Source: a virus (Duplodnaviria; Caudoviricetes). Taken from it: a DNA stretch of 64,000 bases. The stretch lies in IMG/VR virus record IMGVR_UViG_3300031949_001696; one strand, given 5' to 3'. Made by a program: the position numbers and the translations under genes. Shown in pieces: positions 1-64,000 of this stretch (the first letter of the stretch is position 1; every line of letters begins with the position of its first letter). The notes beneath the pieces are model-generated. The model ran no database searches. It saw only the letters and a program-made list of their open reading frames with translations, and was not told the origin of the DNA.

Positions 1-165
1 GGCGACGTCCCGGGTGACCTCTTCGCCACCAACGCCATCGACACGTTCGTCCGCTTCGAAGCGGCGCAGACGGCGATGGATGTCGTGGTCGTGGTCACGT
101 ACATCGGCCTCAACGAGAGCGGCTGTCCCTTCTTCGGGGCGATGGTCGGAACGGCGGCGGTGTAG
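1..165 (+). CDS. C-terminal part of a beta-rich protein (GDVPGDLFAT...PFFGAMVGTAAV*), candidate jelly-roll capsid-type protein; 5' truncated
   Basis: Frame 1 is open to TAG at 163-165 with GC3-rich codons; shares motif pattern with 52107..52613. Capsid role is inference. Confidence 0.55.
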   Translation, partial: GDVPGDLFATNAIDTFVRFEAAQTAMDVVVVVTYIGLNESGCPFFGAMVGTAAV

Positions 166-167
166 CC

Positions 168-554
168 ATGGCGCGCGGCGAATACACGGACATCGTCGGG
201 CGCGGCGGCCGCGGTGGCGGCGGCGGCGGCGGCGGTCGCGGCGGCCACGGCGGCCACGGTGGCCACGGCGGCGGCCATCACGGCGGTCATCACGGCGGTC
301 ATCGCGGCGGTCATCACGGCGGTCGCGGCTGGGGCGGCTGGGGCTGGCCGGGCTACGGCTACGGCTGGCCGTATTACGGCTACGGCTACGGCTGGCCGTA
401 CTACGGCTACGGCTACGACCAGTGGCCGCTCTACGCGTACGCGTACGACGCGCCGTACGGCGGAGTGGACTTCCAGCACTGGCGGTCACCGCGCTTCTTC
501 GCCCATCGCCACCGCCGTCGAGTCCACCACCTGCTCGGCGCAGAAGTGGACTAG
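168..554 (+). CDS. Gly/His/Tyr/Trp-rich low-complexity protein
   Basis: ATG 2 nt after upstream stop; GGHH and GYGYGWPYY repeats; N-terminal MARGEYTDIVG. Confidence 0.7.
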   Translation: MARGEYTDIVGRGGRGGGGGGGGRGGHGGHGGHGGGHHGGHHGGHRGGHHGGRGWGGWGWPGYGYGWPYYGYGYGWPYYGYGYDQWPLYAYAYDAPYGGVDFQHWRSPRFFAHRHRRRVHHLLGAEVD

Positions 555-652
555 ACGAAGGCAGCTCCGAAGGGCCGCGGTGCTCGCGGCAGTCGCTGTT
601 CGATTCGGCGGCGGAGCACGAAGATTCGAAACCATGCTCGCTCATTCCCAAG

Positions 653-1324
653 ATGTCGGACAGCAGTCGCAGAACCCCACCGTTCGGATCGAAGAAGCCT
701 CGTATGCAGAGTCAAGACGAACGCGACGCGGAGGGTCTCGCCGCCCGACGTGAGAGAGATAGAGACTCGGTGGCGAAGGAGTTCGCTGGCGAGGAGATCA
801 CGGGGCGCTACGAGGGTGAGGAGCTGGACGAGCGGCGCGCGCAGCGCTCGCTCGACGAGCGCTCCGGTCGGCTCGAGCAGAAGCACGACGAGCTAAAGAA
901 GGACGTCGAGAAGAAGCACGACGAGCTGAAGAAGGACGTCAGCGAGGTGCGGGCTGACGTGAAGGGCCTCTCGGGCCAGGTGAGCGACATGCGATCGGCG
1001 GTGTCCGGCGCGGTCGGCAAGCTCGACGGGCAGGAGAAGCTCTTGACCGAGACGTTGTCGATCGTGAAGAAGACGCACGACCACAATGCCGAACGCCAAC
1101 ATGTCACCTTCACAGCCCAGGTCGACGTCGATCGTGCCCAGGAGCTGGCGAAGGTCGAGGTCAACAAGGACCTGGCGCTCGCGAAGGTCGAGGTCAATAA
1201 GGAGCAGCAGCTCGACACGATCGACGCGAAGAAGAAGAAGCGCGAGCTGATCCTGAAGGGCGTGGGGTTGGCCGCCAGCGGTGGCGGACTCATCGAGCTG
1301 CTCCACCGGCTGGGAGTGCTCTGA
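653..1324 (+). CDS. Coiled-coil protein with C-terminal hydrophobic tail
   Basis: Internal ATG of ORF 14..1324; KHDELKKDV x2, ELAKVEVNK x2; stop overlaps next ATG. Confidence 0.7.
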   Translation: MSDSSRRTPPFGSKKPRMQSQDERDAEGLAARRERDRDSVAKEFAGEEITGRYEGEELDERRAQRSLDERSGRLEQKHDELKKDVEKKHDELKKDVSEVRADVKGLSGQVSDMRSAVSGAVGKLDGQEKLLTETLSIVKKTHDHNAERQHVTFTAQVDVDRAQELAKVEVNKDLALAKVEVNKEQQLDTIDAKKKKRELILKGVGLAASGGGLIELLHRLGVL

Positions 1325-2088
1325 TGGCGTCGCCGCGCGAGCGCGCGGATCGTGCCAGCTCCCTGGCGGCGTGGCGCGGACCTGATCGTCGCGTGACGAC
1401 GCGTCCGTCCGACGTGCGACCGGTGTATCACCCGGGGCATTCGGATCCGCGCGTGACGCCGTACCCGTCCGACGCGCGACCGGTGCACCACCACGATCCG
1501 CGTCCGGTGCACCATCCGCGTCGTCATCACTTCCACGACGTCCCGCCGTGGCCGCACCAGCACCACCACGACTACGTCTACGTCGATCGCGGAGGCTGGT
1601 GGCCGCGTTGGTATCCGTACTGGGATCCGCAGTGGTACGTGTACTGGTGGTACCTCTACGACTACTACGGCGGCGACGCGTATTCCGATTACGCGGAGTA
1701 TGCCCGCGACGCAGCCCTGCGGCAGTACGGCCCGCAGTGGGGCTTGCGCGTGGGCGGCGATTACGACGATGCGCAGGTCGGGATCCAGCCGTACGGCGTC
1801 CCGCGCTCCGAAGAGCGCTTCTCTCCGCGCGGTTTCGGCAGCCCGGACCAAGTCCGCGCTTACCGCGCTCTCGCTCTCGCCGCCGGGAAGAAGATCCACG
1901 CCGCGACCGGTCGCGGGTGGCTGTTTGGGTATCGTGACTCGCCCTGGGGCAGCGAGGAAATCGTGTTCGGAAATCGCGCTGGGCTCCAACGTTGGGCCAA
2001 CGAGCAGGCGGCGGATACCGACGTCTGGTACGCCGCAGCGTTCGACCTGGGCCAATCCTCGTCTCCACTCTTCGAGGTGGCGCGATGA
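1324..2088 (+). CDS. His/Pro- and Trp/Tyr-rich protein with C-terminal YAAAFD domain
   Basis: TGATG coupling; domain shared with 6306, 12285 and 53562. Confidence 0.7.
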   Translation: MASPRERADRASSLAAWRGPDRRVTTRPSDVRPVYHPGHSDPRVTPYPSDARPVHHHDPRPVHHPRRHHFHDVPPWPHQHHHDYVYVDRGGWWPRWYPYWDPQWYVYWWYLYDYYGGDAYSDYAEYARDAALRQYGPQWGLRVGGDYDDAQVGIQPYGVPRSEERFSPRGFGSPDQVRAYRALALAAGKKIHAATGRGWLFGYRDSPWGSEEIVFGNRAGLQRWANEQAADTDVWYAAAFDLGQSSSPLFEVAR

Positions 2089-2630
2089 TCACGCCGAAAG
2101 TTCATCTCACCCTCCCGGAGCACTTCGACGAGGACGACCACGACGAGGAGCGACACTTCGCTCCGATCATTCCGTTACTCGACGGCCTCATCAAGGTGAA
2201 CGAGTGGCACATGCGCCGCGCGCTTCGCCGCGCGCAGAAGGGCCTCGGCTATCCGATTCCGCCGCTCTACGCGTCGGGCATCCGCTACAAGGAGGATCCG
2301 CCGGGGCAGGAGAACTGGAAGGATTGCCTCGCGGTGCTCGCGGACGGGTTCGGCGACTGCGACCGCCTCGTCGCGTACCGTTGTGGCGAGCTGCGCGTGC
2401 GCGGCTACCAGGCAGATCCGGTCATCAAGTGGCGCCAAATTCCCAAGGAAGTGATGGTCGGCCTGGGTCACCCACCGCACATGGTCCCCCCGCAGGGGAT
2501 CAGCATGGTGCACGTCTGCGTCGGGCTGCCGGGCTGGCGGCAGTACGCGCATCTCTACGAGGACAACCCGCTCGTCGAAGATCCGTCCAAGCGACTCGGA
2601 ATGGGTGGAAGTTACACGTCCAAGGTATAA
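2085..2630 (+). CDS. Transglutaminase-like cysteine protease/transferase
   Basis: GDCDRL (Cys), MVHVCV (His), VEDPS (Asp) in triad order; ATGA overlap. Confidence 0.65.
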   Translation: MITPKVHLTLPEHFDEDDHDEERHFAPIIPLLDGLIKVNEWHMRRALRRAQKGLGYPIPPLYASGIRYKEDPPGQENWKDCLAVLADGFGDCDRLVAYRCGELRVRGYQADPVIKWRQIPKEVMVGLGHPPHMVPPQGISMVHVCVGLPGWRQYAHLYEDNPLVEDPSKRLGMGGSYTSKV

Positions 2631-2641
2631 TCGTGCCCCCG

Positions 2642-3316
2642 ATGATCGACGAACACGCCGCCACCGATCTGGAGCAGTACATCGCGAGCGATGCCGATTT
2701 GTACCGTCAGCAGTACCAGTTGATTCTCAAGAATCTCGCGACCAAGAAGGTACGCAGTCAGTACAAGCACGACCTCGCGGTGAAGCTGTTCGGTTACCTC
2801 GTGGAGGCCGGTGCGAAGAAGTACGTCAAGGATTTCGGATTGACCCTGCCTTGGCACAAGATGTTCAATGTTCCGACGCGCAAGCGCATCGCAGAGGAGC
2901 TGACGAAGAGTTTCGAGGGGGAGTTCGAGCTGGGCAACTACGACAACCTTCTGCCGAAGAAGTATCAGAAGGAGTTTGCGAAGCAGCACCTCGTGCCGCC
3001 GCACCGTCACCACGCGACGAAGAAGCTGAAGTGGGAGGTTCCCAACGGAATCAAGGTCGCCTGGTCTCCGGTGAACCAAGCGTACTTCGCGCTCTGGCCA
3101 GCGAGCGCGCCCTTGCAGAAGCAGACCGTCCTTAAGATCGGCGATGCGAACGAGATGCACTCGTGGCTGCGCGAGACGTATGGTGTATCTTACGGTCGCG
3201 TCGGCGCGTCTCGCTCACACAGCACCGTATCGTCGTCGTACGCTCTCAAGAAGAGTACGACACGGCTCGATCGCGAGATCGCCGAAGTGGTTCCCTCGTG
3301 GCGAGGAGGTCGGTGA
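2642..3316 (+). CDS. Hypothetical phage-like protein with HAT/HST and LDREIAE tags
   Basis: Coding-like codon bias; ends KKSTTRLDREIAEVV. Confidence 0.7.
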   Translation: MIDEHAATDLEQYIASDADLYRQQYQLILKNLATKKVRSQYKHDLAVKLFGYLVEAGAKKYVKDFGLTLPWHKMFNVPTRKRIAEELTKSFEGEFELGNYDNLLPKKYQKEFAKQHLVPPHRHHATKKLKWEVPNGIKVAWSPVNQAYFALWPASAPLQKQTVLKIGDANEMHSWLRETYGVSYGRVGASRSHSTVSSSYALKKSTTRLDREIAEVVPSWRGGR

Positions 3317-3319
3317 CCC

Positions 3320-4519
3320 ATGTGGTTCATTCCCGTCCTCCTCCTCGGCCTGATCGCAGTCGCAGCATCGCGGCGATCGACGCGCGAGGCAATTTCTCCG
3401 ACGCGTCAACTTCCTCCACCACCTCGGGGCATGCCACAACTTTCGGCACCTTCGGGGCCTCTGGGTCCTCCGGGCCCGCTCTCGGTGCTCGGTGAGATCC
3501 TGCGCGGCGGCAAGACGCCACCCCCGACCGTGGTCCTCTGCGCGATCGCCGAGGCGCAATCGATCGGCCGCAATGACCTGGCGTCTGACATCGTGCAAGC
3601 GTTCGTCGTGCCGGTCGTCTATCAGCACCAGAAGCTTCGTGCTCAGAGAGCCAACTGCGAACGTGGATCTTACTCGTGCGCGCCCCGCTACGCTCCTGCC
3701 GCGCCGCCACTCGAAACGATCGTGATTCCAGCGACGCCGCCACACGCTCCAGCTCCGGCTCCGGTCCCCACGCCTGCTGCTGCCCCTGCCGCTGCCTCCG
3801 AGCCGCAGCGCGCACCATTGCCGATGTTGCCGATGCCGTCGACGGAAGACGCGATCGACGCGCTGCTCAACGCAGATCCGAGGCGCTTCATGGAGCTGGT
3901 GTCGCGCGGGGGTACGTTCCCTGGAACGACCGTTCCGCAGGTCGTGCCGACGTCGGCGCCGCCCGCGCCATCTCCGCCGCCCACCCCGATCGCGCAGCCG
4001 ACGGGATTGCCGACCGAGACCGTCGCGCAGATGCAAGAGGCTGCTGGGCTGCACGAGGCGGCCGATCAGACGCGCGCGATGTCGCCCGGCTCTCCGATTC
4101 CGGGCGTCCCCGACTTCGCCTGGCGCAACTTCGTCGCGCGCCTCTCGCGCGAGTCTCCGCAGTTTGCTTCGTCGCGGCACGTCGGGCAGTATCGCCAGCG
4201 CCGTGAGCGGCTGGTCGAGCTCGGAATCGATCCGACCGCGATCGCGGGTTCGGCGCAGGCCCAGCGCGTCGCTCTCGACGCAGATCTCGCCGACGCTCAT
4301 CACCACGCGACGGCTGGCGACGTCTTCGCCAAGCACCTCGGGCGACCGATCATCTTGCCAGGGCGCGAGGACACCGAGACGGTCACGTTGTCCGGCGTGC
4401 TGGGCGTGATCCAGTGCGCGGGGCTCGACGGCGCAGTGGGTTGGCTCGAACGTTCGAACGATCGCAAGCGGTATCCGCACACCACGCAGACGTTCATGCA
4501 CACGAACAACGTGTTTTGA
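3320..4519 (+). CDS. N-terminally anchored Pro-rich protein with globular C-terminal domain
   Basis: MWFIPVLLLGLIAVAA; GGAGG upstream. Confidence 0.7.
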   Translation: MWFIPVLLLGLIAVAASRRSTREAISPTRQLPPPPRGMPQLSAPSGPLGPPGPLSVLGEILRGGKTPPPTVVLCAIAEAQSIGRNDLASDIVQAFVVPVVYQHQKLRAQRANCERGSYSCAPRYAPAAPPLETIVIPATPPHAPAPAPVPTPAAAPAAASEPQRAPLPMLPMPSTEDAIDALLNADPRRFMELVSRGGTFPGTTVPQVVPTSAPPAPSPPPTPIAQPTGLPTETVAQMQEAAGLHEAADQTRAMSPGSPIPGVPDFAWRNFVARLSRESPQFASSRHVGQYRQRRERLVELGIDPTAIAGSAQAQRVALDADLADAHHHATAGDVFAKHLGRPIILPGREDTETVTLSGVLGVIQCAGLDGAVGWLERSNDRKRYPHTTQTFMHTNNVF

Positions 4520-4591
4520 AAAATGGGAAAAGTTAAGACAATTCACCAAAACGCACGCGTGGGACAAGACGCGCTGCCCGGGGTGTTCTAA

Positions 4592-4936
4592 ATGGCGAAC
4601 GACCGCGGACAGTACGGCAAGAACGACGAGACGCGCGTAGGAGCGACGGTCTACGTCGATCGCGCGCCGTCGACATCGATCGGGGCGTGGATCCTCGGCA
4701 CGATCGCCGTCGGTGGCGTCGTGCTGTGGGCCCGACACCAGGGAAAGCAGATCGAGCAGCTCTACAAGACGGCGGGTATCCCGCACCAGAGCTTCGCGGC
4801 CGATCTGGGCCAGAGCGCGAAGGCGCTGCCATCGAAGACGAGCGCGGCGTTACACGGCCTCGCGGAACGCGTGCGACCGACGAAGAAGAGTGCCCCGCCG
4901 GTCGCGAAAACGACATCAACCAAAAGTGAGACCTGA
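4592..4936 (+). CDS. Small single-TM protein with RGQYG tag
   Basis: MANDRGQYG; TM segment IGAWILGTIAVGGVVLW. Confidence 0.7.
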   Translation: MANDRGQYGKNDETRVGATVYVDRAPSTSIGAWILGTIAVGGVVLWARHQGKQIEQLYKTAGIPHQSFAADLGQSAKALPSKTSAALHGLAERVRPTKKSAPPVAKTTSTKSET

Positions 4937-4937
4937 G

Positions 4938-5171
4938 ATGGCGAAGACTCCAGCAGGCATGCGCAACATCTCGACGACGTATCAGCCCGCGTACGAGACG
5001 TACGACGGCAACGTGCAGGTCCGCAGGATCGGTGAGCGGCTGTGGGAGATCCTGCCGCGCGGAGGCGCCTCGGTCTACGAGAAGTCCAAGCCGGCCGCGA
5101 TCGAGCGCGCGTTCCAGCTCGCAGCTTCTACTTCGGCGCGCAGAGCGACGAGGAAGCAGGGAAAGCGGTAA
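4938..5171 (+). CDS. Hypothetical protein
   Basis: Internal ATG right after upstream stop; stop overlaps next ATG. Confidence 0.6.
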   Translation: MAKTPAGMRNISTTYQPAYETYDGNVQVRRIGERLWEILPRGGASVYEKSKPAAIERAFQLAASTSARRATRKQGKR

Positions 5172-5554
5172 TGGATCCCGATGCGGCTCTGCGCATGATC
5201 GACGACGCGGATCGCGTTGACGCCGAGACACGCGAGGTCATCCGTGGCCTTCACCAGTGGCTCTCGGGCGGCGGCTTCGCGCCGGACTGGGCCGCGTATC
5301 CGACGGGCACGCGGCGCTATCGCAAGGCGTACGGTGCCCCGAAGGCACGCGGTCACGCGACGATCCGCGCAGTGACGGGTAACGGTGGGATCGGGATCGG
5401 CGACATCGTCCAGCGATCGGACATCGACGGCAAGAATCGCTACGTGGTCGTCAACATCCAGGGTCCGTGGATCTACACGCGTCGCATCGGCGGAGGCGGT
5501 ACTCCGGGGGTCATCACGTTCCCGTCGTCGCACATGCTCAGGAAGGTGAGCTGA
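5171..5554 (+). CDS. Hypothetical two-module protein joined by RGHAT linker
   Basis: TAATG coupling; MDPDAAL start. Confidence 0.65.
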   Translation: MDPDAALRMIDDADRVDAETREVIRGLHQWLSGGGFAPDWAAYPTGTRRYRKAYGAPKARGHATIRAVTGNGGIGIGDIVQRSDIDGKNRYVVVNIQGPWIYTRRIGGGGTPGVITFPSSHMLRKVS

Positions 5555-5556
5555 CC

Positions 5557-5805
5557 GTGGCGATGACTCCCGACGCGAAGAAGTACCTCTTGATCGGCAG
5601 TGGCGTCGGCGCGCTCGCGATCTTCGCCGGCTCCTGGCTCCTCGGCAGTCGTCGCGCCTTCGCGGACCCGAAGTTGCCCGGAGGTCGTCGGCACGAGGGG
5701 GGCGATCACAAGCGTCGCGATCGTGATGCCCACGACGAGAATCAGCGTGGCGAGTACGGGCGAAAGAAGAAGCATCGTCACAAGAGGCACGGACATGGTG
5801 GCTGA
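5557..5805 (+). CDS. Small TM protein with C-terminal NQRGEYG and basic tail
   Basis: Hydrophobic segment plus shared tag. Confidence 0.6.
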   Translation: MAMTPDAKKYLLIGSGVGALAIFAGSWLLGSRRAFADPKLPGGRRHEGGDHKRRDRDAHDENQRGEYGRKKKHRHKRHGHGG

Positions 5806-6196
5806 CACTTCGAAGCCGCCGTGGCGGACCTTCCACGAGCCCGAGCCCGCGTCGCCATCGCCGTCGATCGGTAAGATGCTCAGCGTCGTCGCGGTCGCGA
5901 TCGGTGTCGGCGTGCTCGGTTACTACATGCTGGATGGACACGCACATCAATGTGAGGCGTGCGGGCAGCGCTGGCGGCATCTCGGCGCGTTCAACCTCGG
6001 CGATCCGGGTGCACACACGTGCGGCAAGTGCGGCACGGTCCAGTGGTGGAAGGACGGCGTGCCGCACGTGTTCCGCGAGGTGCTCCGGTCGCCGCCGCCC
6101 AAGATCTTGCCGGACACACTCGTGTCGAGGTTGCAGGAGCTTCGCGAGGCCCCGCGCTTGGCTCTGTCGTCGTGGTCGCTCAAGGAGCCCCGATGA
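5795..6196 (+). CDS. TM protein with Zn-ribbon (CxxC...CxxC)
   Basis: CEACG and CGKCG follow a TM helix. Confidence 0.65.
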   Translation: MVADTSKPPWRTFHEPEPASPSPSIGKMLSVVAVAIGVGVLGYYMLDGHAHQCEACGQRWRHLGAFNLGDPGAHTCGKCGTVQWWKDGVPHVFREVLRSPPPKILPDTLVSRLQELREAPRLALSSWSLKEPR

Positions 6197-6305
6197 GTGC
6201 GCTCTTCGAAAAGTCTACGGAAGCCGCGGTGCGGGGTAACCTGCATGCCGCAGCTGCGACCGATCAAGATTCCGCCGCGACATCCGGCGCTGAAGGAGAA
6301 CGACG

Positions 6306-8576
6306 ATGACATACGCTGGTTGGAACTACGTCGGAGCCGAAGGACAAAGCTATCCCGAGATCGCTGCGCGCGAGGTGGCGCTCGTCTCCGCGCAGAACCC
6401 CTCGCCGATCTACGGCTACCTTCGCATGGGCGCCCAGCAGAAGATCTATCTCTTCCCCGAGATCGAGCAGGCGCGCGGTTGGTTCACCGTGCTGCTTCAC
6501 GCACAGCAGCCGTACGACTACGCCGCCGTGTTCGCGGCGACGGATCTCACGCGTCCCGTGACTGGCCTGGAGAGTTTCGGGCATACCCACGTCAGCGGTG
6601 ACACCAACGTCGGAAATTTGTGGCCGTTCTTTCTCGGGCTGCCGCTCGGCGGACTCGGAGGATATTTCCTGCGGAGGTGGCAGGAGCCGGCCGGCGCGAG
6701 GGAACAGGTTGTTCCGTTTCGAGAAGTCGTACGCCCATTTCTTCCAGGCCCGTCCGCGCCCAAAGCGCCCGCTCCGAAAACGTCCGGTGATCCGTACGTC
6801 GGCGCCCCGTGGCTCGACATCGCCGGGCAGGACTACGGTTACGCCCCCGCAGTCGGCGGCCCGTGGCTCGATATGATCGGGCAGGACTACAGCGGTTACG
6901 ACGACGGTGGCTACGCGGTCGGCGGACCGTGGCTCGACATCGCCGGCCCCGCGGTCGGCGGTCCGTGGCTCGACATGATCGGGCAGGACTACAGCGGTTA
7001 CGACGACGGCGGCTACGCGGTCGGCGGCCCGTGGCTCGACATGGTCGGCCCGTGGGTGGGGGCAGACGACGAGTCCCGCAGGGCGTGGCCGCAGACGAAG
7101 GCGTTGATCCAGTCCGCGATCGACGACGTGACTCGCGAAGCTGCGAGCCACCCAGCAGCAGCGTACGTCTGGGTGTTGACGCCGTCGGATGTTGCGCCCT
7201 ACGGCGGTCGCGCGTTGGGATCGGTGGTCACGTTGGAGGGCACCACGAACATCGTGCCTTTCACCTCGCCCGGACTCGCGCTCGACTATCTGCGCGAGGT
7301 CGCGCAGACACGACCTGTCGCGCTGGCGATGTTCGATCGGACGAGCAGTCACTGGCCCAACCCAGTGAGCTGGCGCAAGAGCGACGATCCCGAGCACGGA
7401 TCCGTTATCGCGCAGCACGTCGCGAGCCGGTCGCCGGCGCACACGTCGGGCGACTACGTCGGCGACGAGTACGTCGGCGACGAGTATGTCGGCGACGAGT
7501 ACATCGGCGACGAGTACATCGGCGACGAGTATGTCGGGGATGAAAGCGCTCCGCGCGCGCGCGGTCACGGAAGGCTCTCGCGCATCATCCAGCAACATGC
7601 AGACTTCTGGGTCAGGCAGCCCGGCACGGGATCTGGACAAGGCGCGAATTGGTACAAGACGCGCTGGATGCCTTTCTACAATGCGTGGCTGAGCCAGCAC
7701 AGCCAGCACAGCCCGCACAGCCAGCACACGCCTGGCAGGAAGAATGTCAGGAAGCAGACTGTCAACGAGCTGATCACGCTGCGTCAAGAGGCGGCGGGTC
7801 TCGGCATCTCGGTACCGACGCTGGGAACGTCGCGCCTCGAAGCAGCAATACAGCAGGGCACGCGCTTGGAGGGCGACTACGTGGGGGCGTGGGACACAGC
7901 GATCGGCAGCGCTCTCGATGACGTGCGCGGACGTGCGCGGACGCTCGCGGAGAAGCGCGTCGGCAACGTCATCGGTGTCATTCACATGTCGAAGGACGGA
8001 CTGTGGCACACCCTCGCGTTCCGCAGCGCCGACGATGCTGACGACTGGCTCGGCACCTCGACGCACGATCCAGCATCGTATACGTACGCCGCGTATTTCG
8101 ACAAGGGTGACTACTCGTGGCCCCATCCGGTCAACGAGAAGATCGGCGGCGCGCGAATGCCCTCGCGTCCCGGTTCTCCGGTTGCGCGAGAGATCGCGGT
8201 GACGCGCGGCGACGTCGGCGGCGGCGACGCCATCGGTGAAGCCATCGGCGCCGTGATCGACGACGTACGCAGCCACGCGAAGGCGCTCGCGACCGCGCGC
8301 CCCGGCAACGCGGTCGGTGTCATCCATTCGGTGGGTGGACTGTGGTCCGCGCTGCCGTTCGGCAGCCTCGACGACGCGATCGACTGGCTCCAGCGGTCGA
8401 CTCACGACAAAGCGAGCTTCACGTACGCTGCGGCCTTCGATAAAGGCTCCGACGGCACCGCGTACTTCCAGGCCGAAGAGATCAGTGGCGCGCGCTCTCC
8501 GTCACAGCCGTCACAGCCCGGCGCGCCGATGTCGCGCGAGATCGCGACGACGTTGGGCGAATGGTGGGCTCCGTAG
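6306..8576 (+). CDS. Large modular protein: four YAAxFD-type domains separated by Gly-ending repeats
   Basis: GGAGAA SD; GGPWLD(I/M)xG and DEY(V/I)G repeats. Confidence 0.8.
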   Translation: MTYAGWNYVGAEGQSYPEIAAREVALVSAQNPSPIYGYLRMGAQQKIYLFPEIEQARGWFTVLLHAQQPYDYAAVFAATDLTRPVTGLESFGHTHVSGDTNVGNLWPFFLGLPLGGLGGYFLRRWQEPAGAREQVVPFREVVRPFLPGPSAPKAPAPKTSGDPYVGAPWLDIAGQDYGYAPAVGGPWLDMIGQDYSGYDDGGYAVGGPWLDIAGPAVGGPWLDMIGQDYSGYDDGGYAVGGPWLDMVGPWVGADDESRRAWPQTKALIQSAIDDVTREAASHPAAAYVWVLTPSDVAPYGGRALGSVVTLEGTTNIVPFTSPGLALDYLREVAQTRPVALAMFDRTSSHWPNPVSWRKSDDPEHGSVIAQHVASRSPAHTSGDYVGDEYVGDEYVGDEYIGDEYIGDEYVGDESAPRARGHGRLSRIIQQHADFWVRQPGTGSGQGANWYKTRWMPFYNAWLSQHSQHSPHSQHTPGRKNVRKQTVNELITLRQEAAGLGISVPTLGTSRLEAAIQQGTRLEGDYVGAWDTAIGSALDDVRGRARTLAEKRVGNVIGVIHMSKDGLWHTLAFRSADDADDWLGTSTHDPASYTYAAYFDKGDYSWPHPVNEKIGGARMPSRPGSPVAREIAVTRGDVGGGDAIGEAIGAVIDDVRSHAKALATARPGNAVGVIHSVGGLWSALPFGSLDDAIDWLQRSTHDKASFTYAAAFDKGSDGTAYFQAEEISGARSPSQPSQPGAPMSREIATTLGEWWAP
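6801..7061 (+). repeat. Coding repeats GGPWLD(I/M)xG x5, including a duplication with 102-nt period
   Basis: ccgtggctcga occurs five times. Confidence 0.85.
7452..7542 (+). repeat. 15-nt tandem repeat encoding (DEY[V/I]G)x5
   Basis: gacgagtacgtcggc and variants in tandem. Confidence 0.9.
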
Positions 8577-8861
8577 ATGGAGCACTCCTCGACCGGGGCA
8601 TTCTCGTGCGACGGCTGCAACCGCCACGCATTCGTCTTGCGCGTCGTCGACGGGGCGAAGCTCTGCGACGGCTGCGCGGAGAAGTCCGAGCAGATCGATC
8701 GGCAGCTCGTGTGCACGCGTTCGGAAGACCCGGTCGCGTGCGACTGCTGCTGCGACAGCGTCGCGTTCGACGCGCGGATCGCGGTAGTTGTCCGCGAGTG
8801 CGGCGGCGCCGTGCTCTGCGACCGCTGCAAGCCGGTCGAGATGGCGAGGGAGTCGTCATGA
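8577..8861 (+). CDS. Cys-rich (multiple CxxC) small protein
   Basis: CDGC x2, CDCC, CDRC; abuts upstream stop. Confidence 0.55.
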   Translation: MEHSSTGAFSCDGCNRHAFVLRVVDGAKLCDGCAEKSEQIDRQLVCTRSEDPVACDCCCDSVAFDARIAVVVRECGGAVLCDRCKPVEMARESS

Positions 8862-8886
8862 GTCACGTCTGCAAGGAGAACAGCCC

Positions 8887-9333
8887 ATGAGCGCATATCT
8901 CGGATGGGACTACGTCGGTCAAGACGGCTACTACGGACCGGCCATGGACACGTGGCCGTGGTGGCACAGCGTTGGCCAAGCCCCGCAGTCCGTCGCCGTC
9001 CCGGGGCGAGCAGAAATCATCGAGCGCTATGACATCGCCAGGGATCCAAACTGGCCAGGAGCACGCGCGTTGGTCCGGTCGACGATCCAGTCAGTGCTCG
9101 GCGTCGACGCAATCTTCGACCAGATTTTCAGGCAGATCGTGCAGCACCTGCTGCGGCAAGGTTTCCTTGACAGCAAATCCGCTGGCGCAGTCAGTCGGCC
9201 TGATTACGTGGCGAAGGTGCGGGCGTGGGTTCGTCAGTCGCTCTACTACGCTGATGTCGACGCGATCATCGACGTGGCCGCTAGGCAGCTGATCCGGTAC
9301 GCGCGGTCGCACGGCAAGGGACCGTTCGGCTAG
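8887..9333 (+). CDS. Hypothetical protein (MSAYLGWDYVG start)
   Basis: AAGGAG SD; N-terminus resembles 6306 (MTYAGWNYVG). Confidence 0.7.
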   Translation: MSAYLGWDYVGQDGYYGPAMDTWPWWHSVGQAPQSVAVPGRAEIIERYDIARDPNWPGARALVRSTIQSVLGVDAIFDQIFRQIVQHLLRQGFLDSKSAGAVSRPDYVAKVRAWVRQSLYYADVDAIIDVAARQLIRYARSHGKGPFG

Positions 9334-9437
9334 ATGGAGAGAGTGATGAGACAGGAGGACTTTCTTCGACGTACTTGCAGGCGGACGTTCGCCGTCTTCG
9401 GCGGGGCGAAGCTCTACACTCTCGCAGGAGAGTCATC

Positions 9438-9818
9438 ATGAGCAACAGCCGCGGTGTTTATGGAGCGAAGCTCCCTCCACCGCCGACCCTCGTCGGTCAG
9501 CAGCGCACCGCGCTGCCCGGCGAGGATAACCACGGCTTCGTCGATCGCTTCACGGCGGCGCACGCGGCGTTTGGCGTTATGGCCGGGCTTGGCCGTCTGC
9601 CCTGGTGGGCGACGCTCGCGAGCGGGCTCTTCTTCGATCTCGTGATCGAGCGCAAGTTCAAGGACGCGTGGCCCGAGCTATGGCCGAACCCGACGCAGGA
9701 CACGTGGCAGAACATCACGGGCGACACGATCGCGATGATGCTGGGCTGGAAGGTCGCTACGCTGCTGCCCGAGGGCAAGAAGCCGATGCACACGACGATC
9801 AAGAAGGAGGAACCCTGA
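9438..9818 (+). CDS. Multi-pass membrane protein with RGVYG tag
   Basis: AGGAG SD; hydrophobic helices with H...E...N..D residues. Confidence 0.65.
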   Translation: MSNSRGVYGAKLPPPPTLVGQQRTALPGEDNHGFVDRFTAAHAAFGVMAGLGRLPWWATLASGLFFDLVIERKFKDAWPELWPNPTQDTWQNITGDTIAMMLGWKVATLLPEGKKPMHTTIKKEEP

Positions 9819-10399
9819 TGCTGCCACTACTACTCATCGCGCTCGGCGCCGGCGCGCTCGTGCTGTACATGACGTCGGATCATCAGAAGGCGACGGAGGA
9901 GGCCAACCTCGCGCACCAGGTGACGGACGCTCATCAGTCGGCAGCATTACAGGCCGGACAGCAGGCGGATCAGCTCGTGGCGCAGCAGCAGGCGGCACAG
10001 CAGGCTGGGGCGAAGCAAGAGGCCGCCCGCCGCGCCGAGGTGGCGAGGCAACAGGCTGTCGCGCACGCGAAGGCGGCGCGGACCGCGAACACGATCGCAG
10101 CTCAAAAAGTCGCGGAAGCGGCTCCGTTGGCGCGGACCGATCGCGAGCGCGCGATCACGGCCTTGCAGGCAGATCTCACGGAGGCGAACCAGGCGAAGAT
10201 GGTCGCGATGGAGGTGATGCGGCGGGCAGCGGCGATCATGGAGTCGCAGCCTGACGCTGGGCGAGCCATGATGGCGTCGGCGCAAGCCACGTACGCGGCG
10301 GCGCAGGAGAAGGTGCGCACGGTGGAGGCAGGACTCAGGAAACTCGGCGTGAGCCCCCTGGCGATCCCAGCGCCGCCCAGGAGGTGCTCTGCACGATGA
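9818..10399 (+). CDS. N-anchored Ala/Gln-rich coiled-coil protein
   Basis: MLPLLLIALGAG; paralogous in style to 14352. Confidence 0.7.
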   Translation: MLPLLLIALGAGALVLYMTSDHQKATEEANLAHQVTDAHQSAALQAGQQADQLVAQQQAAQQAGAKQEAARRAEVARQQAVAHAKAARTANTIAAQKVAEAAPLARTDRERAITALQADLTEANQAKMVAMEVMRRAAAIMESQPDAGRAMMASAQATYAAAQEKVRTVEAGLRKLGVSPLAIPAPPRRCSAR

Positions 10400-10484
10400 A
10401 GGCGCGTGGACAATACGGTTCCTCGAACCGGAGTTGCTTGCATGCCTGTCCGGTTAACACCCTAACGAAATGACGGAGCGCCTC

Positions 10485-10661
10485 ATGCCCTCAGACAAAC
10501 AGAAGATGGATGCGCTTGGGAAAGCGTTTCTCGATGCCGATCAGATCGCCGAGGATCTCGTTCGCTTGATCGGTAACGATCCCAAGTACAAGGCCGAAGC
10601 CGTATCCGCACTCAAGCAGATCATGTCGATCAAGAACAAGCTGCTCAAAGTAGTGGCGTAA
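10485..10661 (+). CDS. Small helical protein
   Basis: GGAG SD; ORF-track entry. Confidence 0.5.
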   Translation: MPSDKQKMDALGKAFLDADQIAEDLVRLIGNDPKYKAEAVSALKQIMSIKNKLLKVVA

Positions 10662-10688
10662 TGATGGGTGACAACCGGATAAGCATGG

Positions 10689-11930
10689 TTGCTTGTACCG
10701 TGGGTACGGTTACGGCATCGTCGCGCCGTTTGGGGGCCTCTTGTGAGTGACCGATCCGCAGTGAGGGAAAAGACCAAGACCGAGAAGCTGGGGACCCTCG
10801 TCGAGCGTCACGTACACTTTTGGCGCGCGCTACAGAATCTCCGCCGCGAGCCACCGGGGGAGTTCGATCTTCGCCTCCAGTCATTTATGGAGACGATCTG
10901 GGATCCGTTCTTCTTGCAGTTCACGAGCCTCTCTCTCGTACCGCGCACGTCTGATGTCGAGGGTCTGTTTGTCGAGAATACGTTGCAGGCGATCGGCAAG
11001 ATTCGCCAGGCTGCACAAGATCAATACTTGCTTCCGTTGCCGCCGCTCGCGACCGGCACACACACTCCGCAGCTCGGAGCCGAGCCCCTCGCCGCGCGCG
11101 GCACGTACTGTCACAACGACCGGAGATCACCCATGACGAACGAGCGAGGACACTACGGAAGACACGTGGTTTTGTCGGCGGGGCCACGCTGCTGCGACGA
11201 TCGCGGTCGTGGCTACTACGCGAGACACGCGTATGTCGGGGGAATCCTGTTTCACACCGTCGGTGATCGCGACGCGCTCGTCGAGCAGGTCAACACTGGA
11301 TTCACGACGCTCGTCAACGAGCTGATCTCCAAGATGGGAGGGAATCCGAGGGACCTCGTGCCCGACATGGCGGCCATGGCACGGGATCCTGTCGGCTACA
11401 CGAAGCGCACGAAGGCGTCGCTCGCCACGATCCAGAAGAGTCCGCTCTATCCGTTCTGGCGTGACGTGGTGACACCCGAATACAACGCGTGGAACAAGTT
11501 CTGGGCCGAGCAGTCGAGCTGGGAAGAGTGGAAGACGGACTACTCGACGTACGAGAACTGGGTGGCTCGCCTGGAGTCGATGCGCGACACGGTGAACAAG
11601 AAGCTCTCCGAGCAGAACGTGGCACCACTCGAGGGACCCAGGGTGGTCTCGTTGCCGAAGACGGTGATGGAAAAGGGCGGTGAGGCTGTGGAGAAGGCAG
11701 CCAAGGGTGTCGCGGGGCTCTTCGGGGACACGTGGAGTATCGTCAAGTGGGGAGCGATCGGAGCCCTCGTGATCGGTGGCGTCGTCGTGGTTTCTTCTGC
11801 GGCTTCCAAACTCAAGAAGGGGCACGATCCGGCCGCGCCCTACGAGGAAATGATCCGGACGCGGCGCGAGCGAGCGCGCTCCTCATTGCCACCGCCTAGG
11901 CTCGCGCTGCCAGCTGGTGAGCCCGCCTGA
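10689..11930 (+). CDS. Helical protein with C-terminal TM; alternative start at 11133 (MTNERGHYG)
   Basis: Paralog of 15961 (MGG.P.D, KSPLYPF, V.LPK...EKG.EA.EKA). Confidence 0.7.
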   Translation: MLVPWVRLRHRRAVWGPLVSDRSAVREKTKTEKLGTLVERHVHFWRALQNLRREPPGEFDLRLQSFMETIWDPFFLQFTSLSLVPRTSDVEGLFVENTLQAIGKIRQAAQDQYLLPLPPLATGTHTPQLGAEPLAARGTYCHNDRRSPMTNERGHYGRHVVLSAGPRCCDDRGRGYYARHAYVGGILFHTVGDRDALVEQVNTGFTTLVNELISKMGGNPRDLVPDMAAMARDPVGYTKRTKASLATIQKSPLYPFWRDVVTPEYNAWNKFWAEQSSWEEWKTDYSTYENWVARLESMRDTVNKKLSEQNVAPLEGPRVVSLPKTVMEKGGEAVEKAAKGVAGLFGDTWSIVKWGAIGALVIGGVVVVSSAASKLKKGHDPAAPYEEMIRTRRERARSSLPPPRLALPAGEPA

Positions 11931-12217
11931 TGAAGCTCGCGCTCCTCAAGAAGCTCACGACGCCGCCTCCACCGCGGCCTCCGGAGCCGAAGCACCCGCT
12001 CTTCACGAAGAAGTTCTTCTCGACGAAGTCGTTCGGTCCAGGACACATCGTCGGTGCGGGTGTCCTCGTGCTCGGAATCGGTGGGCTGACGAAGTTCTTC
12101 ATCAGTCGCGGTCAGGCCGAGGCCGGCCGCACTCGTCCTCCGCGACGTCCCGAGGACGAGCCGAAGAGGGCTCAAGTCGATAACGAGCGTGGGCAGTACG
12201 GAAAGAGGTCTCCGTGA
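11930..12217 (+). CDS. Small TM protein with C-terminal NERGQYG
   Basis: TGATG coupling; TM segment. Confidence 0.65.
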   Translation: MKLALLKKLTTPPPPRPPEPKHPLFTKKFFSTKSFGPGHIVGAGVLVLGIGGLTKFFISRGQAEAGRTRPPRRPEDEPKRAQVDNERGQYGKRSP

Positions 12218-12284
12218 CCGTGCCAACTGTCGATAAGAGGATTGCTGCCGCACATGATCGTATGATGAGGGGGAGGCAACGCCC

Positions 12285-13679
12285 ATGAATAGCTTAGACC
12301 CCTGGCGCGTCATCGCGACCGATTCCTACGGCGACGTCGTCCTGCCGCGGCCCTACTACGGACATCCCTTCTACAAGGAAGTCCCGAGCTGGATTCACTA
12401 CAACGACGGCGGTGGGACGTCGCGGTTGCTCTTCGACGGCGCCTTTGTTGGCGCCGAGGTGTCTCCGCCGGGGTCCGGGCCGCAGCGCAAGGGTCTCACT
12501 GCGGAACTCGCTCCAGTCGTCGCACCAGCGACCGGCGGCATTACGGTGAAGAAGGAACTCGACGCCAAGCAGGTCCTTCACGTCGAGATCTGCGTCGACG
12601 GCAAGTGCTACAGGACGTCGATGGACCTCGCGCCGGCGATCTCGATGGTGATGCAGAAGCTCGCGCGGTGGCACGAGGGGATGCACGCGGCGATGCAGCC
12701 GCCACTATCGACCGTGGTCAGCACGGTTCAGAGCGCGGTAGGCGCCGCCGAGGACGCACTCGTCGGCGCTCTCGTCGCGCGTCACGTCGACACGGTGTGC
12801 GGGAGCTTTCTCGGCGACATCGCGGGCGTGGTGAAGTCGGCAACAGGCGGGCTCGCCGGAGGCGTGGCGCGCACGTTCAAGAAGTTCAAGGGTCCGATCG
12901 GCAAGGCGGCGGGCCTTGCCGCCGCGGCAGGTGCCGCCGCGATTCCAGGCGTGGGGCCGCTCGCCGCTCCGATCGCAGGCAAGCTCGCCAACGATCTCGT
13001 GCAAGCGACAGCGGGCGATGAAAAGGCGAAGAAAGCTGTCGCGAAGGCAACCAAGGAGGCAACGACGGATCCCGCGGTGAAGCTGGCGCTCGATCAGGCC
13101 ACCAAGGCGGTCGCGAACTCGACCGTCGCTCATCACGTCCAGGACACCGCGAAGAAGGCTGCGCGTGGCGACTCCAACGCTCAACAAGACATCGTGAAAG
13201 TCGCGGATGACGCGCAGCAGGGCGATCCGGCGGCCAAGGCGGTCGCCGATCTCGTCGCGAACGCGATGAAGTCGGAGTGGGGCGCCAAGCTCTGGGAGAA
13301 AGCCACCGGGCGCGGTCCCGAGACGGTGTCCGGCTGGTACGACGTCGTCGGCTCCTGGTACGACGCGATCGGCGCTGCTTTTGACGACATCCGTGCAAAC
13401 GCGAAAGCCTACGCGGGGACGAAGTCGGGCAACGCGGTCGGCGTCATCCAGACGGTGGACGGCCGCTTTCACGGACGCGGCTTCCGCAGCCTCGATGATG
13501 CCATCGACTGGCTTCAGCGCGTGTCGAGGCAGCGCGAGAGCTTCACGTATGCAGCGGCCTACGAGAAGGCCGCGGACGGAACCGCGTACATCCAGCAGGA
13601 GGAGTTCGGCGGGACGTCGAGACCAGCTCTGTTGCCTACGCCCATCCCGCGAGATCCCGCGACGACGGGCTGGTGGTGA
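12285..13679 (+). CDS. Ala-rich helical protein with IPGVGP hydrophobic hairpin and C-terminal YAAAYE domain
   Basis: GGAGG SD; C-terminal domain closely similar to the last domain of 6306. Confidence 0.75.
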   Translation: MNSLDPWRVIATDSYGDVVLPRPYYGHPFYKEVPSWIHYNDGGGTSRLLFDGAFVGAEVSPPGSGPQRKGLTAELAPVVAPATGGITVKKELDAKQVLHVEICVDGKCYRTSMDLAPAISMVMQKLARWHEGMHAAMQPPLSTVVSTVQSAVGAAEDALVGALVARHVDTVCGSFLGDIAGVVKSATGGLAGGVARTFKKFKGPIGKAAGLAAAAGAAAIPGVGPLAAPIAGKLANDLVQATAGDEKAKKAVAKATKEATTDPAVKLALDQATKAVANSTVAHHVQDTAKKAARGDSNAQQDIVKVADDAQQGDPAAKAVADLVANAMKSEWGAKLWEKATGRGPETVSGWYDVVGSWYDAIGAAFDDIRANAKAYAGTKSGNAVGVIQTVDGRFHGRGFRSLDDAIDWLQRVSRQRESFTYAAAYEKAADGTAYIQQEEFGGTSRPALLPTPIPRDPATTGWW

Positions 13680-13738
13680 CCCTGCCACGCCGGAGCTGGT
13701 GACGACGATCGTAAGGCATCGACACGAGGAGACACAGC

Positions 13739-14149
13739 ATGACGACGCAGTCGAGAGTAGGCGACATCATCGCGAAAGTAACGATGTTCGGCGTTGGCGG
13801 CTGGCTTGCCGAGAACGCAATATGCCAACAGGACAGATACTCCGCGATTTTTCGCGGCGCCAAGATTCCGTTCATGCCCATCTACGCGGTGAACGGCGTC
13901 GTGCTGACGGCCGCGTCGTCGTACGTCTCCAAGTGGAAGTGGCCGGTCATCGCGCGGGGCTTGACCTATTCGATCCTCGGGACTGTGGTCGAGTACGCCG
14001 GTTGTCAGATCGATCGGCAGTTGCTCAGTAAGCAGCCGTCGTGGAACTACGGGCGCGACGACGCGCTCGCGCGCTCTTCGGACGGTTGCGTGAGCTTCAC
14101 GCGATCAGCGCTGTGGGGAGGAATGGGCCTCATTGCCGAGAAGTTTTGA
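13739..14149 (+). CDS. Putative ABC-transporter type IV (CmpB-like) membrane protein
   Basis: GW..E, PF.PIY, EY.G, WNY, S.LWG motifs. Confidence 0.6.
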   Translation: MTTQSRVGDIIAKVTMFGVGGWLAENAICQQDRYSAIFRGAKIPFMPIYAVNGVVLTAASSYVSKWKWPVIARGLTYSILGTVVEYAGCQIDRQLLSKQPSWNYGRDDALARSSDGCVSFTRSALWGGMGLIAEKF

Positions 14150-14355
14150 TGACCGACGGCGAGCGTCTCGTGTGGGCGGTGACCTTCGCGCTAGTGTTCG
14201 ATCGTAGTGGTGACGCGGTCGCCGCTGCATGCGCGGCGGCGCGGGCGGTCTCGGAGCTTCGCGAGGTTCCAGAGCGCAAGCTGCCCGGCGGCGATTTCGC
14301 GATCTCGCAGGTCGATGATCGGACTTTTCTCGACGAGATTGTTAATCTGCCATGA
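14149..14355 (+). CDS. Hypothetical protein
   Basis: TGATG and ATGA coupling on both sides. Confidence 0.55.
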   Translation: MTDGERLVWAVTFALVFDRSGDAVAAACAAARAVSELREVPERKLPGGDFAISQVDDRTFLDEIVNLP

Positions 14356-15155
14356 TTCCACTGATCCTGATCGCACTCGGCCTCGGCGTCGCCCTCACGG
14401 CGTACGAGCTTTCGCCGCGGACCCACACGCGCGTCGACGACTACGTCCGCGCGATCCGATCCGCGCACGCCGCTCACCAGGCGGCAGACGTGCACCTTAG
14501 TAACGCGCACGCGGCGGTGGTGACGGCGGTGCGTCACACCGAGCAGTCAAACGCCGTAGCGAGGCAGCCTCCGCCCGCCCCTATGCCACCTCCGTCCGCC
14601 CCGACGCCACCTACGGCGCCACCTACGGCCCCGATGCCTCCGGCTCCAGGGCAGGACGTGAGAGACGCGCACGACAACGCGGCGAAAGTGGCTCTCGATA
14701 CGGCGGTGGATCACGTCGTCGAGGCGATCGACGCGAACAAAGAGGCCGCACGTAAGACGGCGGAAGCGGCTCAGCACGCGAAGGCGGAAGCAGATCGCGT
14801 CGCCGTGGAACAGAGTGCGGCGAAGGTTCTTGCGCGCGAGAAGAAGCTCGCGGCGGCGCTGGCGAGCCTCGGTGTCGGGGAGTGCGGCAAGCGCTCGTAC
14901 GGGCCCGTGACCGAGCAGATCAAGGACAAGCTCCTCGCGAAGCTCCGCGCGGAAGGGATGGTCGTTACGGGCGATAACCCCTGGAACATCGACACGCATC
15001 AATCCGGTGTGAAGTTGCGCGCGGGCTGGGATCCGAAGACGTCGACCTTGAAGCTGATCGTGAAGTCTACTGGCCTCGGGTGGTGCTCCATCATTTGGGA
15101 TAGGATCGAGCCCAAGTTGAGGGAAGTCATCGGGTCACGCGGGGGCACTCGATGA
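14352..15155 (+). CDS. N-anchored Pro/Ala-rich protein
   Basis: MIPLILIALGLG; ATGA coupling. Confidence 0.7.
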   Translation: MIPLILIALGLGVALTAYELSPRTHTRVDDYVRAIRSAHAAHQAADVHLSNAHAAVVTAVRHTEQSNAVARQPPPAPMPPPSAPTPPTAPPTAPMPPAPGQDVRDAHDNAAKVALDTAVDHVVEAIDANKEAARKTAEAAQHAKAEADRVAVEQSAAKVLAREKKLAAALASLGVGECGKRSYGPVTEQIKDKLLAKLRAEGMVVTGDNPWNIDTHQSGVKLRAGWDPKTSTLKLIVKSTGLGWCSIIWDRIEPKLREVIGSRGGTR

Positions 15156-15964
15156 CGCGAGACCGGGGCAGCTACGGCCCTCCTGCCGACGATCAGAATT
15201 GGGTCATCGCCTGGGGTGCCGACAAGACCGCCGACTTCGTTCGTGATCGCACGATCGGCGCAGCTCTTCGTCCGGTCATGCCGGTCGTCAGTGATGCCTT
15301 TCGTGCGGGCCGTGGCGCCCAGCGGTGGTGGACAGCGTCCCGCGAGATCGGTGGCCGCGGCGAGGCGGATAGGCCCGTCACCCAGATCGGCCAGGAGCTG
15401 ATCCATACGGTCGCCGACCGCGTGCGCGCGATCGCGCAGCTCTCGACGGGCTTCCGGGCGCTCGTGAATGATCTGGCCGTGTGGCAGATGTCGAACCAGG
15501 ACCACCCGGAGGCGAGCAAGACCGCGCAGTGGCTCGCGGCGGACGTGACGCCGACGCTTGAGGAATGGAACGAGTTCGTCGCGCACGAGAAGAAGTCGTG
15601 GTGGACCAAGTTCGCGACGAGCTGGGACACGTTCGAGCAGTGGTGGGATCGACTCAAGCAGCTGCGCTCGTTGGCTCGCGCGCACGGCATCACGCTCCAG
15701 AGCGTCGAGCCGGTGCCGTTGCCGAAGACGATCTGGCAACAAAGCGCAGAAGGTAAGGGCTCGGAAGCGACCGCCATCATCGGTGTCCTCAAGATCGGCG
15801 CGCTCACCGCGCTCGGTATCATGGGAGCTGCCGGACTCTACGCCGCGATCCGTGGATTGCGTGCAAAAGCCACGCACGCCGAGGATCGCGAGGCTCTCAG
15901 AGAGGTCCTGCGCGAAGAGCTCTCGCGCGGCGCCACTGAAGGTAAGATCGGAGCGAAGCCATGA
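15152..15964 (+). CDS. Helical membrane protein with RGSYG tag
   Basis: VTPTLEEWNEF motif, PVPLPK, C-terminal TM. Confidence 0.7.
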   Translation: MTRDRGSYGPPADDQNWVIAWGADKTADFVRDRTIGAALRPVMPVVSDAFRAGRGAQRWWTASREIGGRGEADRPVTQIGQELIHTVADRVRAIAQLSTGFRALVNDLAVWQMSNQDHPEASKTAQWLAADVTPTLEEWNEFVAHEKKSWWTKFATSWDTFEQWWDRLKQLRSLARAHGITLQSVEPVPLPKTIWQQSAEGKGSEATAIIGVLKIGALTALGIMGAAGLYAAIRGLRAKATHAEDREALREVLREELSRGATEGKIGAKP

Positions 15965-17070
15965 ACGAACGCGGCAACTATGGATCTCGTACTTCTCACA
16001 CGGCGCGCGGTTGTCAGCGCGGCGAATACTGCGGTTCGCGGCCGAGCACTCGGCCCGTCCCCGTGATCGTCGACGACGTCAATCGCGCTCCGGGTGCGGC
16101 GCTGCTCACGACCTTCGTCGCGATCTGGGATCCGGCGGCCGAGCGTATCGCGGGAGGCGGCCCGAGCTACTACACCCAGCACGACGGCGGTTGGTGGTAT
16201 TTCCCGCATCCCGAAGGAGAAGTGTGGCTCGGGGGCCGGCGCTTCCGACCGATCAGACCGCTCGGTCCCGTGATGGTGATCGAGTCCGATCCCAGTCTGC
16301 GTGTGAGCGGTGTCCAGATCGCGAAAGCCTTCTTCTCGCGGTCCGACTTCGAGCAGGGCATCAAGCAACTCGACTTGGACTTCAATACGTTCATGAACGA
16401 GGCCATCTCGATCATGGGCGGAGATCCGAAGGACTTTACTCGGACGGCTCTACAGAAGTCCTTCGGCGATCCGAAGTACGCGGCAAAACTCAAGGTCATT
16501 GAGAAGAGCCCGCTGTATCCTTTCTACAATCTGGTACTCGTACCACTCTACAACGAGTGGAACGCGTTCCTTGAAAAGCCGGTCGGCATCACCGAGGCGA
16601 TCACCGAGTCTTTATTCTCAGGTCCCTTCGGCTCTATCGGTCCGAGCGCATTGGCCGATAAGCTCAAACGCTGGCAGGAGCGTCTCGTTGAAGCTCGCAC
16701 GGCTACCGACGTCGAGCTTTCCAAGATCAAGAAGCCGCAGCTACGGAGTCCCGGCTCGGTTGCGCTTCCCAAGTCGTGGTTCGAAAAAGGTGAGGAGGCT
16801 GCCGAGAAGGCTGGTGCGGGCCTAGCAGACATCGGCAAGGTCTTGAAGTACGTGTTGATTGGTGTCGCTGCGGTCGGTGGAGTGGTCGTGGTCTCTCAGT
16901 TGGCGTCGTCGCTCAAGAAGGGTAGGGAGGGCAAGGAGGTGGGTCCTAGCTACATCGAGCGTTTCCGAGAGCGCCGCACGCACAAACCGAAGGTCATAGA
17001 AGCCGACACGGTAAAGGCCGTGGAGACCAAGGTCCCCTGGCTCGCGTTACCTGCCGCATCGACCGGGTGA
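15961..17070 (+). CDS. Helical membrane protein with RGNYG tag
   Basis: Paralog of 11133..11930. Confidence 0.75.
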   Translation: MNERGNYGSRTSHTARGCQRGEYCGSRPSTRPVPVIVDDVNRAPGAALLTTFVAIWDPAAERIAGGGPSYYTQHDGGWWYFPHPEGEVWLGGRRFRPIRPLGPVMVIESDPSLRVSGVQIAKAFFSRSDFEQGIKQLDLDFNTFMNEAISIMGGDPKDFTRTALQKSFGDPKYAAKLKVIEKSPLYPFYNLVLVPLYNEWNAFLEKPVGITEAITESLFSGPFGSIGPSALADKLKRWQERLVEARTATDVELSKIKKPQLRSPGSVALPKSWFEKGEEAAEKAGAGLADIGKVLKYVLIGVAAVGGVVVVSQLASSLKKGREGKEVGPSYIERFRERRTHKPKVIEADTVKAVETKVPWLALPAASTG

Positions 17071-17186
17071 GAGGCGACGAAACGACAGAAGCGGTCTTCG
17101 GGTTTTCAGGATCCGGGATCTGCGTCCGAGGAAGATTTCAAGAAGGCGAAGCTCCTTTCGCGTCGGATGTCCTATAACTAGTCGCT

Positions 17187-18095
17187 ATGAGCGACCACGC
17201 GGAGCAGCACGGCAAGCTTCTCGGCTTTCTCATGGCCGAGTGGGCGCGCAAGGACAATCGACAGCTCACGGAAGTCGATCTGCTCTTCTCGCCCGGCCAA
17301 GGTTTTCGTGACGAGGAAATCCGCAAGTGGGTGCGCGCGGACGAGCCCGAGTTCTTCGCCGAATACGTCAACGTCGAGAAGCTCGCGACACAGATCATCG
17401 AGATCGCCTCGGGTGAAGCCGATGCCAAACCCGCTGGGCGGCACCGCTTCCTCGTGCGCACGAAGCAGCACCTCGGAAATCGCGCGACGCATTCGCTCGT
17501 GTTTCACCCGACCTATACCGGCAGCGACGAGACCGCGCTAACGACCGGCGGTGGTGGTGGCTCAAGGGGAGCCGATGTGTCCGCAGCTCAGATCCTCGCG
17601 AGCAACAACGGGCAGTTGATGCGCACCAACACCCAGATGTTCGACGGCACAATTCGAGTGCTCGGGCAGCAGAATTTGAGCATGCACGAGCAGATCATGA
17701 CCCTGACAACCGAGAACGCGACGCTGCGCAGGGAGCTGGAAGAGGCGCGCTCGAACAAGATGGATCGCGAATTCCAGATCGCGATGGCGGCCGAAAAGAA
17801 CGCACGCATGAACGCGGGCTTTCAGAAGGCGCTCCAGCTCGGCTCGGTCGTGATCGCGAAGATCGGTGCGGGCAACGCGGGCGCGCAGCTCGGCGAGGGG
17901 GCTCCGCTACCGATGCTCATCGGCGAGTTCTATCAGTCGCTGCGTTCTGATCAGATGAACGTACTCATGCAATCCCTTGACATGGCTCAGAAAATCATGT
18001 TTATGGAGATCGTCAATTTGGTGCGTCCGCCCGATAAGGGTGACGGCAAGCCACAAGGACAGTCTCCCGCTGGCGGAGCAAACTCACGCGCCTGA
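17187..18095 (+). CDS. Hypothetical coiled-coil protein
   Basis: Long ORF with coding codon bias. Confidence 0.7.
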   Translation: MSDHAEQHGKLLGFLMAEWARKDNRQLTEVDLLFSPGQGFRDEEIRKWVRADEPEFFAEYVNVEKLATQIIEIASGEADAKPAGRHRFLVRTKQHLGNRATHSLVFHPTYTGSDETALTTGGGGGSRGADVSAAQILASNNGQLMRTNTQMFDGTIRVLGQQNLSMHEQIMTLTTENATLRRELEEARSNKMDREFQIAMAAEKNARMNAGFQKALQLGSVVIAKIGAGNAGAQLGEGAPLPMLIGEFYQSLRSDQMNVLMQSLDMAQKIMFMEIVNLVRPPDKGDGKPQGQSPAGGANSRA

Positions 18096-18120
18096 GTGCA
18101 CGCGCCCAGCGCCCAGGCGA

Positions 18121-18147
18121 GAGGCGCGAGGCGCGAGGCGCGAGGCG
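18121..18147. repeat. Intergenic (GAGGCGC)n tandem repeat
   Basis: About 4 units seen directly. Confidence 0.7.
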
Positions 18148-18344
18148 AGCGAGAAGAGAAGAGGCACAGAAAAATGTTCGTAATCTAGCTCGGTCTTATC
18201 GATCGATTTACACGTCTCGCAATGCGGAGTTTCTGGCGCTCATGCGAGGATTTCGGTGGACGTGCTAGGATCTAGTGGCGTTCTTGAAGTCGACCCGTTC
18301 TACGTCGGCTCCGGCCCTACATGAACAAGACGAATAGGTGAAGC

Positions 18345-19703
18345 ATGACGGACCGCGCGACCCTCTTGCATGAAGTCGATGCCCGTTTTTGGGCATTGGG
18401 CTACAAGCCCGGGAAGCCGCTCGATCCAGGTAGTGCTCAAGATCAGAAGATGATCCCGGTCTGGGAAGACATCTTCAAGAAGGTCCAGGCCGAAGACAAC
18501 GCGGGCAAGCTCGTCTTGTCGCACCTCGATCCCAAAATCGCGCAGAGCCTCTCGGATGCCGCGGTCGCGCACAAGGCCGCCGAAGTTCACCTCGACGCTG
18601 CGGCGCGGGCTACTGATCCGCGGGACGCGCAGGCAAATACGGATGCTGCGACGACCGCGGTGCAGGTTTCTTTGCTGAAGACACGCGAGGCGGCAATGAA
18701 CCAGCCGTCGACGGTCGCGCCGAAGCTCGTGCAGGATGCGGTGAGAGAAATCGCTCAAGCGCCTCCTCCACCTCACGCGCCCGCGGCCGATCACATCGCG
18801 CATTCACAGACTCAGAACGGCCAGATGCTGCGTCCCGAAGAGGACCCGTGGGATTCCCGCTATGCTCCGAAGTCGGTGTCTCCGCGCGAGCAGCCGACGC
18901 GACCGTCGAAGCTGCACGAACAACCGCCTCGAGAGCTCCTTTACAAGGAAACCAACACGCGCTTCTGGAACCGGTACAACTACAAGCCGAAGCAACGGCT
19001 CGACATGTCGATTCCTGAAGATCAGAAGATGGCCAAGGTCTGGATGGACATCTTCCACGAGGTGCAGCGCGAGGCGAACGCGGGCAAGCTCACTCTCACG
19101 CCGGATACCGCGCCTCCACCGTCCGTGCCTCCGCCGCAGCCTCCAGCACCGCCTCCGCCGTCGCCACCAACGCGGCCGATGAGACCACCGATGCAGCAGC
19201 CTCCGATGGGACCATCGATGCAGCAGCCGATGTACCCACCGTCGCGGCCACCGATGTACCCGCCGATGTATCCCCCGATGCGCCCGACGCCGCCAATGGG
19301 AATGCCGCAGCGTCCGCCGATGGGAATGCCCCAGCGTCCGCCGATGGAAATGCCGCAGCGTCCGCCGATGGGAATGCCCCAGCGTCTGCCGATGGAAATG
19401 CCGCAGCGTCCGCCGATGGGACCCTCGGACGCTCCGGGGACTACGCCGGGGATGCCCCAACCGTCGACGCCGACGGAGCCTTCCGAGACCGGTCCAGCGG
19501 AAGAGCCCCGCCGTTTCCCTTGGGGGCTGATCGTGCTCGGTGTCGCCACGGCTGCCGGCATTACGTACGCGGTGACACGCAAGCCGTCACGTGAGTCGTC
19601 ACGTGAAAGCGTGGCTTCGTCGTTTCCGCCACGAAAGGCATCCGCAGGGCGAGCGCGCACATCGTCTTCCGCGTCTTCTTCACCACGCGGCGCGAGGATA
19701 TAG
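18345..19703 (+). CDS. Membrane-anchored protein with duplicated RFW..YKP..LD domain and PMGMPQRP repeats
   Basis: Internal duplication; 24-nt repeats; C-terminal TM. Confidence 0.75.
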   Translation: MTDRATLLHEVDARFWALGYKPGKPLDPGSAQDQKMIPVWEDIFKKVQAEDNAGKLVLSHLDPKIAQSLSDAAVAHKAAEVHLDAAARATDPRDAQANTDAATTAVQVSLLKTREAAMNQPSTVAPKLVQDAVREIAQAPPPPHAPAADHIAHSQTQNGQMLRPEEDPWDSRYAPKSVSPREQPTRPSKLHEQPPRELLYKETNTRFWNRYNYKPKQRLDMSIPEDQKMAKVWMDIFHEVQREANAGKLTLTPDTAPPPSVPPPQPPAPPPPSPPTRPMRPPMQQPPMGPSMQQPMYPPSRPPMYPPMYPPMRPTPPMGMPQRPPMGMPQRPPMEMPQRPPMGMPQRLPMEMPQRPPMGPSDAPGTTPGMPQPSTPTEPSETGPAEEPRRFPWGLIVLGVATAAGITYAVTRKPSRESSRESVASSFPPRKASAGRARTSSSASSSPRGARI

Positions 19704-19706
19704 ATC

Positions 19707-20603
19707 ATGCCGCGAGATCCGCGTCTACCGAGAGAGCTGCACGTCGAGCCGCTTTACCCCGGCAACGGCCTTCCTCCGCGGCCCGGCGAAGATCGTCCTG
19801 GCCTCTCGCCCTTCGGTCGTCTCGCGATGGGCCAGACCCTCGGCGGGTCGTCGACGCTGATCTACGACCATCGCGCGAACGACGTCCAGCCGGCAAAGTC
19901 GGACATGATCGTGATCGAGGGTGACGACCTCGACGCGTGTCAGCTCAACTTGGTCCTCCATCCGCCTCGCGTGGTCCCGCTCTGCTTCGAGGAGATCTCG
20001 CGCATACTCAATCAGCAGAACATCACCGGCGAGCAGGACAACGGCGAGGTCACGGCATGCGACTTCCCGGGGACGTGCGAACCGATCCGGTGGCCGCCGC
20101 TTGAGGCACAGGTCGAGTTCGGTGTTGGAGGCGTGAGCACCAAGGTCACCGTTGATTACTTGAACGGCGTGACGCTCTCGGTGATCGCGTCGTTCCTACG
20201 CGTGAAAGCTCTCGTCACGCAGAACAACTGCGACGTCTTCGGTACGAGCGCTTTGTACCGGCTCGCCGCGCACGTCGGTCCTGGCTTCGCCGAGTCGCAC
20301 GCGCAGCGGACGATCTTCGTCGGTGAGGTCAAAGATCACCACGACAGCTGTGTGCTCGATGTGCCGGAGTTCGCCAAGATCGCGGTCCTGATCGGGTGCA
20401 GAGAGCATCACAAGACGCCGACACTCACGATCGGTTGGATCCGCTTCTGGCAGGATCCCAAGGGATGCCACTGCGTGGGGGACTTTTTCGTATCTGATCA
20501 CCAGGATCGCGTCGAGGTCCCGAATGCCGCGCAATACTTCAGCGTGTTCAACGAGAGCGGACATAAGATGAAGATGGCGGTCATCTTCGAATTGGCGCTC
20601 TGA
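19707..20603 (+). CDS. Beta-strand-rich protein, possible structural jelly-roll
   Basis: Alternating hydrophobic pattern; fold is inference. Confidence 0.6.
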   Translation: MPRDPRLPRELHVEPLYPGNGLPPRPGEDRPGLSPFGRLAMGQTLGGSSTLIYDHRANDVQPAKSDMIVIEGDDLDACQLNLVLHPPRVVPLCFEEISRILNQQNITGEQDNGEVTACDFPGTCEPIRWPPLEAQVEFGVGGVSTKVTVDYLNGVTLSVIASFLRVKALVTQNNCDVFGTSALYRLAAHVGPGFAESHAQRTIFVGEVKDHHDSCVLDVPEFAKIAVLIGCREHHKTPTLTIGWIRFWQDPKGCHCVGDFFVSDHQDRVEVPNAAQYFSVFNESGHKMKMAVIFELAL

Positions 20604-20662
20604 TTCAGGTGATTTTCGAACTGGCGCTGTGAACGGTGTAGAATCACGGGAAAGGAAACCCC

Positions 20663-21871
20663 ATGGCCGAGACAACCCTGCTCAGATCGTCTGCAATCGT
20701 CCGTAATGCTTCTGTCGGCACCACCAAGCCACCTCAGGTGAACTCGGGCGCTCTCCCCCTCGTGCAGGTGAAGATGACGCCGGGCGGCCCCCAGGTTCAG
20801 AACGGTCAGCAGAAGGCTGTCGAGATCCTGCCGCCGAGGGACGCGAAGAGTGCCGTCGCGATCGGTGGTTTGCCGATGGTGCAGATCAAGATGACCCAGA
20901 ACGGTCCCCAGCGGGACGACGGTCGGGACAACCCCGTCGTGATCAGGGACGGCAAGCAGCAGACCGTCGCTGCGGGCGCCTTGCCGATGGTGCAGGTAAG
21001 GATGGAGAATGGGGGGCCACGGGTGCAGAACATGCCGAACGTCCAGGCGGGTCCTCCGCAGATTCCGGCCGCGGCACCTGCGCTGAGCCACCAGCGCGGT
21101 ACCGTTCCGCCGCAATCGACGCAGCAGGGTCTTCCGCGGGCACCGCACGTTCAGAGCGTGGCTCCGCAGATGCAGAGCACGTCCGTCTCGCTCGGCCAGC
21201 CGCGCGTCGCGCGTGTTCCAGCGCCGTCGTCGCTTCCCCCGCTGCCGGAAGTGCCGGAGCTCACCATCGATCAGTGGATGCTGTGTCGGCACCTCGCCGA
21301 CAAGTACCTCGCCGAGCTTCTTCGCGGGGTCGATGCGGCGGCGGCCGAATCTACCGATGGCGCTACGACGGTTGATTCCGCCGTCGTCGACAACGCCAAA
21401 CTCGCCGGGAATACGATCGCCGTGATCGATCAGGTGATGGTCGCGATCGCCGTGCGCGCCGAGGCGCTCACGAATGCAGCTGCGGCTTCGGCAGTTGCGG
21501 CTCCGGCGGCGAACGCGTACGTCGCCCCGCGTCCGGTGACGGGCGGCCACCCCTCTCCGGCCGCGATCGTTTCGCAGCCGCGCAACGTGGGCTACGTCGC
21601 GCCGCGTCCCGGTGCACGCTTCTTCGCGGGCGCACGAGTGCCTGGCAACGTGGGGATGGCGCCGCGCCGCGTGCAGCGGGATCCCGGAGCTGCTCCGCTG
21701 CCGCCCGTGATCGTGAAAATGGAGGGTCGGCAGCCCGTCGTTCAACAGACGGTCGAGCCGTCGTCTCCGGTGTCCTCGGAGGCGGCTGCTCCGCCCGCGC
21801 CGGACGTTCCGAACATGAGCGTCGATGCGCAGCCGAGCGTTTCGAACGTGAACATCGACGCGCAGGGCTAA
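20663..21871 (+). CDS. Pro/Gln-rich protein with LPMVQ(V/I)KM..GP repeats
   Basis: AAGGA SD; three or four repeat units. Confidence 0.7.
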   Translation: MAETTLLRSSAIVRNASVGTTKPPQVNSGALPLVQVKMTPGGPQVQNGQQKAVEILPPRDAKSAVAIGGLPMVQIKMTQNGPQRDDGRDNPVVIRDGKQQTVAAGALPMVQVRMENGGPRVQNMPNVQAGPPQIPAAAPALSHQRGTVPPQSTQQGLPRAPHVQSVAPQMQSTSVSLGQPRVARVPAPSSLPPLPEVPELTIDQWMLCRHLADKYLAELLRGVDAAAAESTDGATTVDSAVVDNAKLAGNTIAVIDQVMVAIAVRAEALTNAAAASAVAAPAANAYVAPRPVTGGHPSPAAIVSQPRNVGYVAPRPGARFFAGARVPGNVGMAPRRVQRDPGAAPLPPVIVKMEGRQPVVQQTVEPSSPVSSEAAAPPAPDVPNMSVDAQPSVSNVNIDAQG

Positions 21872-21878
21872 GCCTTCC

Positions 21879-22655
21879 GTGCGCGAGGGCCGATCTGTTG
21901 GAGCAGCGATCGGCGTCGGTGTCGTCGCCGGCCTCGGGATCCTACTGCTGTCGCGGCGAAAAGTTTTCGCCACGACAGGTTCACCGCGAGAGCGGCGTCC
22001 AGTCATCCCCGAGGGGCCGATCGGAGCGTTTCCTCCGCTCGTCGAGCGTTGGCGCGACGAGGTCGCAAAGCGCGTCAAGGGGCTCGGGCTGCCGGTCGAT
22101 GCGATCCTTGAGTGGATCCGCATCGAGAGCGGTGGCGACATGTGCGCGATCGGCGGTCCCACCGAAGTCGGGATCTTCCAGCTGATGTTCCCCGGTGACG
22201 CCAAGTACGGCGCGACTCTCGACGGTCTGCGCGCGCTCTGCCAGAAGAGTAAGGGCCAGAACCCGCGCGATATTTCATGGCTCTCGGAGGCTGATCTGGA
22301 CATGCAGGTGGGAGCCGGTATTCGAAAGGTATTGGCGTCGCGTGATGTGGTCCGCCGGGTGCTCGCGCAAAACGGTGCGCGTTGGCCTGAGACGAGCTTC
22401 GACTTCGGATCGGCGGTCAAACAAATTCATGCGACACCGGCGGTGATCACCGAGCTGCTTCCCAAGATCACGCGTCGCGACGGATCGCCGCCAGCGAGCT
22501 GGAGTGAGCTGCGACAGAAGGTGATGGCTTTCCCGGTCGACCAGATGGGTTCGGGGCTCCGCAGGCTGTGGAACCTGCCCAGCCGCCACGGGCTCGCGAA
22601 CCTGCTTGAGGACACGATGCGCAACGCCGAGTTCGTCGGGCGAGCATGGCGTTGA
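21879..22655 (+). CDS. N-anchored lytic transglycosylase (lysozyme-like)
   Basis: IRIESGG (catalytic Glu) and GIFQL motifs of the SLT family. Confidence 0.7.
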   Translation: MREGRSVGAAIGVGVVAGLGILLLSRRKVFATTGSPRERRPVIPEGPIGAFPPLVERWRDEVAKRVKGLGLPVDAILEWIRIESGGDMCAIGGPTEVGIFQLMFPGDAKYGATLDGLRALCQKSKGQNPRDISWLSEADLDMQVGAGIRKVLASRDVVRRVLAQNGARWPETSFDFGSAVKQIHATPAVITELLPKITRRDGSPPASWSELRQKVMAFPVDQMGSGLRRLWNLPSRHGLANLLEDTMRNAEFVGRAWR

Positions 22656-22730
22656 CCCGAGATCTTCTTCGGTGTGTCGATGAGTCTTGAGCTGTACTGT
22701 CTGTGACGGTTTTGTGAGAAAACCGCATCA

Positions 22731-23990
22731 ATGAAGGACGCTAAGACCGTCATTCCGTGGAAGGTCACGGACATCTCGATTCGGCCCTACGACGGTTTTT
22801 GGTCTTTCAATCCGTCGATTCACTTCGACGGCGAACGCTGGCTTTGCGTTCTGCGCTGCTGCGACTACGCGATGCCCGACGGTGTCACGATTCGGAGTAG
22901 TTCGCGCTCGGTGGGGCAGCAGACCAAGAACGCGATGGTCGTCTTCGATCCGCAGTCGTGGCAGCCGATCAAGATCTACAAGATGCAGGAGAAGGACGGC
23001 TTCCCCCGCGTGGCGACGCCGCATACTGGCTTCGAGGACATGCGACTGTTCAAGACGGACAAGGGAGGTCTTCAGGGAATCGCGGCATCGCTCCATCTCC
23101 GGCGTGATCGCGAGCGCCGCGCTACCGATGAGAGCAAACCGCAGCACCAACCGCCCGAGCAGGTGCTGCTCTCCTTCGATGAGAACTACGACATCGTCGT
23201 CGCGCGACCGATCCGTGGTGACGGGTGGAGCGGCACTCCGCAGAAGAATTGGGTGCCGTTCGACCACTGCGCGGAGCCGCGCTTTCTGTACTCGATCGAC
23301 AAGGGGTCGATGTTCGATGATCGTGGAGCAGTTCACGGCGACGAAGCGCGTGCTAGAGCATCGACCCGCCCGCATGCCGTCGCCCCCACCGTGGAGGCCA
23401 CAGAGACGGTTGACAGCCAAGCTCCAGCAGTGCTCGCGCCGCCACCGCAGGAACAAGCGGCTCCCGTCGTCCACGAACGGGTCAAACCGCCTGATCGCAG
23501 GCCGCCGACGATCCGAGGCGGCGACGTCCGGATCATACGCGGCGGCCGGATGGCGCTCGACGCGATGGCTTCACGTCCGTCCTCACGCCCGTCCGCGCAC
23601 CCTTCGCGTTCGATGACACGGCGCACGGACGGCGCCACGCGCATCATGGGCTCGGGACGGGCGCTGCCGCCGAAGTACGACGGACTCCGCGGTGGAACTC
23701 AGCTCGTGCGCGTCGCGGACGACTCGTGGCTCGGCATCGGACACGAGATGAAGTTCGTCAGCGGCAAGAAGTTCTACTGGCACCGGTGGTATCTCGTCGA
23801 CTCTCGCGGCAAGATGACGTCTGCGAGCGAGCCGATGAAGCTCGTGTCCAATGGCATCGAGTTCGCTGCGGGGATGGCAATCGATGGTGACCGCGTCGTC
23901 GTCTCGTTTGGCGTCGACGATATGGAGTGTAAGATCGGGGAGACGAGCCTCGCCGCGGTGCTCGAGAAGCTTGCTTCGGTGGCGCGGTGA
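22731..23990 (+). CDS. Beta-propeller glycoside-hydrolase-like protein
   Basis: FNPSI, GFEDMRLF, QKNWVPF, LRGGT, GIEFAAG; same motifs in the C-terminus of 32936. Confidence 0.7.
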   Translation: MKDAKTVIPWKVTDISIRPYDGFWSFNPSIHFDGERWLCVLRCCDYAMPDGVTIRSSSRSVGQQTKNAMVVFDPQSWQPIKIYKMQEKDGFPRVATPHTGFEDMRLFKTDKGGLQGIAASLHLRRDRERRATDESKPQHQPPEQVLLSFDENYDIVVARPIRGDGWSGTPQKNWVPFDHCAEPRFLYSIDKGSMFDDRGAVHGDEARARASTRPHAVAPTVEATETVDSQAPAVLAPPPQEQAAPVVHERVKPPDRRPPTIRGGDVRIIRGGRMALDAMASRPSSRPSAHPSRSMTRRTDGATRIMGSGRALPPKYDGLRGGTQLVRVADDSWLGIGHEMKFVSGKKFYWHRWYLVDSRGKMTSASEPMKLVSNGIEFAAGMAIDGDRVVVSFGVDDMECKIGETSLAAVLEKLASVAR

Positions 23991-24075
23991 ACTAGAGCGA
24001 ACGCGCGCAGATCGAATTGGCGCGATATCCTCTCCTGAGGGTTCGTGCACCTGGATTCACGGAGGCATTTTTCTG

Positions 24076-25218
24076 ATGAAGATCACGATCGGATACATCA
24101 CTGCGCGCGAGGAGCCGCATCTGGAATGGCTGATCAATGGGATCGAGAAGCAGGCTTCCAAGAAGGACGAGATCGAGCTGATCGTCGTCGATGCGCTCGG
24201 CCGATCTGCTTCCGAGATCGGCTTCCGAGCGATCAAGCCAATCAAGAAGCTGGTCGAGGCCAGACCGAAGCCGACGATCTGGCAGGGATCGCACCGCGTC
24301 GCACCGCGTGACTTCTTTGCTAACGCCAACGCGCGCAACACTGCGCTCATCCTTTGCAACACGTCCTACATCTGCTTCCTCGATGATCGTTGCAGGCTCG
24401 AAGATGGATGGTTCGAGCAAGTTCGTCGAGGGGAACACAAGCGAGAGTCGGTGATCTGCGGCCCCTACGATAAGCGCGAGGACTGGGGTCTTTCGCACGA
24501 TCATCGACGGCAGCGCAAGCCCCGCGGGTTGAAGAACTGCTCCGGCGCGTGGTGCTTTGGCGGCAACTTCGCGCTGCCGTTGGACTGGGCGCTTGAGGTC
24601 AACGGCTGCGAGGAAGGTTGCGATCCGGTGGGTCTTGAGGACTGCATGCTTGGACACATGCTTGTCAACGTCGGGCGTCGGATCGACTTCGTGATCGAGA
24701 TGTCCGTGCAGCAAGATCGTCGAGGTTTCGTGCATCCGCTGAACTTCCCGCGACAAGACAAGGGACAGTCACCTAACGACAAGAGTCACGCGCTCGAAGA
24801 TCGGTTTCGGAGTCGCAAACGCACTGAGTTCACGCCTGATCTGAGGGCGCTCCGCGATCGCATCTTCCGCGGAGGATCGTTTCCGATTCCAGATCCAAAG
24901 GGGAATCATCGCGACTGGTTCGATGGCAGTTTGATCAGAGATGCAGGCATCTCGCACGAAGATCTCGTCGCGAGAGCACAGGGAAGAGCCGAGGTGCTTG
25001 GAGATGGGCGTCTCCGCGGAGAGGCGTTGGGAGATTCCGTGGTCAGTGCCCCGGCACCCGACGTTTCGACTTCATCAATCGGGCCGGCAGTTCCGACGAA
25101 CACGCCAATCGGGACAGCAGTTCCGACGAACATGCCAGTCGTTGCGGAGTCTGGGGCTTCGCCGACAACAAAACCCATGCTGCTGAGGTCTGCCGAGAGA
25201 CCTGAAGATCCCAGCTAG
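24076..25218 (+). CDS. GT-A fold glycosyltransferase (GT2-like)
   Basis: LIVVD, ANARN, CFLDD, NG..E...G.ED; GGAGG SD. Confidence 0.75.
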   Translation: MKITIGYITAREEPHLEWLINGIEKQASKKDEIELIVVDALGRSASEIGFRAIKPIKKLVEARPKPTIWQGSHRVAPRDFFANANARNTALILCNTSYICFLDDRCRLEDGWFEQVRRGEHKRESVICGPYDKREDWGLSHDHRRQRKPRGLKNCSGAWCFGGNFALPLDWALEVNGCEEGCDPVGLEDCMLGHMLVNVGRRIDFVIEMSVQQDRRGFVHPLNFPRQDKGQSPNDKSHALEDRFRSRKRTEFTPDLRALRDRIFRGGSFPIPDPKGNHRDWFDGSLIRDAGISHEDLVARAQGRAEVLGDGRLRGEALGDSVVSAPAPDVSTSSIGPAVPTNTPIGTAVPTNMPVVAESGASPTTKPMLLRSAERPEDPS

Positions 25219-25221
25219 CCG

Positions 25222-25797
25222 TTACCTGTTTCGTTTGAAAGCGAACTGACCTTCTCGCTGTTTGGTTAATGGGTCTCCCAACCAGAGCAGGTCATCCTTG
25301 CGCGTTTTGATGAACGCTTTAACCGCCTCTGATACGCGACCCCAGCCGTAGTCATCCCCGAGGATCAAGCCCCCGATCTTGATCTTCGGAAAGTAGCTCG
25401 CGAGATCTCTCGTCACGCCTTCGTAAGAGTGGTCACCATCGATATAGACATAGTCGAAGAAGCTGTTTGGAAAATGATCCGCAGCCTCTTCTGACTTCAT
25501 CCGCAGGACTACCACGTTAGGGTAGGGCGCAAATGTTCGGCACACCTCGACATAGGTCGCATTTCTTGCGAGCTGCGCTGCTGACGTTTGAATGCCGCCG
25601 TCTGGATCTGATGCTGCTCCGATCCAAGGATCGATAAGAAATAGTTTGGACGGCCGGCTTTGGAGCAGCGTGTAGTAAGCGAATGATCCTTGCCAGGAAC
25701 CTATTTCCGCGCCGACGTTTCCGGGTTTGATCAAGGAGGAGATATAGGGACCTCTCTCCGTGCGAGTGTCGCGTGGAGGTAAAGCTGTCGATGCCAT
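25222..25797 (-). CDS. Class I SAM methyltransferase (Methyltransf_24-like)
   Basis: AEIGSWQG, YIDGDHSYE, GDDY; lower GC than flanks. Confidence 0.8.
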   Translation of the reverse strand: MASTALPPRDTRTERGPYISSLIKPGNVGAEIGSWQGSFAYYTLLQSRPSKLFLIDPWIGAASDPDGGIQTSAAQLARNATYVEVCRTFAPYPNVVVLRMKSEEAADHFPNSFFDYVYIDGDHSYEGVTRDLASYFPKIKIGGLILGDDYGWGRVSEAVKAFIKTRKDDLLWLGDPLTKQREGQFAFKRNR

Positions 25798-26215
25798 GCG
25801 GGTATCATAAAGCACTTTCCGCGCAGCGTGGCCCGTAGTGAAGGTGGACGTCGCTACACGATCATCAGCGTTATTGACTGCCCTTGGAGGCTTTGCCTTT
25901 AAGCGTGGTTCCGAGACTGGGTAATAGGGCAATAGGGCAGGCCACTGAGTTCTGGGGCAGTTCAGCGGCGGTCGCGGAACACTAGCTCTTCGTTGGCGGC
26001 ATCTAGAAGGCACGTGGTGTATCTCGCATCGGCGGCCGACCTACTTGTTGGCAACGCGACATGCCACCGACTTGCGCGCGTCGGCGGATAGAACACGATG
26101 CCACCATGTCGTCCGAAGGAGCGACCTTCGCGTGATTATAGACAATCGTGCGACTTCACGGCTGAAAACTCGACCCTTTCATTCACCCGAAGGATCATAG
26201 GTTCAGCAAACTGCG

Positions 26216-26803
26216 ATGAAGTACGTCGGTGACCTCAGTAGGCAGGACGCGGCGCTTTTGGCGCGCTATGCCCGCGGCGCGCGGGCCGTCTTGGAGTTCG
26301 GCGTGGGCGGGAGCACGCAGATCTTCGCGCAGACGCTCTCCGAACAAGCGTCCTTCCTGAGTCTCGACACCGATCCGAAATGGATCGCAAAGACGCGAGA
26401 GAATCTCCGTCGTCTCGGCGTAGGTGATCGTTGCCAGCTGCGTCGTTACGAAGACTGGGCGCCGGACACCGTTCAGTTCGACCTTATTTTCAACGACGGT
26501 GCCGGCCGACTGCGGCGTGACTTCGCCTTTCGCAGCTTTCCGTTGCTGGCGATCGGAGGGGCGCTTCTCTTCCACGACACGCGGCGCCGACAAGACATCC
26601 GCAACGTCCTTAGCCTCATCGAAATTTTCTTCGAGGAGATCGAGCACGTCCACCTGAACGAGCACGTTGACGGCGCCTCTAGCAACATCACGGTGGTGCG
26701 GAAGAAGAAGCGCGAGCCGTATGTCAACTGGAACGTCGTTGAGGGCAGGCCGGCCTGGGCCTACGGTCACGGTGTCGTCCCGGAAGGCTTCTGGTCCAAA
26801 TGA
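26216..26803 (+). CDS. Class I SAM methyltransferase
   Basis: VLEFGVGGST, FDLIFNDG, LFHD. Confidence 0.75.
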   Translation: MKYVGDLSRQDAALLARYARGARAVLEFGVGGSTQIFAQTLSEQASFLSLDTDPKWIAKTRENLRRLGVGDRCQLRRYEDWAPDTVQFDLIFNDGAGRLRRDFAFRSFPLLAIGGALLFHDTRRRQDIRNVLSLIEIFFEEIEHVHLNEHVDGASSNITVVRKKKREPYVNWNVVEGRPAWAYGHGVVPEGFWSK

Positions 26804-26912
26804 CAGGATTTTTATATCCAGAAGATCGAAAACGATGAGGAGCGGTGTTTTATGATCGCACCCACTGCTCGCGAACGTGCGCCCCTGACAGGCTTCAAGA
26901 GGATCGTGAAGC

Positions 26913-27494
26913 GTGGGTAAGGTCCGGGATGCCGCGTGGTACGACGCGCGATTCGCTGATCCGGATAGCCGCTACCACTGGAAGCCGGAGAGGCTCCCGT
27001 ACCTTCACCTTTGGAACTTGGCGATCAGCTACATGCAGGAAGGGGACGACGTCATCGACATCGGCTGCGGTCCTGGCCACCTCGCGGAACTCGCGACGCG
27101 CACAATGAAGATCCGCTACCGTGGCTACGACTTCTCCGAGCAAGCGCTCCAGATGGCGCGTAAGCGTGCTCCCTCGGGAACCTTCTTCTGCTGGGACGCG
27201 ACGAAAGATCCGGTCCCTCCTCCGTTGCGATCACGCACCGTCTACGTTTCCACCGAATTTTTGGAACATGTCACTGATGACCTCGGGATCCTCCGCCAGA
27301 TTCCGACCGGAGCGCTTGTCCTTCTCACGGCCCCCGCGCGTGACGATCCCGGCCACGTGCGGTTCTTCAAGACGATTGCCGAAGTCGAGGAGCGCTACGC
27401 CGAAGTCCTCGATCTGGTCGAAGTTCAGCGGTACGAGGCAACGCACTGGAAGCGAGGGGCTGTTTGGTACTTCCTCGCCGGAACACGGAAGTGA
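26913..27494 (+). CDS. Class I SAM methyltransferase
   Basis: VIDIGCGPG, GYDFS, EFLEH. Confidence 0.8.
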   Translation: MGKVRDAAWYDARFADPDSRYHWKPERLPYLHLWNLAISYMQEGDDVIDIGCGPGHLAELATRTMKIRYRGYDFSEQALQMARKRAPSGTFFCWDATKDPVPPPLRSRTVYVSTEFLEHVTDDLGILRQIPTGALVLLTAPARDDPGHVRFFKTIAEVEERYAEVLDLVEVQRYEATHWKRGAVWYFLAGTRK

Positions 27495-27537
27495 CACACA
27501 AGATCCTCGGTATCGCCTGCGTACCGGACATGCAGCA

Positions 27538-28440
27538 ATGAAGATCCTAGTCCTCTCAAGCGTCCACGGTAATTATAACGATCCGATCCATCGAGGCTTC
27601 TTTCAGGCCGTGCCGAGATCGGCCGCCGTAGCCTTCTACGGGCCTACCGAACGCGGGGGCCCGTCCTTCGACCCGAAGCGCTCGCTCTCGAGCGTTGTCG
27701 CAGAAGTGAAGGCTGACCTCGTGCTTGTCAACATGAAGAAGCGCGTCAAGGACTGGCTCAAACCAAACGAGATGGCTGACCTATCGGCCACGTCGGTCAA
27801 GACTGCGGTGGTCGAGGTTGATTTTTGCTACGAGCGAAAAGATCAGAGCTGGTACACGGCGTGTCACTTCGACGTATTATTCTTGCGGGCCAAGAGTGAT
27901 GTGCTCGCGTCCAGATGTCCACAAACACACTGGCTTCCATTTTCGGTCAAGCCTGAATGGATCTGCACACCAGACAGAAACGATCGTCGGCCTCATGACA
28001 TTGTCTTCGCCGGGACCCGCCATCCGCAGACTTATCCGGGTCGAAATACGGCGCTTGTAGTTCTGAAGGATCGTGTTGTCCAACCGAAGGCCCGCATCCA
28101 GGGCGAGGCGTACATGCACTGGTGGCAACGCGGTCGACTGGGACTCACGTGCTCCAGCATCTGGCGTTATGAAAACGCAAAGCACGTCATTATACCTGGC
28201 GCTGGCGCGCTCCTGCTGACAGATGGATCGCCAGGAATATCCGAGCTACTACCGTCGGCCGCGTACACTATCTACAAGACAGACGGATCAGATCTCAATG
28301 AAGTGGTTCGGGGGGCGCTTGCCGATCCCAAACTACTCGAACGTCGTCGCGAGGGAGCGGAGCATGTCGCGAAACATCATACGCATGCAGTGCGCTGGTC
28401 TCAGCTCTTCACGCGAATGGAGGCGGTGCGTCGTGGGTAG
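27538..28440 (+). CDS. GT-B glycosyltransferase (CgeB/GT4-like)
   Basis: WLPFSV, DIVFAG, GALLLTD, HT...RW. Confidence 0.7.
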   Translation: MKILVLSSVHGNYNDPIHRGFFQAVPRSAAVAFYGPTERGGPSFDPKRSLSSVVAEVKADLVLVNMKKRVKDWLKPNEMADLSATSVKTAVVEVDFCYERKDQSWYTACHFDVLFLRAKSDVLASRCPQTHWLPFSVKPEWICTPDRNDRRPHDIVFAGTRHPQTYPGRNTALVVLKDRVVQPKARIQGEAYMHWWQRGRLGLTCSSIWRYENAKHVIIPGAGALLLTDGSPGISELLPSAAYTIYKTDGSDLNEVVRGALADPKLLERRREGAEHVAKHHTHAVRWSQLFTRMEAVRRG

Positions 28441-28475
28441 CTCTGCACTTCGATGGTGGCGCCTCGACGTGCCTG

Positions 28476-29570
28476 TTAGAGTGCCGCGCGAAGTGTGGAG
28501 GTGATGTGCTCGATGTCGGCCTCTACGAGCTCGGGGTACATCGGCAGGGACAAGCAGGTGCGGGCAAGCCGCTCGGTGACGGGGAATTGTCCGGCGACGT
28601 AGCCGAGCGCGGCATACGCGGGCTGAAGGTGCAGCGGCACCGGATAGTGGACGCCTGTCGCGACGCCCTCCGCTGCGAGCGTGTCACGTAGCGCATCACG
28701 GCGCTCGTGATGCACGACGAACAGGTGCCACACAGGTTCGGTCCCCGCCACGATTTGTGGCAGCGCTAACGAGGTGCCAGCGAGCTGTTCAAGATACCAG
28801 GCGGCGATCGTACGGCGCCGTGTGTTCCACGCATCCAAATGGGACAGCTTGACGGCGAGCACCGCCGCTTGAAGCGTGTCGAGACGGCTATTGAGCCCTG
28901 GTGTTTCGTGGATATGCTTATCCATCCGTCCATTTCGTCCGTGATCGCGCAGCTTCGCGCAGCGCTCCGCGAGCGCCTCGTCCTGAAACGTCATTGCGCC
29001 AGCGTCTCCGTACGCGCCGAGGTTCTTGCCTGGATAGAAGCTGAACGTGGCCGCGGTGCCAAGAGATCCCGCACGTCGACCGTCGCGCCGTGCGCCGTGC
29101 GCCTGCGCCGCGTCTTCCACTACCGGCAGTCCTGCGGCGGCCGTCGTGATCGCTGCGATGTTTGCGACCTGCCCGTACAAATGCACTGGGACCACGGCGC
29201 GCGTCCGTGACGTGATCGTTGCAGCAACGCGACCGGCGTCCATCAGCCCATGCGCGTCGACGTCGACGAATACCGGCGTTGCTCCAACCAGCGAGATCGC
29301 TTCAGCAGTGGCGATGAAGGTGTTCGGTACAGTGATCACCTCGTCACCGGGCACGATGTCAAGCGCGCGCAGTACGAGCTGGATCGCGTCCGTGCCGTTG
29401 GCACAACCCACCGCCCACGGCACTTCGCAATAGGTCGCGAATGCGTTTTCAAACTCGCGTACCGCGGGCCCCATCACGAACGCGCTCTCCGCGATCACCT
29501 CGCGTATTGCTGCGTCGATCTCGGACCGGATCGTGGCGTATTGCGCGCGGAGATCGACGAGTGGAATCAT
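28476..29570 (-). CDS. DegT/DnrJ/EryC1/StrS PLP sugar aminotransferase
   Basis: MIPLVDL, NGTDA, PVHLYG, EDAAQAHGA, SFYPGKNLGAYGDAG. Confidence 0.95.
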   Translation of the reverse strand: MIPLVDLRAQYATIRSEIDAAIREVIAESAFVMGPAVREFENAFATYCEVPWAVGCANGTDAIQLVLRALDIVPGDEVITVPNTFIATAEAISLVGATPVFVDVDAHGLMDAGRVAATITSRTRAVVPVHLYGQVANIAAITTAAAGLPVVEDAAQAHGARRDGRRAGSLGTAATFSFYPGKNLGAYGDAGAMTFQDEALAERCAKLRDHGRNGRMDKHIHETPGLNSRLDTLQAAVLAVKLSHLDAWNTRRRTIAAWYLEQLAGTSLALPQIVAGTEPVWHLFVVHHERRDALRDTLAAEGVATGVHYPVPLHLQPAYAALGYVAGQFPVTERLARTCLSLPMYPELVEADIEHITSTLRAAL

Positions 29571-29658
29571 CGATGGCGAGCCTGTAGCAAGAAGCCACGG
29601 TTGTCCAGCCGCTGAAGTTTGCGGGATCTGGTCACGTGTTGATGGTACGTTCGCGATC

Positions 29659-30156
29659 GTGACCGTCGCTCCGCGGATCCGCAAGACTGGAATCGTTGAC
29701 GTTGCCTTCGGCCGTGGCGTCACCCTTGTCACGCCGTCGAACCTCTACGCTTGCACGCTCGGCGATGGCTGCTTTGTTGGGCCCTTCGTCGAGATCCAGC
29801 GTGGTGTTGTGGTGGGAGCACGCACGCGCATCCAATCACACGCGTTCGTGTGCGAGCTGGTCACGATCGGGGTGGATTGCTTCATCGGGCATGGTGTGAT
29901 GTTCATCAACGATACCTTCGCGACGGGAACTCCCGCTCACGGGCGGCGCGACCTGTGGCGGCCGACATTTGTCGGTGATCGCGTCTGCATCGGATCGAAT
30001 GCGACGATCTTGCCGGTTCGGATCGCGGATGATGTCGTCATCGGTGCGGGCGCCGTCGTGACTCGCGATCTCACGGACCGCGGCACTTACGTCGGCAACC
30101 CGGCGCGACGGATCCGGCGTGCGAGCCTTGCGGGGCCGAGTGAAGGGGTGTCTTGA
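29659..30156 (+). CDS. Hexapeptide-repeat N-acetyltransferase (WbpD/WxcM-like)
   Basis: GPFVEIQ, FIGHGVMFIND, IGAGAVVT, GNPAR. Confidence 0.9.
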   Translation: MTVAPRIRKTGIVDVAFGRGVTLVTPSNLYACTLGDGCFVGPFVEIQRGVVVGARTRIQSHAFVCELVTIGVDCFIGHGVMFINDTFATGTPAHGRRDLWRPTFVGDRVCIGSNATILPVRIADDVVIGAGAVVTRDLTDRGTYVGNPARRIRRASLAGPSEGVS

Positions 30157-31226
30157 CACTCGGCTTCGCCTTGATCGGTTGCGGACGGATCGCTCGAAAG
30201 CATGTCGATGCGATCGCGGCGGTCCCAGGCGCACATCTCGTTGCGACCTGTGATGTTCGATCCGAGCGCGCTCGCGCCTTCGCCGAGCCCCTCGACATTC
30301 CGTGGTTCACCGACATCACCGCGCTACTCGCGACGCCAGGAATCGATGTTGTCAACATTCTCACGCCGACCGGTTTTCACGCCGATCATGCGATCCAGGC
30401 GGCAGCTGCGAAGAAGCACGTTGTCGTTGAGAAGCCAATGGCACTGCGCCTCAAGGATGCTGACGCCATGATCCTCGCGTGTGATCGCGCCGACGTGCGG
30501 TTGTTCGTGGTCAAGCAGAATCGCTACAACGCACCAGTGCAACGGCTCCGCGCCGCGCTCGACGCCGGGCGTTTCGGCAAGCTCGTCCTCGGCACTGTGC
30601 GCGTGCGCTGGTGCCGGCGCCAAGCGTACTACGACCAGGACGCATGGCGCGGTACCTGGCGGCTCGATGGCGGTGTTCTCGCGAACCAGGCGAGCCATCA
30701 CGTCGATCTTCTTCTGTGGATGCTCGGCCCTGTCGCTTCGGTTGTGGCAATGACGTCGACGAGGCTTGTCGAGATCGAGACGGAAGATACCGCAGCCGTG
30801 CTCCTGCGGTTCACGAGCGGGGCACTAGGTATCGTCGAGGCGACAACAGCCGCACGCCCGGATGACCTCGAAGGCTCGCTCAGCATCCTTGGTGAGCGGG
30901 GCACCGTCGTGATCGGCGGTTTTGCCGTGAACGCGCTTGCGACGTGGAAGTTCGATCACGTCGCTCCCGAGGACGCTACCGTGATCGAGGAGTCTCACAC
31001 CGTTCCAGACAACGTGTATGGTTTTGGTCACGCGGCGTTTCTACAGAATGTCGTACACACGATCCGCAGTGGCGGTACAGCACTCGTCGACGGCGCCGAA
31101 GGGCGCAAGTCGATCGAGGTGATCAACGCGATCTATGAGTCAGCACAGACAGGTCGGGAGATCTCGCTGCGCTATCGACCACGTTCCTCGCCTCTTGGGC
31201 GTGGGGGTCGCGGAAAGGATTCCTGA
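30153..31226 (+). CDS. Gfo/Idh/MocA oxidoreductase (WbpB/WlbA-like)
   Basis: GCGRIA, VEKPMA, VKQNRYN, GGVLANQASH. Confidence 0.9.
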   Translation: MTLGFALIGCGRIARKHVDAIAAVPGAHLVATCDVRSERARAFAEPLDIPWFTDITALLATPGIDVVNILTPTGFHADHAIQAAAAKKHVVVEKPMALRLKDADAMILACDRADVRLFVVKQNRYNAPVQRLRAALDAGRFGKLVLGTVRVRWCRRQAYYDQDAWRGTWRLDGGVLANQASHHVDLLLWMLGPVASVVAMTSTRLVEIETEDTAAVLLRFTSGALGIVEATTAARPDDLEGSLSILGERGTVVIGGFAVNALATWKFDHVAPEDATVIEESHTVPDNVYGFGHAAFLQNVVHTIRSGGTALVDGAEGRKSIEVINAIYESAQTGREISLRYRPRSSPLGRGGRGKDS

Positions 31227-31368
31227 GCGGCTGGTCCTCGTCTCGCCTGACGCTCTCTTCGAGCACGCGCCGTGCCCGGTTCGCCCGGTTACGATTGACA
31301 AGGGCACGAAGACAGCTACGTCGCGGTCACGTTGCGCGTCACGCCGCTGGGATGACAAGGTTCTGGAG

Positions 31369-32034
31369 ATGACGACGAAGCTCGTTCCCAGGGCACGGAA
31401 GGAGCGCAAGAGCGTGAGCGTGATCGTGCCCTGCTCGCACAAGCACGTGCGCCTCTTGCCAGCGCTCATCGAACACCTCGGCGCGCAGACCAGGAAGGCC
31501 GACGAGATCGTCGTAGCGGTCTCCGGCTGCGCTGCTGCCCCCGCCGCGCTGGCTGGCGTTCGTATCCTCCACAGCTCCGCGCCCCAGACGTGCGGACATA
31601 ACCGCAACCACGCCTCCGAGGTCGCCGTCGGTGATGTGCTCATCTACCAGGATGCTGACGACCTGCCGCATCCACAGCGCGTCGAGATCATCGCCGGTCT
31701 TTTCGAGACGTACGAGATCGAGCATCTGATGCACCACTACTTCTACAAAACGAGTGAACCACGGACATTTACCCTTGAAGAAGCAGTCGTGTGCAGTGCG
31801 TACTACGCGGAGCCCAAACTCGGATCGTCACCGAAGGTCGGCGCGGACTCGGGCGTTACGAACGGCAATGTCGCCATCGCGCGCACGGTATTCCAGGCCG
31901 TACGGTGGCCCTCGTCTTTCGGCATCGGCACGGACCAGACGTTCAACCGCGCCGTCTACGCACGTTTCACACGTACCGCCGTCACGCAACTCCCGCTCCT
32001 CACGTATCGCCACGACCTCTCGAGTTTCCGGTAG
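31369..32034 (+). CDS. GT2 glycosyltransferase
   Basis: VSVIVP, NRN, YQDADD. Confidence 0.8.
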   Translation: MTTKLVPRARKERKSVSVIVPCSHKHVRLLPALIEHLGAQTRKADEIVVAVSGCAAAPAALAGVRILHSSAPQTCGHNRNHASEVAVGDVLIYQDADDLPHPQRVEIIAGLFETYEIEHLMHHYFYKTSEPRTFTLEEAVVCSAYYAEPKLGSSPKVGADSGVTNGNVAIARTVFQAVRWPSSFGIGTDQTFNRAVYARFTRTAVTQLPLLTYRHDLSSFR

Positions 32035-32092
32035 GGCACCAGAGAAGACCTAGGTGTCACCCCTCGCCGCCGCCGACTTATGTCGTTTTCGC

Positions 32093-32124
32093 TCGCTAGG
32101 TCGCTAGGTCGCTAGGTTGCTAGG
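32093..32124. repeat. Intergenic (TCGCTAGG)x4 tandem repeat
   Basis: Seen directly; last unit TTGCTAGG. Confidence 0.85.
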
Positions 32125-32175
32125 CTGAGCGGCGGGAAGGACTCTTCGTAAGGCTTCGTGGCCGAGGGCCGGAGG

Positions 32176-32691
32176 TCAGAGCTTAACGAGCCAAGATCCG
32201 TCGCTGAACCGCCACTGGGGCTTCCCGAGCAGCTCCTCGACTGCTCGCTCAACACCCGGGCAGTCACCTCCGTAGTCGTGACCCCCGAGGAACTTTCCCG
32301 GCTTCACGAGCGGTTGGCAGGCTTTGATGTCTTGCACCACAGCCTCGTAGGAATGATCTCCGTCGATGTAGCAGAGATCGAATGTTCGATCGGCGACGGC
32401 CGACAATGCCGACGGGCTGAAGCCCTCGATCATCTCAAGATGCGGATAGTGACTGCATCGCGCCAAGAATTCGCGGCGAATTGTGAAGTCAGGCCACGGA
32501 TCAACCGCGGTGACTCGTGCGCAGTGCAGAAGCCAAACCTCGGTCGAAACTCCGCGATAGCACCCGATTTCGAGCACTGACATCGGCCGCACGACCTTGA
32601 TGAGTTCAAACAGATCGGGTAGGCGTGCGGCCCCCCACTGCTCTGTTAGCAGTTCAGCGATGCGCGCCCCCTTGAACATCGAAAACAGCAT
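32176..32691 (-). CDS. Class I SAM methyltransferase (Methyltransf_24-like)
   Basis: VLEIGCYRG, YIDGDHSYE, GGHDY. Confidence 0.8.
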   Translation of the reverse strand: MLFSMFKGARIAELLTEQWGAARLPDLFELIKVVRPMSVLEIGCYRGVSTEVWLLHCARVTAVDPWPDFTIRREFLARCSHYPHLEMIEGFSPSALSAVADRTFDLCYIDGDHSYEAVVQDIKACQPLVKPGKFLGGHDYGGDCPGVERAVEELLGKPQWRFSDGSWLVKL

Positions 32692-32935
32692 GCGTGCGTC
32701 TCCTCGTATCTTTGTAGGTGTTGTACGTCCTAAGCCCCCTAAGTAGCCAAGCAGCGCTTGACTCCCTCTGTGCTATCAACTTGTTGACTGATCGGTGGAT
32801 CACGCAGCGTGAGCATCACCATCTTAGATCTTAGATCTCTTCGCCATTGCACGCGCTTGTACCGCTGGCATATGAAGCTCGTCAATGCGGAGCGAATTGT
32901 GTGGCGAGCTGGAACCGCGCAGCAAGCGCGAAGCC

Positions 32936-35900
32936 ATGGTTGCCGTCGTGACCGGATACGCGCAGATACCGGACTTTCCGCGAAGCCCTGAGGAGTACGA
33001 GTGCCTCGGCTTAAAGCTCAGCGATCTCCGGGCCGCACCAGTGCAGGTGTTTCGATCGGCGCTGGAGGACTGCTGGCTCTATGAACACGTCCGCGATCGT
33101 CACGTCGATCACGCTGTCGCCGACAATCCGAAGAAAAACTCGCTTGCCTACCATGTCGTTCAACACCAGAAGACTGCGTGGCTTGTCTCCGCATTGGCGA
33201 CCAATCCACTGGCGGATATTTTGGTGTGGATTGATTACGGGATCTTCCACGTACCTGGGGTCACCGCGGACGTGATCGACGATTTTTTGCGTCGTATCGT
33301 CGCGCGGCACGAGATTGCGATCCCAGGTTGCTACGCTTCCGCCTGCGCGTCGATCGACTGGCCCGATTGGCGCTTTTGCGGAGGGTTGTTCGTCGTGCCG
33401 CGCGAACTCGTGTGCCCCTTCCACGAGGCTGTGCGAGAGGTGACATTGGAACGTCTGGCGACAACGGGGCGCGTGACGTGGGAAGTGAACGACTGGGCAG
33501 AGGTCGAGCATCGGAAGCTCGTGCCAATCCGTTGGTACAAGGCCGACCATAACGCGACACTGTTCACAAACTACGAAGCCGAAAAGCCTCAGGAGGAGCA
33601 AACTATGACAGAAGCCATGTCACAGGAGCAGGTTCATGGAGAGGAGCCTTCGCCCGAGTCTCGTTTCGTATCGCCGAAGTTCCAGCTTTTTCGCCCGGCG
33701 TTCTCCCCTGGATCTTGCTACCTCCTCCGTGACGCCGCCGAGGAAGCCTACTTCGCGCGCCGCGGCGGCGCCCCCGAGGCTGCCTTGATCGCGTGGGCGA
33801 CGCAGTTCATCGCGCATGACGAGACCTTCGTCGACGTTGGCGCGCATGTCGGTACGTGGGCGCAACACTTCGCGCTGAAGTGCAAGCAGGTCCACGCGTT
33901 CGAGCCACAGCGATCGACGTACGATCGCCTGCTCGAAGGTGTCCGACTGGCCAAGCTCGGCAACGTAACTTGCCACGACGTGGCGCTCGGCGGTCAGGGC
34001 GAGGTCGATCTGCATGTCGTCTCGGCGGACGGCGTCGGCTCGACGCTGCGCCACCGGCAAGAGCTGGGCGCCGTGCTCGGCGTCGAGCGCGTCCGCTGCG
34101 CTCAGCTCGACGACTTCGATTTCGACAACCTCGGCGTCATCAAGATCGACGCGGAGGGCTTCGAGATCGATATCTTATACGGCGCGACAAAGACCTTGGA
34201 GAAGCACCGGCCGACGCTCCTTCTGGAGGCGTGGAACCACGAGTGGTACGCGCGCGAGCGCGCCGAGCTGATCACGCACGTCGTCGACCTCGGCTACGGC
34301 GTGGTGCCTGTTCAGGGCTGGCCGCAAATGTTTCTCGTGGAACCGAAAGTGAAGAGACGATCTTCCACGCTCGATCGTGGGCGCATCGTCGTGCCCAACG
34401 GAGGTGAGACACGGGTCGTCACCAAGAAGCCGACAGTGCCCTTAGATGTCGCATCGCTCGTGCAAGCACTTCGGACGACCGCGTCTCTCTCGCCCGAGCG
34501 GTCGTTGCTCGGCCTGGTGATGATCGTCAAGAACGAAGTGAAGCGCCTCGCAGCGGTGCTCGCGTCGTACCGACCCTATATCGACGCATGGACGATCCTT
34601 GACACTGGATCGACCGACGGCACCCAAGATCTGATCAAGCGCGAGCTGGCCGGCATTCCGGGCACCCTGCACGAGGAGCCCTTCGTCGACTTCGCGACGA
34701 GCAGAAACCGCGCGCTTGAGCTGCACGGCACGGCCACGATGTTCTCGATCATGCCCAACGGCGACGTGCTCGAAGGCGGTGCTGAGTTGGTCAGCTTCCT
34801 AGAGGCGCACCGTCGAGATCTCGCCGGCGCGTACCGTGTCCGCATCGCGCCTGGCCACTACTACCATCCGCTCGTCATGCGCACAGGCTTCGGGTGGCGC
34901 TACAAGTGGCGGACGCACGAGTGTGCGATGGGGCCCAACACGGGACCAGCGATCCCGGGGGTTACCGTGTTCCGTGATCGCGGCACGCGCACCGACGAAG
35001 AATGGCGCGTGCGCTGGATGCGTGATCTCGATCTGTTGAACCGCGATCGTACGGACGATCCCAAGGACCCCAGGCCCTATTTCTACTTGGGTCAGACGCA
35101 CGAATGTCTGGGAGAGCCCGCGCAGGCGCTCGAGATGTTCGAGCAGCGCGCGAAGATGGGTGGCTATTTCGACGAGGTGTACGAGGCGAAGTTTCGAATC
35201 GGCAAGATGATGCAGTTGCTCGATCGGCCCTGGGCCGAGATCCAGCAGGCATATCTGGAGGCGTTCGCTCACGATCCGCGACGTGCCGAGCCGCTCTACG
35301 CGATCTCCCAGCACTGGTACGACAAGGGGGTCCACGCGATCTCCCGCCTCTTTGCAGTCGCCGCGGCGGAGATGCCGAAGCCGCCGACGGACCTCTTCCT
35401 TGACGAGGACGTCTACACTTGGAAAGCGGCAGATCGCGCGGCGATCTCGTCGTTCTATTCAGGGCACAAGAAGGAAGGCCGCGACTTCGCCGAGCAGGCG
35501 GTGAGTTTTCATCCCCACGACGAGCGTCTGCGCTCGAATCGCGCGTTCTACTCGCCGAGCGCGGGCGAGCTGTTCGGCGCGACGGCGCACGCGATCGACT
35601 TCGCGCCCGAGCCGGGTTGGAACGCGAGCAATCCGTCGATTTACTTCGACGGCGATCGCACGCGCTGCATCGTCCGCACCGTGAACTACAAGCTCGTGAA
35701 CGGATCCTACGTCACGCCTCCCGGAGACATGGTCCGCGACGAGGGACCCTGGAAGGGATGGCAGATCATCCGAACGCGCAATTTCCTGCTCGACCTCGAC
35801 GCTGATTTCAAGACGACGCGCTCCGTCGAGATCGTGGACAAGACGGGTGACGAGCGGACGGGCTACCCGATCCACGGCTTCGAGGACGCCCGGCTCTTCG

Positions 35901-36529
35901 CGTGGAAAGGATCGTGGTGGGCGACCGCGACGGTCTGCGACTTCACCGAGGACGGCCGCCGCGAGATCGCGCTGCTCCAGCTTGACGACGACGGTGCGGT
36001 GGTCCGCGCACAAGCCCTGCGCGGTCCGTGGAGTCCGCACGCGCAGAAGAACTGGATGCCGCTCGTCGATGGGGATCAAGCCAAGTTCATCTATGCGACG
36101 AGCCTCGACGGTGACGTTGGATCAACGGTGATCTTCGATCTTGTTGAAGCTGAGGATCGCGAGGCACGCCCGTGCTACGTGATCCCGCCGCCTCCGACCG
36201 GCGCGGACTATGGCCATGGTCGTTTGCGCGGTGGCTCGCAGGCCGCGCGCGTCGAGGGTGGCTGGATCTTCGTCGTCCACGACGTGGCCTTTCCGGGCTC
36301 GGGGCGGATGTACCTTCATCGGTTCGTCTTCATCGATGATCAATGCCAGCTGGTATCGATGACCGATCCGTTCTACTTCGAGAAGCTGGGTATCGAGTTC
36401 TGTGCGGGTTTGGCGCTCGTGGACGGAAAGCTCGTCGCGAGCTACGCGGTCAACGATGGCTCGGCTCGCTTGGGGATCTTCGAGTGGTCGCGCATTCGAC
36501 GCGCGTTGCGCAAGGATTTCGTGATCTGA
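32936..36529 (+). CDS. Multidomain glyco-enzyme: HtrL/WlaTC-like + FkbM methyltransferase + GT2 + TPR + beta-propeller
   Basis: WIDYG/WRFCGG/ADHN; VDVGAHVG/FEP/IKIDAEG; MIVKNE/DTGSTDGT; FYLGQ/PRRAE; NPSI/GFEDARLF/KNWMP/GIEFCAG. Confidence 0.85.
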   Translation: MVAVVTGYAQIPDFPRSPEEYECLGLKLSDLRAAPVQVFRSALEDCWLYEHVRDRHVDHAVADNPKKNSLAYHVVQHQKTAWLVSALATNPLADILVWIDYGIFHVPGVTADVIDDFLRRIVARHEIAIPGCYASACASIDWPDWRFCGGLFVVPRELVCPFHEAVREVTLERLATTGRVTWEVNDWAEVEHRKLVPIRWYKADHNATLFTNYEAEKPQEEQTMTEAMSQEQVHGEEPSPESRFVSPKFQLFRPAFSPGSCYLLRDAAEEAYFARRGGAPEAALIAWATQFIAHDETFVDVGAHVGTWAQHFALKCKQVHAFEPQRSTYDRLLEGVRLAKLGNVTCHDVALGGQGEVDLHVVSADGVGSTLRHRQELGAVLGVERVRCAQLDDFDFDNLGVIKIDAEGFEIDILYGATKTLEKHRPTLLLEAWNHEWYARERAELITHVVDLGYGVVPVQGWPQMFLVEPKVKRRSSTLDRGRIVVPNGGETRVVTKKPTVPLDVASLVQALRTTASLSPERSLLGLVMIVKNEVKRLAAVLASYRPYIDAWTILDTGSTDGTQDLIKRELAGIPGTLHEEPFVDFATSRNRALELHGTATMFSIMPNGDVLEGGAELVSFLEAHRRDLAGAYRVRIAPGHYYHPLVMRTGFGWRYKWRTHECAMGPNTGPAIPGVTVFRDRGTRTDEEWRVRWMRDLDLLNRDRTDDPKDPRPYFYLGQTHECLGEPAQALEMFEQRAKMGGYFDEVYEAKFRIGKMMQLLDRPWAEIQQAYLEAFAHDPRRAEPLYAISQHWYDKGVHAISRLFAVAAAEMPKPPTDLFLDEDVYTWKAADRAAISSFYSGHKKEGRDFAEQAVSFHPHDERLRSNRAFYSPSAGELFGATAHAIDFAPEPGWNASNPSIYFDGDRTRCIVRTVNYKLVNGSYVTPPGDMVRDEGPWKGWQIIRTRNFLLDLDADFKTTRSVEIVDKTGDERTGYPIHGFEDARLFAWKGSWWATATVCDFTEDGRREIALLQLDDDGAVVRAQALRGPWSPHAQKNWMPLVDGDQAKFIYATSLDGDVGSTVIFDLVEAEDREARPCYVIPPPPTGADYGHGRLRGGSQAARVEGGWIFVVHDVAFPGSGRMYLHRFVFIDDQCQLVSMTDPFYFEKLGIEFCAGLALVDGKLVASYAVNDGSARLGIFEWSRIRRALRKDFVI

Positions 36530-36582
36530 GCGCAGCCTGGCCGGCCTTGGCGGCTCCGCGGCGTACATGCGATAACGATGTC

Positions 36583-37116
36583 ATGATCCAGGCAGCCGCG
36601 GCGACGACTCCTCTGGCGCAGATCTTGGCGCAGTGTCGCGCTGAACCGATCGTCTTCGACGGCGTACGGCCCGAGCTCTGCGCGCAGCTGGCAGAGATCA
36701 TCTTGCATCGAATGCAGAACGATCGTGGGCGCAGGACCGGATCGCTCAACGTCGGCGGGTGGAAGTCAGGGGAGGACTTCTTCTCGTGGTCTGACGCGGC
36801 GGTGCAGGAACTCCGGCAAGCGATCGTCGAGATGATCGGTGCGCGATCGCTGGTCGCCTGGGCCATGGTGAACCGCGCGGGGAGCCACCATCCGAGGCAC
36901 CAGCACCGAGTCGCGATCCTCACCGGGATCTACTACGTGGATGCCGGCAGCGAAGATGCGATCACGCCGACCGTCTTTGAGTGCCCGGGCGGCGAGCTGG
37001 AAATCGAGCCGCATCCCGGCCGGCTCGCGTTCTTTCGTGGTGAGATGTGGCACCGTGTACCGATCTACCGGGGCGATCTGCCGCGGATCACGATTGCCTT
37101 CGACGTAAGGCGCTAG
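36583..37116 (+). CDS. Putative 2OG-Fe(II) oxygenase (TIGR02466-like)
   Basis: SLNVGGWKS, HQH, G.YYV, WHRV, RITIAFD. Confidence 0.8.
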   Translation: MIQAAAATTPLAQILAQCRAEPIVFDGVRPELCAQLAEIILHRMQNDRGRRTGSLNVGGWKSGEDFFSWSDAAVQELRQAIVEMIGARSLVAWAMVNRAGSHHPRHQHRVAILTGIYYVDAGSEDAITPTVFECPGGELEIEPHPGRLAFFRGEMWHRVPIYRGDLPRITIAFDVRR

Positions 37117-37181
37117 AGATATTCGTCGAGGGCATCGCTCCTGGCTGCTTCGTCGATTCGTCGATCGGATAGACTGTCGCG

Positions 37182-37739
37182 ATGGAGGCACCCGCGGCTA
37201 ATCCCATGATGCAGATCGCGGCGCAGTGTCGCTCCGAGCCGGTCGTCTTCGACGACCTTCGCCCCGAGCTCTGCCCTGCACTTGAGCAGGTTATTCTCGA
37301 TCGGATGCAGAACGATCGTGGTCGCAAGATCGGATCGCTCAACGTCGGCGGCTGGAAATCGGGTGAAGATTTCTTCGCGTGGCCCAACGTCGCGGTGCAG
37401 GAGCTGCGGCAATCGATCTTCGAGCTGGTTGGCGCGAGGTCGCCGATTGCGTGGGCCATGGTGAACCGTGCGGGCAGCCATCACCCTCGGCACCAGCACC
37501 GAGTCGCGATCCTCTCGGGCGTGTACTACGTGACGGCCGGCAGTGCCGACGCGATCACGCCGACCGTCTTCGAGTGCCCGTGTGACGGGCGCCCAGTGCG
37601 TGGACGCGATAGCTACGAGCTGGAGGTCGAGCCTCACCCTGGGCGTCTCGTGCTCTGCCGCGGCGAGACGTGGCACCGGCTTCCCGCCTATTTCGGTGAG
37701 CTGCCGCGGATCACGATCGCGTTCGACGTGCGACGCTGA
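37182..37739 (+). CDS. Putative 2OG-Fe(II) oxygenase, tandem duplicate
   Basis: Same motifs; highly similar to 36583..37116. Confidence 0.8.
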   Translation: MEAPAANPMMQIAAQCRSEPVVFDDLRPELCPALEQVILDRMQNDRGRKIGSLNVGGWKSGEDFFAWPNVAVQELRQSIFELVGARSPIAWAMVNRAGSHHPRHQHRVAILSGVYYVTAGSADAITPTVFECPCDGRPVRGRDSYELEVEPHPGRLVLCRGETWHRLPAYFGELPRITIAFDVRR

Positions 37740-37852
37740 AGAGGCGATCAGTCCCATTTCCCGATGAGTTGATTGATGCGCGCGTGGACCCAGCGCGCGC
37801 CGGCATCACCGCTCGGCAGAAAACCCGTTCGCTACGAGCCGAAGGTTCAAAC

Positions 37853-37884
37853 GCATCTCGGCATCTCGGCATCTCGGCGTCTCG
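37853..37884. repeat. Intergenic (GCATCTCG)x4 tandem repeat
   Basis: Seen directly; last unit GCGTCTCG. Confidence 0.85.
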
Positions 37885-37975
37885 GCAATTGTGGCCGGCT
37901 CGGGATCGAGGCTGCGGTAACACGTAGGATCGCCGCTTTTTTGACCTGCTACGTGGAAGTGCCTAACGTAGCTCA

Positions 37976-38944
37976 ATGGCCGACAGCACCAAGAGGCTCC
38001 CGGGCTGCGGTGAAGGGGCAAGCGGTGAGCGGGGGAAACGAGGACCTCGCGGTCATCGCGGTCCTGACGGCAACGACGGACAAGCTGGCGCGACCGGCCC
38101 CACGGGACCCACGGCTCCGACGAGTGATGACGCGGCGATCTTCGTCAGCGGATCTCCTGACGGTGTAGTCACGGGTCCGGTCGGACAAGTAGCTACGGAT
38201 GATGTGACCGGTGTGCGTTGGCAGAACACCAACGGCGGTACCGCGTGGGAAGTCCTCTCGATTCCACAACGTTGGGGAACCCGCTATTTCGACGATGCGC
38301 TCGGCTTTAATAGTTCGTGGGGACCGCAAACATCCGTCGGTGGAGGCGGATCGGTGGGTGAAGGGGTTGTCGTTAACAATAGCCCCGGCAACTTCGTCTA
38401 CACGGTTTCGACAGCTGGCACAGCCTTCGCCATATCTCGAACCGCAGGCTCGGCTGGTTTGGCTGGTCTGATATTTGGTGGCGGCGTGGTTCGTATGGAG
38501 CTTTCGTTCCGCATGGAAGCGCTCTCGAATGGCGTGGACAACGCCGTCGCGAGAATTGGCGCCCATGACTCGAACGCTTTCGCGGAGCCTACCGACGGCG
38601 TGTACTTCGAGTACGACTTCGCCGAGCACGGAGATCACAACTGGCGGCTTGTCGCTGCAAATGCCGGTGTCCGAACCAAAACCGACACCGGCATCGCAGC
38701 GACCGCAAGCGCGACAGTCTTTACTCGGTTCCGACTCGACGTCAATGCCGACGGTACTGTACTCACCGGATCGATCGATGGAGTGCCGGCAGCAGCTCCA
38801 GTTGTCACCAACATCCCGGTTACGGCAGCACAAGCCTGCGGGCCATTGTGGGTGCAATGGACCAAGCAGCTCGGAGCTGGACCGATGGTTGCGTCACTCG
38901 ATTGGGAACTGTTTTGGCAAATCCTTACAGTCCCTAGGAACTGA
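37976..38944 (+). CDS. Collagen-like (Gly-X-Y) fibre/spike protein with beta-rich head
   Basis: GERGKRGPRGHRGPDGNDGQAGATGPTGPT followed by a Gly/Thr/Trp-rich beta domain. Confidence 0.75.
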   Translation: MADSTKRLPGCGEGASGERGKRGPRGHRGPDGNDGQAGATGPTGPTAPTSDDAAIFVSGSPDGVVTGPVGQVATDDVTGVRWQNTNGGTAWEVLSIPQRWGTRYFDDALGFNSSWGPQTSVGGGGSVGEGVVVNNSPGNFVYTVSTAGTAFAISRTAGSAGLAGLIFGGGVVRMELSFRMEALSNGVDNAVARIGAHDSNAFAEPTDGVYFEYDFAEHGDHNWRLVAANAGVRTKTDTGIAATASATVFTRFRLDVNADGTVLTGSIDGVPAAAPVVTNIPVTAAQACGPLWVQWTKQLGAGPMVASLDWELFWQILTVPRN

Positions 38945-38988
38945 GCGGTCGTGCTCGTTGCGCTCCCATCGCGAGCAAGCGCGACTGC

Positions 38989-39372
38989 TTAATTCTTGAT
39001 GAGTGCTCGAACCAGGCTCTCGCCCAAGATGTAGAGCGCCAGCGCGCGGTGATTGCCGTCGGTGATAGCGTAGCTCCGAAACGGCGTGCGCTTGATCTCG
39101 ATGCCCTTCTCATCGAGCGCGTAGATCCCGTCGCGGCCTTTGTCGATGAGCCATTGGATCGCCTCGCGTTGAGCGAGCCAGCCCTCATGTGAGGGGACGT
39201 CCTTGCCCTCATACGCGCGTTTGACCCTGCTCGCCAGGTGGACGAAGGGTAGGTTCAGGAGCGTAGGAAAACCGAAGACCGCACGGAATCCCCACCGTCG
39301 ATCCCGATGGCAGCCGATTTCGTGGTGGTTCAGGACCAGGCGCGTGAAGGGCACCTTGATCACCTTCGGCAT
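38989..39372 (-). CDS. ParB/Srx-like domain protein
   Basis: YAITDGNHRALA motif. Confidence 0.6.
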   Translation of the reverse strand: MPKVIKVPFTRLVLNHHEIGCHRDRRWGFRAVFGFPTLLNLPFVHLASRVKRAYEGKDVPSHEGWLAQREAIQWLIDKGRDGIYALDEKGIEIKRTPFRSYAITDGNHRALALYILGESLVRALIKN

Positions 39373-39520
39373 CGTCGATGTATAGCTGATCATCGCGTGG
39401 GCACGCGTCGGTGCGGAGCGTGGAGATCTCCTGTTGCAGCCGCGGTCCGTTGAGTGCTTCTCTTTGGCGTAGCGCCTGCGGTAAAAACGCGACGTGCATG
39501 AATCTACGGAGTTTCATCCC

Positions 39521-39862
39521 ATGATCGTCGATAAGCCCTGGGGCCACGAGCTGATCTGGGCCAAGACTGATCGCTACGTCGGCAAGATCCTCCACGTGCG
39601 CGCAGGCGAAGCGCTCTCGCTCCAGTACCACCGCGTGAAGGACGAGACGATCATGGTGCTCTCCGGTCGGCTCAAATTCGAGTTTTTCGCCGAAGGTGAG
39701 TCGCCGGCCGTTCGCGAGTTGGGACCGCGCGAGCCGTTTCACGTCACGCCCGGCCTGCGCCATCGGATGATCGCGATCGAGGACACCGACGTGTTGGAGG
39801 TGTCGACGACCGAATTGGACGACGTTGTCCGGCTCGCAGATCGTTACGGCCGGATTTCCTGA
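39521..39862 (+). CDS. Cupin (mannose-6-phosphate-isomerase-like)
   Basis: VDKPWGHE, LSLQYH..KDET, HR, EVST...DDVVRL.D.YGR. Confidence 0.85.
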   Translation: MIVDKPWGHELIWAKTDRYVGKILHVRAGEALSLQYHRVKDETIMVLSGRLKFEFFAEGESPAVRELGPREPFHVTPGLRHRMIAIEDTDVLEVSTTELDDVVRLADRYGRIS

Positions 39863-39917
39863 TCGCAGGAGATCTCGTCCAGGCATCTGCGATCGACGCG
39901 GTGTTAATATCGCGCCA

Positions 39918-40199
39918 ATGGCTCTCACCCTTCCCGCCGACGCCGGCGAGCCGATGTCGGACGTGCTTGTGGCCGCGGCCAAGGTGCAGCGTCACGAGTT
40001 CCCTACGCTCACGCGGCAGGTGTCGCTTCGCAACACGGGAACGAACACCTTGTGGCTCTCGCTCGACAAGAAGAAATGGTTCGACGTCGCGTGCGGCACG
40101 TCGTGGGACGATCGTGTGAGCGTCCGCGAGCTGTGGTACTGCACGCAGCTCGGCAAGACGCGTTTCGCATTGCTCGGCATCGCGCTCATCGGTCCGTGA
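39918..40199 (+). CDS. Small beta-rich protein
   Basis: LRNTG.N.LWLSLD pattern. Confidence 0.6.
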   Translation: MALTLPADAGEPMSDVLVAAAKVQRHEFPTLTRQVSLRNTGTNTLWLSLDKKKWFDVACGTSWDDRVSVRELWYCTQLGKTRFALLGIALIGP

Positions 40200-40211
40200 G
40201 GAGACGAAGCC

Positions 40212-40688
40212 GTGCCTTATACTCACTATCCCAAGAATTCCGATAACTTAGTGTTCGCGTGGGTGCTGCCCGCGCCACCCGACGTTTCCGGCGATCACGA
40301 AGGGCCCGACTTCCTCGGACGCCCATTCTCGGAGATGAACCGCCTCAAGGAGGCGATCGCTCCCGGTGAGCTGGTTGTCGGCTACCACGACGCGCAGCCC
40401 TTCACTCGTTTCTACGGGACGTTCGCGTGCGACCAGGCACTCGAGATCACGATCTCGTTTTCGAATGAAGACGTCGCCTCCGACGGGCACGTGGTCAACG
40501 ATGACAACATCGACAAGCTGCATTACGACGGTGAGGCCCTGCGGCAAATCTACGACCCGAAGAAGCAGGGTCCGACAGGCAAGTTTTTCGTGACGATCTA
40601 CGGCCGCTTTTTGCGTGTCGAGATCAAGAACACTGGCGACGCGCCGACGAAGGAGTTGCGCGCATACGTGCGCGGCAGCGTCTTCTAG
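40212..40688 (+). CDS. Beta-rich hypothetical protein
   Basis: GAGGAG SD; GRFLRVEIKNTG. Confidence 0.65.
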   Translation: MPYTHYPKNSDNLVFAWVLPAPPDVSGDHEGPDFLGRPFSEMNRLKEAIAPGELVVGYHDAQPFTRFYGTFACDQALEITISFSNEDVASDGHVVNDDNIDKLHYDGEALRQIYDPKKQGPTGKFFVTIYGRFLRVEIKNTGDAPTKELRAYVRGSVF

Positions 40689-40690
40689 CA

Positions 40691-40912
40691 ATGACCAAGC
40701 ACGAGATCAGGACGACCGTCGGAGGCAGCGTGTGGACCCATTCGGTGGGCGTGGGACAGCGCGTGTTCGCCGGTACGACGCTTCTCATCTGTGAGGTGAT
40801 GAAGTGCGAATTTCCGATCGAGACATTCGTCGATGGAATCGTCAGCTGGCTTCGGCCGTGCGGCGAGACCGTCGAGGCTGACGATGTCGTCGCGATCCTT
40901 GAAGTCGCGTGA
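40691..40912 (+). CDS. Biotin/lipoyl carrier domain protein
   Basis: GSVW, VGQRV, EVMK (biotinylation Lys), DGIV. Confidence 0.75.
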   Translation: MTKHEIRTTVGGSVWTHSVGVGQRVFAGTTLLICEVMKCEFPIETFVDGIVSWLRPCGETVEADDVVAILEVA

Positions 40913-40958
40913 TCCGACGATAAGCATTCATGCGCCGATTCGTTCGCGCGCGTTCTCA

Positions 40959-41606
40959 CTAACCGACGATGGGCCGACACTTCAGGACCGCGGAAGCGGC
41001 CACTGGGCGGATCCGTCGCGCGGGGTCTTCATGGTCCTGGTAGCTACGGATAGTGCCCTCGCGCCGCAACTCCTCCCGCGCTTGGCTCAGGAGCTTCGAG
41101 CACAGTGCTTGCACGCGTCGGGTCTTGGGACCAAGGTTGTGAACCGCGTGTAAGGACCCAGCACCGAACTGACCCCCACTCCCCTGGAGACGGGTCCAGT
41201 AGCGCTGACCGTCGTGATCGACAAGAAACTCGAAGCCGATGATCTCGTTCTTCGTGGAGGCGGCGGTTGCGATCGTCGAGTGCCCCGACCTCTTACTCTT
41301 CTTGCTGTTCAGCGCTTCGGCGATCTCACGATCTAGTTGAGCGGATGACTTTTTCGCCGTCTTCTTCTGTGTCGAGTAGTCGACACGCGTTCCTTTGACC
41401 CGCGCTGTCTCGAGCCAGCGCGGATGCGACCAGTTCCCGGCGGCTTCAGGCAGCGCGCGGTTCCGAATATACGCGTTGATGGTGTCGTTCCACGCTTGGC
41501 GCCGTCTCGGCTTGTCGGGAAAGCCGACCCTCTCGTGCTCGGCTATGCGCGGGAGAATTTCCGCGCGGAACATCTCCTCGAACTGGCTCTTGGTCATCTT
41601 CGACAT
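40959..41606 (-). CDS. Two-module hypothetical protein with central KKSSAQLDREIAEAL tag
   Basis: Internal ATG (MSKMTKSQF). Confidence 0.65.
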   Translation of the reverse strand: MSKMTKSQFEEMFRAEILPRIAEHERVGFPDKPRRRQAWNDTINAYIRNRALPEAAGNWSHPRWLETARVKGTRVDYSTQKKTAKKSSAQLDREIAEALNSKKSKRSGHSTIATAASTKNEIIGFEFLVDHDGQRYWTRLQGSGGQFGAGSLHAVHNLGPKTRRVQALCSKLLSQAREELRREGTIRSYQDHEDPARRIRPVAASAVLKCRPIVG

Positions 41607-41760
41607 GGATTCTTCCGATACTACTTCGCGAGTGCGTGCTCGCGCCAGAATGCGGCACGCGCGGCGGGATCTTTGCAGCTCGGATCGCCGGGCTCCTACG
41701 GAGCCGCCGGGCCGCCAAACGCGATATAGAGGCGTCGCAGCATTCGCATTTCTCCTCGTG

Positions 41761-42351
41761 CTACGCGCCGCCGTGCATGGCCCTCGTCGACCAGTAGAGG
41801 ATCGCCTCCGCGAACTGCGCGGCGGTGTACTCCGCCTTGGTGCCGCCTGGCAGCGCCAGGAAGTTTCTGGCCATCGCCATCGGTGACATCGGCTCGGGCT
41901 CGGCGCTCGTGCGCGCGTTGATGCTGACGATCTCGTAGGCGGTGTCAGCATCCGGGGTCTCGCCCTCTTCGACGAGAAGCGCACGGCTGTAGAGGATGAT
42001 GTCGACGGCGACGGCCTCGGTTTTGCGACCGATCGCTTGGACCTCGACGAACGCCGCTTCACCGGGCCGCCGCGCCGCGAACCGAGCGCGCAGGGGCGTC
42101 GTTTCGGTCAGCACGGTGACCCCGCTGTAGAATCGGAAGCCGGCGAAGCCCAGCGGGATGCTCAGCACCACCACACCCGGCTTGTAACCGTCCTTGGCGA
42201 TCGCATCGAGCTTGGCCGGCTCTTCCATGCACTTCTCGACGTGGACTTCGAGGGTGCGCCAGTCGGCGGTTTTGCCGATCGGATCGGCGAGGAAGCTGAA
42301 GGGTGACTCGGCGGTCTGCCGCTTCACGAACGCGTTGCACTTGATTCTCAT
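41761..42351 (-). CDS. DUF3228-like protein
   Basis: FVKRQ, DGY, ILYS, EPMSPMAMARN.L...GGT, YW; AAGGA SD. Confidence 0.65.
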   Translation of the reverse strand: MRIKCNAFVKRQTAESPFSFLADPIGKTADWRTLEVHVEKCMEEPAKLDAIAKDGYKPGVVVLSIPLGFAGFRFYSGVTVLTETTPLRARFAARRPGEAAFVEVQAIGRKTEAVAVDIILYSRALLVEEGETPDADTAYEIVSINARTSAEPEPMSPMAMARNFLALPGGTKAEYTAAQFAEAILYWSTRAMHGGA

Positions 42352-42463
42352 GGACTCGTCTTGTTCCTTTGGTAGTTGTTTAATGGAGTCGAACGCGCCC
42401 GGGTATGCCCCCGGGCAGGCTCCACGAGCGGGATCGATCCCTCGTGGTTCTTGGGGGCCATCG

Positions 42464-42871
42464 TCAGCCCGTTCGCGAATCCCCAGCACGCTCTCGGTCG
42501 CGAACTGCCGAGTGGCGCGGTGAGGCGCCGGGGGAAACTTGTTTCTTTTGCTCTTGAGACGTCTGTGCGCGCGGTTTCTGACAGAGGAATTTCTGGGCAT
42601 CGCGGAGCGCTGCTCTCCAGCCGTCGTGGCTCTCCGCACGCGTGTTGTCCGCGAGCGCTGCTTCTGCTTTCGCGATGAAGACTTCGACGGCCTGCTCGGG
42701 CGTCGTGTAGTAGTAGCGTCCGGCGTTCAGCTCGGACTTGGGAAGGAGCATGGTGAAGATGCTCTGCGCGCGAGGCTGAATGACGATCCAGTCGCGGCGG
42801 TGTTCGATCACTGCATGCGCCTCGATGCCGCTTGCGGGCGAATACGAGTAGACGTGGCGCGGCTTTTTCAT
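42464..42871 (-). CDS. Hypothetical protein
   Basis: GGAG SD before MKKPRH. Confidence 0.5.
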   Translation of the reverse strand: MKKPRHVYSYSPASGIEAHAVIEHRRDWIVIQPRAQSIFTMLLPKSELNAGRYYYTTPEQAVEVFIAKAEAALADNTRAESHDGWRAALRDAQKFLCQKPRAQTSQEQKKQVSPGASPRHSAVRDRERAGDSRTG

Positions 42872-43073
42872 GGCGTCATCTCCACTGTCATCGGATCGGT
42901 AGGACGCGCCGCCCGGATCGGACAGCCGTTTGCCATCTCCGCGGCCGATCTTGTCGATTTCAACTCTCGTCATCTGCGAGTACGACGGCGAAAGGGCAGC
43001 AGATCTGACAGCAGGTTGGCGGTGATCTCTGAAAGCCGCGTCGAGACAAGCTTTTCATGGTAAAGATCGGTTG

Positions 43074-43511
43074 ATGCCGTCTCATCCGCGCGTCAACGGA
43101 GGCGTCACCAGTGGCGACTCCCACGCGGCTGCGCGCGGCCGGCAAAGGCTTAAAATCTCCGGGCTCGGCTACGCTGCTTCTCGACATGGCATCGATGCGA
43201 CCGTCGAATCAGCACAGGCGGCGCGCAAGTTCCTACGCCAGAACGCTATCGAGTTCGTGGGGGCGTTACCCGGCGATCTCTTGAAGGGTCGGCGACTCGA
43301 CCGGCCAGGCGATGACGAGATGCTCTGCATCATGGCGATGGCCTACTCGTGCGCGCGGCACGGCGTCGATGCCGACGTGGGGATGGCCCGCGAGGGACTC
43401 GCCCTTTTGTGTCAGGCAGCGATCGACTTCGTCGAATCGCTACCGAAGGAAGATCAGCCGTCGAAGCGGGCGGCCGATTCGCATTTTCAACTCGACGGCG
43501 GCGCAGGATGA
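43074..43511 (+). CDS. Hypothetical protein with internal duplication (Y...RHG.DA...A.EFV)
   Basis: Two similar halves; ATGA coupling. Confidence 0.6.
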   Translation: MPSHPRVNGGVTSGDSHAAARGRQRLKISGLGYAASRHGIDATVESAQAARKFLRQNAIEFVGALPGDLLKGRRLDRPGDDEMLCIMAMAYSCARHGVDADVGMAREGLALLCQAAIDFVESLPKEDQPSKRAADSHFQLDGGAG

Positions 43512-43870
43512 GCGCGAAGCTGCCGAAGTCGTGGCCTCCGACGGCACGCCGCATCCTTTTGGACGCCGCACAGTTCTTCTATCGCCAGATGAACGAGCCG
43601 TTCGCCGTCTACGACGTGCACATGGACGAGGCCGTCGAGTGGGCGAACAAAGAACTTGAGGTGCGGCAGCGCGAGATCTACGAGGAGGCATCTCCGCGGT
43701 GGATCGACAAGTGGGAAAGCGGCAAGCTCGACGCCGAGATGAAGAAGGCAATCGACGAGACGTACGGTAGGCTCCGCCGCGCAGAGCGCGCGATTCGATC
43801 GCATTCCACCGCGAAGAAGCGCCCGCGGCAGCTCGACGCCGAGATCGCCCAGGCGCTCTCGAAGAGGTAA
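43508..43870 (+). CDS. Hypothetical protein with C-terminal HSTAKK..QLDAEIAQAL tag
   Basis: Internal ATG; shared tag. Confidence 0.7.
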   Translation: MSAKLPKSWPPTARRILLDAAQFFYRQMNEPFAVYDVHMDEAVEWANKELEVRQREIYEEASPRWIDKWESGKLDAEMKKAIDETYGRLRRAERAIRSHSTAKKRPRQLDAEIAQALSKR

Positions 43871-43916
43871 GATTGCACATGGGTCCTTTGACGCTTTCGA
43901 TCCAGGAGAAGACCGC

Positions 43917-44384
43917 GTGAGGGCCGGGTACGGGCGCGGATACTACGGCGAAGGTCAGCTCGCGCGCAGCGCCCCGCGTCGTCGGAGCTGGTTCACTGTT
44001 GTTGCCGTCCTCGGTGTCGGCGCCGCGGTGGTGTGGCTCTTGTGGCCGCGTGGATCGTCGCCCGAGCCTATGTACGGGGGCAAGGAGTCCGAAGCTCCTC
44101 CGCCTCCGCCTCCGCCGTCAGGAGCCCAGATCCAGATCAGTCCTCCGACGTCGTTGCTGCTCCAGATCAGCGCGCCCGCCGAGGCTTCTCCGCCCGGTGT
44201 GGCGGTGGGTGCCTTCCTCAAGCAGCTCGAGGACGACGCGCTCTTGCGTGGTTTTTCGTCTACCAAGGAGTACGAGGACTCGGTGATCGCGATCGCCAAG
44301 GAGCTTGGGGCCACGGGCACGAAGGTCATGCTCGCTCCGCATCTACAGCACCTCGCCCCGCGCTTGGGGTCTTCGGCGCCGTGA
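43917..44384 (+). CDS. TM protein with RGYYG tag
   Basis: AGGAG SD; TM segment; poly-Pro. Confidence 0.65.
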   Translation: MRAGYGRGYYGEGQLARSAPRRRSWFTVVAVLGVGAAVVWLLWPRGSSPEPMYGGKESEAPPPPPPPSGAQIQISPPTSLLLQISAPAEASPPGVAVGAFLKQLEDDALLRGFSSTKEYEDSVIAIAKELGATGTKVMLAPHLQHLAPRLGSSAP

Positions 44385-46426
44385 GCGATCCCGCTTCGTC
44401 TGCCCGCCGCTTTGTCTGCCGCGCATGCGGCCACAGGCATGCCACCTGGGCAGCACGCTGTTCGAGCTGCCGCGCGCTGGAGGGACTCACCGTCGAGTTG
44501 ATCGAGGTGCCGGTCTTGCTTCCGGCTCTTCCGCCGCAGACGCAGAGTGTTCCGCAGGTGGTGGCGCCGGAGCCGTCACGTCCGCGTCTCATGATCGCGC
44601 GCGCGCCCGAGCCTGCTCTCGAAGATCCGGCCGAGGAGCTGGTGGACGTTGCCTCGCCGGCGTCGGTGCCACTCTCCGATGTCTCCGAGACGACGTTCGC
44701 GCGCGATTTGACGGGATTGACGCCGCTCGACTACGTGCTCGGGGGCGGCCTCGTCGTGGCCTCCGTCATCTTGCTTGCGTCTCCGCGAGGGATCGGCAAA
44801 TGCCTCGGCGGCGGAACTCCCGTGCTCATGTTTGACGGGCGCTCGCTGCCTGTTGAGCAAATTTTACCGGGTGATCGTTTGATGGGTCCCGATGGCAAGT
44901 CACGTACGGTTCTCGCGACGACCGCTGGTATCGGAGAACTTTTCCGAATTGATCCGATTAAGGGTGAGCCCTGGATTTGCAACGGTGCGCATGTACTCAC
45001 GCTGGTCAACGGCCATACCGACGAAGTGATTGACGTGCCGCTTAGTGAGTGGCTCGCGAAGACACCGCACTCCGATCTGCGGCGCTATGGAAAGTTGTTC
45101 AGCACAGGCATCAACACGTTCGGAGATTCGACCGCAAACGAGCAGCATCTTTTGCCGATCGACCCTTATTTCCTTGGAGTTTGGTTCGGTGATGGAACGA
45201 AATGGCGCATCGAACGGACAACGGGCGAACAGCTCGCGAAGATTCAAATTACCAAACCCGATCCTGAGATTCTTGCGTTGTGTGAGGAACAGGGACGTTT
45301 GTGGGGTCTTCGTGTGCATACATACGAGTCCGCAACCAAGCGCGCTTCATATCAGCTTGTCGCGAATGAAGCTCCAGAAGGTGAAGGACGTTGGGCACCA
45401 AATCCATTGCTGCGTGCCCTTCGCGATATCGTTGGACCGGAGGTCAAAGTCCCCGACGCGTATCTCCGAGCCCCGCGGGGCCCGCGCCTTCAGTTTCTAG
45501 CAGGCTGGTGCGATACGGATGGCGAACTTGCGGGCACAACCTTCGTTATTTCGCAAAAGCGTGAAGACTGGGCGCGTACCATCTGGTGGCTCGCGCGCTC
45601 TCTCGGTTTCTGCGCGACCATTAAAACGCGAACCTCTCATTACACACGACCTGACGGTTCGCGCTTTGAAGGAACATACTGGGTCGTATTTATCAGCGGC
45701 GATACAGATCAAATCCCCACGCGACTACCGCGCAAGAAAGCGCCGCCTCGACGACAGAAAAAAGTCGCGACGCGGACCGGATTTACTGTGCATTCCTTGG
45801 GCGAGGGCGCTTATTACGGTTTTTCGCTCGACAGTGATGGGCGCTTCCTGCTCGGGGACTTCACTGTCACACACAATTCATCGCTAGCGCTCCAGATGCT
45901 CAACGGACTCGGGCATCGCTGTCTGTACGTATCGGGAGAGGAGACACTTGAGCAGGTGGCCATGACGGCTCGCCGTATCGGCGCGGCCTCGAAGAAGGTC
46001 AACATGCTGCCCGAGAGGAATCTCTCCATGATCTTCGCCGAGGCGCGCGCGATCCGGGCACAGACGATCGTGATCGATTCGATCCAGAAGATGCGCTGTG
46101 ATGACGTGGGCGGTCGCGCCGGTTCGCCGGGACAGCTCAAGGAGTGCACGGCGCAACTGGTCGACTACGCCAAGAACAACAGGACGGCTCTCTGGCTCAT
46201 TGGACACACGACTTCCGATGGCGACATCGCGGGGCCCATGACGATCGAGCACGAGGTCGACGTGGTGCTCGAACTGACGCAAGGCGCAAAGTTTGACGGC
46301 AATGAGCGGATCCTCACGTGCTTGGGCAAGAACAGGTTCGGACCGAGTAACCTGGTGGGACACTTCGAGCTGACCGCCAAGGGTTTTGTCTCCGTCGACG
46401 CCGACGGGTGGAACGAGGAGCTGTGA
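44381..46426 (+). CDS. radA: RadA/Sms-like ATPase (Zn finger + RecA core, no Lon-like domain) with intein
   Basis: FVCRACG...W...CSSC; LDYVLGGG; GIGK|S; YVSGEE; VIDSIQ; KNRFG. Confidence 0.85.
   Translation: MSDPASSARRFVCRACGHRHATWAARCSSCRALEGLTVELIEVPVLLPALPPQTQSVPQVVAPEPSRPRLMIARAPEPALEDPAEELVDVASPASVPLSDVSETTFARDLTGLTPLDYVLGGGLVVASVILLASPRGIGKCLGGGTPVLMFDGRSLPVEQILPGDRLMGPDGKSRTVLATTAGIGELFRIDPIKGEPWICNGAHVLTLVNGHTDEVIDVPLSEWLAKTPHSDLRRYGKLFSTGINTFGDSTANEQHLLPIDPYFLGVWFGDGTKWRIERTTGEQLAKIQITKPDPEILALCEEQGRLWGLRVHTYESATKRASYQLVANEAPEGEGRWAPNPLLRALRDIVGPEVKVPDAYLRAPRGPRLQFLAGWCDTDGELAGTTFVISQKREDWARTIWWLARSLGFCATIKTRTSHYTRPDGSRFEGTYWVVFISGDTDQIPTRLPRKKAPPRRQKKVATRTGFTVHSLGEGAYYGFSLDSDGRFLLGDFTVTHNSSLALQMLNGLGHRCLYVSGEETLEQVAMTARRIGAASKKVNMLPERNLSMIFAEARAIRAQTIVIDSIQKMRCDDVGGRAGSPGQLKECTAQLVDYAKNNRTALWLIGHTTSDGDIAGPMTIEHEVDVVLELTQGAKFDGNERILTCLGKNRFGPSNLVGHFELTAKGFVSVDADGWNEEL
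44801..45877 (+). mobile_element. Intein (359 aa) with LAGLIDADG homing endonuclease in the RadA P-loop
   Basis: Starts CLGGGTPV, ends FTVTHN|S; PYFLGVWFGDG and FLAGWCDTDG; lower GC. Confidence 0.92.
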
Positions 46427-46428
46427 CG

Positions 46429-47073
46429 ATGCTCGAGCGTATCTCGACAGGTCTGCGTTCGCTCGATCACGTGCTCGGTGGTGGTCTTGTTGAAGCGTCG
46501 GTGGTTTTGCTCGCGTCTCCTCCGAACATTGGCAAGTCGAGCCTGTCGCTCCAGATGCTCGCCGACCTGGGGCACAGATGTCTCTACGCTTCTGGCGAGG
46601 AGACACGCGCTCATCTCGAAGGGATGGCGCGCCGCCTCGGTGTGCTAACGCCACGCCTCTCCGTGCGCTCCGAGCGAAACCTTGCGACGATCTTCACCCA
46701 CGCGCGCGAGACGCGCGCGCAGACGATCGTGGTCGATTCGATCCAGACGATGATCTGCGAGGATGTGAACGGTCGCCGCGGATCGCCTGCTCAGGTCAAG
46801 GAGTGCGTCTCGCGCCTGGTCCATTACGCCAAGACGAACAACACGACGATCTGGATCATCGGGCATGTCACGAGCGACGGTGACGTCGCGAACAAGACGA
46901 TCGAGCACGACGTCGACGTCGTGCTCAAGCTGTCGCGGGGAGCGAAGTTCAACGGCAACGAGAGGATCCTGCGCTGTCCGAGCAAGAACCGCTATGGGCC
47001 GACCAACGCGGTGGGCCATTTCGAGCTGACCGCCAAAGGTTTCGTTCCCGTCGACGCCGATGGATGGAACTAG
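46429..47073 (+). CDS. radA: Second RadA/Sms-like ATPase core, lacking intein and Zn finger
   Basis: LDHVLGGG, IGKS, SGEE, VDSIQ, IGHVT, KNRYG. Confidence 0.85.
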   Translation: MLERISTGLRSLDHVLGGGLVEASVVLLASPPNIGKSSLSLQMLADLGHRCLYASGEETRAHLEGMARRLGVLTPRLSVRSERNLATIFTHARETRAQTIVVDSIQTMICEDVNGRRGSPAQVKECVSRLVHYAKTNNTTIWIIGHVTSDGDVANKTIEHDVDVVLKLSRGAKFNGNERILRCPSKNRYGPTNAVGHFELTAKGFVPVDADGWN

Positions 47074-47086
47074 GAGCTGTGGGACT

Positions 47087-47323
47087 GTGAGCCAGACCAA
47101 GACGCTCGGACGCTTCAAGCTGAAGTCCTACGCGACTGCCCAGCCGCCGCTTCAGTATGCCGCGCTCGTGACCCATCGCGACACGGGCGATCAGTGGATG
47201 CTGGCGCTACATGTCGACAACCTCGACGCGTGCGAAGCAGCTCTCAACAAGTTGACGCGTGCCGAGATCGAACAATGGACGTCCACGACCCCACCACTGC
47301 AATTTCCAAAGGAGTCCTCCTGA
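47087..47323 (+). CDS. Hypothetical protein
   Basis: AGGAG SD; TGATG coupling. Confidence 0.5.
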   Translation: MSQTKTLGRFKLKSYATAQPPLQYAALVTHRDTGDQWMLALHVDNLDACEAALNKLTRAEIEQWTSTTPPLQFPKESS

Positions 47324-47604
47324 TGCGACTGCGCTGGTCTGGAGACGATCGGAAAATGTCAGGCAAGACGTCGCTCGACTGTCTGCGCATGCACTGCCAC
47401 GGCGACCACAGCGTCGAGGGCCAGCGCGGCGATGTCGATGGCGTGATGAAGCGGATCGCCACGACGTTTCAGATCGATCAGTCCTACGCAGCGCTTCCGA
47501 CCTTGGAGGAGCGCTGCGGCGCTTTTGTGAAGATCGCACTCGACTGCGGTCTGCTCGTCGACCTCGCGACCGGCCCCACGCGCCCGGAAGGCGAGCCACG
47601 TTGA
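47323..47604 (+). CDS. Hypothetical protein
   Basis: AAGGAG SD; coupled stops and starts. Confidence 0.55.
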   Translation: MRLRWSGDDRKMSGKTSLDCLRMHCHGDHSVEGQRGDVDGVMKRIATTFQIDQSYAALPTLEERCGAFVKIALDCGLLVDLATGPTRPEGEPR

Positions 47605-47900
47605 CGGACGCCGAGATCAAGCGACTGCGCGAGCGCTCCCACGTGCACGACGACTACTGCTACGGCCAGTACGAGCCGTGTGGCGAACATCATGGACACG
47701 ACGACAAGTGCGGCGGCCGTCCGCTCCTCTGTCGGCAGCGCGAGGACAAGGACCTGGTCGCACTGCTCGCGGAGTTCGATTGCATGCGTGATGAGCTGGC
47801 TCGCGGCGTCGAACGTGATCAGCGCGATCGCCGCGCGCGAGGGACATCGCGAACGATCGCGGCAACGCCGACCAGCGCGGTCGGTGACGCGCGATCATAA
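47601..47900 (+). CDS. His/Cys-rich hypothetical protein
   Basis: HVHDDYCY, HGHDDKC; TTGA overlap. Confidence 0.5.
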   Translation: MTDAEIKRLRERSHVHDDYCYGQYEPCGEHHGHDDKCGGRPLLCRQREDKDLVALLAEFDCMRDELARGVERDQRDRRARGTSRTIAATPTSAVGDARS

Positions 47901-47946
47901 ACCACGAAACTCGCGTTTTTGCCTCTCACGGCAGTAGACTTTGGCC

Positions 47947-48249
47947 ATGTGGATCATCTTGGGAGGTCTCGCGATACTCGGAGCTCTCGTGGTTGCGCGC
48001 GCGAGCGGTTCTCCGCGAGAAGCCGCGCTGCCGAAGATCGTATACGAAGTTCACGGCTACCAAGCACGCGACGGCTATATGACGTCATCACGCTTTGAAG
48101 ACGAGCAGAAAGCGCGGCAGTACGCCCATCGCGAGCTGAAAGGACGTCCAGACATGAGCATCGCGGTCGCCACCATCATCGACGACCAGCGTCTGGGAAC
48201 TATCCTTATGGCGCATCCACCGAACTACAATCCCTGGAAGAGCATGTAA
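47947..48249 (+). CDS. N-anchored small protein
   Basis: Hydrophobic N-terminus. Confidence 0.55.
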   Translation: MWIILGGLAILGALVVARASGSPREAALPKIVYEVHGYQARDGYMTSSRFEDEQKARQYAHRELKGRPDMSIAVATIIDDQRLGTILMAHPPNYNPWKSM

Positions 48250-48290
48250 TGATCGGGCGCCTTCCAACCAAGAACCGCCTCGGAATCAAG

Positions 48291-48770
48291 CTATAGCCGA
48301 CGTAACACTTTGCGGGACTGGAAGGGGACTGGAAGGTCTTCGATGTCGACGAGGACGAGCTTCACGGGATAGCCGTCGATCGAGGGCGGTAGCGCGGGTA
48401 CCGGGTAGCCGCGGAGCCAGCGCACCTCGTAGGCCGCGTTCCAGAAGGGCGGCGGGTCATGGGGATTCTGGAGGACGACGCCACGGCCGACGAGTCCCGG
48501 CAGGCGTACCTCTGCGGCGAGCTGATCCAGCGGGGTGGTGAGGAGTTTTGCGATGCCGTATGCGATGCCGTCGATCCGCGCGAAGTCCTCTGGCGAGAGC
48601 AGCGCATGCGACAGGCGCAGCAGTCGATCATCGGATAGCGCGCCGGCGCAATACAGGCGATCCGCTTCGTGACTGATCTGGTCCAGCTGTGCTTCCGAGA
48701 GCCGGCCAGCGCGACGCAGTTGATCCACGTCGTCGCAGAACTGGTTCCATGCGCCCGGGTTCGATCTCAT
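48291..48770 (-). CDS. Hypothetical protein
   Basis: ORF with coding bias. Confidence 0.55.
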   Translation of the reverse strand: MRSNPGAWNQFCDDVDQLRRAGRLSEAQLDQISHEADRLYCAGALSDDRLLRLSHALLSPEDFARIDGIAYGIAKLLTTPLDQLAAEVRLPGLVGRGVVLQNPHDPPPFWNAAYEVRWLRGYPVPALPPSIDGYPVKLVLVDIEDLPVPFQSRKVLRRL

Positions 48771-48809
48771 CGGCAGAACTGATGGTATCCCGTTCTTACT
48801 CTTGAAGCT

Positions 48810-49169
48810 TCAGTCGTAGTCGCAGAGCCAAATTAGCTGTCCATCAGGGAGCTTGATCGGTGGGTCGAGGGCCATGGCTGCTGCTTGGACAGTCCGCCAG
48901 GTCTCGGTAGCCTTCTCGATGTTTTTCGAGCCGATTTGTCGCTCGATAGCGGTGGCTAGATCTTCGATCGGCATCACGCCGCCCGGGATCTGATGCTCGT
49001 ATTTCCGTGCGATCGTGTTCAGGAGCGGAACAACCGCGTAGCTCGTCACTCCTTCGTAGGACGTTTGAATGCGGTGCTCGTCGAAGATCTCGTAGAGTGG
49101 GCCGTCGTCGCTGAGCGGAGGAAGCTCTACACAGCCAAAGCCGACGGCGTAGTAGGTCCCCGATCCCAT
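48810..49169 (-). CDS. Hypothetical phage-like protein
   Basis: ORF adjacent to upstream stop. Confidence 0.55.
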   Translation of the reverse strand: MGSGTYYAVGFGCVELPPLSDDGPLYEIFDEHRIQTSYEGVTSYAVVPLLNTIARKYEHQIPGGVMPIEDLATAIERQIGSKNIEKATETWRTVQAAAMALDPPIKLPDGQLIWLCDYD

Positions 49170-49172
49170 AGG

Positions 49173-49484
49173 TCAATTACCTGACGTTTCGCGATCGCGC
49201 TCGGCCTGCTCGACGATCGCGCGGTAGTCAATGCGTTTCGCTTTGTTCATTTCCGCGTCGAGCTTTCGCACGTATTGGATCGCCGCCGTCTCGAGGTCGA
49301 GCCCGGCACCAGAGGCCGCGTCCGAGTTCTCGGCGACCGCGTTCGCGTAGCGGATTGCGACAGCTCGCAGCTCCTTGATCTCGGGAACGAGCTTCTCGAC
49401 GTCCACGCTGTCACGATTTACGGCTTTGGTCGCCGCAAGCGCGTCCAGCCACTTGGTGACATCGTCGTGCTCTTCGTCGCTCAT
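49173..49484 (-). CDS. Hypothetical helical protein
   Basis: GAGG SD. Confidence 0.55.
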   Translation of the reverse strand: MSDEEHDDVTKWLDALAATKAVNRDSVDVEKLVPEIKELRAVAIRYANAVAENSDAASGAGLDLETAAIQYVRKLDAEMNKAKRIDYRAIVEQAERDRETSGN

Positions 49485-49495
49485 CGCACCTCTTG

Positions 49496-51328
49496 CTAGC
49501 TGACGACGCGCAGGGTCTTTCGCCCGGCCGGTACCGGCGGACGACGAGCGTCGTCGTCGTCAACGCCGCTGATTTCCGGCGCGATCGTGACAACCGCCTT
49601 CTTCTTCGCGACACGATCCGCGGCTCTGCGCGCGACGTCGAGTAGGTTCTCGCGCACCCTCTCGCGCGCCTGGCTTTCCTTCTTCGTTGCGATTGCTATG
49701 ACGCGGTCACGGAGACGGCGCAGCCTGCCGCGTCGGTGCGTGCCGACCTCGTAGACGAGATCCGCCGCCGTGCAGCCGACCGTGTGGGGCGATCGATGGC
49801 GTGCATGCGTGAGGGCCGGGTGCTTCTTCAGGTAGGCGCGCACCTCGTCGATCGACATGCCTACGTCGATAAGGGCCTGCGCAACTTCGCGCTCGGCGAG
49901 CTGCTTGGCCTTGAACAGCTGCATCTGGACGCGACTGTAGACGTTGACGGCTCCGTCGCCGTTGGTCTCGATCGGCAGGAAGATGCCCTGCGGATAGAGC
50001 TCGGTGATCATCGACTGGATCCCGTCGGAGACCGATGAGGATGGCATGCAGCCGAACGGCTTCACCGAGAGTGTCATGTTGACCTTCTGGTACACGACGT
50101 TCTGGATGAGCTTGCCGACCTCCATGTGCCCCTCGCCGCCCCGCAGGTTGTTGTCGTAGAACGCGTGACTGATCTCGGCGATCTGGTCCATGTCGGGCAG
50201 GTGGTAGTCGGCAAGACCCATCGCGCGGGCGAATACCTGGAACAGCCCGCGCAACACTTTCTCGGCGGCCCACAGGGATGCGAGGTGCTTGCGCACGTCG
50301 ACGTCTTTGAGGCTGAACTTGCTGCCGCCCTCGGCCAGGGTGGGATCCGTGCCGCGCAGGTTCGCACGCTGTTTGGTGTCGTAGCGACTCTCCCACATCA
50401 TGTAGAGCAGCCACGCGGTGACGAGCTGGATCTCGGGCTCGGCTCCTTCTGCTTCGAGGAAGCGCTGAAGACCGTAGCTGCCGTCGCCCTCGGTCGTCAT
50501 GGCCCAGAATTCGCCGATGATGCCGACGCGCGGCTTCACTCGCGTGCGATCGACCTCCACCTTGCCGAGCACGCCCCGGACCTTCCACAGCGCGCGCGCG
50601 ATCAGCGTGTTGTGCTCGAGCGCGTCGGCGATGATCTTCTTGCTGGTTTCGATCGCGCGGTCACCTGCGCCCGGTTGCACTTCGTAGGGCCGGATGCGGT
50701 AGCCGATCGCGTTGAGCACGTCGCCGATGAGGATGGCCCGTACGAGCTGCCAGAAGAATTGCGGGTTCATTTCCAGGCCGACGCCCTCGCCAGTTGCCTG
50801 CTTGAGGCCGCCTGTTTGCTGGAACAGGAGTACGCGGAAGCCATCGAAGCCCGCGTCGCGGAGTGCCTTCCGGTATTCGGTGACGTACGTGCCGAATCGG
50901 CACGGGCCACACGCGCCGGCCGTGACGAACACGTGGTTCTTCACGATGTCGTCCTTGCTCATGCCGCGCTCGCGCAGCCCGTCGAGGTACTTCACGAGAT
51001 TGCCGACGGTGAAGTACGTCGGATTGCACTGGCCGCGGTTGCCGTACTCGCGGCCGTACTGGAGCGCGTCGGTGTCGGGGACGTCGAGCGCGAGCACCTT
51101 GTAACCGATGCCCCGCAGTGCCGCTTGGATGAAGAGGTCGTGCGCCATCGTGAGGCCGCAGACCAGGAGCGTCGTGTGCTCGCGCTGGCTCCTGGTGAAC
51201 GCGCGGGGCACTTCGTCGAACCAGTGCTTCGCGGGTTCGACCGGTAGGCCGAAGCGCCGCCGCTCCTCGATCTCGAACTGTCTGAGCTGCTTCTCGATCG
51301 CTTCAATGCTGTCGGGCTCGATAGTCAT
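49496..51328 (-). CDS. 2-hydroxyacyl-CoA dehydratase-related (COG3581-type) protein
   Basis: NRGQCNPTYFTVG, GACGPCRFG, GGEGHMEVG, KPFGCMP. Confidence 0.8.
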   Translation of the reverse strand: MTIEPDSIEAIEKQLRQFEIEERRRFGLPVEPAKHWFDEVPRAFTRSQREHTTLLVCGLTMAHDLFIQAALRGIGYKVLALDVPDTDALQYGREYGNRGQCNPTYFTVGNLVKYLDGLRERGMSKDDIVKNHVFVTAGACGPCRFGTYVTEYRKALRDAGFDGFRVLLFQQTGGLKQATGEGVGLEMNPQFFWQLVRAILIGDVLNAIGYRIRPYEVQPGAGDRAIETSKKIIADALEHNTLIARALWKVRGVLGKVEVDRTRVKPRVGIIGEFWAMTTEGDGSYGLQRFLEAEGAEPEIQLVTAWLLYMMWESRYDTKQRANLRGTDPTLAEGGSKFSLKDVDVRKHLASLWAAEKVLRGLFQVFARAMGLADYHLPDMDQIAEISHAFYDNNLRGGEGHMEVGKLIQNVVYQKVNMTLSVKPFGCMPSSSVSDGIQSMITELYPQGIFLPIETNGDGAVNVYSRVQMQLFKAKQLAEREVAQALIDVGMSIDEVRAYLKKHPALTHARHRSPHTVGCTAADLVYEVGTHRRGRLRRLRDRVIAIATKKESQARERVRENLLDVARRAADRVAKKKAVVTIAPEISGVDDDDARRPPVPAGRKTLRVVS

Positions 51329-51447
51329 GAGATTGCGCGTCAGTCTAACTGGTATCGGCGATCTCTCCGCGGCGCTGGGAGGCTGAATTCTTGCCTGAGA
51401 TCGGTAGGGATCTCGTGGTTGTCAGACCCCGGGCGTAGCTTTCGTTC

Positions 51448-51747
51448 ATGGCCAAGAAGCAGACACGTCGGAGCGTTTCTTTGAACCGGAACGACTACGA
51501 AGCCGCGAAGCAGGAGGCCGCTTGCCGCGGTCTGACCCTCGCGGCACTCGTTGAGTCCGGGCTCGCCGCGATCGGCGTTCCGGTCGTGCCGCACCCACAG
51601 CAACCAGTCGCCCTCGTGCAGGCGAGCCTCGCCCGCCGGGCCGAGAGCATGGCGGCACGGCATGCCCGCCAGGCCCAGCCGCAACGCCAGTCGCGCGCGC
51701 GCCAGATGCTCGGAGATCACGCCGTGGACGCTCACGGCTTTCAGTGA
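51448..51747 (+). CDS. Ribbon-helix-helix-like DNA-binding protein
   Basis: RRSVSL...YE..K.EA..RG.TLA.LVE pattern. Confidence 0.55.
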   Translation: MAKKQTRRSVSLNRNDYEAAKQEAACRGLTLAALVESGLAAIGVPVVPHPQQPVALVQASLARRAESMAARHARQAQPQRQSRARQMLGDHAVDAHGFQ

Positions 51748-52106
51748 CCCGTTGGAGAGATTGGCGGCAGTGGTGGTCGAGCCTGGATCGTGAGGATCGT
51801 CGTACCGTTCGTGCATGGCTCGACGAGCATCCGCCCCCTGATCGATGGGTCGAGGGAAAAACTGCATACGCCTTTACGGAGATGCCGTCAGTGGTGTTAT
51901 CCAGGAGGGGATCATGATGAGATCCCAGCAAGATCGGAACAAGCGCCGCGCGCTGATCGTCCGTCGATGGTCCGCGTACCGTATCGGACGGGCACAACGC
52001 GAGCACTGGCGCAGGAAACGGGAAGCTCAGCCCGACGACACCGACGAAGTCGTCGGTGACTCTGACTTGTTGGCGGAGCTGCCCGATGGCCTGGTAGGAT
52101 AGCTGC

Positions 52107-52613
52107 ATGAAGGATAAGCTGTCCGTACCGAAACCTGCGCACGCCCCTGCTGACGGATGGCTCGGTTTCGACAGCCGCGGGGGTCGCCTGCTAGCTGGTG
52201 AGGTGACTCGAACCGGGGATGTCGCGCCCGGGGGCTTCGTCGCAATCGCCTCCACGCCGCAGATGCCGTTTCGTGGAGAACGTCTGTTCGTTCACCAGCC
52301 GATCGCGTCCTCGTTCATCATCCATTCGCTGCGCGTCGGACAGATGGAGACGACGGTCGCGTGCATGCCGATTCCGGCCGACGCGTTCGCGACGCGCATG
52401 GATGCACTCGCACAGATCGACGAGATGTTCGCACGCGACAAGGTCATCGAGATCCAGGTGGGTAAGAGCGGCGCCGAGCTGCTCGGATCTCCGTGGACGC
52501 TGCCGATCGCGATGCACGGCATCATGATCACGCTCTCGATCGAGAACATCGGTGACCGTCCGCTGCGCTTCCTTGCAGGCATGCTCGGCAAGGTCCTGCC
52601 GGTGCCGGTGTAG
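52107..52613 (+). CDS. Beta-rich protein similar to the 1..165 product
   Basis: PIPADAFAT vs DVPGDLFAT; ENIG...F.AGMLG vs TYIG...FFGAMVG. Confidence 0.65.
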   Translation: MKDKLSVPKPAHAPADGWLGFDSRGGRLLAGEVTRTGDVAPGGFVAIASTPQMPFRGERLFVHQPIASSFIIHSLRVGQMETTVACMPIPADAFATRMDALAQIDEMFARDKVIEIQVGKSGAELLGSPWTLPIAMHGIMITLSIENIGDRPLRFLAGMLGKVLPVPV

Positions 52614-52617
52614 ATCG

Positions 52618-53274
52618 ATGCGCGGTCACTACGGCCTCCCGTCCTCTCGCATCGGCCTAAACCCAGCGGCGTACAACTACACGTACACGTTCCAGGACGA
52701 GCTTCAGCGACTCCACCGCGAGATCGTGCAGCTCTCGTCGGAAGTCACGACGGCGGTGAACAAGCGCGGCTACCGCACCTCCGATCCGCTGACGACTCCT
52801 TTGCCGCAGATCCAGCAGGAAGCGATCGCGCGCGCGACGAGTGGCAGGCCCGATCCCAAAGATCCGATCGTCGATTTCTTCAAGGAGCTGTGGCTTCCTT
52901 TCCTCGCGACCTGGAACAAGCTCTACACGTCGTACAATGGGTGGTTCTCGGCATCGACGAATGCTGCCGCGCCTGATCTTGAGCGGCACGAGCGGCAGCT
53001 CGCGCAGCTCCGCGCGACGCTGGACAAGCTCAAGCTCCGTCGCGAGGCTGCTCCAGCTCCCCGCGAGGCTGCTCCAGCTCGCGAAGCTGCTCCAGCTCGC
53101 GAAGCTGCTCCAGCTCCTCGGCGTCCCGACGTAGCACCGCCTTCTGACGACGCGCCGCGAACGGCACCTACGGCAGGGTTCGCGGTACCCAAAGTCGTGA
53201 TCGTCGGTGCAGTGGTGGTTGGTGTTTCGCTGCTCGGCGCGGTGGTGATCCGATCGCTCTCCGTTGGGCGGTGA
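52618..53274 (+). CDS. Helical membrane protein with RGHYG tag and REAAPA repeats
   Basis: WLPFLATWNK motif; C-terminal TM. Confidence 0.7.
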   Translation: MRGHYGLPSSRIGLNPAAYNYTYTFQDELQRLHREIVQLSSEVTTAVNKRGYRTSDPLTTPLPQIQQEAIARATSGRPDPKDPIVDFFKELWLPFLATWNKLYTSYNGWFSASTNAAAPDLERHERQLAQLRATLDKLKLRREAAPAPREAAPAREAAPAREAAPAPRRPDVAPPSDDAPRTAPTAGFAVPKVVIVGAVVVGVSLLGAVVIRSLSVGR

Positions 53275-53349
53275 AGACGACGAACTGGCCGACGCGCCTG
53301 AAGTCGGGTTAGACTAGATCTTGATGGACGAACCTCTGAGCACGGCGCC

Positions 53350-53565
53350 GTGAGCTTCGACTCGTGTCCCTGCTGCCTTCGTCGCGACGGGCTCACGTCC
53401 GGCGGATGTCTGTACTGCTCGGCGCGAACGTTCTGCGCGTGCGGGCAGCTCGTGGCATGCGGGTGCGGTTGGCAGATCTCGGAGCACGCGTGCCCGTGTG
53501 TCGTGTCCGTCGGTGTGTTCGAGCCGATTTCGACGTTGCCACTGGCGGAGGTCCAGCCTTCATGA
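53350..53565 (+). CDS. Cys-rich small protein
   Basis: Many Cys; ATGA coupling to next gene. Confidence 0.4.
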   Translation: MSFDSCPCCLRRDGLTSGGCLYCSARTFCACGQLVACGCGWQISEHACPCVVSVGVFEPISTLPLAEVQPS

Positions 53566-54056
53566 GCTTCCGCGAATCTGCCACCGCGATCGCACAGCGC
53601 ACCGCCGGCAACTTCATCGGTGTCGTGCTCTACGTCCCCGTGGGAGGGCAATCTACGGTGCCGTGGTGGAGCGCCGACGCATTCATGAATACTGCGGCTC
53701 TTGAAGAATGGTACGAGGGGATCGCGAACTCACCGCCGCTCTACTACTACATCGCCGCATTCGACAAGACGCGCGGCGCCATTCCCGTGGGTGAGGCGAT
53801 TGCTCCTCCCAAGCCTGGAATGTACGGCTTCGACGTTCATTCCAAATGGCGCCATCCCCCATTCAGACGCGCGACAATCTCCGGCGAAGCGCGCGGCAGT
53901 GGCCCGGTTGACTTCGCGAAGACCCTCGCGATCTTCGCGTTGTTCGCAGTTCCAGCGGGACTGCTCATCTCGAAGCTGCAAGAGCGAAAGCATCTCCGAG
54001 AAGAGGAGACGGCGTTTCGTCGGCTCGGCCTGGACTGGAATCTCAGGAGTCGGTAG
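53562..54056 (+). CDS. YIAAFDK-domain protein with C-terminal TM
   Basis: AGNFIGVV...WY...YYIAAFDK matches the 6306/12285 domain. Confidence 0.7.
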   Translation: MSFRESATAIAQRTAGNFIGVVLYVPVGGQSTVPWWSADAFMNTAALEEWYEGIANSPPLYYYIAAFDKTRGAIPVGEAIAPPKPGMYGFDVHSKWRHPPFRRATISGEARGSGPVDFAKTLAIFALFAVPAGLLISKLQERKHLREEETAFRRLGLDWNLRSR

Positions 54057-54511
54057 TGAGCACGAGCGAGGTTGCGCCTGGGCTCTACGTCGGCAGTAAA
54101 CCCCCGCCGGGGCGGCACGAGGGTGTCGACGTGATCGTCTTGGCCGCGATGGAGTACCAGCCGCCCGCGCACCTGTTCCCGGGGATCGAGGTGATTCATG
54201 CACCGCTCGATGACGCTCCGGGTCGGCGGATGCGCGAAGACGAGATTGCGATCGCGACCAAGGCGGCCAAGCGTGTCGCGCAGCTACTGCGCTCGGGCCG
54301 CCGTGTGCTCAGTACATGCCAGTTGGGTCTCAATAGATCGTCGCTCGTCGCCGCGCTCGCGATGCACGACGTCTATGGCATGAGCGCGAACGAGCTTGTT
54401 ACGAGGCTTCGGCGAGCTCGTGGCGCGTGGGCACTATCGAATCCAAATTTCGAGAAGCTCTTACGCGTCGTGATCGACGTGCGGGACGGCGGCTCGCGCT
54501 GCTCTCCATAG
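54056..54511 (+). CDS. Dual-specificity phosphatase-like protein
   Basis: GLYVG, PLDD, CQLGLNRS (CX5R), NPNF. Confidence 0.8.
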   Translation: MSTSEVAPGLYVGSKPPPGRHEGVDVIVLAAMEYQPPAHLFPGIEVIHAPLDDAPGRRMREDEIAIATKAAKRVAQLLRSGRRVLSTCQLGLNRSSLVAALAMHDVYGMSANELVTRLRRARGAWALSNPNFEKLLRVVIDVRDGGSRCSP

Positions 54512-54671
54512 CGCCAGCGGGCGCGTGGTAAGCTCGTGTGCGGAGGGCAGGTCACGTCACGATGCGAATCCAGATCGCCCAGGGCGCACCGAACCTTCTC
54601 TCGCAGGAATAAGCCTCTACAATAGAGGAAGCCTTTCGCAATCTAGGCTTTGCGCCTTCAACACGACTGCG

Positions 54672-54698
54672 ACGAACGGACGAACGAACGAACGAACG
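54672..54698. repeat. (ACGA)n microsatellite
   Basis: Seen directly between convergent genes. Confidence 0.7.
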
Positions 54699-54722
54699 CG
54701 CAGCGCAGCGCCAGCGCACTAG

Positions 54723-55160
54723 CTACGGCTTCGTCTCGTGGGGCGGCTTCGGGATCGATTGATCGACGGGCGTGATCTCGTCATTGGACGCGACGCGTGT
54801 GTCGTCGTCGAGGTCGACCTTGACGACGTCTCGCGTGGTCGTCCGCGGGATCTCGTCGAGCGGGACGCGGACGAGCGGTGTCATTTCGCCGGTCGGGATT
54901 CGCGGCGGCGTGACGTCGTCTTCGTCGAGAAACGGCGCCATCACCAGGTGGAGCGCACGCTGCGGATGATCGGGGACGTCGACGAGGACGAACAAGTCGC
55001 GTCCGGCTCCCGGACGAAGGCCGGGGAGGCGTCCGAGGCGTCGCATGTCGTCGATCTCTTCCCAGATCTCGACGATCTCGTCGTGGGCGAGCACCGTCTC
55101 GGCCGTCGTCAGGAACTTGCCCGTCTGCCGGAAGTAGATCAGCTGGACCTTGTACGTCAC
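54723..55160 (-). CDS. Hypothetical protein
   Basis: Strong coding bias. Confidence 0.65.
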   Translation of the reverse strand: MTYKVQLIYFRQTGKFLTTAETVLAHDEIVEIWEEIDDMRRLGRLPGLRPGAGRDLFVLVDVPDHPQRALHLVMAPFLDEDDVTPPRIPTGEMTPLVRVPLDEIPRTTTRDVVKVDLDDDTRVASNDEITPVDQSIPKPPHETKP

Positions 55161-55233
55161 CTACGCAGCACGGTATCGCGCGCCGTGAACGATCGCGAAT
55201 CTTCGGCCGCCACCGCGCGGACATGCGCGTTCG

Positions 55234-55262
55234 TTGACTTCGTAGCAGCGCCGCGCTAGCAT
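55234..55262 (+). promoter_or_regulatory. sigma70-type promoter of the tRNA array
   Basis: TTGACT-N17-TAGCAT. Confidence 0.7.
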
Positions 55263-55278
55263 CCTTCTCGTACCAGTC

Positions 55279-55452
55279 ATGTCGATCGCATCCATATCCA
55301 CGAGAGTCACAAGGCGCCAAGGCGTCATGGGACGCGTGTGTGCTCGCCGCGATTGGGCCAAAGCTGCGAATTTCGCCGGCCACGGGACCGTCGAGGGTAT
55401 CAAGCGCCAGCCGCAGCCCACGACCTACGAAGGAAAGGCTCCAGACGCATAG
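55279..55452 (+). CDS. Putative 57-aa leader peptide (MSIASISTRVTRRQG...YEGKAPDA)
   Basis: ATG about 10 nt after predicted TSS; last codons overlap the antiterminator 5' strand; too short for the ORF track; no SD. Confidence 0.55.
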   Translation: MSIASISTRVTRRQGVMGRVCARRDWAKAANFAGHGTVEGIKRQPQPTTYEGKAPDA

Positions 55453-55487
55453 ACCGAGCTAGAAGATAGCCGAAGCGATCTGGAGCC
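55437..55487 (+). promoter_or_regulatory. Putative antiterminator helix
   Basis: GGCTCCAGA (55437-45) is the exact complement of TCTGGAGCC (55479-87). Confidence 0.6.
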
Positions 55488-55523
55488 GCCCTGGGAACAA
55501 ACCCTCGGCGGTTTTTTCGTTTT
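55482..55523 (+). terminator. Intrinsic terminator/attenuator immediately before the first tRNA
   Basis: CCGCC/GGCGG stem, inner GGG/CCC, then TTTTTTCGTTTT. Confidence 0.75.
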
Positions 55524-55524
55524 C

Positions 55525-55608
55525 GGGTGCGCAGACCGGCGTGGTCCCGGGCCTGACTGTAGATCAGGCGTGCTCTGCACCGTCTTGGTTCGATTCCAGG
55601 CGCGCCCA
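55525..55608 (+). tRNA. tRNA-Tyr(GTA), atypical D-arm
   Basis: Acceptor GGGTGCG/CGCGCCC; loop CTGTAGA; variable arm; TTCGATT. Confidence 0.8.
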
Positions 55609-55669
55609 CGAAAGGAAAGGAGACGTGATGCAGAAGAAGCTCAAACGTTCGACCGCGGAAACCCATCCT

Positions 55670-55741
55670 GGGCCCGTGGCGCAACGGTAGCGCACTCGGC
55701 TTTTACCCGAATTGTTGGGGGTTCGAATCCCTCCGGGCTCA
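55670..55741 (+). tRNA. tRNA-Lys(TTT)
   Basis: Cloverleaf; loop CTTTTAC. Confidence 0.9.
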
Positions 55742-55753
55742 CGAACAGATTGA

Positions 55754-55824
55754 TCAGGGTTCGTCCAACGGTAGGACCTGCGCCTCTGGAGCGCATGACG
55801 AGAGTTCGAATCTTTCACCCTGAA
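55754..55824 (+). tRNA. tRNA-Gln(CTG)
   Basis: Cloverleaf; loop CTCTGGA. Confidence 0.9.
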
Positions 55825-55965
55825 CCGCGGCCGACTGCATCGCGCGTGAATCGACGGTCCCCCGAGCAACAGCGCTCACAGCGGGACGACAGCGACACGG
55901 CGAGGACGGGGCATGAAAACAGAAGCTAGAACTGAGTGTCGGACGGTCTTGATACGATCGTCACG

Positions 55966-56436
55966 ATGGGTAAGCAGTGCACTCAATGTCACAAGGTCAA
56001 AGCCGTTGCCGAATTTCAATACAGAACTGCGACGACGGCACGGTGTCGTGAATGCAACAAGGCAGCATGCCGTGCCTGGCATGCCAAGAACAAAGGCGTT
56101 TACAAAGAGAAACGAAAGGAGCAGTGGAAGAGTCGAAATCGACCCGCCATCGAATTCGTACTCGCCGCGAAGAGTAAGCCTTGCACAGACTGCGGGCGAA
56201 CCTTCCATCCTGTGGCGATGGACTTCGATCATGTGAAAGGAAAGAAGACCACTGAAATCTCGACACTGATGAGAAGTGGCTACAGCTTGGAGCGGATCAA
56301 GAAGGAAGTCGCCAAGTGTGAAGTGGTGTGCGCATGTTGCCATCGTGTACGAACGCTCAAGAGAATGGGCACCAGTTCAAGACCGTATTCCATGTACGAC
56401 GTGTTCACGGACAACGGAAAGCTTCTTGGCAATTGA
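55966..56436 (+). CDS. HNH endonuclease-like protein
   Basis: CTDCG, MDFDHV, KCEVVCACCHRVRT. Confidence 0.8.
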   Translation: MGKQCTQCHKVKAVAEFQYRTATTARCRECNKAACRAWHAKNKGVYKEKRKEQWKSRNRPAIEFVLAAKSKPCTDCGRTFHPVAMDFDHVKGKKTTEISTLMRSGYSLERIKKEVAKCEVVCACCHRVRTLKRMGTSSRPYSMYDVFTDNGKLLGN

Positions 56437-56485
56437 ATAGTTGAATGACGATGACGCGATCGCGGCATGTAGCACGATCGCAAAT

Positions 56486-56558
56486 GCCCAGACAGCTTGC
56501 TTGGTGCAAGCGCCGTCCCGAAAAGTCGGAGATGATCGTTCGAACCGATCTCTGGGCA
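56486..56558 (+). tRNA. tRNA-Phe(GAA)
   Basis: Loop CCGAAAA (C33). Confidence 0.85.
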
Positions 56559-56560
56559 CT

Positions 56561-56632
56561 GCCTCCGTAGCTCCAATGTAGAGCAAGCGGTTCTTACCCG
56601 TGAGGCTGTTGGTTCAAGTCCAACCGGGGGCA
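56561..56632 (+). tRNA. tRNA-Lys(CTT)
   Basis: Loop TTCTTAC. Confidence 0.85.
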
Positions 56633-56787
56633 CTAGTTCTCGTTGCTGTCCTTCCAAAAGCTCACAAGCGCGGTGGGGATCAGCAGTAACAGAAACAGCA
56701 CGATGTCACGTAGACGCCAGCCGTCGCCGAAGTCACTCATACTAGAAAGATCGTTCCGCGCTGGGTTTCGTGACAGGAAAAGTTCAA

Positions 56788-56861
56788 CGGGGTGTAGCTC
56801 AGCTTGGTAGAGCGCGTGCCTTGGGCGCATGAGGTCGCAGGTTCAATTCCTGTCGCCCCGA
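56788..56861 (+). tRNA. tRNA-Pro(TGG)
   Basis: Canonical cloverleaf. Confidence 0.95.
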
Positions 56862-56947
56862 CGAGAAACATGGGTGCCTGAGGACCCTGTCGGCGTTGCC
56901 GACGAACGTTGAAGCACGGCGCCGTGCTGAGACGACCAGGAAAACTT

Positions 56948-57018
56948 GCAGGTCAGGCCGACTGGCGAGGCACCGCGTTGCCAACGCGGATAGACGGATT
57001 CGATTTCCGTGATCTGCT
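56948..57018 (+). tRNA. tRNA-Gly(GCC)
   Basis: Loop TTGCCAA; U73. Confidence 0.85.
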
Positions 57019-57024
57019 CTGAAG

Positions 57025-57096
57025 GCCCGTACAGCACGATGGTCGTGCAGCAGTTTCGTAAACTGCCGGTTGCCGGTTCAAGTCCGGCTGCGGGCT
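57025..57096 (+). tRNA. tRNA-Thr(CGT)
   Basis: Loop TTCGTAA. Confidence 0.9.
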
Positions 57097-57100
57097 CGAC

Positions 57101-57173
57101 GCTATCGTAGCTCAGCTGGCAGAGCACCTGACTTGTAATCAGGGGGTCCCGAGTTCGATTCTCGGTGGTAGCT
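57101..57173 (+). tRNA. tRNA-Thr(TGT)
   Basis: Canonical cloverleaf. Confidence 0.95.
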
Positions 57174-57183
57174 CGATGATCAT

Positions 57184-57266
57184 TCCGAGGTAGCCTAGCG
57201 GCAAGGCACGCGGCTGTTAACCGCGCGTGGGAAACCACATCGTTGGTTCGAATCCAACCTTCGGAG
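57184..57266 (+). tRNA. tRNA-Asn(GTT) with long variable arm
   Basis: Loop CTGTTAA; G73; extra hairpin GTGG-GAAA-CCAC. Confidence 0.85.
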
Positions 57267-57350
57267 CGTACGGTTCTCGCGCAGTTCCTTCAGGCGATTG
57301 GCTCCGGGCGTTCCCAGCTCGGTGCAGGCTCCGCGGCGCGTGAACCTTCT

Positions 57351-57422
57351 GCGGGTGAGGCCGACTGGCGAGGCACCGGGTTTCCACCCCGGCTAGGTAG
57401 GATTCGATTTCCACCATCCGCT
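57351..57422 (+). tRNA. tRNA-Gly(TCC)
   Basis: Loop TTTCCAC; U73. Confidence 0.8.
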
Positions 57423-57435
57423 CGAATGCGCGCAT

Positions 57436-57507
57436 GTGCACGTAGCTCAGCAGCAGAGCGCCGTCTCGACAAGGCGGATGCCGCAGGTGCAATCCCTGCC
57501 GTGCACA
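57436..57507 (+). tRNA. tRNA-Val(GAC)
   Basis: Loop TCGACAA (C33); T-loop TGCAATC. Confidence 0.85.
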
Positions 57508-57516
57508 CGATGACAC

Positions 57517-57668
57517 GTCGTGTTCGTCTAGCGGCCAAGGACGCTGGTCCCTGTGTCCGTCGCCCCATCGCGCGGTGCGGTGAGTCGTCGGACACTAGGT
57601 TCGGTCAGTGATGTCGTAACGCCACTTCCCTCAAACCGGCAACACGGGTTCGAGTCCCGTACACGACG
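57517..57668 (+). tRNA. tRNA-Glu(CTC) interrupted by a 79-nt insert in the anticodon loop
   Basis: Intact acceptor GTCGTGT/ACACGAC, D and T arms; removing one TCCCT-bounded unit gives CTGGT-CCCTCAA-ACCGG. Confidence 0.75.
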
Positions 57669-57681
57669 CGAAGAAGTTTCT

Positions 57682-57754
57682 GCCCCTGTAGCTCAGCAGA
57701 TAGAGCGCCTGGCTACGGACCAGGATGCCGGAGGTGCAAATCCTTTCAGGGGCG
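57682..57754 (+). tRNA. tRNA-Arg(ACG)
   Basis: Loop CTACGGA. Confidence 0.9.
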
Positions 57755-57835
57755 CTAGGCGAACGTGCACGTGGGCAGCTCACAACGATGTCTCACCATC
57801 GTTGCGATGACTGGTGCACCGACGCCTCAATTTCT

Positions 57836-57902
57836 AGGCCGTGATCTGGGATCAGCTTGGTTTCCAAAACCGATCAGCGAGGTTCAATCCCTCGACGGCC
57901 TG
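57836..57902 (+). tRNA. tRNA-Trp(CCA), shrunken D-arm
   Basis: Acceptor AGGCCGT/ACGGCCT; loop TTCCAAA; D-arm GATC-TGG-GATC. Confidence 0.75.
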
Positions 57903-57906
57903 CTAC

Positions 57907-57981
57907 GTGGTCTTGGCCTCGCGGACGGCGAACGCGAGGAGGAAGCTAAAGCACAGCTGGGTGAAAGTCCCGGAGACCACG
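57907..57981 (+). ncRNA. tRNA-like RNA without anticodon arm
   Basis: GTGGTCT/AGACCAC; T-like arm CTGGG-TGAAAGT-CCCGG; hairpin CCTCGCG/CGCGAGG. Confidence 0.55.
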
Positions 57982-57985
57982 CCTT

Positions 57986-58057
57986 CGCGGCGACTAGTGG
58001 ATCTAGACGGCGGTTTCATAAGCCGCTCGGAGTGCGGTTCGAGTCCGCCCGTCGCGA
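57986..58057 (+). tRNA. tRNA-Met(CAT), atypical D-arm
   Basis: Loop TTCATAA; TTCGAGT; Met, fMet or Ile2 identity unresolved. Confidence 0.75.
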
Positions 58058-58061
58058 CTCA

Positions 58062-58133
58062 CGGGGTGTAGCTCAGGAGTAGAGCGCATGGTTCGGGACC
58101 ATGAAGCCGCTGGTGCGATTCCAGTCACCCCGA
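58062..58133 (+). tRNA. tRNA-Pro(CGG)
   Basis: Loop TTCGGGA. Confidence 0.9.
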
Positions 58134-58138
58134 CTCAC

Positions 58139-58212
58139 GGAGAGTAGTTCACCGGGCGGTGATGCCGATTTTACATGTCGGCTGCGCATGGGTTCGAGTC
58201 CCTGGCTCTCCA
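58139..58212 (+). tRNA. tRNA-Val(TAC), atypical
   Basis: Acceptor GGAGAGT/GCTCTCC; loop TTTACAT. Confidence 0.7.
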
Positions 58213-58218
58213 CGATTT

Positions 58219-58290
58219 CCGCTCGTAGCTCAACGGTTGAGCGCGTGCTTGATAAGCGCGAGGCTGGTGGTTCGAGTCCACCCGAGCGGA
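58219..58290 (+). tRNA. tRNA-Ile(GAT)
   Basis: Loop TTGATAA. Confidence 0.9.
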
Positions 58291-58303
58291 CGATGAGAAC
58301 GAC

Positions 58304-58375
58304 GGGCCTCTAGTTCAACAGTAGAACGCTCGGCCTATTACCGAGATGTTGAGGGTGCAAATCCTTCGGGGCCTA
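58304..58375 (+). tRNA. tRNA-Ile(TAT)-like
   Basis: CTCGG-CCTATTA-CCGAG; C33 and T37 non-canonical. Confidence 0.65.
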
Positions 58376-58382
58376 CGATCAC

Positions 58383-58459
58383 GGTGCATGGAGCCAGCTG
58401 GAGACGGCGCTCGGATGTGGCCCGAGTTTCGGCGAGTTCGATCCTCGTCATGCACCCCA
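58383..58459 (+). tRNA. tRNA-His(GTG)
   Basis: G-1:C73; loop ATGTGGC; encoded CCA. Confidence 0.9.
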
Positions 58460-58463
58460 GTTT

Positions 58464-58535
58464 CGAGCAGTGGCGAAGTGGCATCGCGCCGGTTCGGGGA
58501 ACCGGAAATCGCAGGTTCGATCCCTGCCTGCTCGA
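58464..58535 (+). tRNA. tRNA-Pro(GGG)
   Basis: Loop TCGGGGA (C33). Confidence 0.88.
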
Positions 58536-58612
58536 CGAAAGGAGGTTGCGGCCGATCTACTGTCAGATCGTTCGTGCAGGAGCGTCTAGTCTATAGAAGG
58601 AGAACGAACGCC

Positions 58613-59149
58613 ATGGAGCCGACACATCAGACTCTGGTCCTTTCGCAAGGCTACGAACCGGTCAAGATCGTTTCGTGGCAGCGCGCCATCACGCTGCTCT
58701 TCCTCGGTAAGGTCGAAGTGGTCGAGGAGTACGACCGCGGCATCAAGACGACGTCGCTCGTGATCAAGATCCCGTCGGTGGTGCGGCTCCTCAAGGCATT
58801 CCGTCGGTACCCAAAGCCGGTGAAGTTCTCACGGATCAACATCTACGGGCGCGACAAGTACACCTGCCAGTATTGCGGGACGAAGAAGTCGATCGGCGAG
58901 CTGACGTACGACCACGTTGTGCCGCGTTCGCGGGGTGGAAAGACAACGTGGACCAACATCGCCACGTGCTGCTCGGACTGCAATCGCCGAAAGGCGAATC
59001 GCACACCGGAGCAGGCCGGCATGCGGCTGCTCAAGGAGCCCGTGCTGCCGACCGCCACGCCGGTGCTGGTAGTGGCCGTGAGCCGTGAGTCGGCACCCGA
59101 CGCGTGGCGCGATTACCTGTACTGGACGAGCGAGTTGGACGAAGACTGA
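58613..59149 (+). CDS. HNH endonuclease (McrA-like)
   Basis: AAGGAG SD; RD.YTCQYCG, LTYDHVVPRSRGG, W.N...C..CN..K. Confidence 0.92.
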   Translation: MEPTHQTLVLSQGYEPVKIVSWQRAITLLFLGKVEVVEEYDRGIKTTSLVIKIPSVVRLLKAFRRYPKPVKFSRINIYGRDKYTCQYCGTKKSIGELTYDHVVPRSRGGKTTWTNIATCCSDCNRRKANRTPEQAGMRLLKEPVLPTATPVLVVAVSRESAPDAWRDYLYWTSELDED

Positions 59150-59180
59150 TGTGCGAGCGCGCGGCAACGCGCTCGCATTT

Positions 59181-59255
59181 GGGGACGTAGGGGAGCTGGC
59201 CGTCCCCGCTGGCCTGTCACGCCGGAAATCGCGAGTTCGAATCTCGTCGTTCCCG
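59181..59255 (+). tRNA. tRNA-Asp(GTC)
   Basis: Loop CTGTCAC; G73. Confidence 0.92.
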
Positions 59256-59266
59256 CTTCGCGCTTT

Positions 59267-59335
59267 GGGGTGAGTACCGGGGTACAGCTGACCCTCGCAC
59301 GGTCGGCCCGCCGAGTTCAACTCTCGGTCGCTCCA
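59267..59335 (+). tRNA. tRNA-Ala(CGC), shrunken D-arm
   Basis: G3:U70; loop CTCGCAC; D-arm GTAC-CGGG-GTAC. Confidence 0.75.
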
Positions 59336-59339
59336 CGAC

Positions 59340-59411
59340 GGGTCCATGGCTCAATGGGAGAGCGCTCGCATGGCATGCGAGAGATTGCGCGTTCGATTCG
59401 CGCTGGATCCA
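59340..59411 (+). tRNA. tRNA-Ala(GGC)
   Basis: G3:U70; loop ATGGCAT. Confidence 0.9.
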
Positions 59412-59445
59412 CGATCGCTGCTCAACCGCGCGGTGCCCACACGCA

Positions 59446-59514
59446 CCATTGATGCCTCAAGGTGAGGCGTCGGCCTTCGGAGCCGAAAGTCTGGTTCAAT
59501 TCCAGATCATCCCC
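59446..59514 (+). pseudogene. tRNA-Arg(TCG) with destroyed 5' acceptor strand
   Basis: D, anticodon (CTTCGGA) and T arms intact; only 3 of 7 acceptor pairs form. Confidence 0.7.
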
Positions 59515-59556
59515 AAAAGGGATCGTGCACCGCGCACTCGAGCAGCGAACACTTTC

Positions 59557-59790
59557 TCAGTGCCCCTGGCAAGGTCCTTCGCAGATCTTGCAGTAGTCCT
59601 CGTCGAACGTATCGTCGATGGAGTGGTCGCCAGGCGGGTAGATCATTTCCTCTTCGAGGACGTCTCCGCTCGCAGTGCAGCTCGGACAAAGGAGGTCGTC
59701 GCCAGACCGTAGCCAGTTGTCGGGGAGTTGATCGATATCAGCGATCTCCTGAACCTTGCCGCACCGCGTGCACACGACGAACGTGGCCAT
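59557..59790 (-). CDS. Small Zn-finger protein
   Basis: CTRCG, LCPSC, YCKIC..PC..H. Confidence 0.6.
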   Translation of the reverse strand: MATFVVCTRCGKVQEIADIDQLPDNWLRSGDDLLCPSCTASGDVLEEEMIYPPGDHSIDDTFDEDYCKICEGPCQGH

Positions 59791-59866
59791 GCTTCCAGGC
59801 TACGTGAACGACGACGGCACGGACAGTTTTTGGCTCTCGGGTAGGCGTGTTGTTTTTGCACGCTGG

Positions 59867-60433
59867 CTAGCGCAGGGTGATTCGAGCGATCGCCACGGCG
59901 TTCTCGCGCTCGAATGTCTCGCGATTGATCGAAAGCACGAGATCGTTGTCTTCGTCGGCGAACGCGCGCGCTTTCGATGAGGTGTCAAGGTCGAAGCCTA
60001 GCTTCTCGAACACGCGACATGACGCGACGTTCGCAGGGATCACCGATGCGTAGATCTGCGTGAGCCCCAAGCGCGCGAAGCCCGCGGCGCAGATCATCAA
60101 CGCGAAGCGCGTGCCGAGACCCTTACCTTGCTCGTTGGGATCTGCGATCAGGAATGCGAACTCGCAGGCACCGTCGTGCGACGTGCGCAGGTCGCCGTCG
60201 CCGACGAGGCACCCATCGCGGAACAACAGGAAGGGATGTCCACGGTCGGCGATCATGTTGACGTAGTGCTCGAGCACGTCGGCTTCATCGAGCGGCTCGG
60301 TGTGACCGAGCAGCGCCGCGTTCTTTGGGTCGTTGTAGGCAGCGGCGAACGTGGGGGCGTGCTTGTGCACGTCGTTCACCGTTGCCTCAACTGCGCTGAG
60401 ATCATTCCACTCCACGCGTAGCAGCTCCGTCAT
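59867..60433 (-). CDS. GNAT (RimJ/RimL-like) acetyltransferase
   Basis: GGAGG SD; QGKGLGT, N.AS..VFEKLGF. Confidence 0.85.
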   Translation of the reverse strand: MTELLRVEWNDLSAVEATVNDVHKHAPTFAAAYNDPKNAALLGHTEPLDEADVLEHYVNMIADRGHPFLLFRDGCLVGDGDLRTSHDGACEFAFLIADPNEQGKGLGTRFALMICAAGFARLGLTQIYASVIPANVASCRVFEKLGFDLDTSSKARAFADEDNDLVLSINRETFERENAVAIARITLR

Positions 60434-60455
60434 CTATCTCCTCCGTAATGAGCAA

Positions 60456-60519
60456 GTCTAAGCACAGCTCGGTGGACGCTGGGGCTACGCGGTGTGTCTA
60501 AGCACAGCTCGGTGGACGC
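60456..60519. repeat. Two perfect 24-bp direct repeats, period 40
   Basis: GTCTAAGCACAGCTCGGTGGACGC at 60456 and 60496. Confidence 0.85.
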
Positions 60520-60654
60520 GGTGGTTGTGCGGTGTGTTCAGGGTCAACCAAGAGGAGAGACGTTGCTTAGGCAACCCTACGAAACTGGATAAATTGCAAT
60601 GTATTGAACCGAAGTTGCAGCCTGGTCGTAGGTTGCGCGACACTCGCACATCCG

Positions 60655-61134
60655 ATGAGACTCAAGCCGCCACGCACGCACTACCTTGGCAAGGTGGCCG
60701 GACTTTCCATCTACCTCGTCTCGGGTGTGGACGTTCGTAACACCACCGACATTGACTTCACGTGCGGCGGCAATGAGGCCGTCTACCCGAGCTACGTCCC
60801 GCCCGGCGAGATCTGGCTCGATGATGCCGCTGGGCCGTTCGATCGCACGGCGACAGCGCTGCATGAGATTGTCGAGCGCCATCAGATGATGACGTTCGGA
60901 AAGAACTACGAAGATGCGCACGAAGTCGCATCGGCGACGGAGCGGCCGTTCCGTCGTGAGCTGGCCAAAGCCCCGCCGAAGGCATTTGATCCGCGGCGCG
61001 TCGCGACGGCCTACCAGGCGTACCTGAAGAAACCCGGACGCCATCCCGTCGTTGACCGGCCGAACGATCCGCGGCGGGGAGCCAAGCAGATGGACCGCGA
61101 GATCGGGGAAGCGCTCGGGCGACGAGCGCGCTGA
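60655..61134 (+). CDS. HExxE (zincin-like) protein with C-terminal QMDREIGEAL tag
   Basis: EIWLD, ALHEIVE, Y..AH..A...E. Confidence 0.7.
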   Translation: MRLKPPRTHYLGKVAGLSIYLVSGVDVRNTTDIDFTCGGNEAVYPSYVPPGEIWLDDAAGPFDRTATALHEIVERHQMMTFGKNYEDAHEVASATERPFRRELAKAPPKAFDPRRVATAYQAYLKKPGRHPVVDRPNDPRRGAKQMDREIGEALGRRAR

Positions 61135-61152
61135 CAAGTCGAGAGCACGGTG

Positions 61153-61227
61153 GGTTCGCCGCTGTGTCTCTATGCTTTCGACCGGGACGCACACCCGCGA
61201 TGTCGCCGTCCGAGCGTGCGGTCATGG
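61153..61227 (-). pseudogene. Fragment duplicating the 3' end of 61685..62056
   Basis: MTARSDGDIAGVRPGRKHRDTAAN vs MTARSNGDIAWVRPGRKHSGTAAN. Confidence 0.75.
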
Positions 61228-61254
61228 CGCCGACACGGATAGTTTGTGGCTCTC

Positions 61255-61327
61255 GGGCAGGCATGTACCAAGGAGGCGAGCTGGATTTGCAATCCGGTTG
61301 CGGTCGGTTCGATCCCGATCCTGTCCA
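61255..61327 (+). tRNA. tRNA-Ala(TGC)
   Basis: G3:U70; loop TTTGCAA; weak D-stem. Confidence 0.8.
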
Positions 61328-61393
61328 CGCCACGCTAGACTGTCGCGATGACGAACACGGAGGTCCACATGATGACGTAGCCGCGCTTCCTTC

Positions 61394-61618
61394 ATGGAAG
61401 CGCTCATCGAGATCCGTCTCATCACCATCAACAAGCAGCCCACCGAGGAGAATCACGTAGAAGAGTTCGTCGAGCTGCTCGAAGCAGGTCGGCAGCTGCC
61501 GGCAATCAAGCTTCGCAAGATCACCGACGACGAGTACCGCCTCGTCGATGGTCGACACCGCCTTGAGGCGCGGCGACGTCTCGGCAAAACGCGCGTTCGC
61601 GCGCACATCACGTTGTAG
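61394..61618 (+). CDS. ParB N-terminal-like domain protein
   Basis: LP.I, YRLVDGRHRLEA. Confidence 0.7.
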   Translation: MEALIEIRLITINKQPTEENHVEEFVELLEAGRQLPAIKLRKITDDEYRLVDGRHRLEARRRLGKTRVRAHITL

Positions 61619-61684
61619 CTGCCCCAAAGGTGACCGCAGATTTCGGCATGCTCGCCTGGTACGCGAGAGACTCCGAGTTGGGGC

Positions 61685-62056
61685 TCAAGGTTGTTTGAAG
61701 TAGCGGCGCGCGAGGTTCGCCGCGGTGCCGCTGTGCTTTCGCCCGGGGCGCACCCACGCGATGTCTCCGTTCGAGCGCGCGGTCATGGTCTCGTCCCGCG
61801 CTTCGTCGGTCGAGAAGCCTCCGACCGTCGGGAACCCTCCGACGTTGTTTCGCGGCGACGTGAACATGTGGAACACCTGCACGCGCAGAGCGCGCTCGTC
61901 GCGCAGGTAGAGCTGGGCCAGCAGGTCGCAGCCTCGCGCGTCTCCCACCACGAACGCGGCTTCTTCCGCGATCGCTGTCGCGATCCGTGGAGCGTAGTGC
62001 GCGCGGAACTCGTCGACCGTGAGGTCGAGATGTCCGCTGATGAAGTAGGTCTTCAT
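61685..62056 (-). CDS. Hypothetical protein (possible SLOG-like nucleotide-binding fold)
   Basis: FISGH, FVVGDA.G.D, RD..M, SGT..N. Confidence 0.65.
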   Translation of the reverse strand: MKTYFISGHLDLTVDEFRAHYAPRIATAIAEEAAFVVGDARGCDLLAQLYLRDERALRVQVFHMFTSPRNNVGGFPTVGGFSTDEARDETMTARSNGDIAWVRPGRKHSGTAANLARRYFKQP

Positions 62057-62073
62057 GTGGGTCGTTTACCTGA

Positions 62074-62144
62074 TCGGGGATCGTCTAACGGTAGGACGTG
62101 CGCCTTTGGAGCGCACTATCAAGGTTCGAATCCTTGTCCCCGAA
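62074..62144 (+). tRNA. tRNA-Gln(TTG)
   Basis: Loop CTTTGGA. Confidence 0.92.
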
Positions 62145-62273
62145 CTACACTGCACGCGTCTCCTCGCGCGCGGGGCCTGCGGAACGGCAGGCGGGCTGTG
62201 CAAGAGCCCGCGCGTAGATCACCGTGGTCAGCTCACTCCTACGGCTTCCAACGGGGCGAGCACTTTTCTTCTT

Positions 62274-62346
62274 GCGTCGGTAGCCAAGTGGCCAAGGCAC
62301 GCGCCTGCAAAGCGCGCAGTGACGGGTTCGATTCCCTCCCGACGCT
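62274..62346 (+). tRNA. tRNA-Cys(GCA)
   Basis: Loop CTGCAAA; U73. Confidence 0.9.
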
Positions 62347-62366
62347 CGAAACTCTTCACGCTCCAC

Positions 62367-62439
62367 GCTCTCGTAGCTCAATGGATAGAGCAGACGGCTT
62401 CTACCCGTAAGATTGAAGGTCCGAGTCCTTCCGAGAGCA
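62367..62439 (+). tRNA. tRNA-Arg(TCT)
   Basis: Loop CTTCTAC. Confidence 0.88.
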
Positions 62440-62445
62440 CGTCCC

Positions 62446-62519
62446 GCCTTCGAAGCCGCATTGGAAGCGGCACCGAGTTCCTACCTCGGAGGTTGCAGGT
62501 TCGAGTCCTGTCGAAGGCA
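62446..62519 (+). tRNA. tRNA-Arg(CCT)
   Basis: Loop TTCCTAC. Confidence 0.9.
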
Positions 62520-62527
62520 CGCCTCCT

Positions 62528-62629
62528 GCGGGCATGCGGCAATGGCGCCGCGCCGGTCAAGCTTTCGTCGTCCGAGCGATCGGGCTGTCGCGAGACCGTT
62601 ATCAGGTTCGATCCCAGATGCCCGCTCCA
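62528..62629 (+). ncRNA. tRNA-Gly-like RNA with anticodon loop replaced by a 35-nt GNRA-capped extension; encoded CCA
   Basis: GCGGGCA/TGCCCGC-T-CCA; D and T arms; CGGTC/GACCG stem. Confidence 0.7.
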
Positions 62630-62667
62630 TCATCTAGTCCATCTAGTGGTACCTCTCGCCGACGGAA

Positions 62668-62868
62668 ATGCTGACCATCAAGCTCTTCGGAGACAAGCAA
62701 GCTGAGAGGTTTGTCTGGTCGATCGCGGTCATGGACAGTCGCGGCATGCACCTCGTTACGGACGGTACCGCCGACTCGGCAGAAAACGCCAAGGCGGGGA
62801 TGCGCACTGCTCTCGGAAAGCTCGTCGAGAAGTTGGAATTCCGGCCCGTCGCACCCACCGACGACTGA
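62668..62868 (+). CDS. Small hypothetical protein
   Basis: ORF between tRNAs. Confidence 0.45.
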   Translation: MLTIKLFGDKQAERFVWSIAVMDSRGMHLVTDGTADSAENAKAGMRTALGKLVEKLEFRPVAPTDD

Positions 62869-62902
62869 TCGTCGGCCAAGTTTCGTCATCGTTGTTCACA
62901 GC

Positions 62903-62970
62903 GCCTCCGCACGTGGACGTGACCCGAGTTTCCGAAACTCGGTGAGCTGGTTCGACTCCAGCCGGAGGTA
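62903..62970 (+). tRNA. tRNA-Arg(CCG), shrunken D-arm
   Basis: Loop TTCCGAA; D-arm CACG-TGGA-CGTG; TTCGACT. Confidence 0.75.
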
Positions 62971-62977
62971 CTACTTT

Positions 62978-63024
62978 GTCGGCGTTTCACAACGGAGATG
63001 CGGGTTTGACTCCCGTCGCCGATA
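62978..63024 (+). ncRNA. 47-nt tRNA minihelix-like RNA (acceptor + T-arm only)
   Basis: GTCGGCG/CGCCGAT; GCGGG-TTTGACT-CCCGT. Confidence 0.55.
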
Positions 63025-63091
63025 CGATCTCCACGCACTTGCATCCGAGTGCTTCTGATGTACAACGCGTGGCTTAACCAGGAGAACGCAC

Positions 63092-64000
63092 ATGTCGATC
63101 GACTATCTGATGGACGCCGTTGCGTCGCCGACGCAGCGAGAGAAGGCCGACCCTCGGCAGGTCATGAACAATGCAGGAGGCTACACGTTCGTCGTCGACG
63201 ACTGGGCACGCCTGCGCCGCTTCCTGGTGCTCGGCGCCGAGGGCGGCACGTACTATGCGTCCGAGAAGAAGCTCGCGCGCGAGAACGCCGCGTGCGTCGA
63301 GCGGCTGATCCAGCTCGATGGTCCACGCCTCGTTCGCGAGGTGGCCGAGCTGTCGGAGAGCGGTCGCGCGCCCAAGAACGATCCGGCGATCCTCGCGCTC
63401 GCGCTCGCCGCCAAGCTCGGCGACCTGCCGACCAAGCGGGCCGCGTACGCGGCGCTGCCGCGCGTCTGCCGCATCGGCACGCACCTCTACCACTTCGCCG
63501 CGTTCACGAGCGCAATCGCGGGTGGCGGCTGGGGCGCCGGCATGCGCCGCGCAATCGGCGACTGGTTCAACGCCCGATCGGTCGACGACACCGCGCACCA
63601 GGTCGTGAAGTACCAGTCGCGCGACGGCTGGTCGGCCAAGGACGTCCTTTGCCTCGCGCGTCCGAACCCGAAGAAGGCGTACCGCTTCGACAAGGAAGCA
63701 GGGCGTGTCGTCGCGGCCGACGACTTCGCCGCGCGCGACGCGCTCTACCGCTGGGTGACGTACGGCGTCGAGGGCCTCGACGTCGATCAGCGCGCGAAGC
63801 TGCCGGCGATCGTCGATGCGTTCGAGCAGCTCAAGGGCCTGACCGACGGCAAGAAGGTCGTCGCGCTGATCCGCGAGCACTCGCTGCCGCGCGAGGCCGT
63901 GCCGACGCAGCACCTGACGCTTCCCGAGGTATGGGAGGCGCTCCTGCCGCACATGGGCCTGTCCGCTCTCGTCCGTAACCTCGCGACGATGACGCGCGTC
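63092..64000 (+). CDS. rsr: Ro60/TROVE-domain RNA-binding protein (Rsr), 3' truncated by window
   Basis: AGGAG SD; QVMNNAGGYTFVVDDWARLRRFLVLGAEGGTYY, GRAPKND, RIGTHLYHF, KYQSRDGWS; not in the ORF track. Confidence 0.95.
   Translation, partial: MSIDYLMDAVASPTQREKADPRQVMNNAGGYTFVVDDWARLRRFLVLGAEGGTYYASEKKLARENAACVERLIQLDGPRLVREVAELSESGRAPKNDPAILALALAAKLGDLPTKRAAYAALPRVCRIGTHLYHFAAFTSAIAGGGWGAGMRRAIGDWFNARSVDDTAHQVVKYQSRDGWSAKDVLCLARPNPKKAYRFDKEAGRVVAADDFAARDALYRWVTYGVEGLDVDQRAKLPAIVDAFEQLKGLTDGKKVVALIREHSLPREAVPTQHLTLPEVWEALLPHMGLSALVRNLATMTRV

Follow-up and report, generated by a model that had tools for sequence, protein, structure and literature searches.

What controls the expression of the tRNA arrays that phages carry? 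Such arrays are usually viewed as fixed aids to codon usage or as spares kept against host anticodon nucleases. Feedback control by the ribosome is known from amino-acid, synthetase, resistance and whiB7 genes; literature searches found no published attenuator of tRNA genes or of phage tRNA arrays. The question is raised by a 64,000-nt stretch of phage DNA with a GC content of 63% (the whole stretch that was analysed, called the window here), in which a compact leader element of 290 nt directly precedes an array of tRNA genes. A sequence-only reading of this locus had described the leader as a leader-peptide attenuator that gates both a backup tRNA array and a Ro60 gene.

The window encodes an intein-bearing protein, sugar-modifying enzymes and many proteins that belong to no family. 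Its 145-aa gene next to the leader had 311 homologs in a protein search, many of them on soil and sediment metagenome contigs 200-530 kb long, and the window is thus read as a section of an uncultured jumbo phage genome. Its host is probably actinobacterial, the clues being a -10 box of the TANNNT type, the GC content of 63%, and relatives of Ro60 and of the neighbour gene in actinobacterial phages and MAGs; Ro60 of the window is about 40-45% identical to the Ro60 of Mycobacterium, Gordonia and Streptomyces phages. ARAGORN called 25 tRNAs between 55525 and 62520. The genes that frame the leader are arranged as follows.

54723-55160, minus strand: neighbour gene, 145 aa, divergent from the leader.
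55234-55262, plus strand: promoter from a consensus scan, with the -35 box TTGACT (55234-55239), a 17-nt spacer and the -10 box TAGCAT (55257-55262).
55279-55452, plus strand: leader ORF, 57 codons, ATG to TAG.
55525-55609, plus strand: tRNA-Tyr(GTA), the first gene of the array (ARAGORN).
55525-59509, plus strand: first block of the tRNA array (tRNAs by ARAGORN and Rfam).
59867-60433, minus strand: GNAT gene, the next confident gene after the first tRNA block.
61685-62065, minus strand: ORF of high GC3 between the first tRNA block and Ro60.
From 63092: TROVE/Ro60 gene.

The extent of the transcription unit, as we infer it, makes the first block (55525-59509) the stretch most plausibly under leader control. 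The proposed gating of Ro60 found no support: the minus-strand GNAT gene and the high-GC3 ORF separate the first tRNA block from Ro60. A Y RNA or other Ro60-binding RNA was also dropped as an identity for the leader, which has no Rfam match of this kind and lies 7.5 kb away from the Ro60 gene.

The leader module was found on 19 distinct homologous contigs of uncultured jumbo phages, recovered by way of the neighbour gene, the leader peptide, and tblastn over fetched loci, and in all of them it directly precedes a tRNA array. These 19 leader versions consist of 17 close homologs, a distant type (L028) and a further type (L062); a profile search matched 48 clusters of leader peptides. The promoter, ATG, stop position, T-rich tail and the helices termed P1, P2 and P3 below recur across the 19 contigs, a recurrence that exceeds chance. 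The leader is followed by tRNAs in the order Tyr, Lys(TTT), Gln(CTG), Phe in all close homologs. In L028 it precedes tRNA-Gln(TTG) and has a shorter ORF with the same stop, P1, P2, P3 and tail. The leader is intact in L031, where tRNA-Tyr has no D arm, and some related phages (L015, L016 and L023) have arrays beside the same neighbour gene but no leader of this kind.

Searches beyond these contigs had little yield. No near or distant DNA relative of the window was found in phage and plasmid collections, neither exact nor degenerate patterns had a match in IMG/VR, no relative of the neighbour protein was found in IMG/VR, and GTDB genome contigs gave nothing or just 18 chance inverted repeats unrelated to the leader. 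Metagenome assemblies are thus the only known source of the leader family. In a search with a covariance model of the leader's 3′ domain, each locus had one copy and the window no second one. Among contigs of four soil and sediment runs there were only fragmentary relatives, including a single contig with an 80-nt skip. A query of public runs listed no RNA run that contains the stretch.

The promoter lies where it had first been read (TTGACT-N17-TAGCAT), is of the sigma-70 type, and is the sole TTGAC-N17-19-CTAGC site within the window. The pattern TTGACW-N17-TAGNNT is retained in 17/17 aligned homologs, and in L028 and L062 as well. The 5′ UTR of the leader appears to be short, and in the window leader the 16 nt that separate the -10 box from the ATG hold no Shine-Dalgarno sequence, which agrees with the earlier remark that none is visible. 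In L028 a GTG lies 7 nt downstream of the -10 box, a position that would fit a leaderless message. At the other end of the leader, the gap between the terminator-like hairpin and tRNA-Tyr is too small for a second promoter, so the hairpin cannot be an absolute stop.

The earlier counts for the ORF of the window (57 codons, 38 distinct codons, 19 amino acids and no Leu) are correct. An ATG is present in 17/17 close homologs and the stop codon lies at a fixed +13 nt from the start of P1 in 16/16, with the identity TAG in 14, TAA in L043 and TGA in L005; ORF length ranges from 55 to 68 codons across the close homologs. When a MAFFT alignment of the DNA was built without translation, 12/12 gap runs within the ORF were multiples of three, versus 3/12 after the stop. 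One soil contig carries a 2-nt deletion inside the ORF that is compensated by a 2-nt insertion 12 nt later, and 3/48 peptide clusters finish in another frame across P1. As the remaining frames of this GC-rich stretch are nearly open too, openness alone is little evidence, and the argument is carried by the start, the stop and the indels in multiples of three. Coding on the opposite strand was considered and rejected: although the in-frame antisense frame is open in every homolog, it shows no coding signature, and its overlap with the neighbour gene is out of frame.

Selection on the frame is not accompanied by signs of selection on the product. The adjacent 145-aa gene served as the comparison for the leader ORF within one set of ten genomes, and a test for purifying selection on its amino acids came out negative by both entropy and pN/pS. 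Entropy at the three codon positions is 0.50/0.49/0.55 in the leader ORF versus 0.47/0.32/1.01 in the neighbour gene, and pN/pS is 0.76 versus 0.35. Synonymous divergence is about half that of the neighbour gene (pS 0.285 versus 0.531), which implies that constraint acts on the RNA; that the codon positions evolve alike implies that the codons are not selected as codons. GC3 of the ORF (0.68) equals bulk composition, and confident genes have about 0.8 or more. The invariant block at the C-terminus has about 13 nonsynonymous versus 6 synonymous events by hand count, which is near neutral, and the product has no Pfam match. These comparisons indicate that the reading frame is selected and that the peptide is not under protein-level selection.

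The RNA elements within and downstream of the ORF are listed here.

55313-55326, plus strand: hairpin Pa (GGCGC-CAAG-GCGTC, codons 12-16; RNAalifold).
55431-55448, plus strand: antiterminator 5′ strand, composed of an upper extension, AGG (55431-55433), the P1 core GGCTCCAGA (55437-55445) and an inner extension, CGC (55446-55448).
55450-55452, plus strand: stop codon, in the loop of P1.
55458-55470, plus strand: hairpin P2, within the P1 loop and next to the stop, predicted in every homolog.
55475-55487, plus strand: P1 3′ strand or switching segment, GCG-A-TCTGGAGCC, shared with the terminator.
55486-55511, plus strand: GC-rich core of the terminator hairpin P3, with an extended stem at 55482-55515.
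55512-55524, plus strand: T-rich tail TTTTTTCGTTTTC, ending 1 nt before tRNA-Tyr.

The antiterminator 5′ strand is made up of the last seven sense codons (51-57), and the P1 core in codons 53-56 is exactly complementary to the segment at 55479-55487. The perfect helix that had been noted between the last leader codons and a segment overlapping the 5′ arm of the terminator is thus found, but it has only 2 nt (55486-55487) in common with the core stem and 6 nt (55482-55487) with the extended stem. Among homologs, the overlap of P1 and its extensions with the P3 5′ arm is 2-7 nt long. Both strands of the P1 core are invariant (15/15 identical, 15/15 paired), and the 3′ strand is invariant across all homologs. 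Of the conservation that the sequence-only reading would have expected among homologs, the frame, the stop position and covariation in the terminator stem were found, but the invariant P1 core has no covariation of its own. The motif GGAGCC has two possible partners, the 5′ arm of P1 and the 3′ side of the extended terminator stem, and this dual pairing would explain the invariance of the segment.

Outside the P1 core the helices vary in sequence. An inner extension of P1 is predicted in every homolog, its register being one of two that depend on the first base of codon 57 (G with AAGCG, T with AAACG), and a C-to-T change in L039 pairs with an A that is otherwise bulged. The stem of P2 is GGCT/AGCC in most homologs, GCTA/TAGC in the window and CGGC/GCCG in L038. 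Within the ORF, pair 64/73 of Pa (RNAalifold) is CG in 10 homologs, UA in 3 and UG in 1, and the change from CG to UA alters the peptide from Arg to Cys and from Val to Thr. A pairing of codons 36-40 with the 3′ arm of the terminator, seen in the minimum-energy fold of the window, is lost in homologs and was discarded. An Rfam search of 55200-55640 at E up to 10 matched only the tRNA itself and one chance snoRNA, with no T-box, and a scan at the gathering thresholds gave tRNAs only.

The hairpin and T-tract ending 1 nt before tRNA-Tyr are present as first described, and the hairpin is kept in homologs. P3 has a predicted energy of -14.1 kcal/mol for the core and -18.7 kcal/mol for the extended stem, and 99.5% of its cells are paired across homologs. 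One of its pairs is GC in 8, UA in 4, AU in 3 and GU in 1, and another is GC in 12 and AU in 3. The CGTTTTC of the tail is nearly invariant. The start of the tail is interrupted in most homologs (CTTTCTCG); apart from the window, L030 alone has a canonical tail, CTTTCTCGTTTTC is what most homologs carry, and the tail of L062 is degraded. The efficiency of termination at the predicted terminator is therefore uncertain. The tail can also pair with the purine-rich codons 50-53 to form a tentative helix, P0. For roughly half of the homologs, and for L028, this helix clearly outperforms shuffled controls.

The choice between P1 and P3 was modelled with a decision-time fold of each homolog that began 12 nt ahead of P1 and stopped at the final base of the P3 3′ arm, so as to cover the RNA that is free to fold before the T-rich tail has left the polymerase. 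In the free RNA the CC that both helices share is predicted to be held in P1, leaving the base of the terminator unformed, in 17/17 homologs; both shared cytosines are predicted in P1 in 16, and only one of them in L028 and L062. When the RNA is masked as far as 12 nt beyond the stop, in imitation of a terminating ribosome, the full P3 is predicted in 17/17. The attenuation geometry that had been proposed, in which a ribosome at the stop favours the terminator and a free 5′ arm leaves its base unformed, is thus predicted throughout, and thermodynamic folding of both states gives antiterminator and terminator as mutually exclusive in 17/17. For the 3′ domain as a whole, the P1 state is favoured over the masked state by 10-18 kcal/mol, so the terminator should depend on something external to keep the 5′ arm occupied. 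Relative to the stop, the 5′ arm is 5-13 nt upstream and the 3′ arm begins 27 nt downstream; the footprint of a ribosome is about 30 nt, and the modelled distances would fit it.

Among the homologs, L062 alone has an altered P1 5′ arm. Its last codons carry AAG-to-GAG and GCT-to-ACT changes, and its P3 5′ arm is changed as well. The resulting antiterminator helix covers 15 positions with one mismatch, spans the whole P3 5′ arm, and has a continuous upper extension. The GCT-to-ACT change has no compensating change, and this would count mildly against a strict need for the outer pairs of P1.

We lean, with modest confidence, towards the view that a uORF-type, ribosome-mediated transcription attenuator heads this jumbo-phage tRNA array. 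It is preferred because an ORF that is selected for its frame and indifferent to its peptide, together with two conserved competing helices, directly precedes tRNA genes. Transcription would begin at the conserved promoter and the 57-codon ORF would be translated. The last codons of the ORF would serve as the 5′ strand of P1, which encloses the stop and whose 3′ strand overlaps the 5′ arm of P3. If these codons were free of ribosomes as the polymerase reached the tail, P1 would form first and hold the base of the terminator; this would be the case when the ribosome had stalled or slowed upstream of about codon 47-49, or had never loaded. With the terminator base held in P1, the polymerase would read into tRNA-Tyr and the rest of the array. 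A ribosome at the last codons or the stop would instead cover the 5′ strand of P1, allowing GGAGCC to complete P3 and transcription to end. Efficient translation would then yield few phage tRNAs and impaired decoding more. Translation of the ORF, termination at P3, and the position of the ribosome as the deciding event are parts of the model that we infer from sequence and folding. The 5′ two-thirds of the ORF, which are structured and conserved at the nucleotide level, have no role in a simple attenuator of this kind.

What such a switch would sense is constrained by the codon content of the leader. The ORF has no run of regulatory codons, and the sensor would be general, responding at many codon types and not tuned to one amino acid. 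The suggestion that the codons of the leader match the anticodons of the array did not hold: 13/57 codons, all three Ser codons among them, have no cognate in the 25 ARAGORN-called tRNAs, and codon positions evolve alike. The lack of Leu, which had been remarked on as well, is true in the window and is not conserved, Leu codons being present in 11/17 homologous leaders. By analogy, the absence of a codon run and of codon matching would fit only a general sensor of the whiB7 type. The earlier proposal of a general sensor for tRNA damage or starvation would have its precedent in the whiB7 uORF. Sensing specific to Tyr was rejected, as the leader has a single Tyr codon, a ribosome stalled there would mask P1, and the codon is absent in L030 and L005.

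A different use of the same sequence is a structured leader RNA that acts post-transcriptionally, which we regard as unlikely. In this view a three-way junction built from P0, P1 and the upper portion of P3 would abut tRNA-Tyr and guide or time RNase P cleavage, or leave a stable functional RNA; the hairpin would not act as a regulated terminator, and whether the ORF is translated would be of secondary importance. This would account for synonymous sites about twice as conserved as those of the neighbour gene, for covarying hairpins inside the ORF, and for a tail that in many homologs makes a poor terminator. The minimum-energy fold of the full leader is in most homologs the three-way junction, with the tail paired to codons 50-53, and L028 retains the tail pairing through a different 5′ strand (8 bp). 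An RNA derived from an attenuator and having a function of its own also has a precedent in rnTrpL (PMC6614838). A post-transcriptional role nevertheless leaves unexplained the indels in multiples of three, the invariant ATG, and a stop that keeps its distance as TAG, TAA or TGA. Full complementarity within the terminator is kept although the three-way junction does not use it, and P0 does not exceed shuffled controls in roughly half the homologs.

The invariance of P1 would also follow if the leader were bound by a factor, an explanation to which we assign a low probability. A protein, or RNA polymerase itself, would recognise the invariant P1 helix and the invariant loop in codons 41-46, with the leader acting as a put- or EAR-like signal for processive antitermination through the structured array or as an attenuator controlled by a repressor, in the manner of ribosomal-protein operons. 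Direct recognition would give the pattern seen, in which both arms of P1 and ATCAAGCGCSAGCCGCAG are invariant while neighbouring helices covary, and attenuators that depend on a protein are known for L10/L12 and L20 (PMC4538822, PMC1865079). No candidate factor was identified, however, and no Rfam family matched even at E up to 10. The invariance would likewise follow from the use of the switching segment in two helices, and binding of a factor leaves conservation of the frame unexplained. That the ORF is an ordinary gene for a 57-aa protein with a leaky terminator, and the tRNAs are expressed by constitutive read-through, is hardly credible: gene callers report the ORF in many contigs, the 48 peptide clusters align, the C-terminal 'PQPTTYEGKAPD' is nearly invariant and some third-position differences from the closest relative are synonymous, but codon-position entropy is flat and pN/pS about 0.75 where the adjacent gene is normal, GC3 falls short of that of confident genes, a covarying RNA pair overrides two residues, and the C-terminal block is near neutral in a product that matches nothing in Pfam.

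If the leader is a ribosome-dependent switch at the head of the array, the phage would measure decoding performance and adjust its supply of tRNAs. More tentatively, giant phages of soil actinobacteria may gauge translation stress in this way, with slow ribosomes switching on the tRNA array as a counter-defence feedback, a proposal that we find plausible without favouring it. The triggers, if this is true, could include host anticodon nucleases that cut tRNAs, or the exhaustion of host tRNA pools. The leader would also be an ORF that is selected for being read and not for its product, and that overlaps a structured RNA. As such it would be useful for testing gene callers as well as models that treat dual coding and structure constraint.

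Among known systems, the uORF of whiB7 in mycobacteria and other actinobacteria comes nearest in its logic. Efficient translation of that uORF allows a Rho-independent terminator to form, and stalling or loss of the start codon leaves an antiterminator and leads to read-through; the whiB7 uORF is a long one with a diverse amino-acid content, its sequence varies from species to species, and it answers many translation stresses, including knockdown of tRNAs and tRNA synthetases (PMC10274678). The two-state logic proposed for the phage leader is the same, and the host phylum is probably the same. The whiB7 uORF controls a transcription factor, whereas the phage leader precedes tRNA genes, has no alanine enrichment, and has an ORF whose RNA shows strong structure of its own and nucleotide-level conservation. 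A relationship between the two, whether by sequence or through Rfam, was not found.

The leaders of the trpL, hisL, leuL, pheL, thrL and ilv type share with the phage leader a promoter, a short ORF, alternative hairpins and a T-tract. As in these classical attenuators, a ribosome at the leader stop is predicted to mask the 5′ strand of the antiterminator. Unlike them, the phage leader has no run of regulatory codons for one amino acid, its ORF is about two to four times longer, and its output is tRNA and not biosynthetic enzymes. The phage leader also has no upstream 'segment 1', so its untranslated state is predicted to read through and not to super-attenuate.

T-boxes work without translation: they bind uncharged tRNA directly, through a specifier loop and a T-box bulge, and their targets are synthetase or amino-acid genes. 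The likeness would lie in a leader RNA whose choice between antiterminator and terminator reports tRNA status, as proposed for the phage leader. The phage leader differs in having no T-box match at E up to 10, and its conserved reading frame points to the ribosome as the sensor.

The proposed antiterminator helix of the leader, P1, encloses the stop codon of the 57-codon open reading frame in its loop, and in 7 of 16 homologs each of the three frames meets a stop codon within the loop stretch (55453-55478 in the window). These stops lie at positions +13, +23 and +27 or +30, counted from the start of P1, so that in these homologs the 3′ arm of the helix would be beyond the reach of a ribosome translating in any frame.

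Further features of the leader and the tRNA genes behind it were seen in two metagenome loci from related uncultured jumbo phages and in the window:

L028:319-530, (-), distant form of the leader, its reading frame shorter
L031:1040-1140, (-), tRNA-Tyr without a D arm, behind the leader and missed by ARAGORN
Window 55525-55607, tRNA-Tyr, anticodon GTA (ARAGORN)

The reading frame of the L028 leader has its GTG 7 nt downstream of the -10 box, a spacing that would fit a leaderless message, and the leader is followed by tRNAs for Gln(TTG), Lys and Pro in place of Tyr. In L031, tRNA-Tyr has lost its D arm, yet the leader, the terminator and the subsequent tRNAs are intact. The tRNA-Tyr of the window scores 36 bits with the Rfam tRNA-Sec model, which is under the model threshold, and this resemblance is likely due to its long variable arm.

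The gene transcribed divergently from the leader, with a second interval of the window:

54723-55160, (-), 145-aa neighbouring gene
54056-54511, (+), second interval

No Pfam family was found for the 145-aa gene, which has 311 homologs; in relatives it lies close to an AAA_25/DnaB-like ATPase and to a gene that weakly resembles dual-specificity phosphatases.

The tRNA array itself contains an insert, and endonuclease domains are found both within it and elsewhere in the window:

55827-56485, 660-nt insert separating tRNA-Gln(CTG) from tRNA-Phe
about 58600-59149, (+), gene with an HNH endonuclease domain, within the array
44033-46426, (+), ORF of 797 aa carrying Hint and homing-endonuclease domains

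The corresponding gap between tRNA-Gln(CTG) and tRNA-Phe in the related locus L001 is only ~150 nt as opposed to 660 nt, which suggests that the longer stretch was inserted recently into the window array. It carries an ORF of 155-166 aa that could lie on either strand, and whose sole match, to DUF6510, is weak and sub-threshold. HNH genes are also present at comparable array positions in L001 and in another related locus, L042. The combination of Hint and homing-endonuclease domains marks the 797-aa ORF as a host protein bearing an intein.

Follow-up and report, generated by a model that had tools for sequence, protein, structure and literature searches.

The window, by which we mean the whole 64,000-nucleotide stretch of viral DNA analysed here, carried more than 25 tRNA genes, all in the same orientation, in an array of 7 kb that immediately preceded a TROVE/Ro60 gene. 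The Ro60 gene (552 aa) was followed by the gene of a PF09414 RNA ligase. Among the large ORFs of the window, 9 of 10 had no PHROG family match. A DnaB-like helicase ORF at 44033-46426 contained an intein with a homing-endonuclease domain (Hint, Hom_end Pfam; PHROG 19). The tRNA array also held an HNH endonuclease gene and, at 59867-60433 on the minus strand, a GNAT acetyltransferase gene. The nearest cellular homologues of the GNAT protein were 55-58% identical and belonged to named Kofleriaceae (Myxococcota), which is a possible hint at the host. In addition, default ARAGORN missed three tRNA genes in the window besides the tRNA-Glu gene described below:

57351-57422: tRNA-Gly(TCC), Rfam 37.5 bits
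57836-57903: tRNA-Trp(CCA) with a shrunken D arm, orthologous to positions 6789-6860 of the related locus L011
62902-62969: tRNA-Arg(CCG) with a short D arm, conserved in six relatives

A tRNA-like gene at 62528-62629 had no anticodon. A covariance model, R1, was built from 28 docking modules, and it matched the window at 62549-62622 with 19.9 bits (E = 5e-4). On the strength of this model match, the gene is a member of a family of tRNA-shaped Y RNAs. Many genes of this kind, 117-142 nt long, were found at Ro60 loci, and they had a normal acceptor stem, D arm and T arm. In place of the anticodon loop they carried a module of the form TTG-stem-loop-stem-C-CGA, followed by GTTATC. Members were found in L002 (12274-12403, 12492-12621 and 12729-12855), L013 (11809-11933) and L057 (9113-9248), with about 20 more. 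The module is the helix by which Y RNAs dock to Ro60, here capped with a loop, and it is the non-permuted counterpart of YrlA. The YrlA model of Rfam describes the circularly permuted form only. One relative had a YrlA-like RNA in the region next to Ro60.

The interrupted tRNA-Glu(CUC) gene

The gene studied here had a complete Glu-type tRNA body in which all four stems were paired. Its parts were as follows:

57517-57668, + strand: tRNA-Glu(CUC) gene, 152 nt
57517-23/57661-67, + strand: acceptor stem, 7 bp, read from the sequence
57544-48/57635-39, + strand: anticodon stem, 5 bp
57644-60, + strand: T arm, normal
57517-57552, + strand: 5' part of the gene, with the acceptor 5' strand, D arm, anticodon-stem 5' strand and loop CCCT
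57548-57552, + strand: left TCCCT repeat in the native position, comprising T31 of the stem and C32-U35 of the loop
57553-57626, + strand: foreign sequence of 74 nt, a gap in all five orthologues
57627-57631, + strand: right TCCCT repeat, the duplicated copy, read from the sequence
57632-57668, + strand: 3' part of the gene, with loop CAA, anticodon-stem 3' strand, variable loop, T arm and acceptor 3' strand

The gene had the characteristic Glu D arm and a 4-nt variable loop. Its 3' end carried the discriminator G, and CCA was not encoded. The first-pass annotation had described the arms as intact, and the acceptor, D, anticodon and T arms were indeed all present. The two strands of the anticodon stem were separated by 86 nt, compared with an expected 7. 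The 5' part was aligned without gaps with orthologues in L007, L031, L006, L061 and L011. Direct reading bore out the TCCCT direct repeat that had been placed at the ends of the insert (57548-52 and 57627-31), and the insert was correctly located 5' of the canonical 37/38 site. By our own arithmetic, a flanking 5-nt repeat is expected by chance in roughly 1 of 1000 cases at fixed positions, and the repeat was therefore taken as real. Any 79-nt frame starting at 57548-57553, once deleted, gave the same product, CTGGTCCCTCAAACCGG.

Neither default ARAGORN nor the Rfam tRNA model detected the interrupted gene. ARAGORN with introns allowed recovered it and called it Arg(CCT) with an 81-nt intron, because the canonical intron position was forced. 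When this mode was applied to the metagenome loci described below, it mostly fused adjacent tRNAs, and its intron calls were filtered by hand. Removal of the insert at the repeat restored the loop CCCTCAA of the L007 orthologue exactly. This settled the identity of the gene, which, by comparison with the orthologues, is Glu(CUC).

Position 33 of tRNAs is a near-universal U. In the window, C33 was found in place of U in tRNA-Phe(GAA) (56486-56559), tRNA-Val(GAC) (57436-57508) and tRNA-Glu(CUC). The C33 of tRNA-Glu(CUC) was common to the L007 orthologue (4075-4148) and was not found in L006, L011, L031 and L061. Since C33 was also present in the Phe(GAA) and Val(GAC) genes of the same array, it did not indicate a defect particular to the Glu(CUC) gene.

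The empty site in relatives and the second tRNA-Glu gene

Relatives were obtained as 79 metagenome loci fetched with the Ro60 fragment of the window as bait. The tRNA order of the window (Asn, Gly, Val, Glu(CTC), Arg) was kept in L006, L007, L011 and L061, whose Ro60 identity was 66-81%. In these four loci, the syntenic slot between Val(GAC) and Arg(ACG) was occupied by Glu(CTC). A similar tRNA-Glu gene was found in a fifth locus, L031. In all five relatives the gene was uninterrupted and 73-75 nt long (73-74 nt in the first four), and alignment of the window gene with the five orthologues gave one clean 79-column gap. The closest of the five was L007. It showed few differences from the joined halves of the window gene, and one of these was a compensatory pair in the anticodon stem. 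The anticodon loop of L007, CCCTCAA, was unusual and identical to the loop of the joined halves. The sequence of the TCCCT site was present in one copy at the empty site of the relatives and in two copies flanking the insert. L007 had a single CCCCT at the position of the left repeat.

Since the insert was absent from the syntenic orthologues and its deletion restored the loop, the insert is, as judged from these alignments, a derived state of this genome alone. On comparison of the aligned genes, it was shown that 74 bp entered the gene and that the 5-bp target TCCCT was duplicated after the split from L007-like relatives. The first-pass annotation had proposed to search homologous arrays for the insert and for covariation. 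The insert was found in no relative (0 of the 5 orthologues).

Large changes in tRNA content were observed among the relatives. The nearest relative by GNAT protein was L206 (ENA ERZ28575407 scaffold_356; protein 92% identical, DNA identity about 90%). At 2598-3863 of L206, the counterparts of window positions 55508 and 58111 were joined with about 90 nt between them. Thus, L206 was without about 2.6 kb of tRNA genes, equivalent to 55.5-58.1 kb of the window, and tRNA-Glu was included in this loss. The number of tRNAs upstream of Ro60 was four in L008-L010, 29 in L006 and 24 in L007. In L011, a 130-nt tRNA-like gene at 4819-4948 had CTATGGA as its anticodon loop, and its variable region contained an insert of 57 nt. 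That insert repeated part of the gene's own D-arm sequence, and the gene looks like a rearranged or decaying tRNA.

The interrupted gene had been described as the only Glu tRNA in the window. It was the only near-complete one, and a truncated remnant of tRNA-Glu(UUC) was located at about 62975-63026, in the place where relatives have the intact gene just before Ro60. Compared with L006, L007, L011, L061 and L073, the remnant had lost the D arm and the anticodon-stem 5' strand. The aligned sequences suggested that the deletion apparently fell between two CGGC repeats. The T loop of the remnant was TTTGACT, in which C56 was lost. Both Glu genes of the genome were therefore damaged by small DNA rearrangements, with about 25 other tRNAs intact. 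This may mean that Glu tRNAs were no longer needed, which favours a pseudogene. It may also mean that the interrupted gene was the last one left, which favours continued use. In the case of codon usage, ten long ORFs contained 228 GAG and 96 GAA codons. A CUC anticodon cannot read GAA, so a complete private tRNA set was already broken, and the reading in which Glu tRNAs were no longer needed was given more weight.

Fold of the insert and search for its relatives

The folding of the insert arm was predicted. The anticodon stem and two hairpins met in a three-way junction:

57550-57599, + strand: hairpin 1, with the 7-bp stem GTGTCCG/CGGACAC, z = -3.0
57603-57630, + strand: hairpin 2, GG..AGTG / CACT..CC, weak, z = -0.4

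The helices named in the first-pass annotation were found as described, namely GTGTCCG (57553-59) with CGGACAC (57589-95), and AGTG (57607-10) with CACT (57623-26). Inward, the stem of hairpin 1 continued as an interrupted helix, and outward, past the bulged T57596, it continued as CCT/AGG. The hairpin was thus a helix of about 16 bp whose loop had 5 nt, and a T loop was absent. Only 1.2% of shuffles were as stable as hairpin 1 (z = -3.0), and the 99-nt arm gave z = -2.8. Hairpin 2, at z = -0.4, was at the level of shuffled sequence, and the 74-nt insert alone (z = -0.8) was not more stable than chance. The insert had been called structured; this held for hairpin 1 and did not hold for hairpin 2 or for the 74 nt taken alone. 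In the predicted folds, hairpin 1 contained the 5' border of the insert or had it at its foot, and the 3' border was located in a single-stranded joint.

No second copy of the insert was found in the 64-kb window, either by BLAST or with a 43-nt pattern allowing 3 mismatches. The fetched loci, about 210 in all, also gave no copy in searches that included BLAST of the window and 84 loci. IMG/VR gave none with four patterns and with BLAST in five records, and GTDB, with one genome per prokaryotic species, gave none with two exact patterns. The INPHARED phage collection gave matches at the tRNA level only. A permissive Rfam scan of 54500-64000 (E up to 1) placed no intron, ribozyme or other family over the insert. 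No promoter or terminator was found inside the insert. The insert also had no short words in common, on either strand, with the described stretches of the genome, which spoke weakly against its being a CRISPR repeat-spacer unit.

Several classes of element were considered and rejected. A group I intron has a conserved P3-P9 catalytic core, and its 5' exon ends in U. The group I introns of tRNAs, such as those of tRNA-Leu(UAA), tRNA-fMet and Azoarcus tRNA-Ile, have a P1-P9 core, end in a G and measure about 200 nt or more. The insert resembled the group I introns of bacterial and cyanobacterial tRNAs in its location in the anticodon loop. However, it was 79 nt long, had no Intron_gpI match in the permissive Rfam scan of 54500-64000, and had no terminal G. 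The first-pass annotation was right in calling it too short for this class. Its six equivalent 3' ends (57626-57631) are T, T, C, C, C and T. Because none of them is G, the borders cannot be those of a group I intron. Group II and spliceosomal-type borders were ruled out on size and end sequences. In the case of self-cleaving ribozymes (hammerhead, twister, pistol, hatchet, HDV-like), Rfam gave no match at E up to 1. The insert was also not tRNA-shaped, as there was no Rfam tRNA match inside 57549-57631 and hairpin 1 was without a T loop.

Archaeal and eukaryotic tRNA introns are cut at a bulge-helix-bulge by EndA and joined by RtcB. The bulge-helix-bulge consists of two 3-nt bulges with a 4-bp helix between them, and it is located at the splice sites. 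Like these introns, the insert is a short non-ribozyme sequence in the anticodon loop whose removal would need protein. However, inspection of the predicted folds gave no 3-4-3 bulge-helix-bulge at the borders, and the insert was not at 37/38. Within the 64-kb window, neither EndA nor RtcB was seen. The first-pass annotation had linked RtcB to Ro60. This link was not borne out, because the ligase beside Ro60 belongs to the ATP-dependent PF09414 family.

The insert shared several features with MITE-like elements and filler DNA. It is short and non-coding, and it has a target-site duplication (TCCCT) that is a single copy at the empty site, as would be looked for in a MITE-like or IS-derived element. 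As with such inserts, its precise loss by slippage between the repeats would be possible. In contrast to MITE-like elements, it had no convincing terminal inverted repeats (by eye, about 7 of 10 bases matched weakly at the ends), and no other copy was present in the sequence searched.

The closest published parallel to the insert is the short introns of the tRNA genes of Lak megaphages, which have been called 'enigmatic' (Devoto et al. 2019, PMC6784885). Both are short, lie in the anticodon region of phage tRNAs, are below group I size, belong to no Rfam family, and show presence and absence between related genomes (PMC6784885). However, Lak inserts identical in sequence were found again in different cohorts, and one Lak insert is tRNA-shaped (PMC6784885). 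The window insert is a singleton from a high-GC virus, is not tRNA-shaped, and has a 5-nt flanking duplication. Other phage Glu-type tRNA genes with inserts were also observed. In L110, L194 and L197, which are AT-rich contigs of 183-413 kb, the anticodon region of Glu-type tRNA bodies was interrupted by about 65 nt. An insert of about the same length in the Glu-type tRNA of the high-GC locus L180 (10761-10894), also in the anticodon region, contained a T-arm-like hairpin. Inserts in phage Glu-type tRNA genes are thus not rare, and none of these four resembles that of the window.

Origin and fate of the insert

The insert could be an artefact of assembly or sequencing that is absent from the real genome, which we consider very improbable. 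The window came from a single metagenome assembly (a 267,828-bp contig, ENA ERZ27256953), and an independent Logan contig of the same sample stopped before the tRNA-Glu gene. The contigs of four soil runs on 56900-58300 did not cover 57511-57604 and were uninformative on splicing or on variants without the insert. Against an artefact, assemblers based on de Bruijn graphs do not typically produce, by error, a unique 74-nt sequence with an exact 5-nt duplication precisely within a gene that is collinear elsewhere. In addition, of the words sampled from the 2.4 kb around the insert, 99% were present in one run, possibly that of the source sample. A change of function is quite improbable as well. 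The gene might have been turned into a tRNA-scaffolded non-coding RNA, which would owe its stability and processing to the tRNA body, with the inserted arm serving as a protein handle or decoy. This was suggested by the tRNA-shaped gene at 62528-62629 in the same array, where the anticodon loop is replaced by a Ro60-docking module, and by a member of the Y-RNA family (L057 9113-9248) that has a Glu/Gln-type D arm. The outline of hairpin 1 also agreed with that of the docking helix, both having a stem followed by one bulged pyrimidine in the 3' strand. YrlA (Rfam RF02553; Chen et al. 2014, PMC4201824) and the gene at 62528-62629 have, as here, a tRNA body with a structured anticodon-loop module in a tRNA array by Ro60. 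However, the docking motifs were missing from the insert and the family model did not find it: with filters off and E values up to 10 allowed, R1 had no match in 57517-57668. The insert had C at the family's invariant G beside the bulge, had no GTTATC motif, and was unlike the docking stem GGGTTG...TTCATCC of the Y RNAs of the clade. YrlA is also circularly permuted relative to tRNA, unlike the interrupted tRNA-Glu(CUC). The reading of the insert as a Y RNA or Ro60-docking module was rejected by the R1 model and by the comparison with the docking stem of the clade. A singleton insert with no conservation spoke against the scaffold more generally.

It is also unlikely that the insert is a protein-dependent intron, which an endonuclease would cut out and the viral ATP-dependent RNA ligase would join to give a working tRNA-Glu(CUC). 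The endonucleases would be those of the host or the virus that leave 3'-OH and 5'-phosphate ends. Speculatively, the cuts might be made by an RNase P-like enzyme at 57552|57553, where hairpin 1 has its foot, and by an RNase Z-like enzyme at 57631|57632, one base past hairpin 2. The PF09414 RNA ligase gene adjoins Ro60, a few kb from tRNA-Glu. The exon halves were intact, and removal at the repeat gave the loop of the orthologue exactly. The insert is located in the anticodon loop. One of the permitted borders coincides exactly with the start of the 7-bp stem in hairpin 1, and its partner border follows the end of hairpin 2 by one base. This fit to the hairpin feet was not strong evidence for an intron, because a chance fit is easy with six equivalent border pairs and because the stability of hairpin 2 (z = -0.4) did not exceed that of shuffled sequence. 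Other Glu-type tRNA genes of phages in IMG/VR that contain inserts of about 65 nt (L110, L194, L197, L180) and the unexplained short tRNA introns of Lak megaphages (PMC6784885) pointed in the direction of an intron. In contrast, the insert was found in one genome only, so there was no conservation or covariation, and a duplication of 5 nt at the flanks is characteristic of an event at the DNA level and not of RNA intron mobility. Neither a tRNA shape (by Rfam tRNA match within the insert) nor a bulge-helix-bulge was present, and no splicing endonuclease was in view. The decayed Glu(UUC) of the same genome argued for relaxed selection on Glu tRNAs. In its complete form, this would be a working intron that does not splice itself, is cut by RNA-end-processing nucleases at the hairpin feet, is sealed by the viral ligase and provides the only viral source of Glu tRNA for this genome. 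We regard that form as a little more doubtful still. We know of no bacterial virus in which an intron of such a kind has been shown. To our knowledge, the protein-dependent splicing of tRNAs has been established in archaea and eukaryotes alone; in the case of the short introns of megaphage tRNAs, it has been suspected and never shown.

On balance, the probable explanation is a recent insertion at the DNA level, accompanied by the 5-bp duplication, which most likely inactivated tRNA-Glu(CUC). The clean 79-column gap in five relatives, the exact TCCCT repeat and the singleton status of the insert counted for this reading. The lack of an Rfam intron or ribozyme over the insert and the z value of the insert alone (-0.8) counted in the same direction. 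In addition, the Glu(UUC) remnant, the loss in L206 and the few tRNAs in L008-L010 indicated that tRNA genes are expendable in the clade. The location in the anticodon loop, where tRNA introns sit, counted against insertion with loss of function, and the use of GAG as the main Glu codon counted against a pseudogene. Both halves were intact, with paired stems and a normal T loop. This was explained by a very recent insertion, and equally by continued use.

The 5-bp duplication may be the trace of a staggered cut that was filled in around captured DNA. Alternatively, the insert might come from a small non-autonomous transposable element or from a microhomology-guided template switch. A transposable element drew no support from terminal inverted repeats or from further copies in the sequences searched. 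The transcript would be a 152-nt tRNA-shaped RNA with a three-way junction in place of the 7-nt loop, and it would be unable to decode unless the insert was removed. No signal for its removal was found in the sequence and the predicted folds. Since such an RNA could not decode and a removal signal was missing, the gene is most likely a young pseudogene in which both halves are still undecayed. The TCCCT repeats, with a strong hairpin between them, might allow a rare precise deletion by replication slippage, which would restore the gene.

The first-pass annotation had offered three readings, a new small intron type, a nuclease-activated pro-tRNA and an insertion scar. The scar fitted best, supported by the absence of the insert from five syntenic orthologues, its single copy and the 5-bp duplication, and the intron was left without positive support. 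It had also stated that the combination of no spliced product with a unique, non-conserved insert would speak for a simple pseudogene; as to the latter part, the insert was found to be unique and non-conserved.

If the insert is spliced, the gene would make protein-dependent tRNA splicing accessible to experiment in a bacterial virus. A test of splicing is made simple by the comparison set, which gives the site without the insert in five relatives, the exact borders and the junction to be expected, CTGGTCCCTCAAACCGG. If it is a mere scar, it is an ordinary case of the fast gain and loss of genes in viral tRNA arrays, where close relatives in one clade show an insertion, a microhomology deletion and a 2.6-kb loss.
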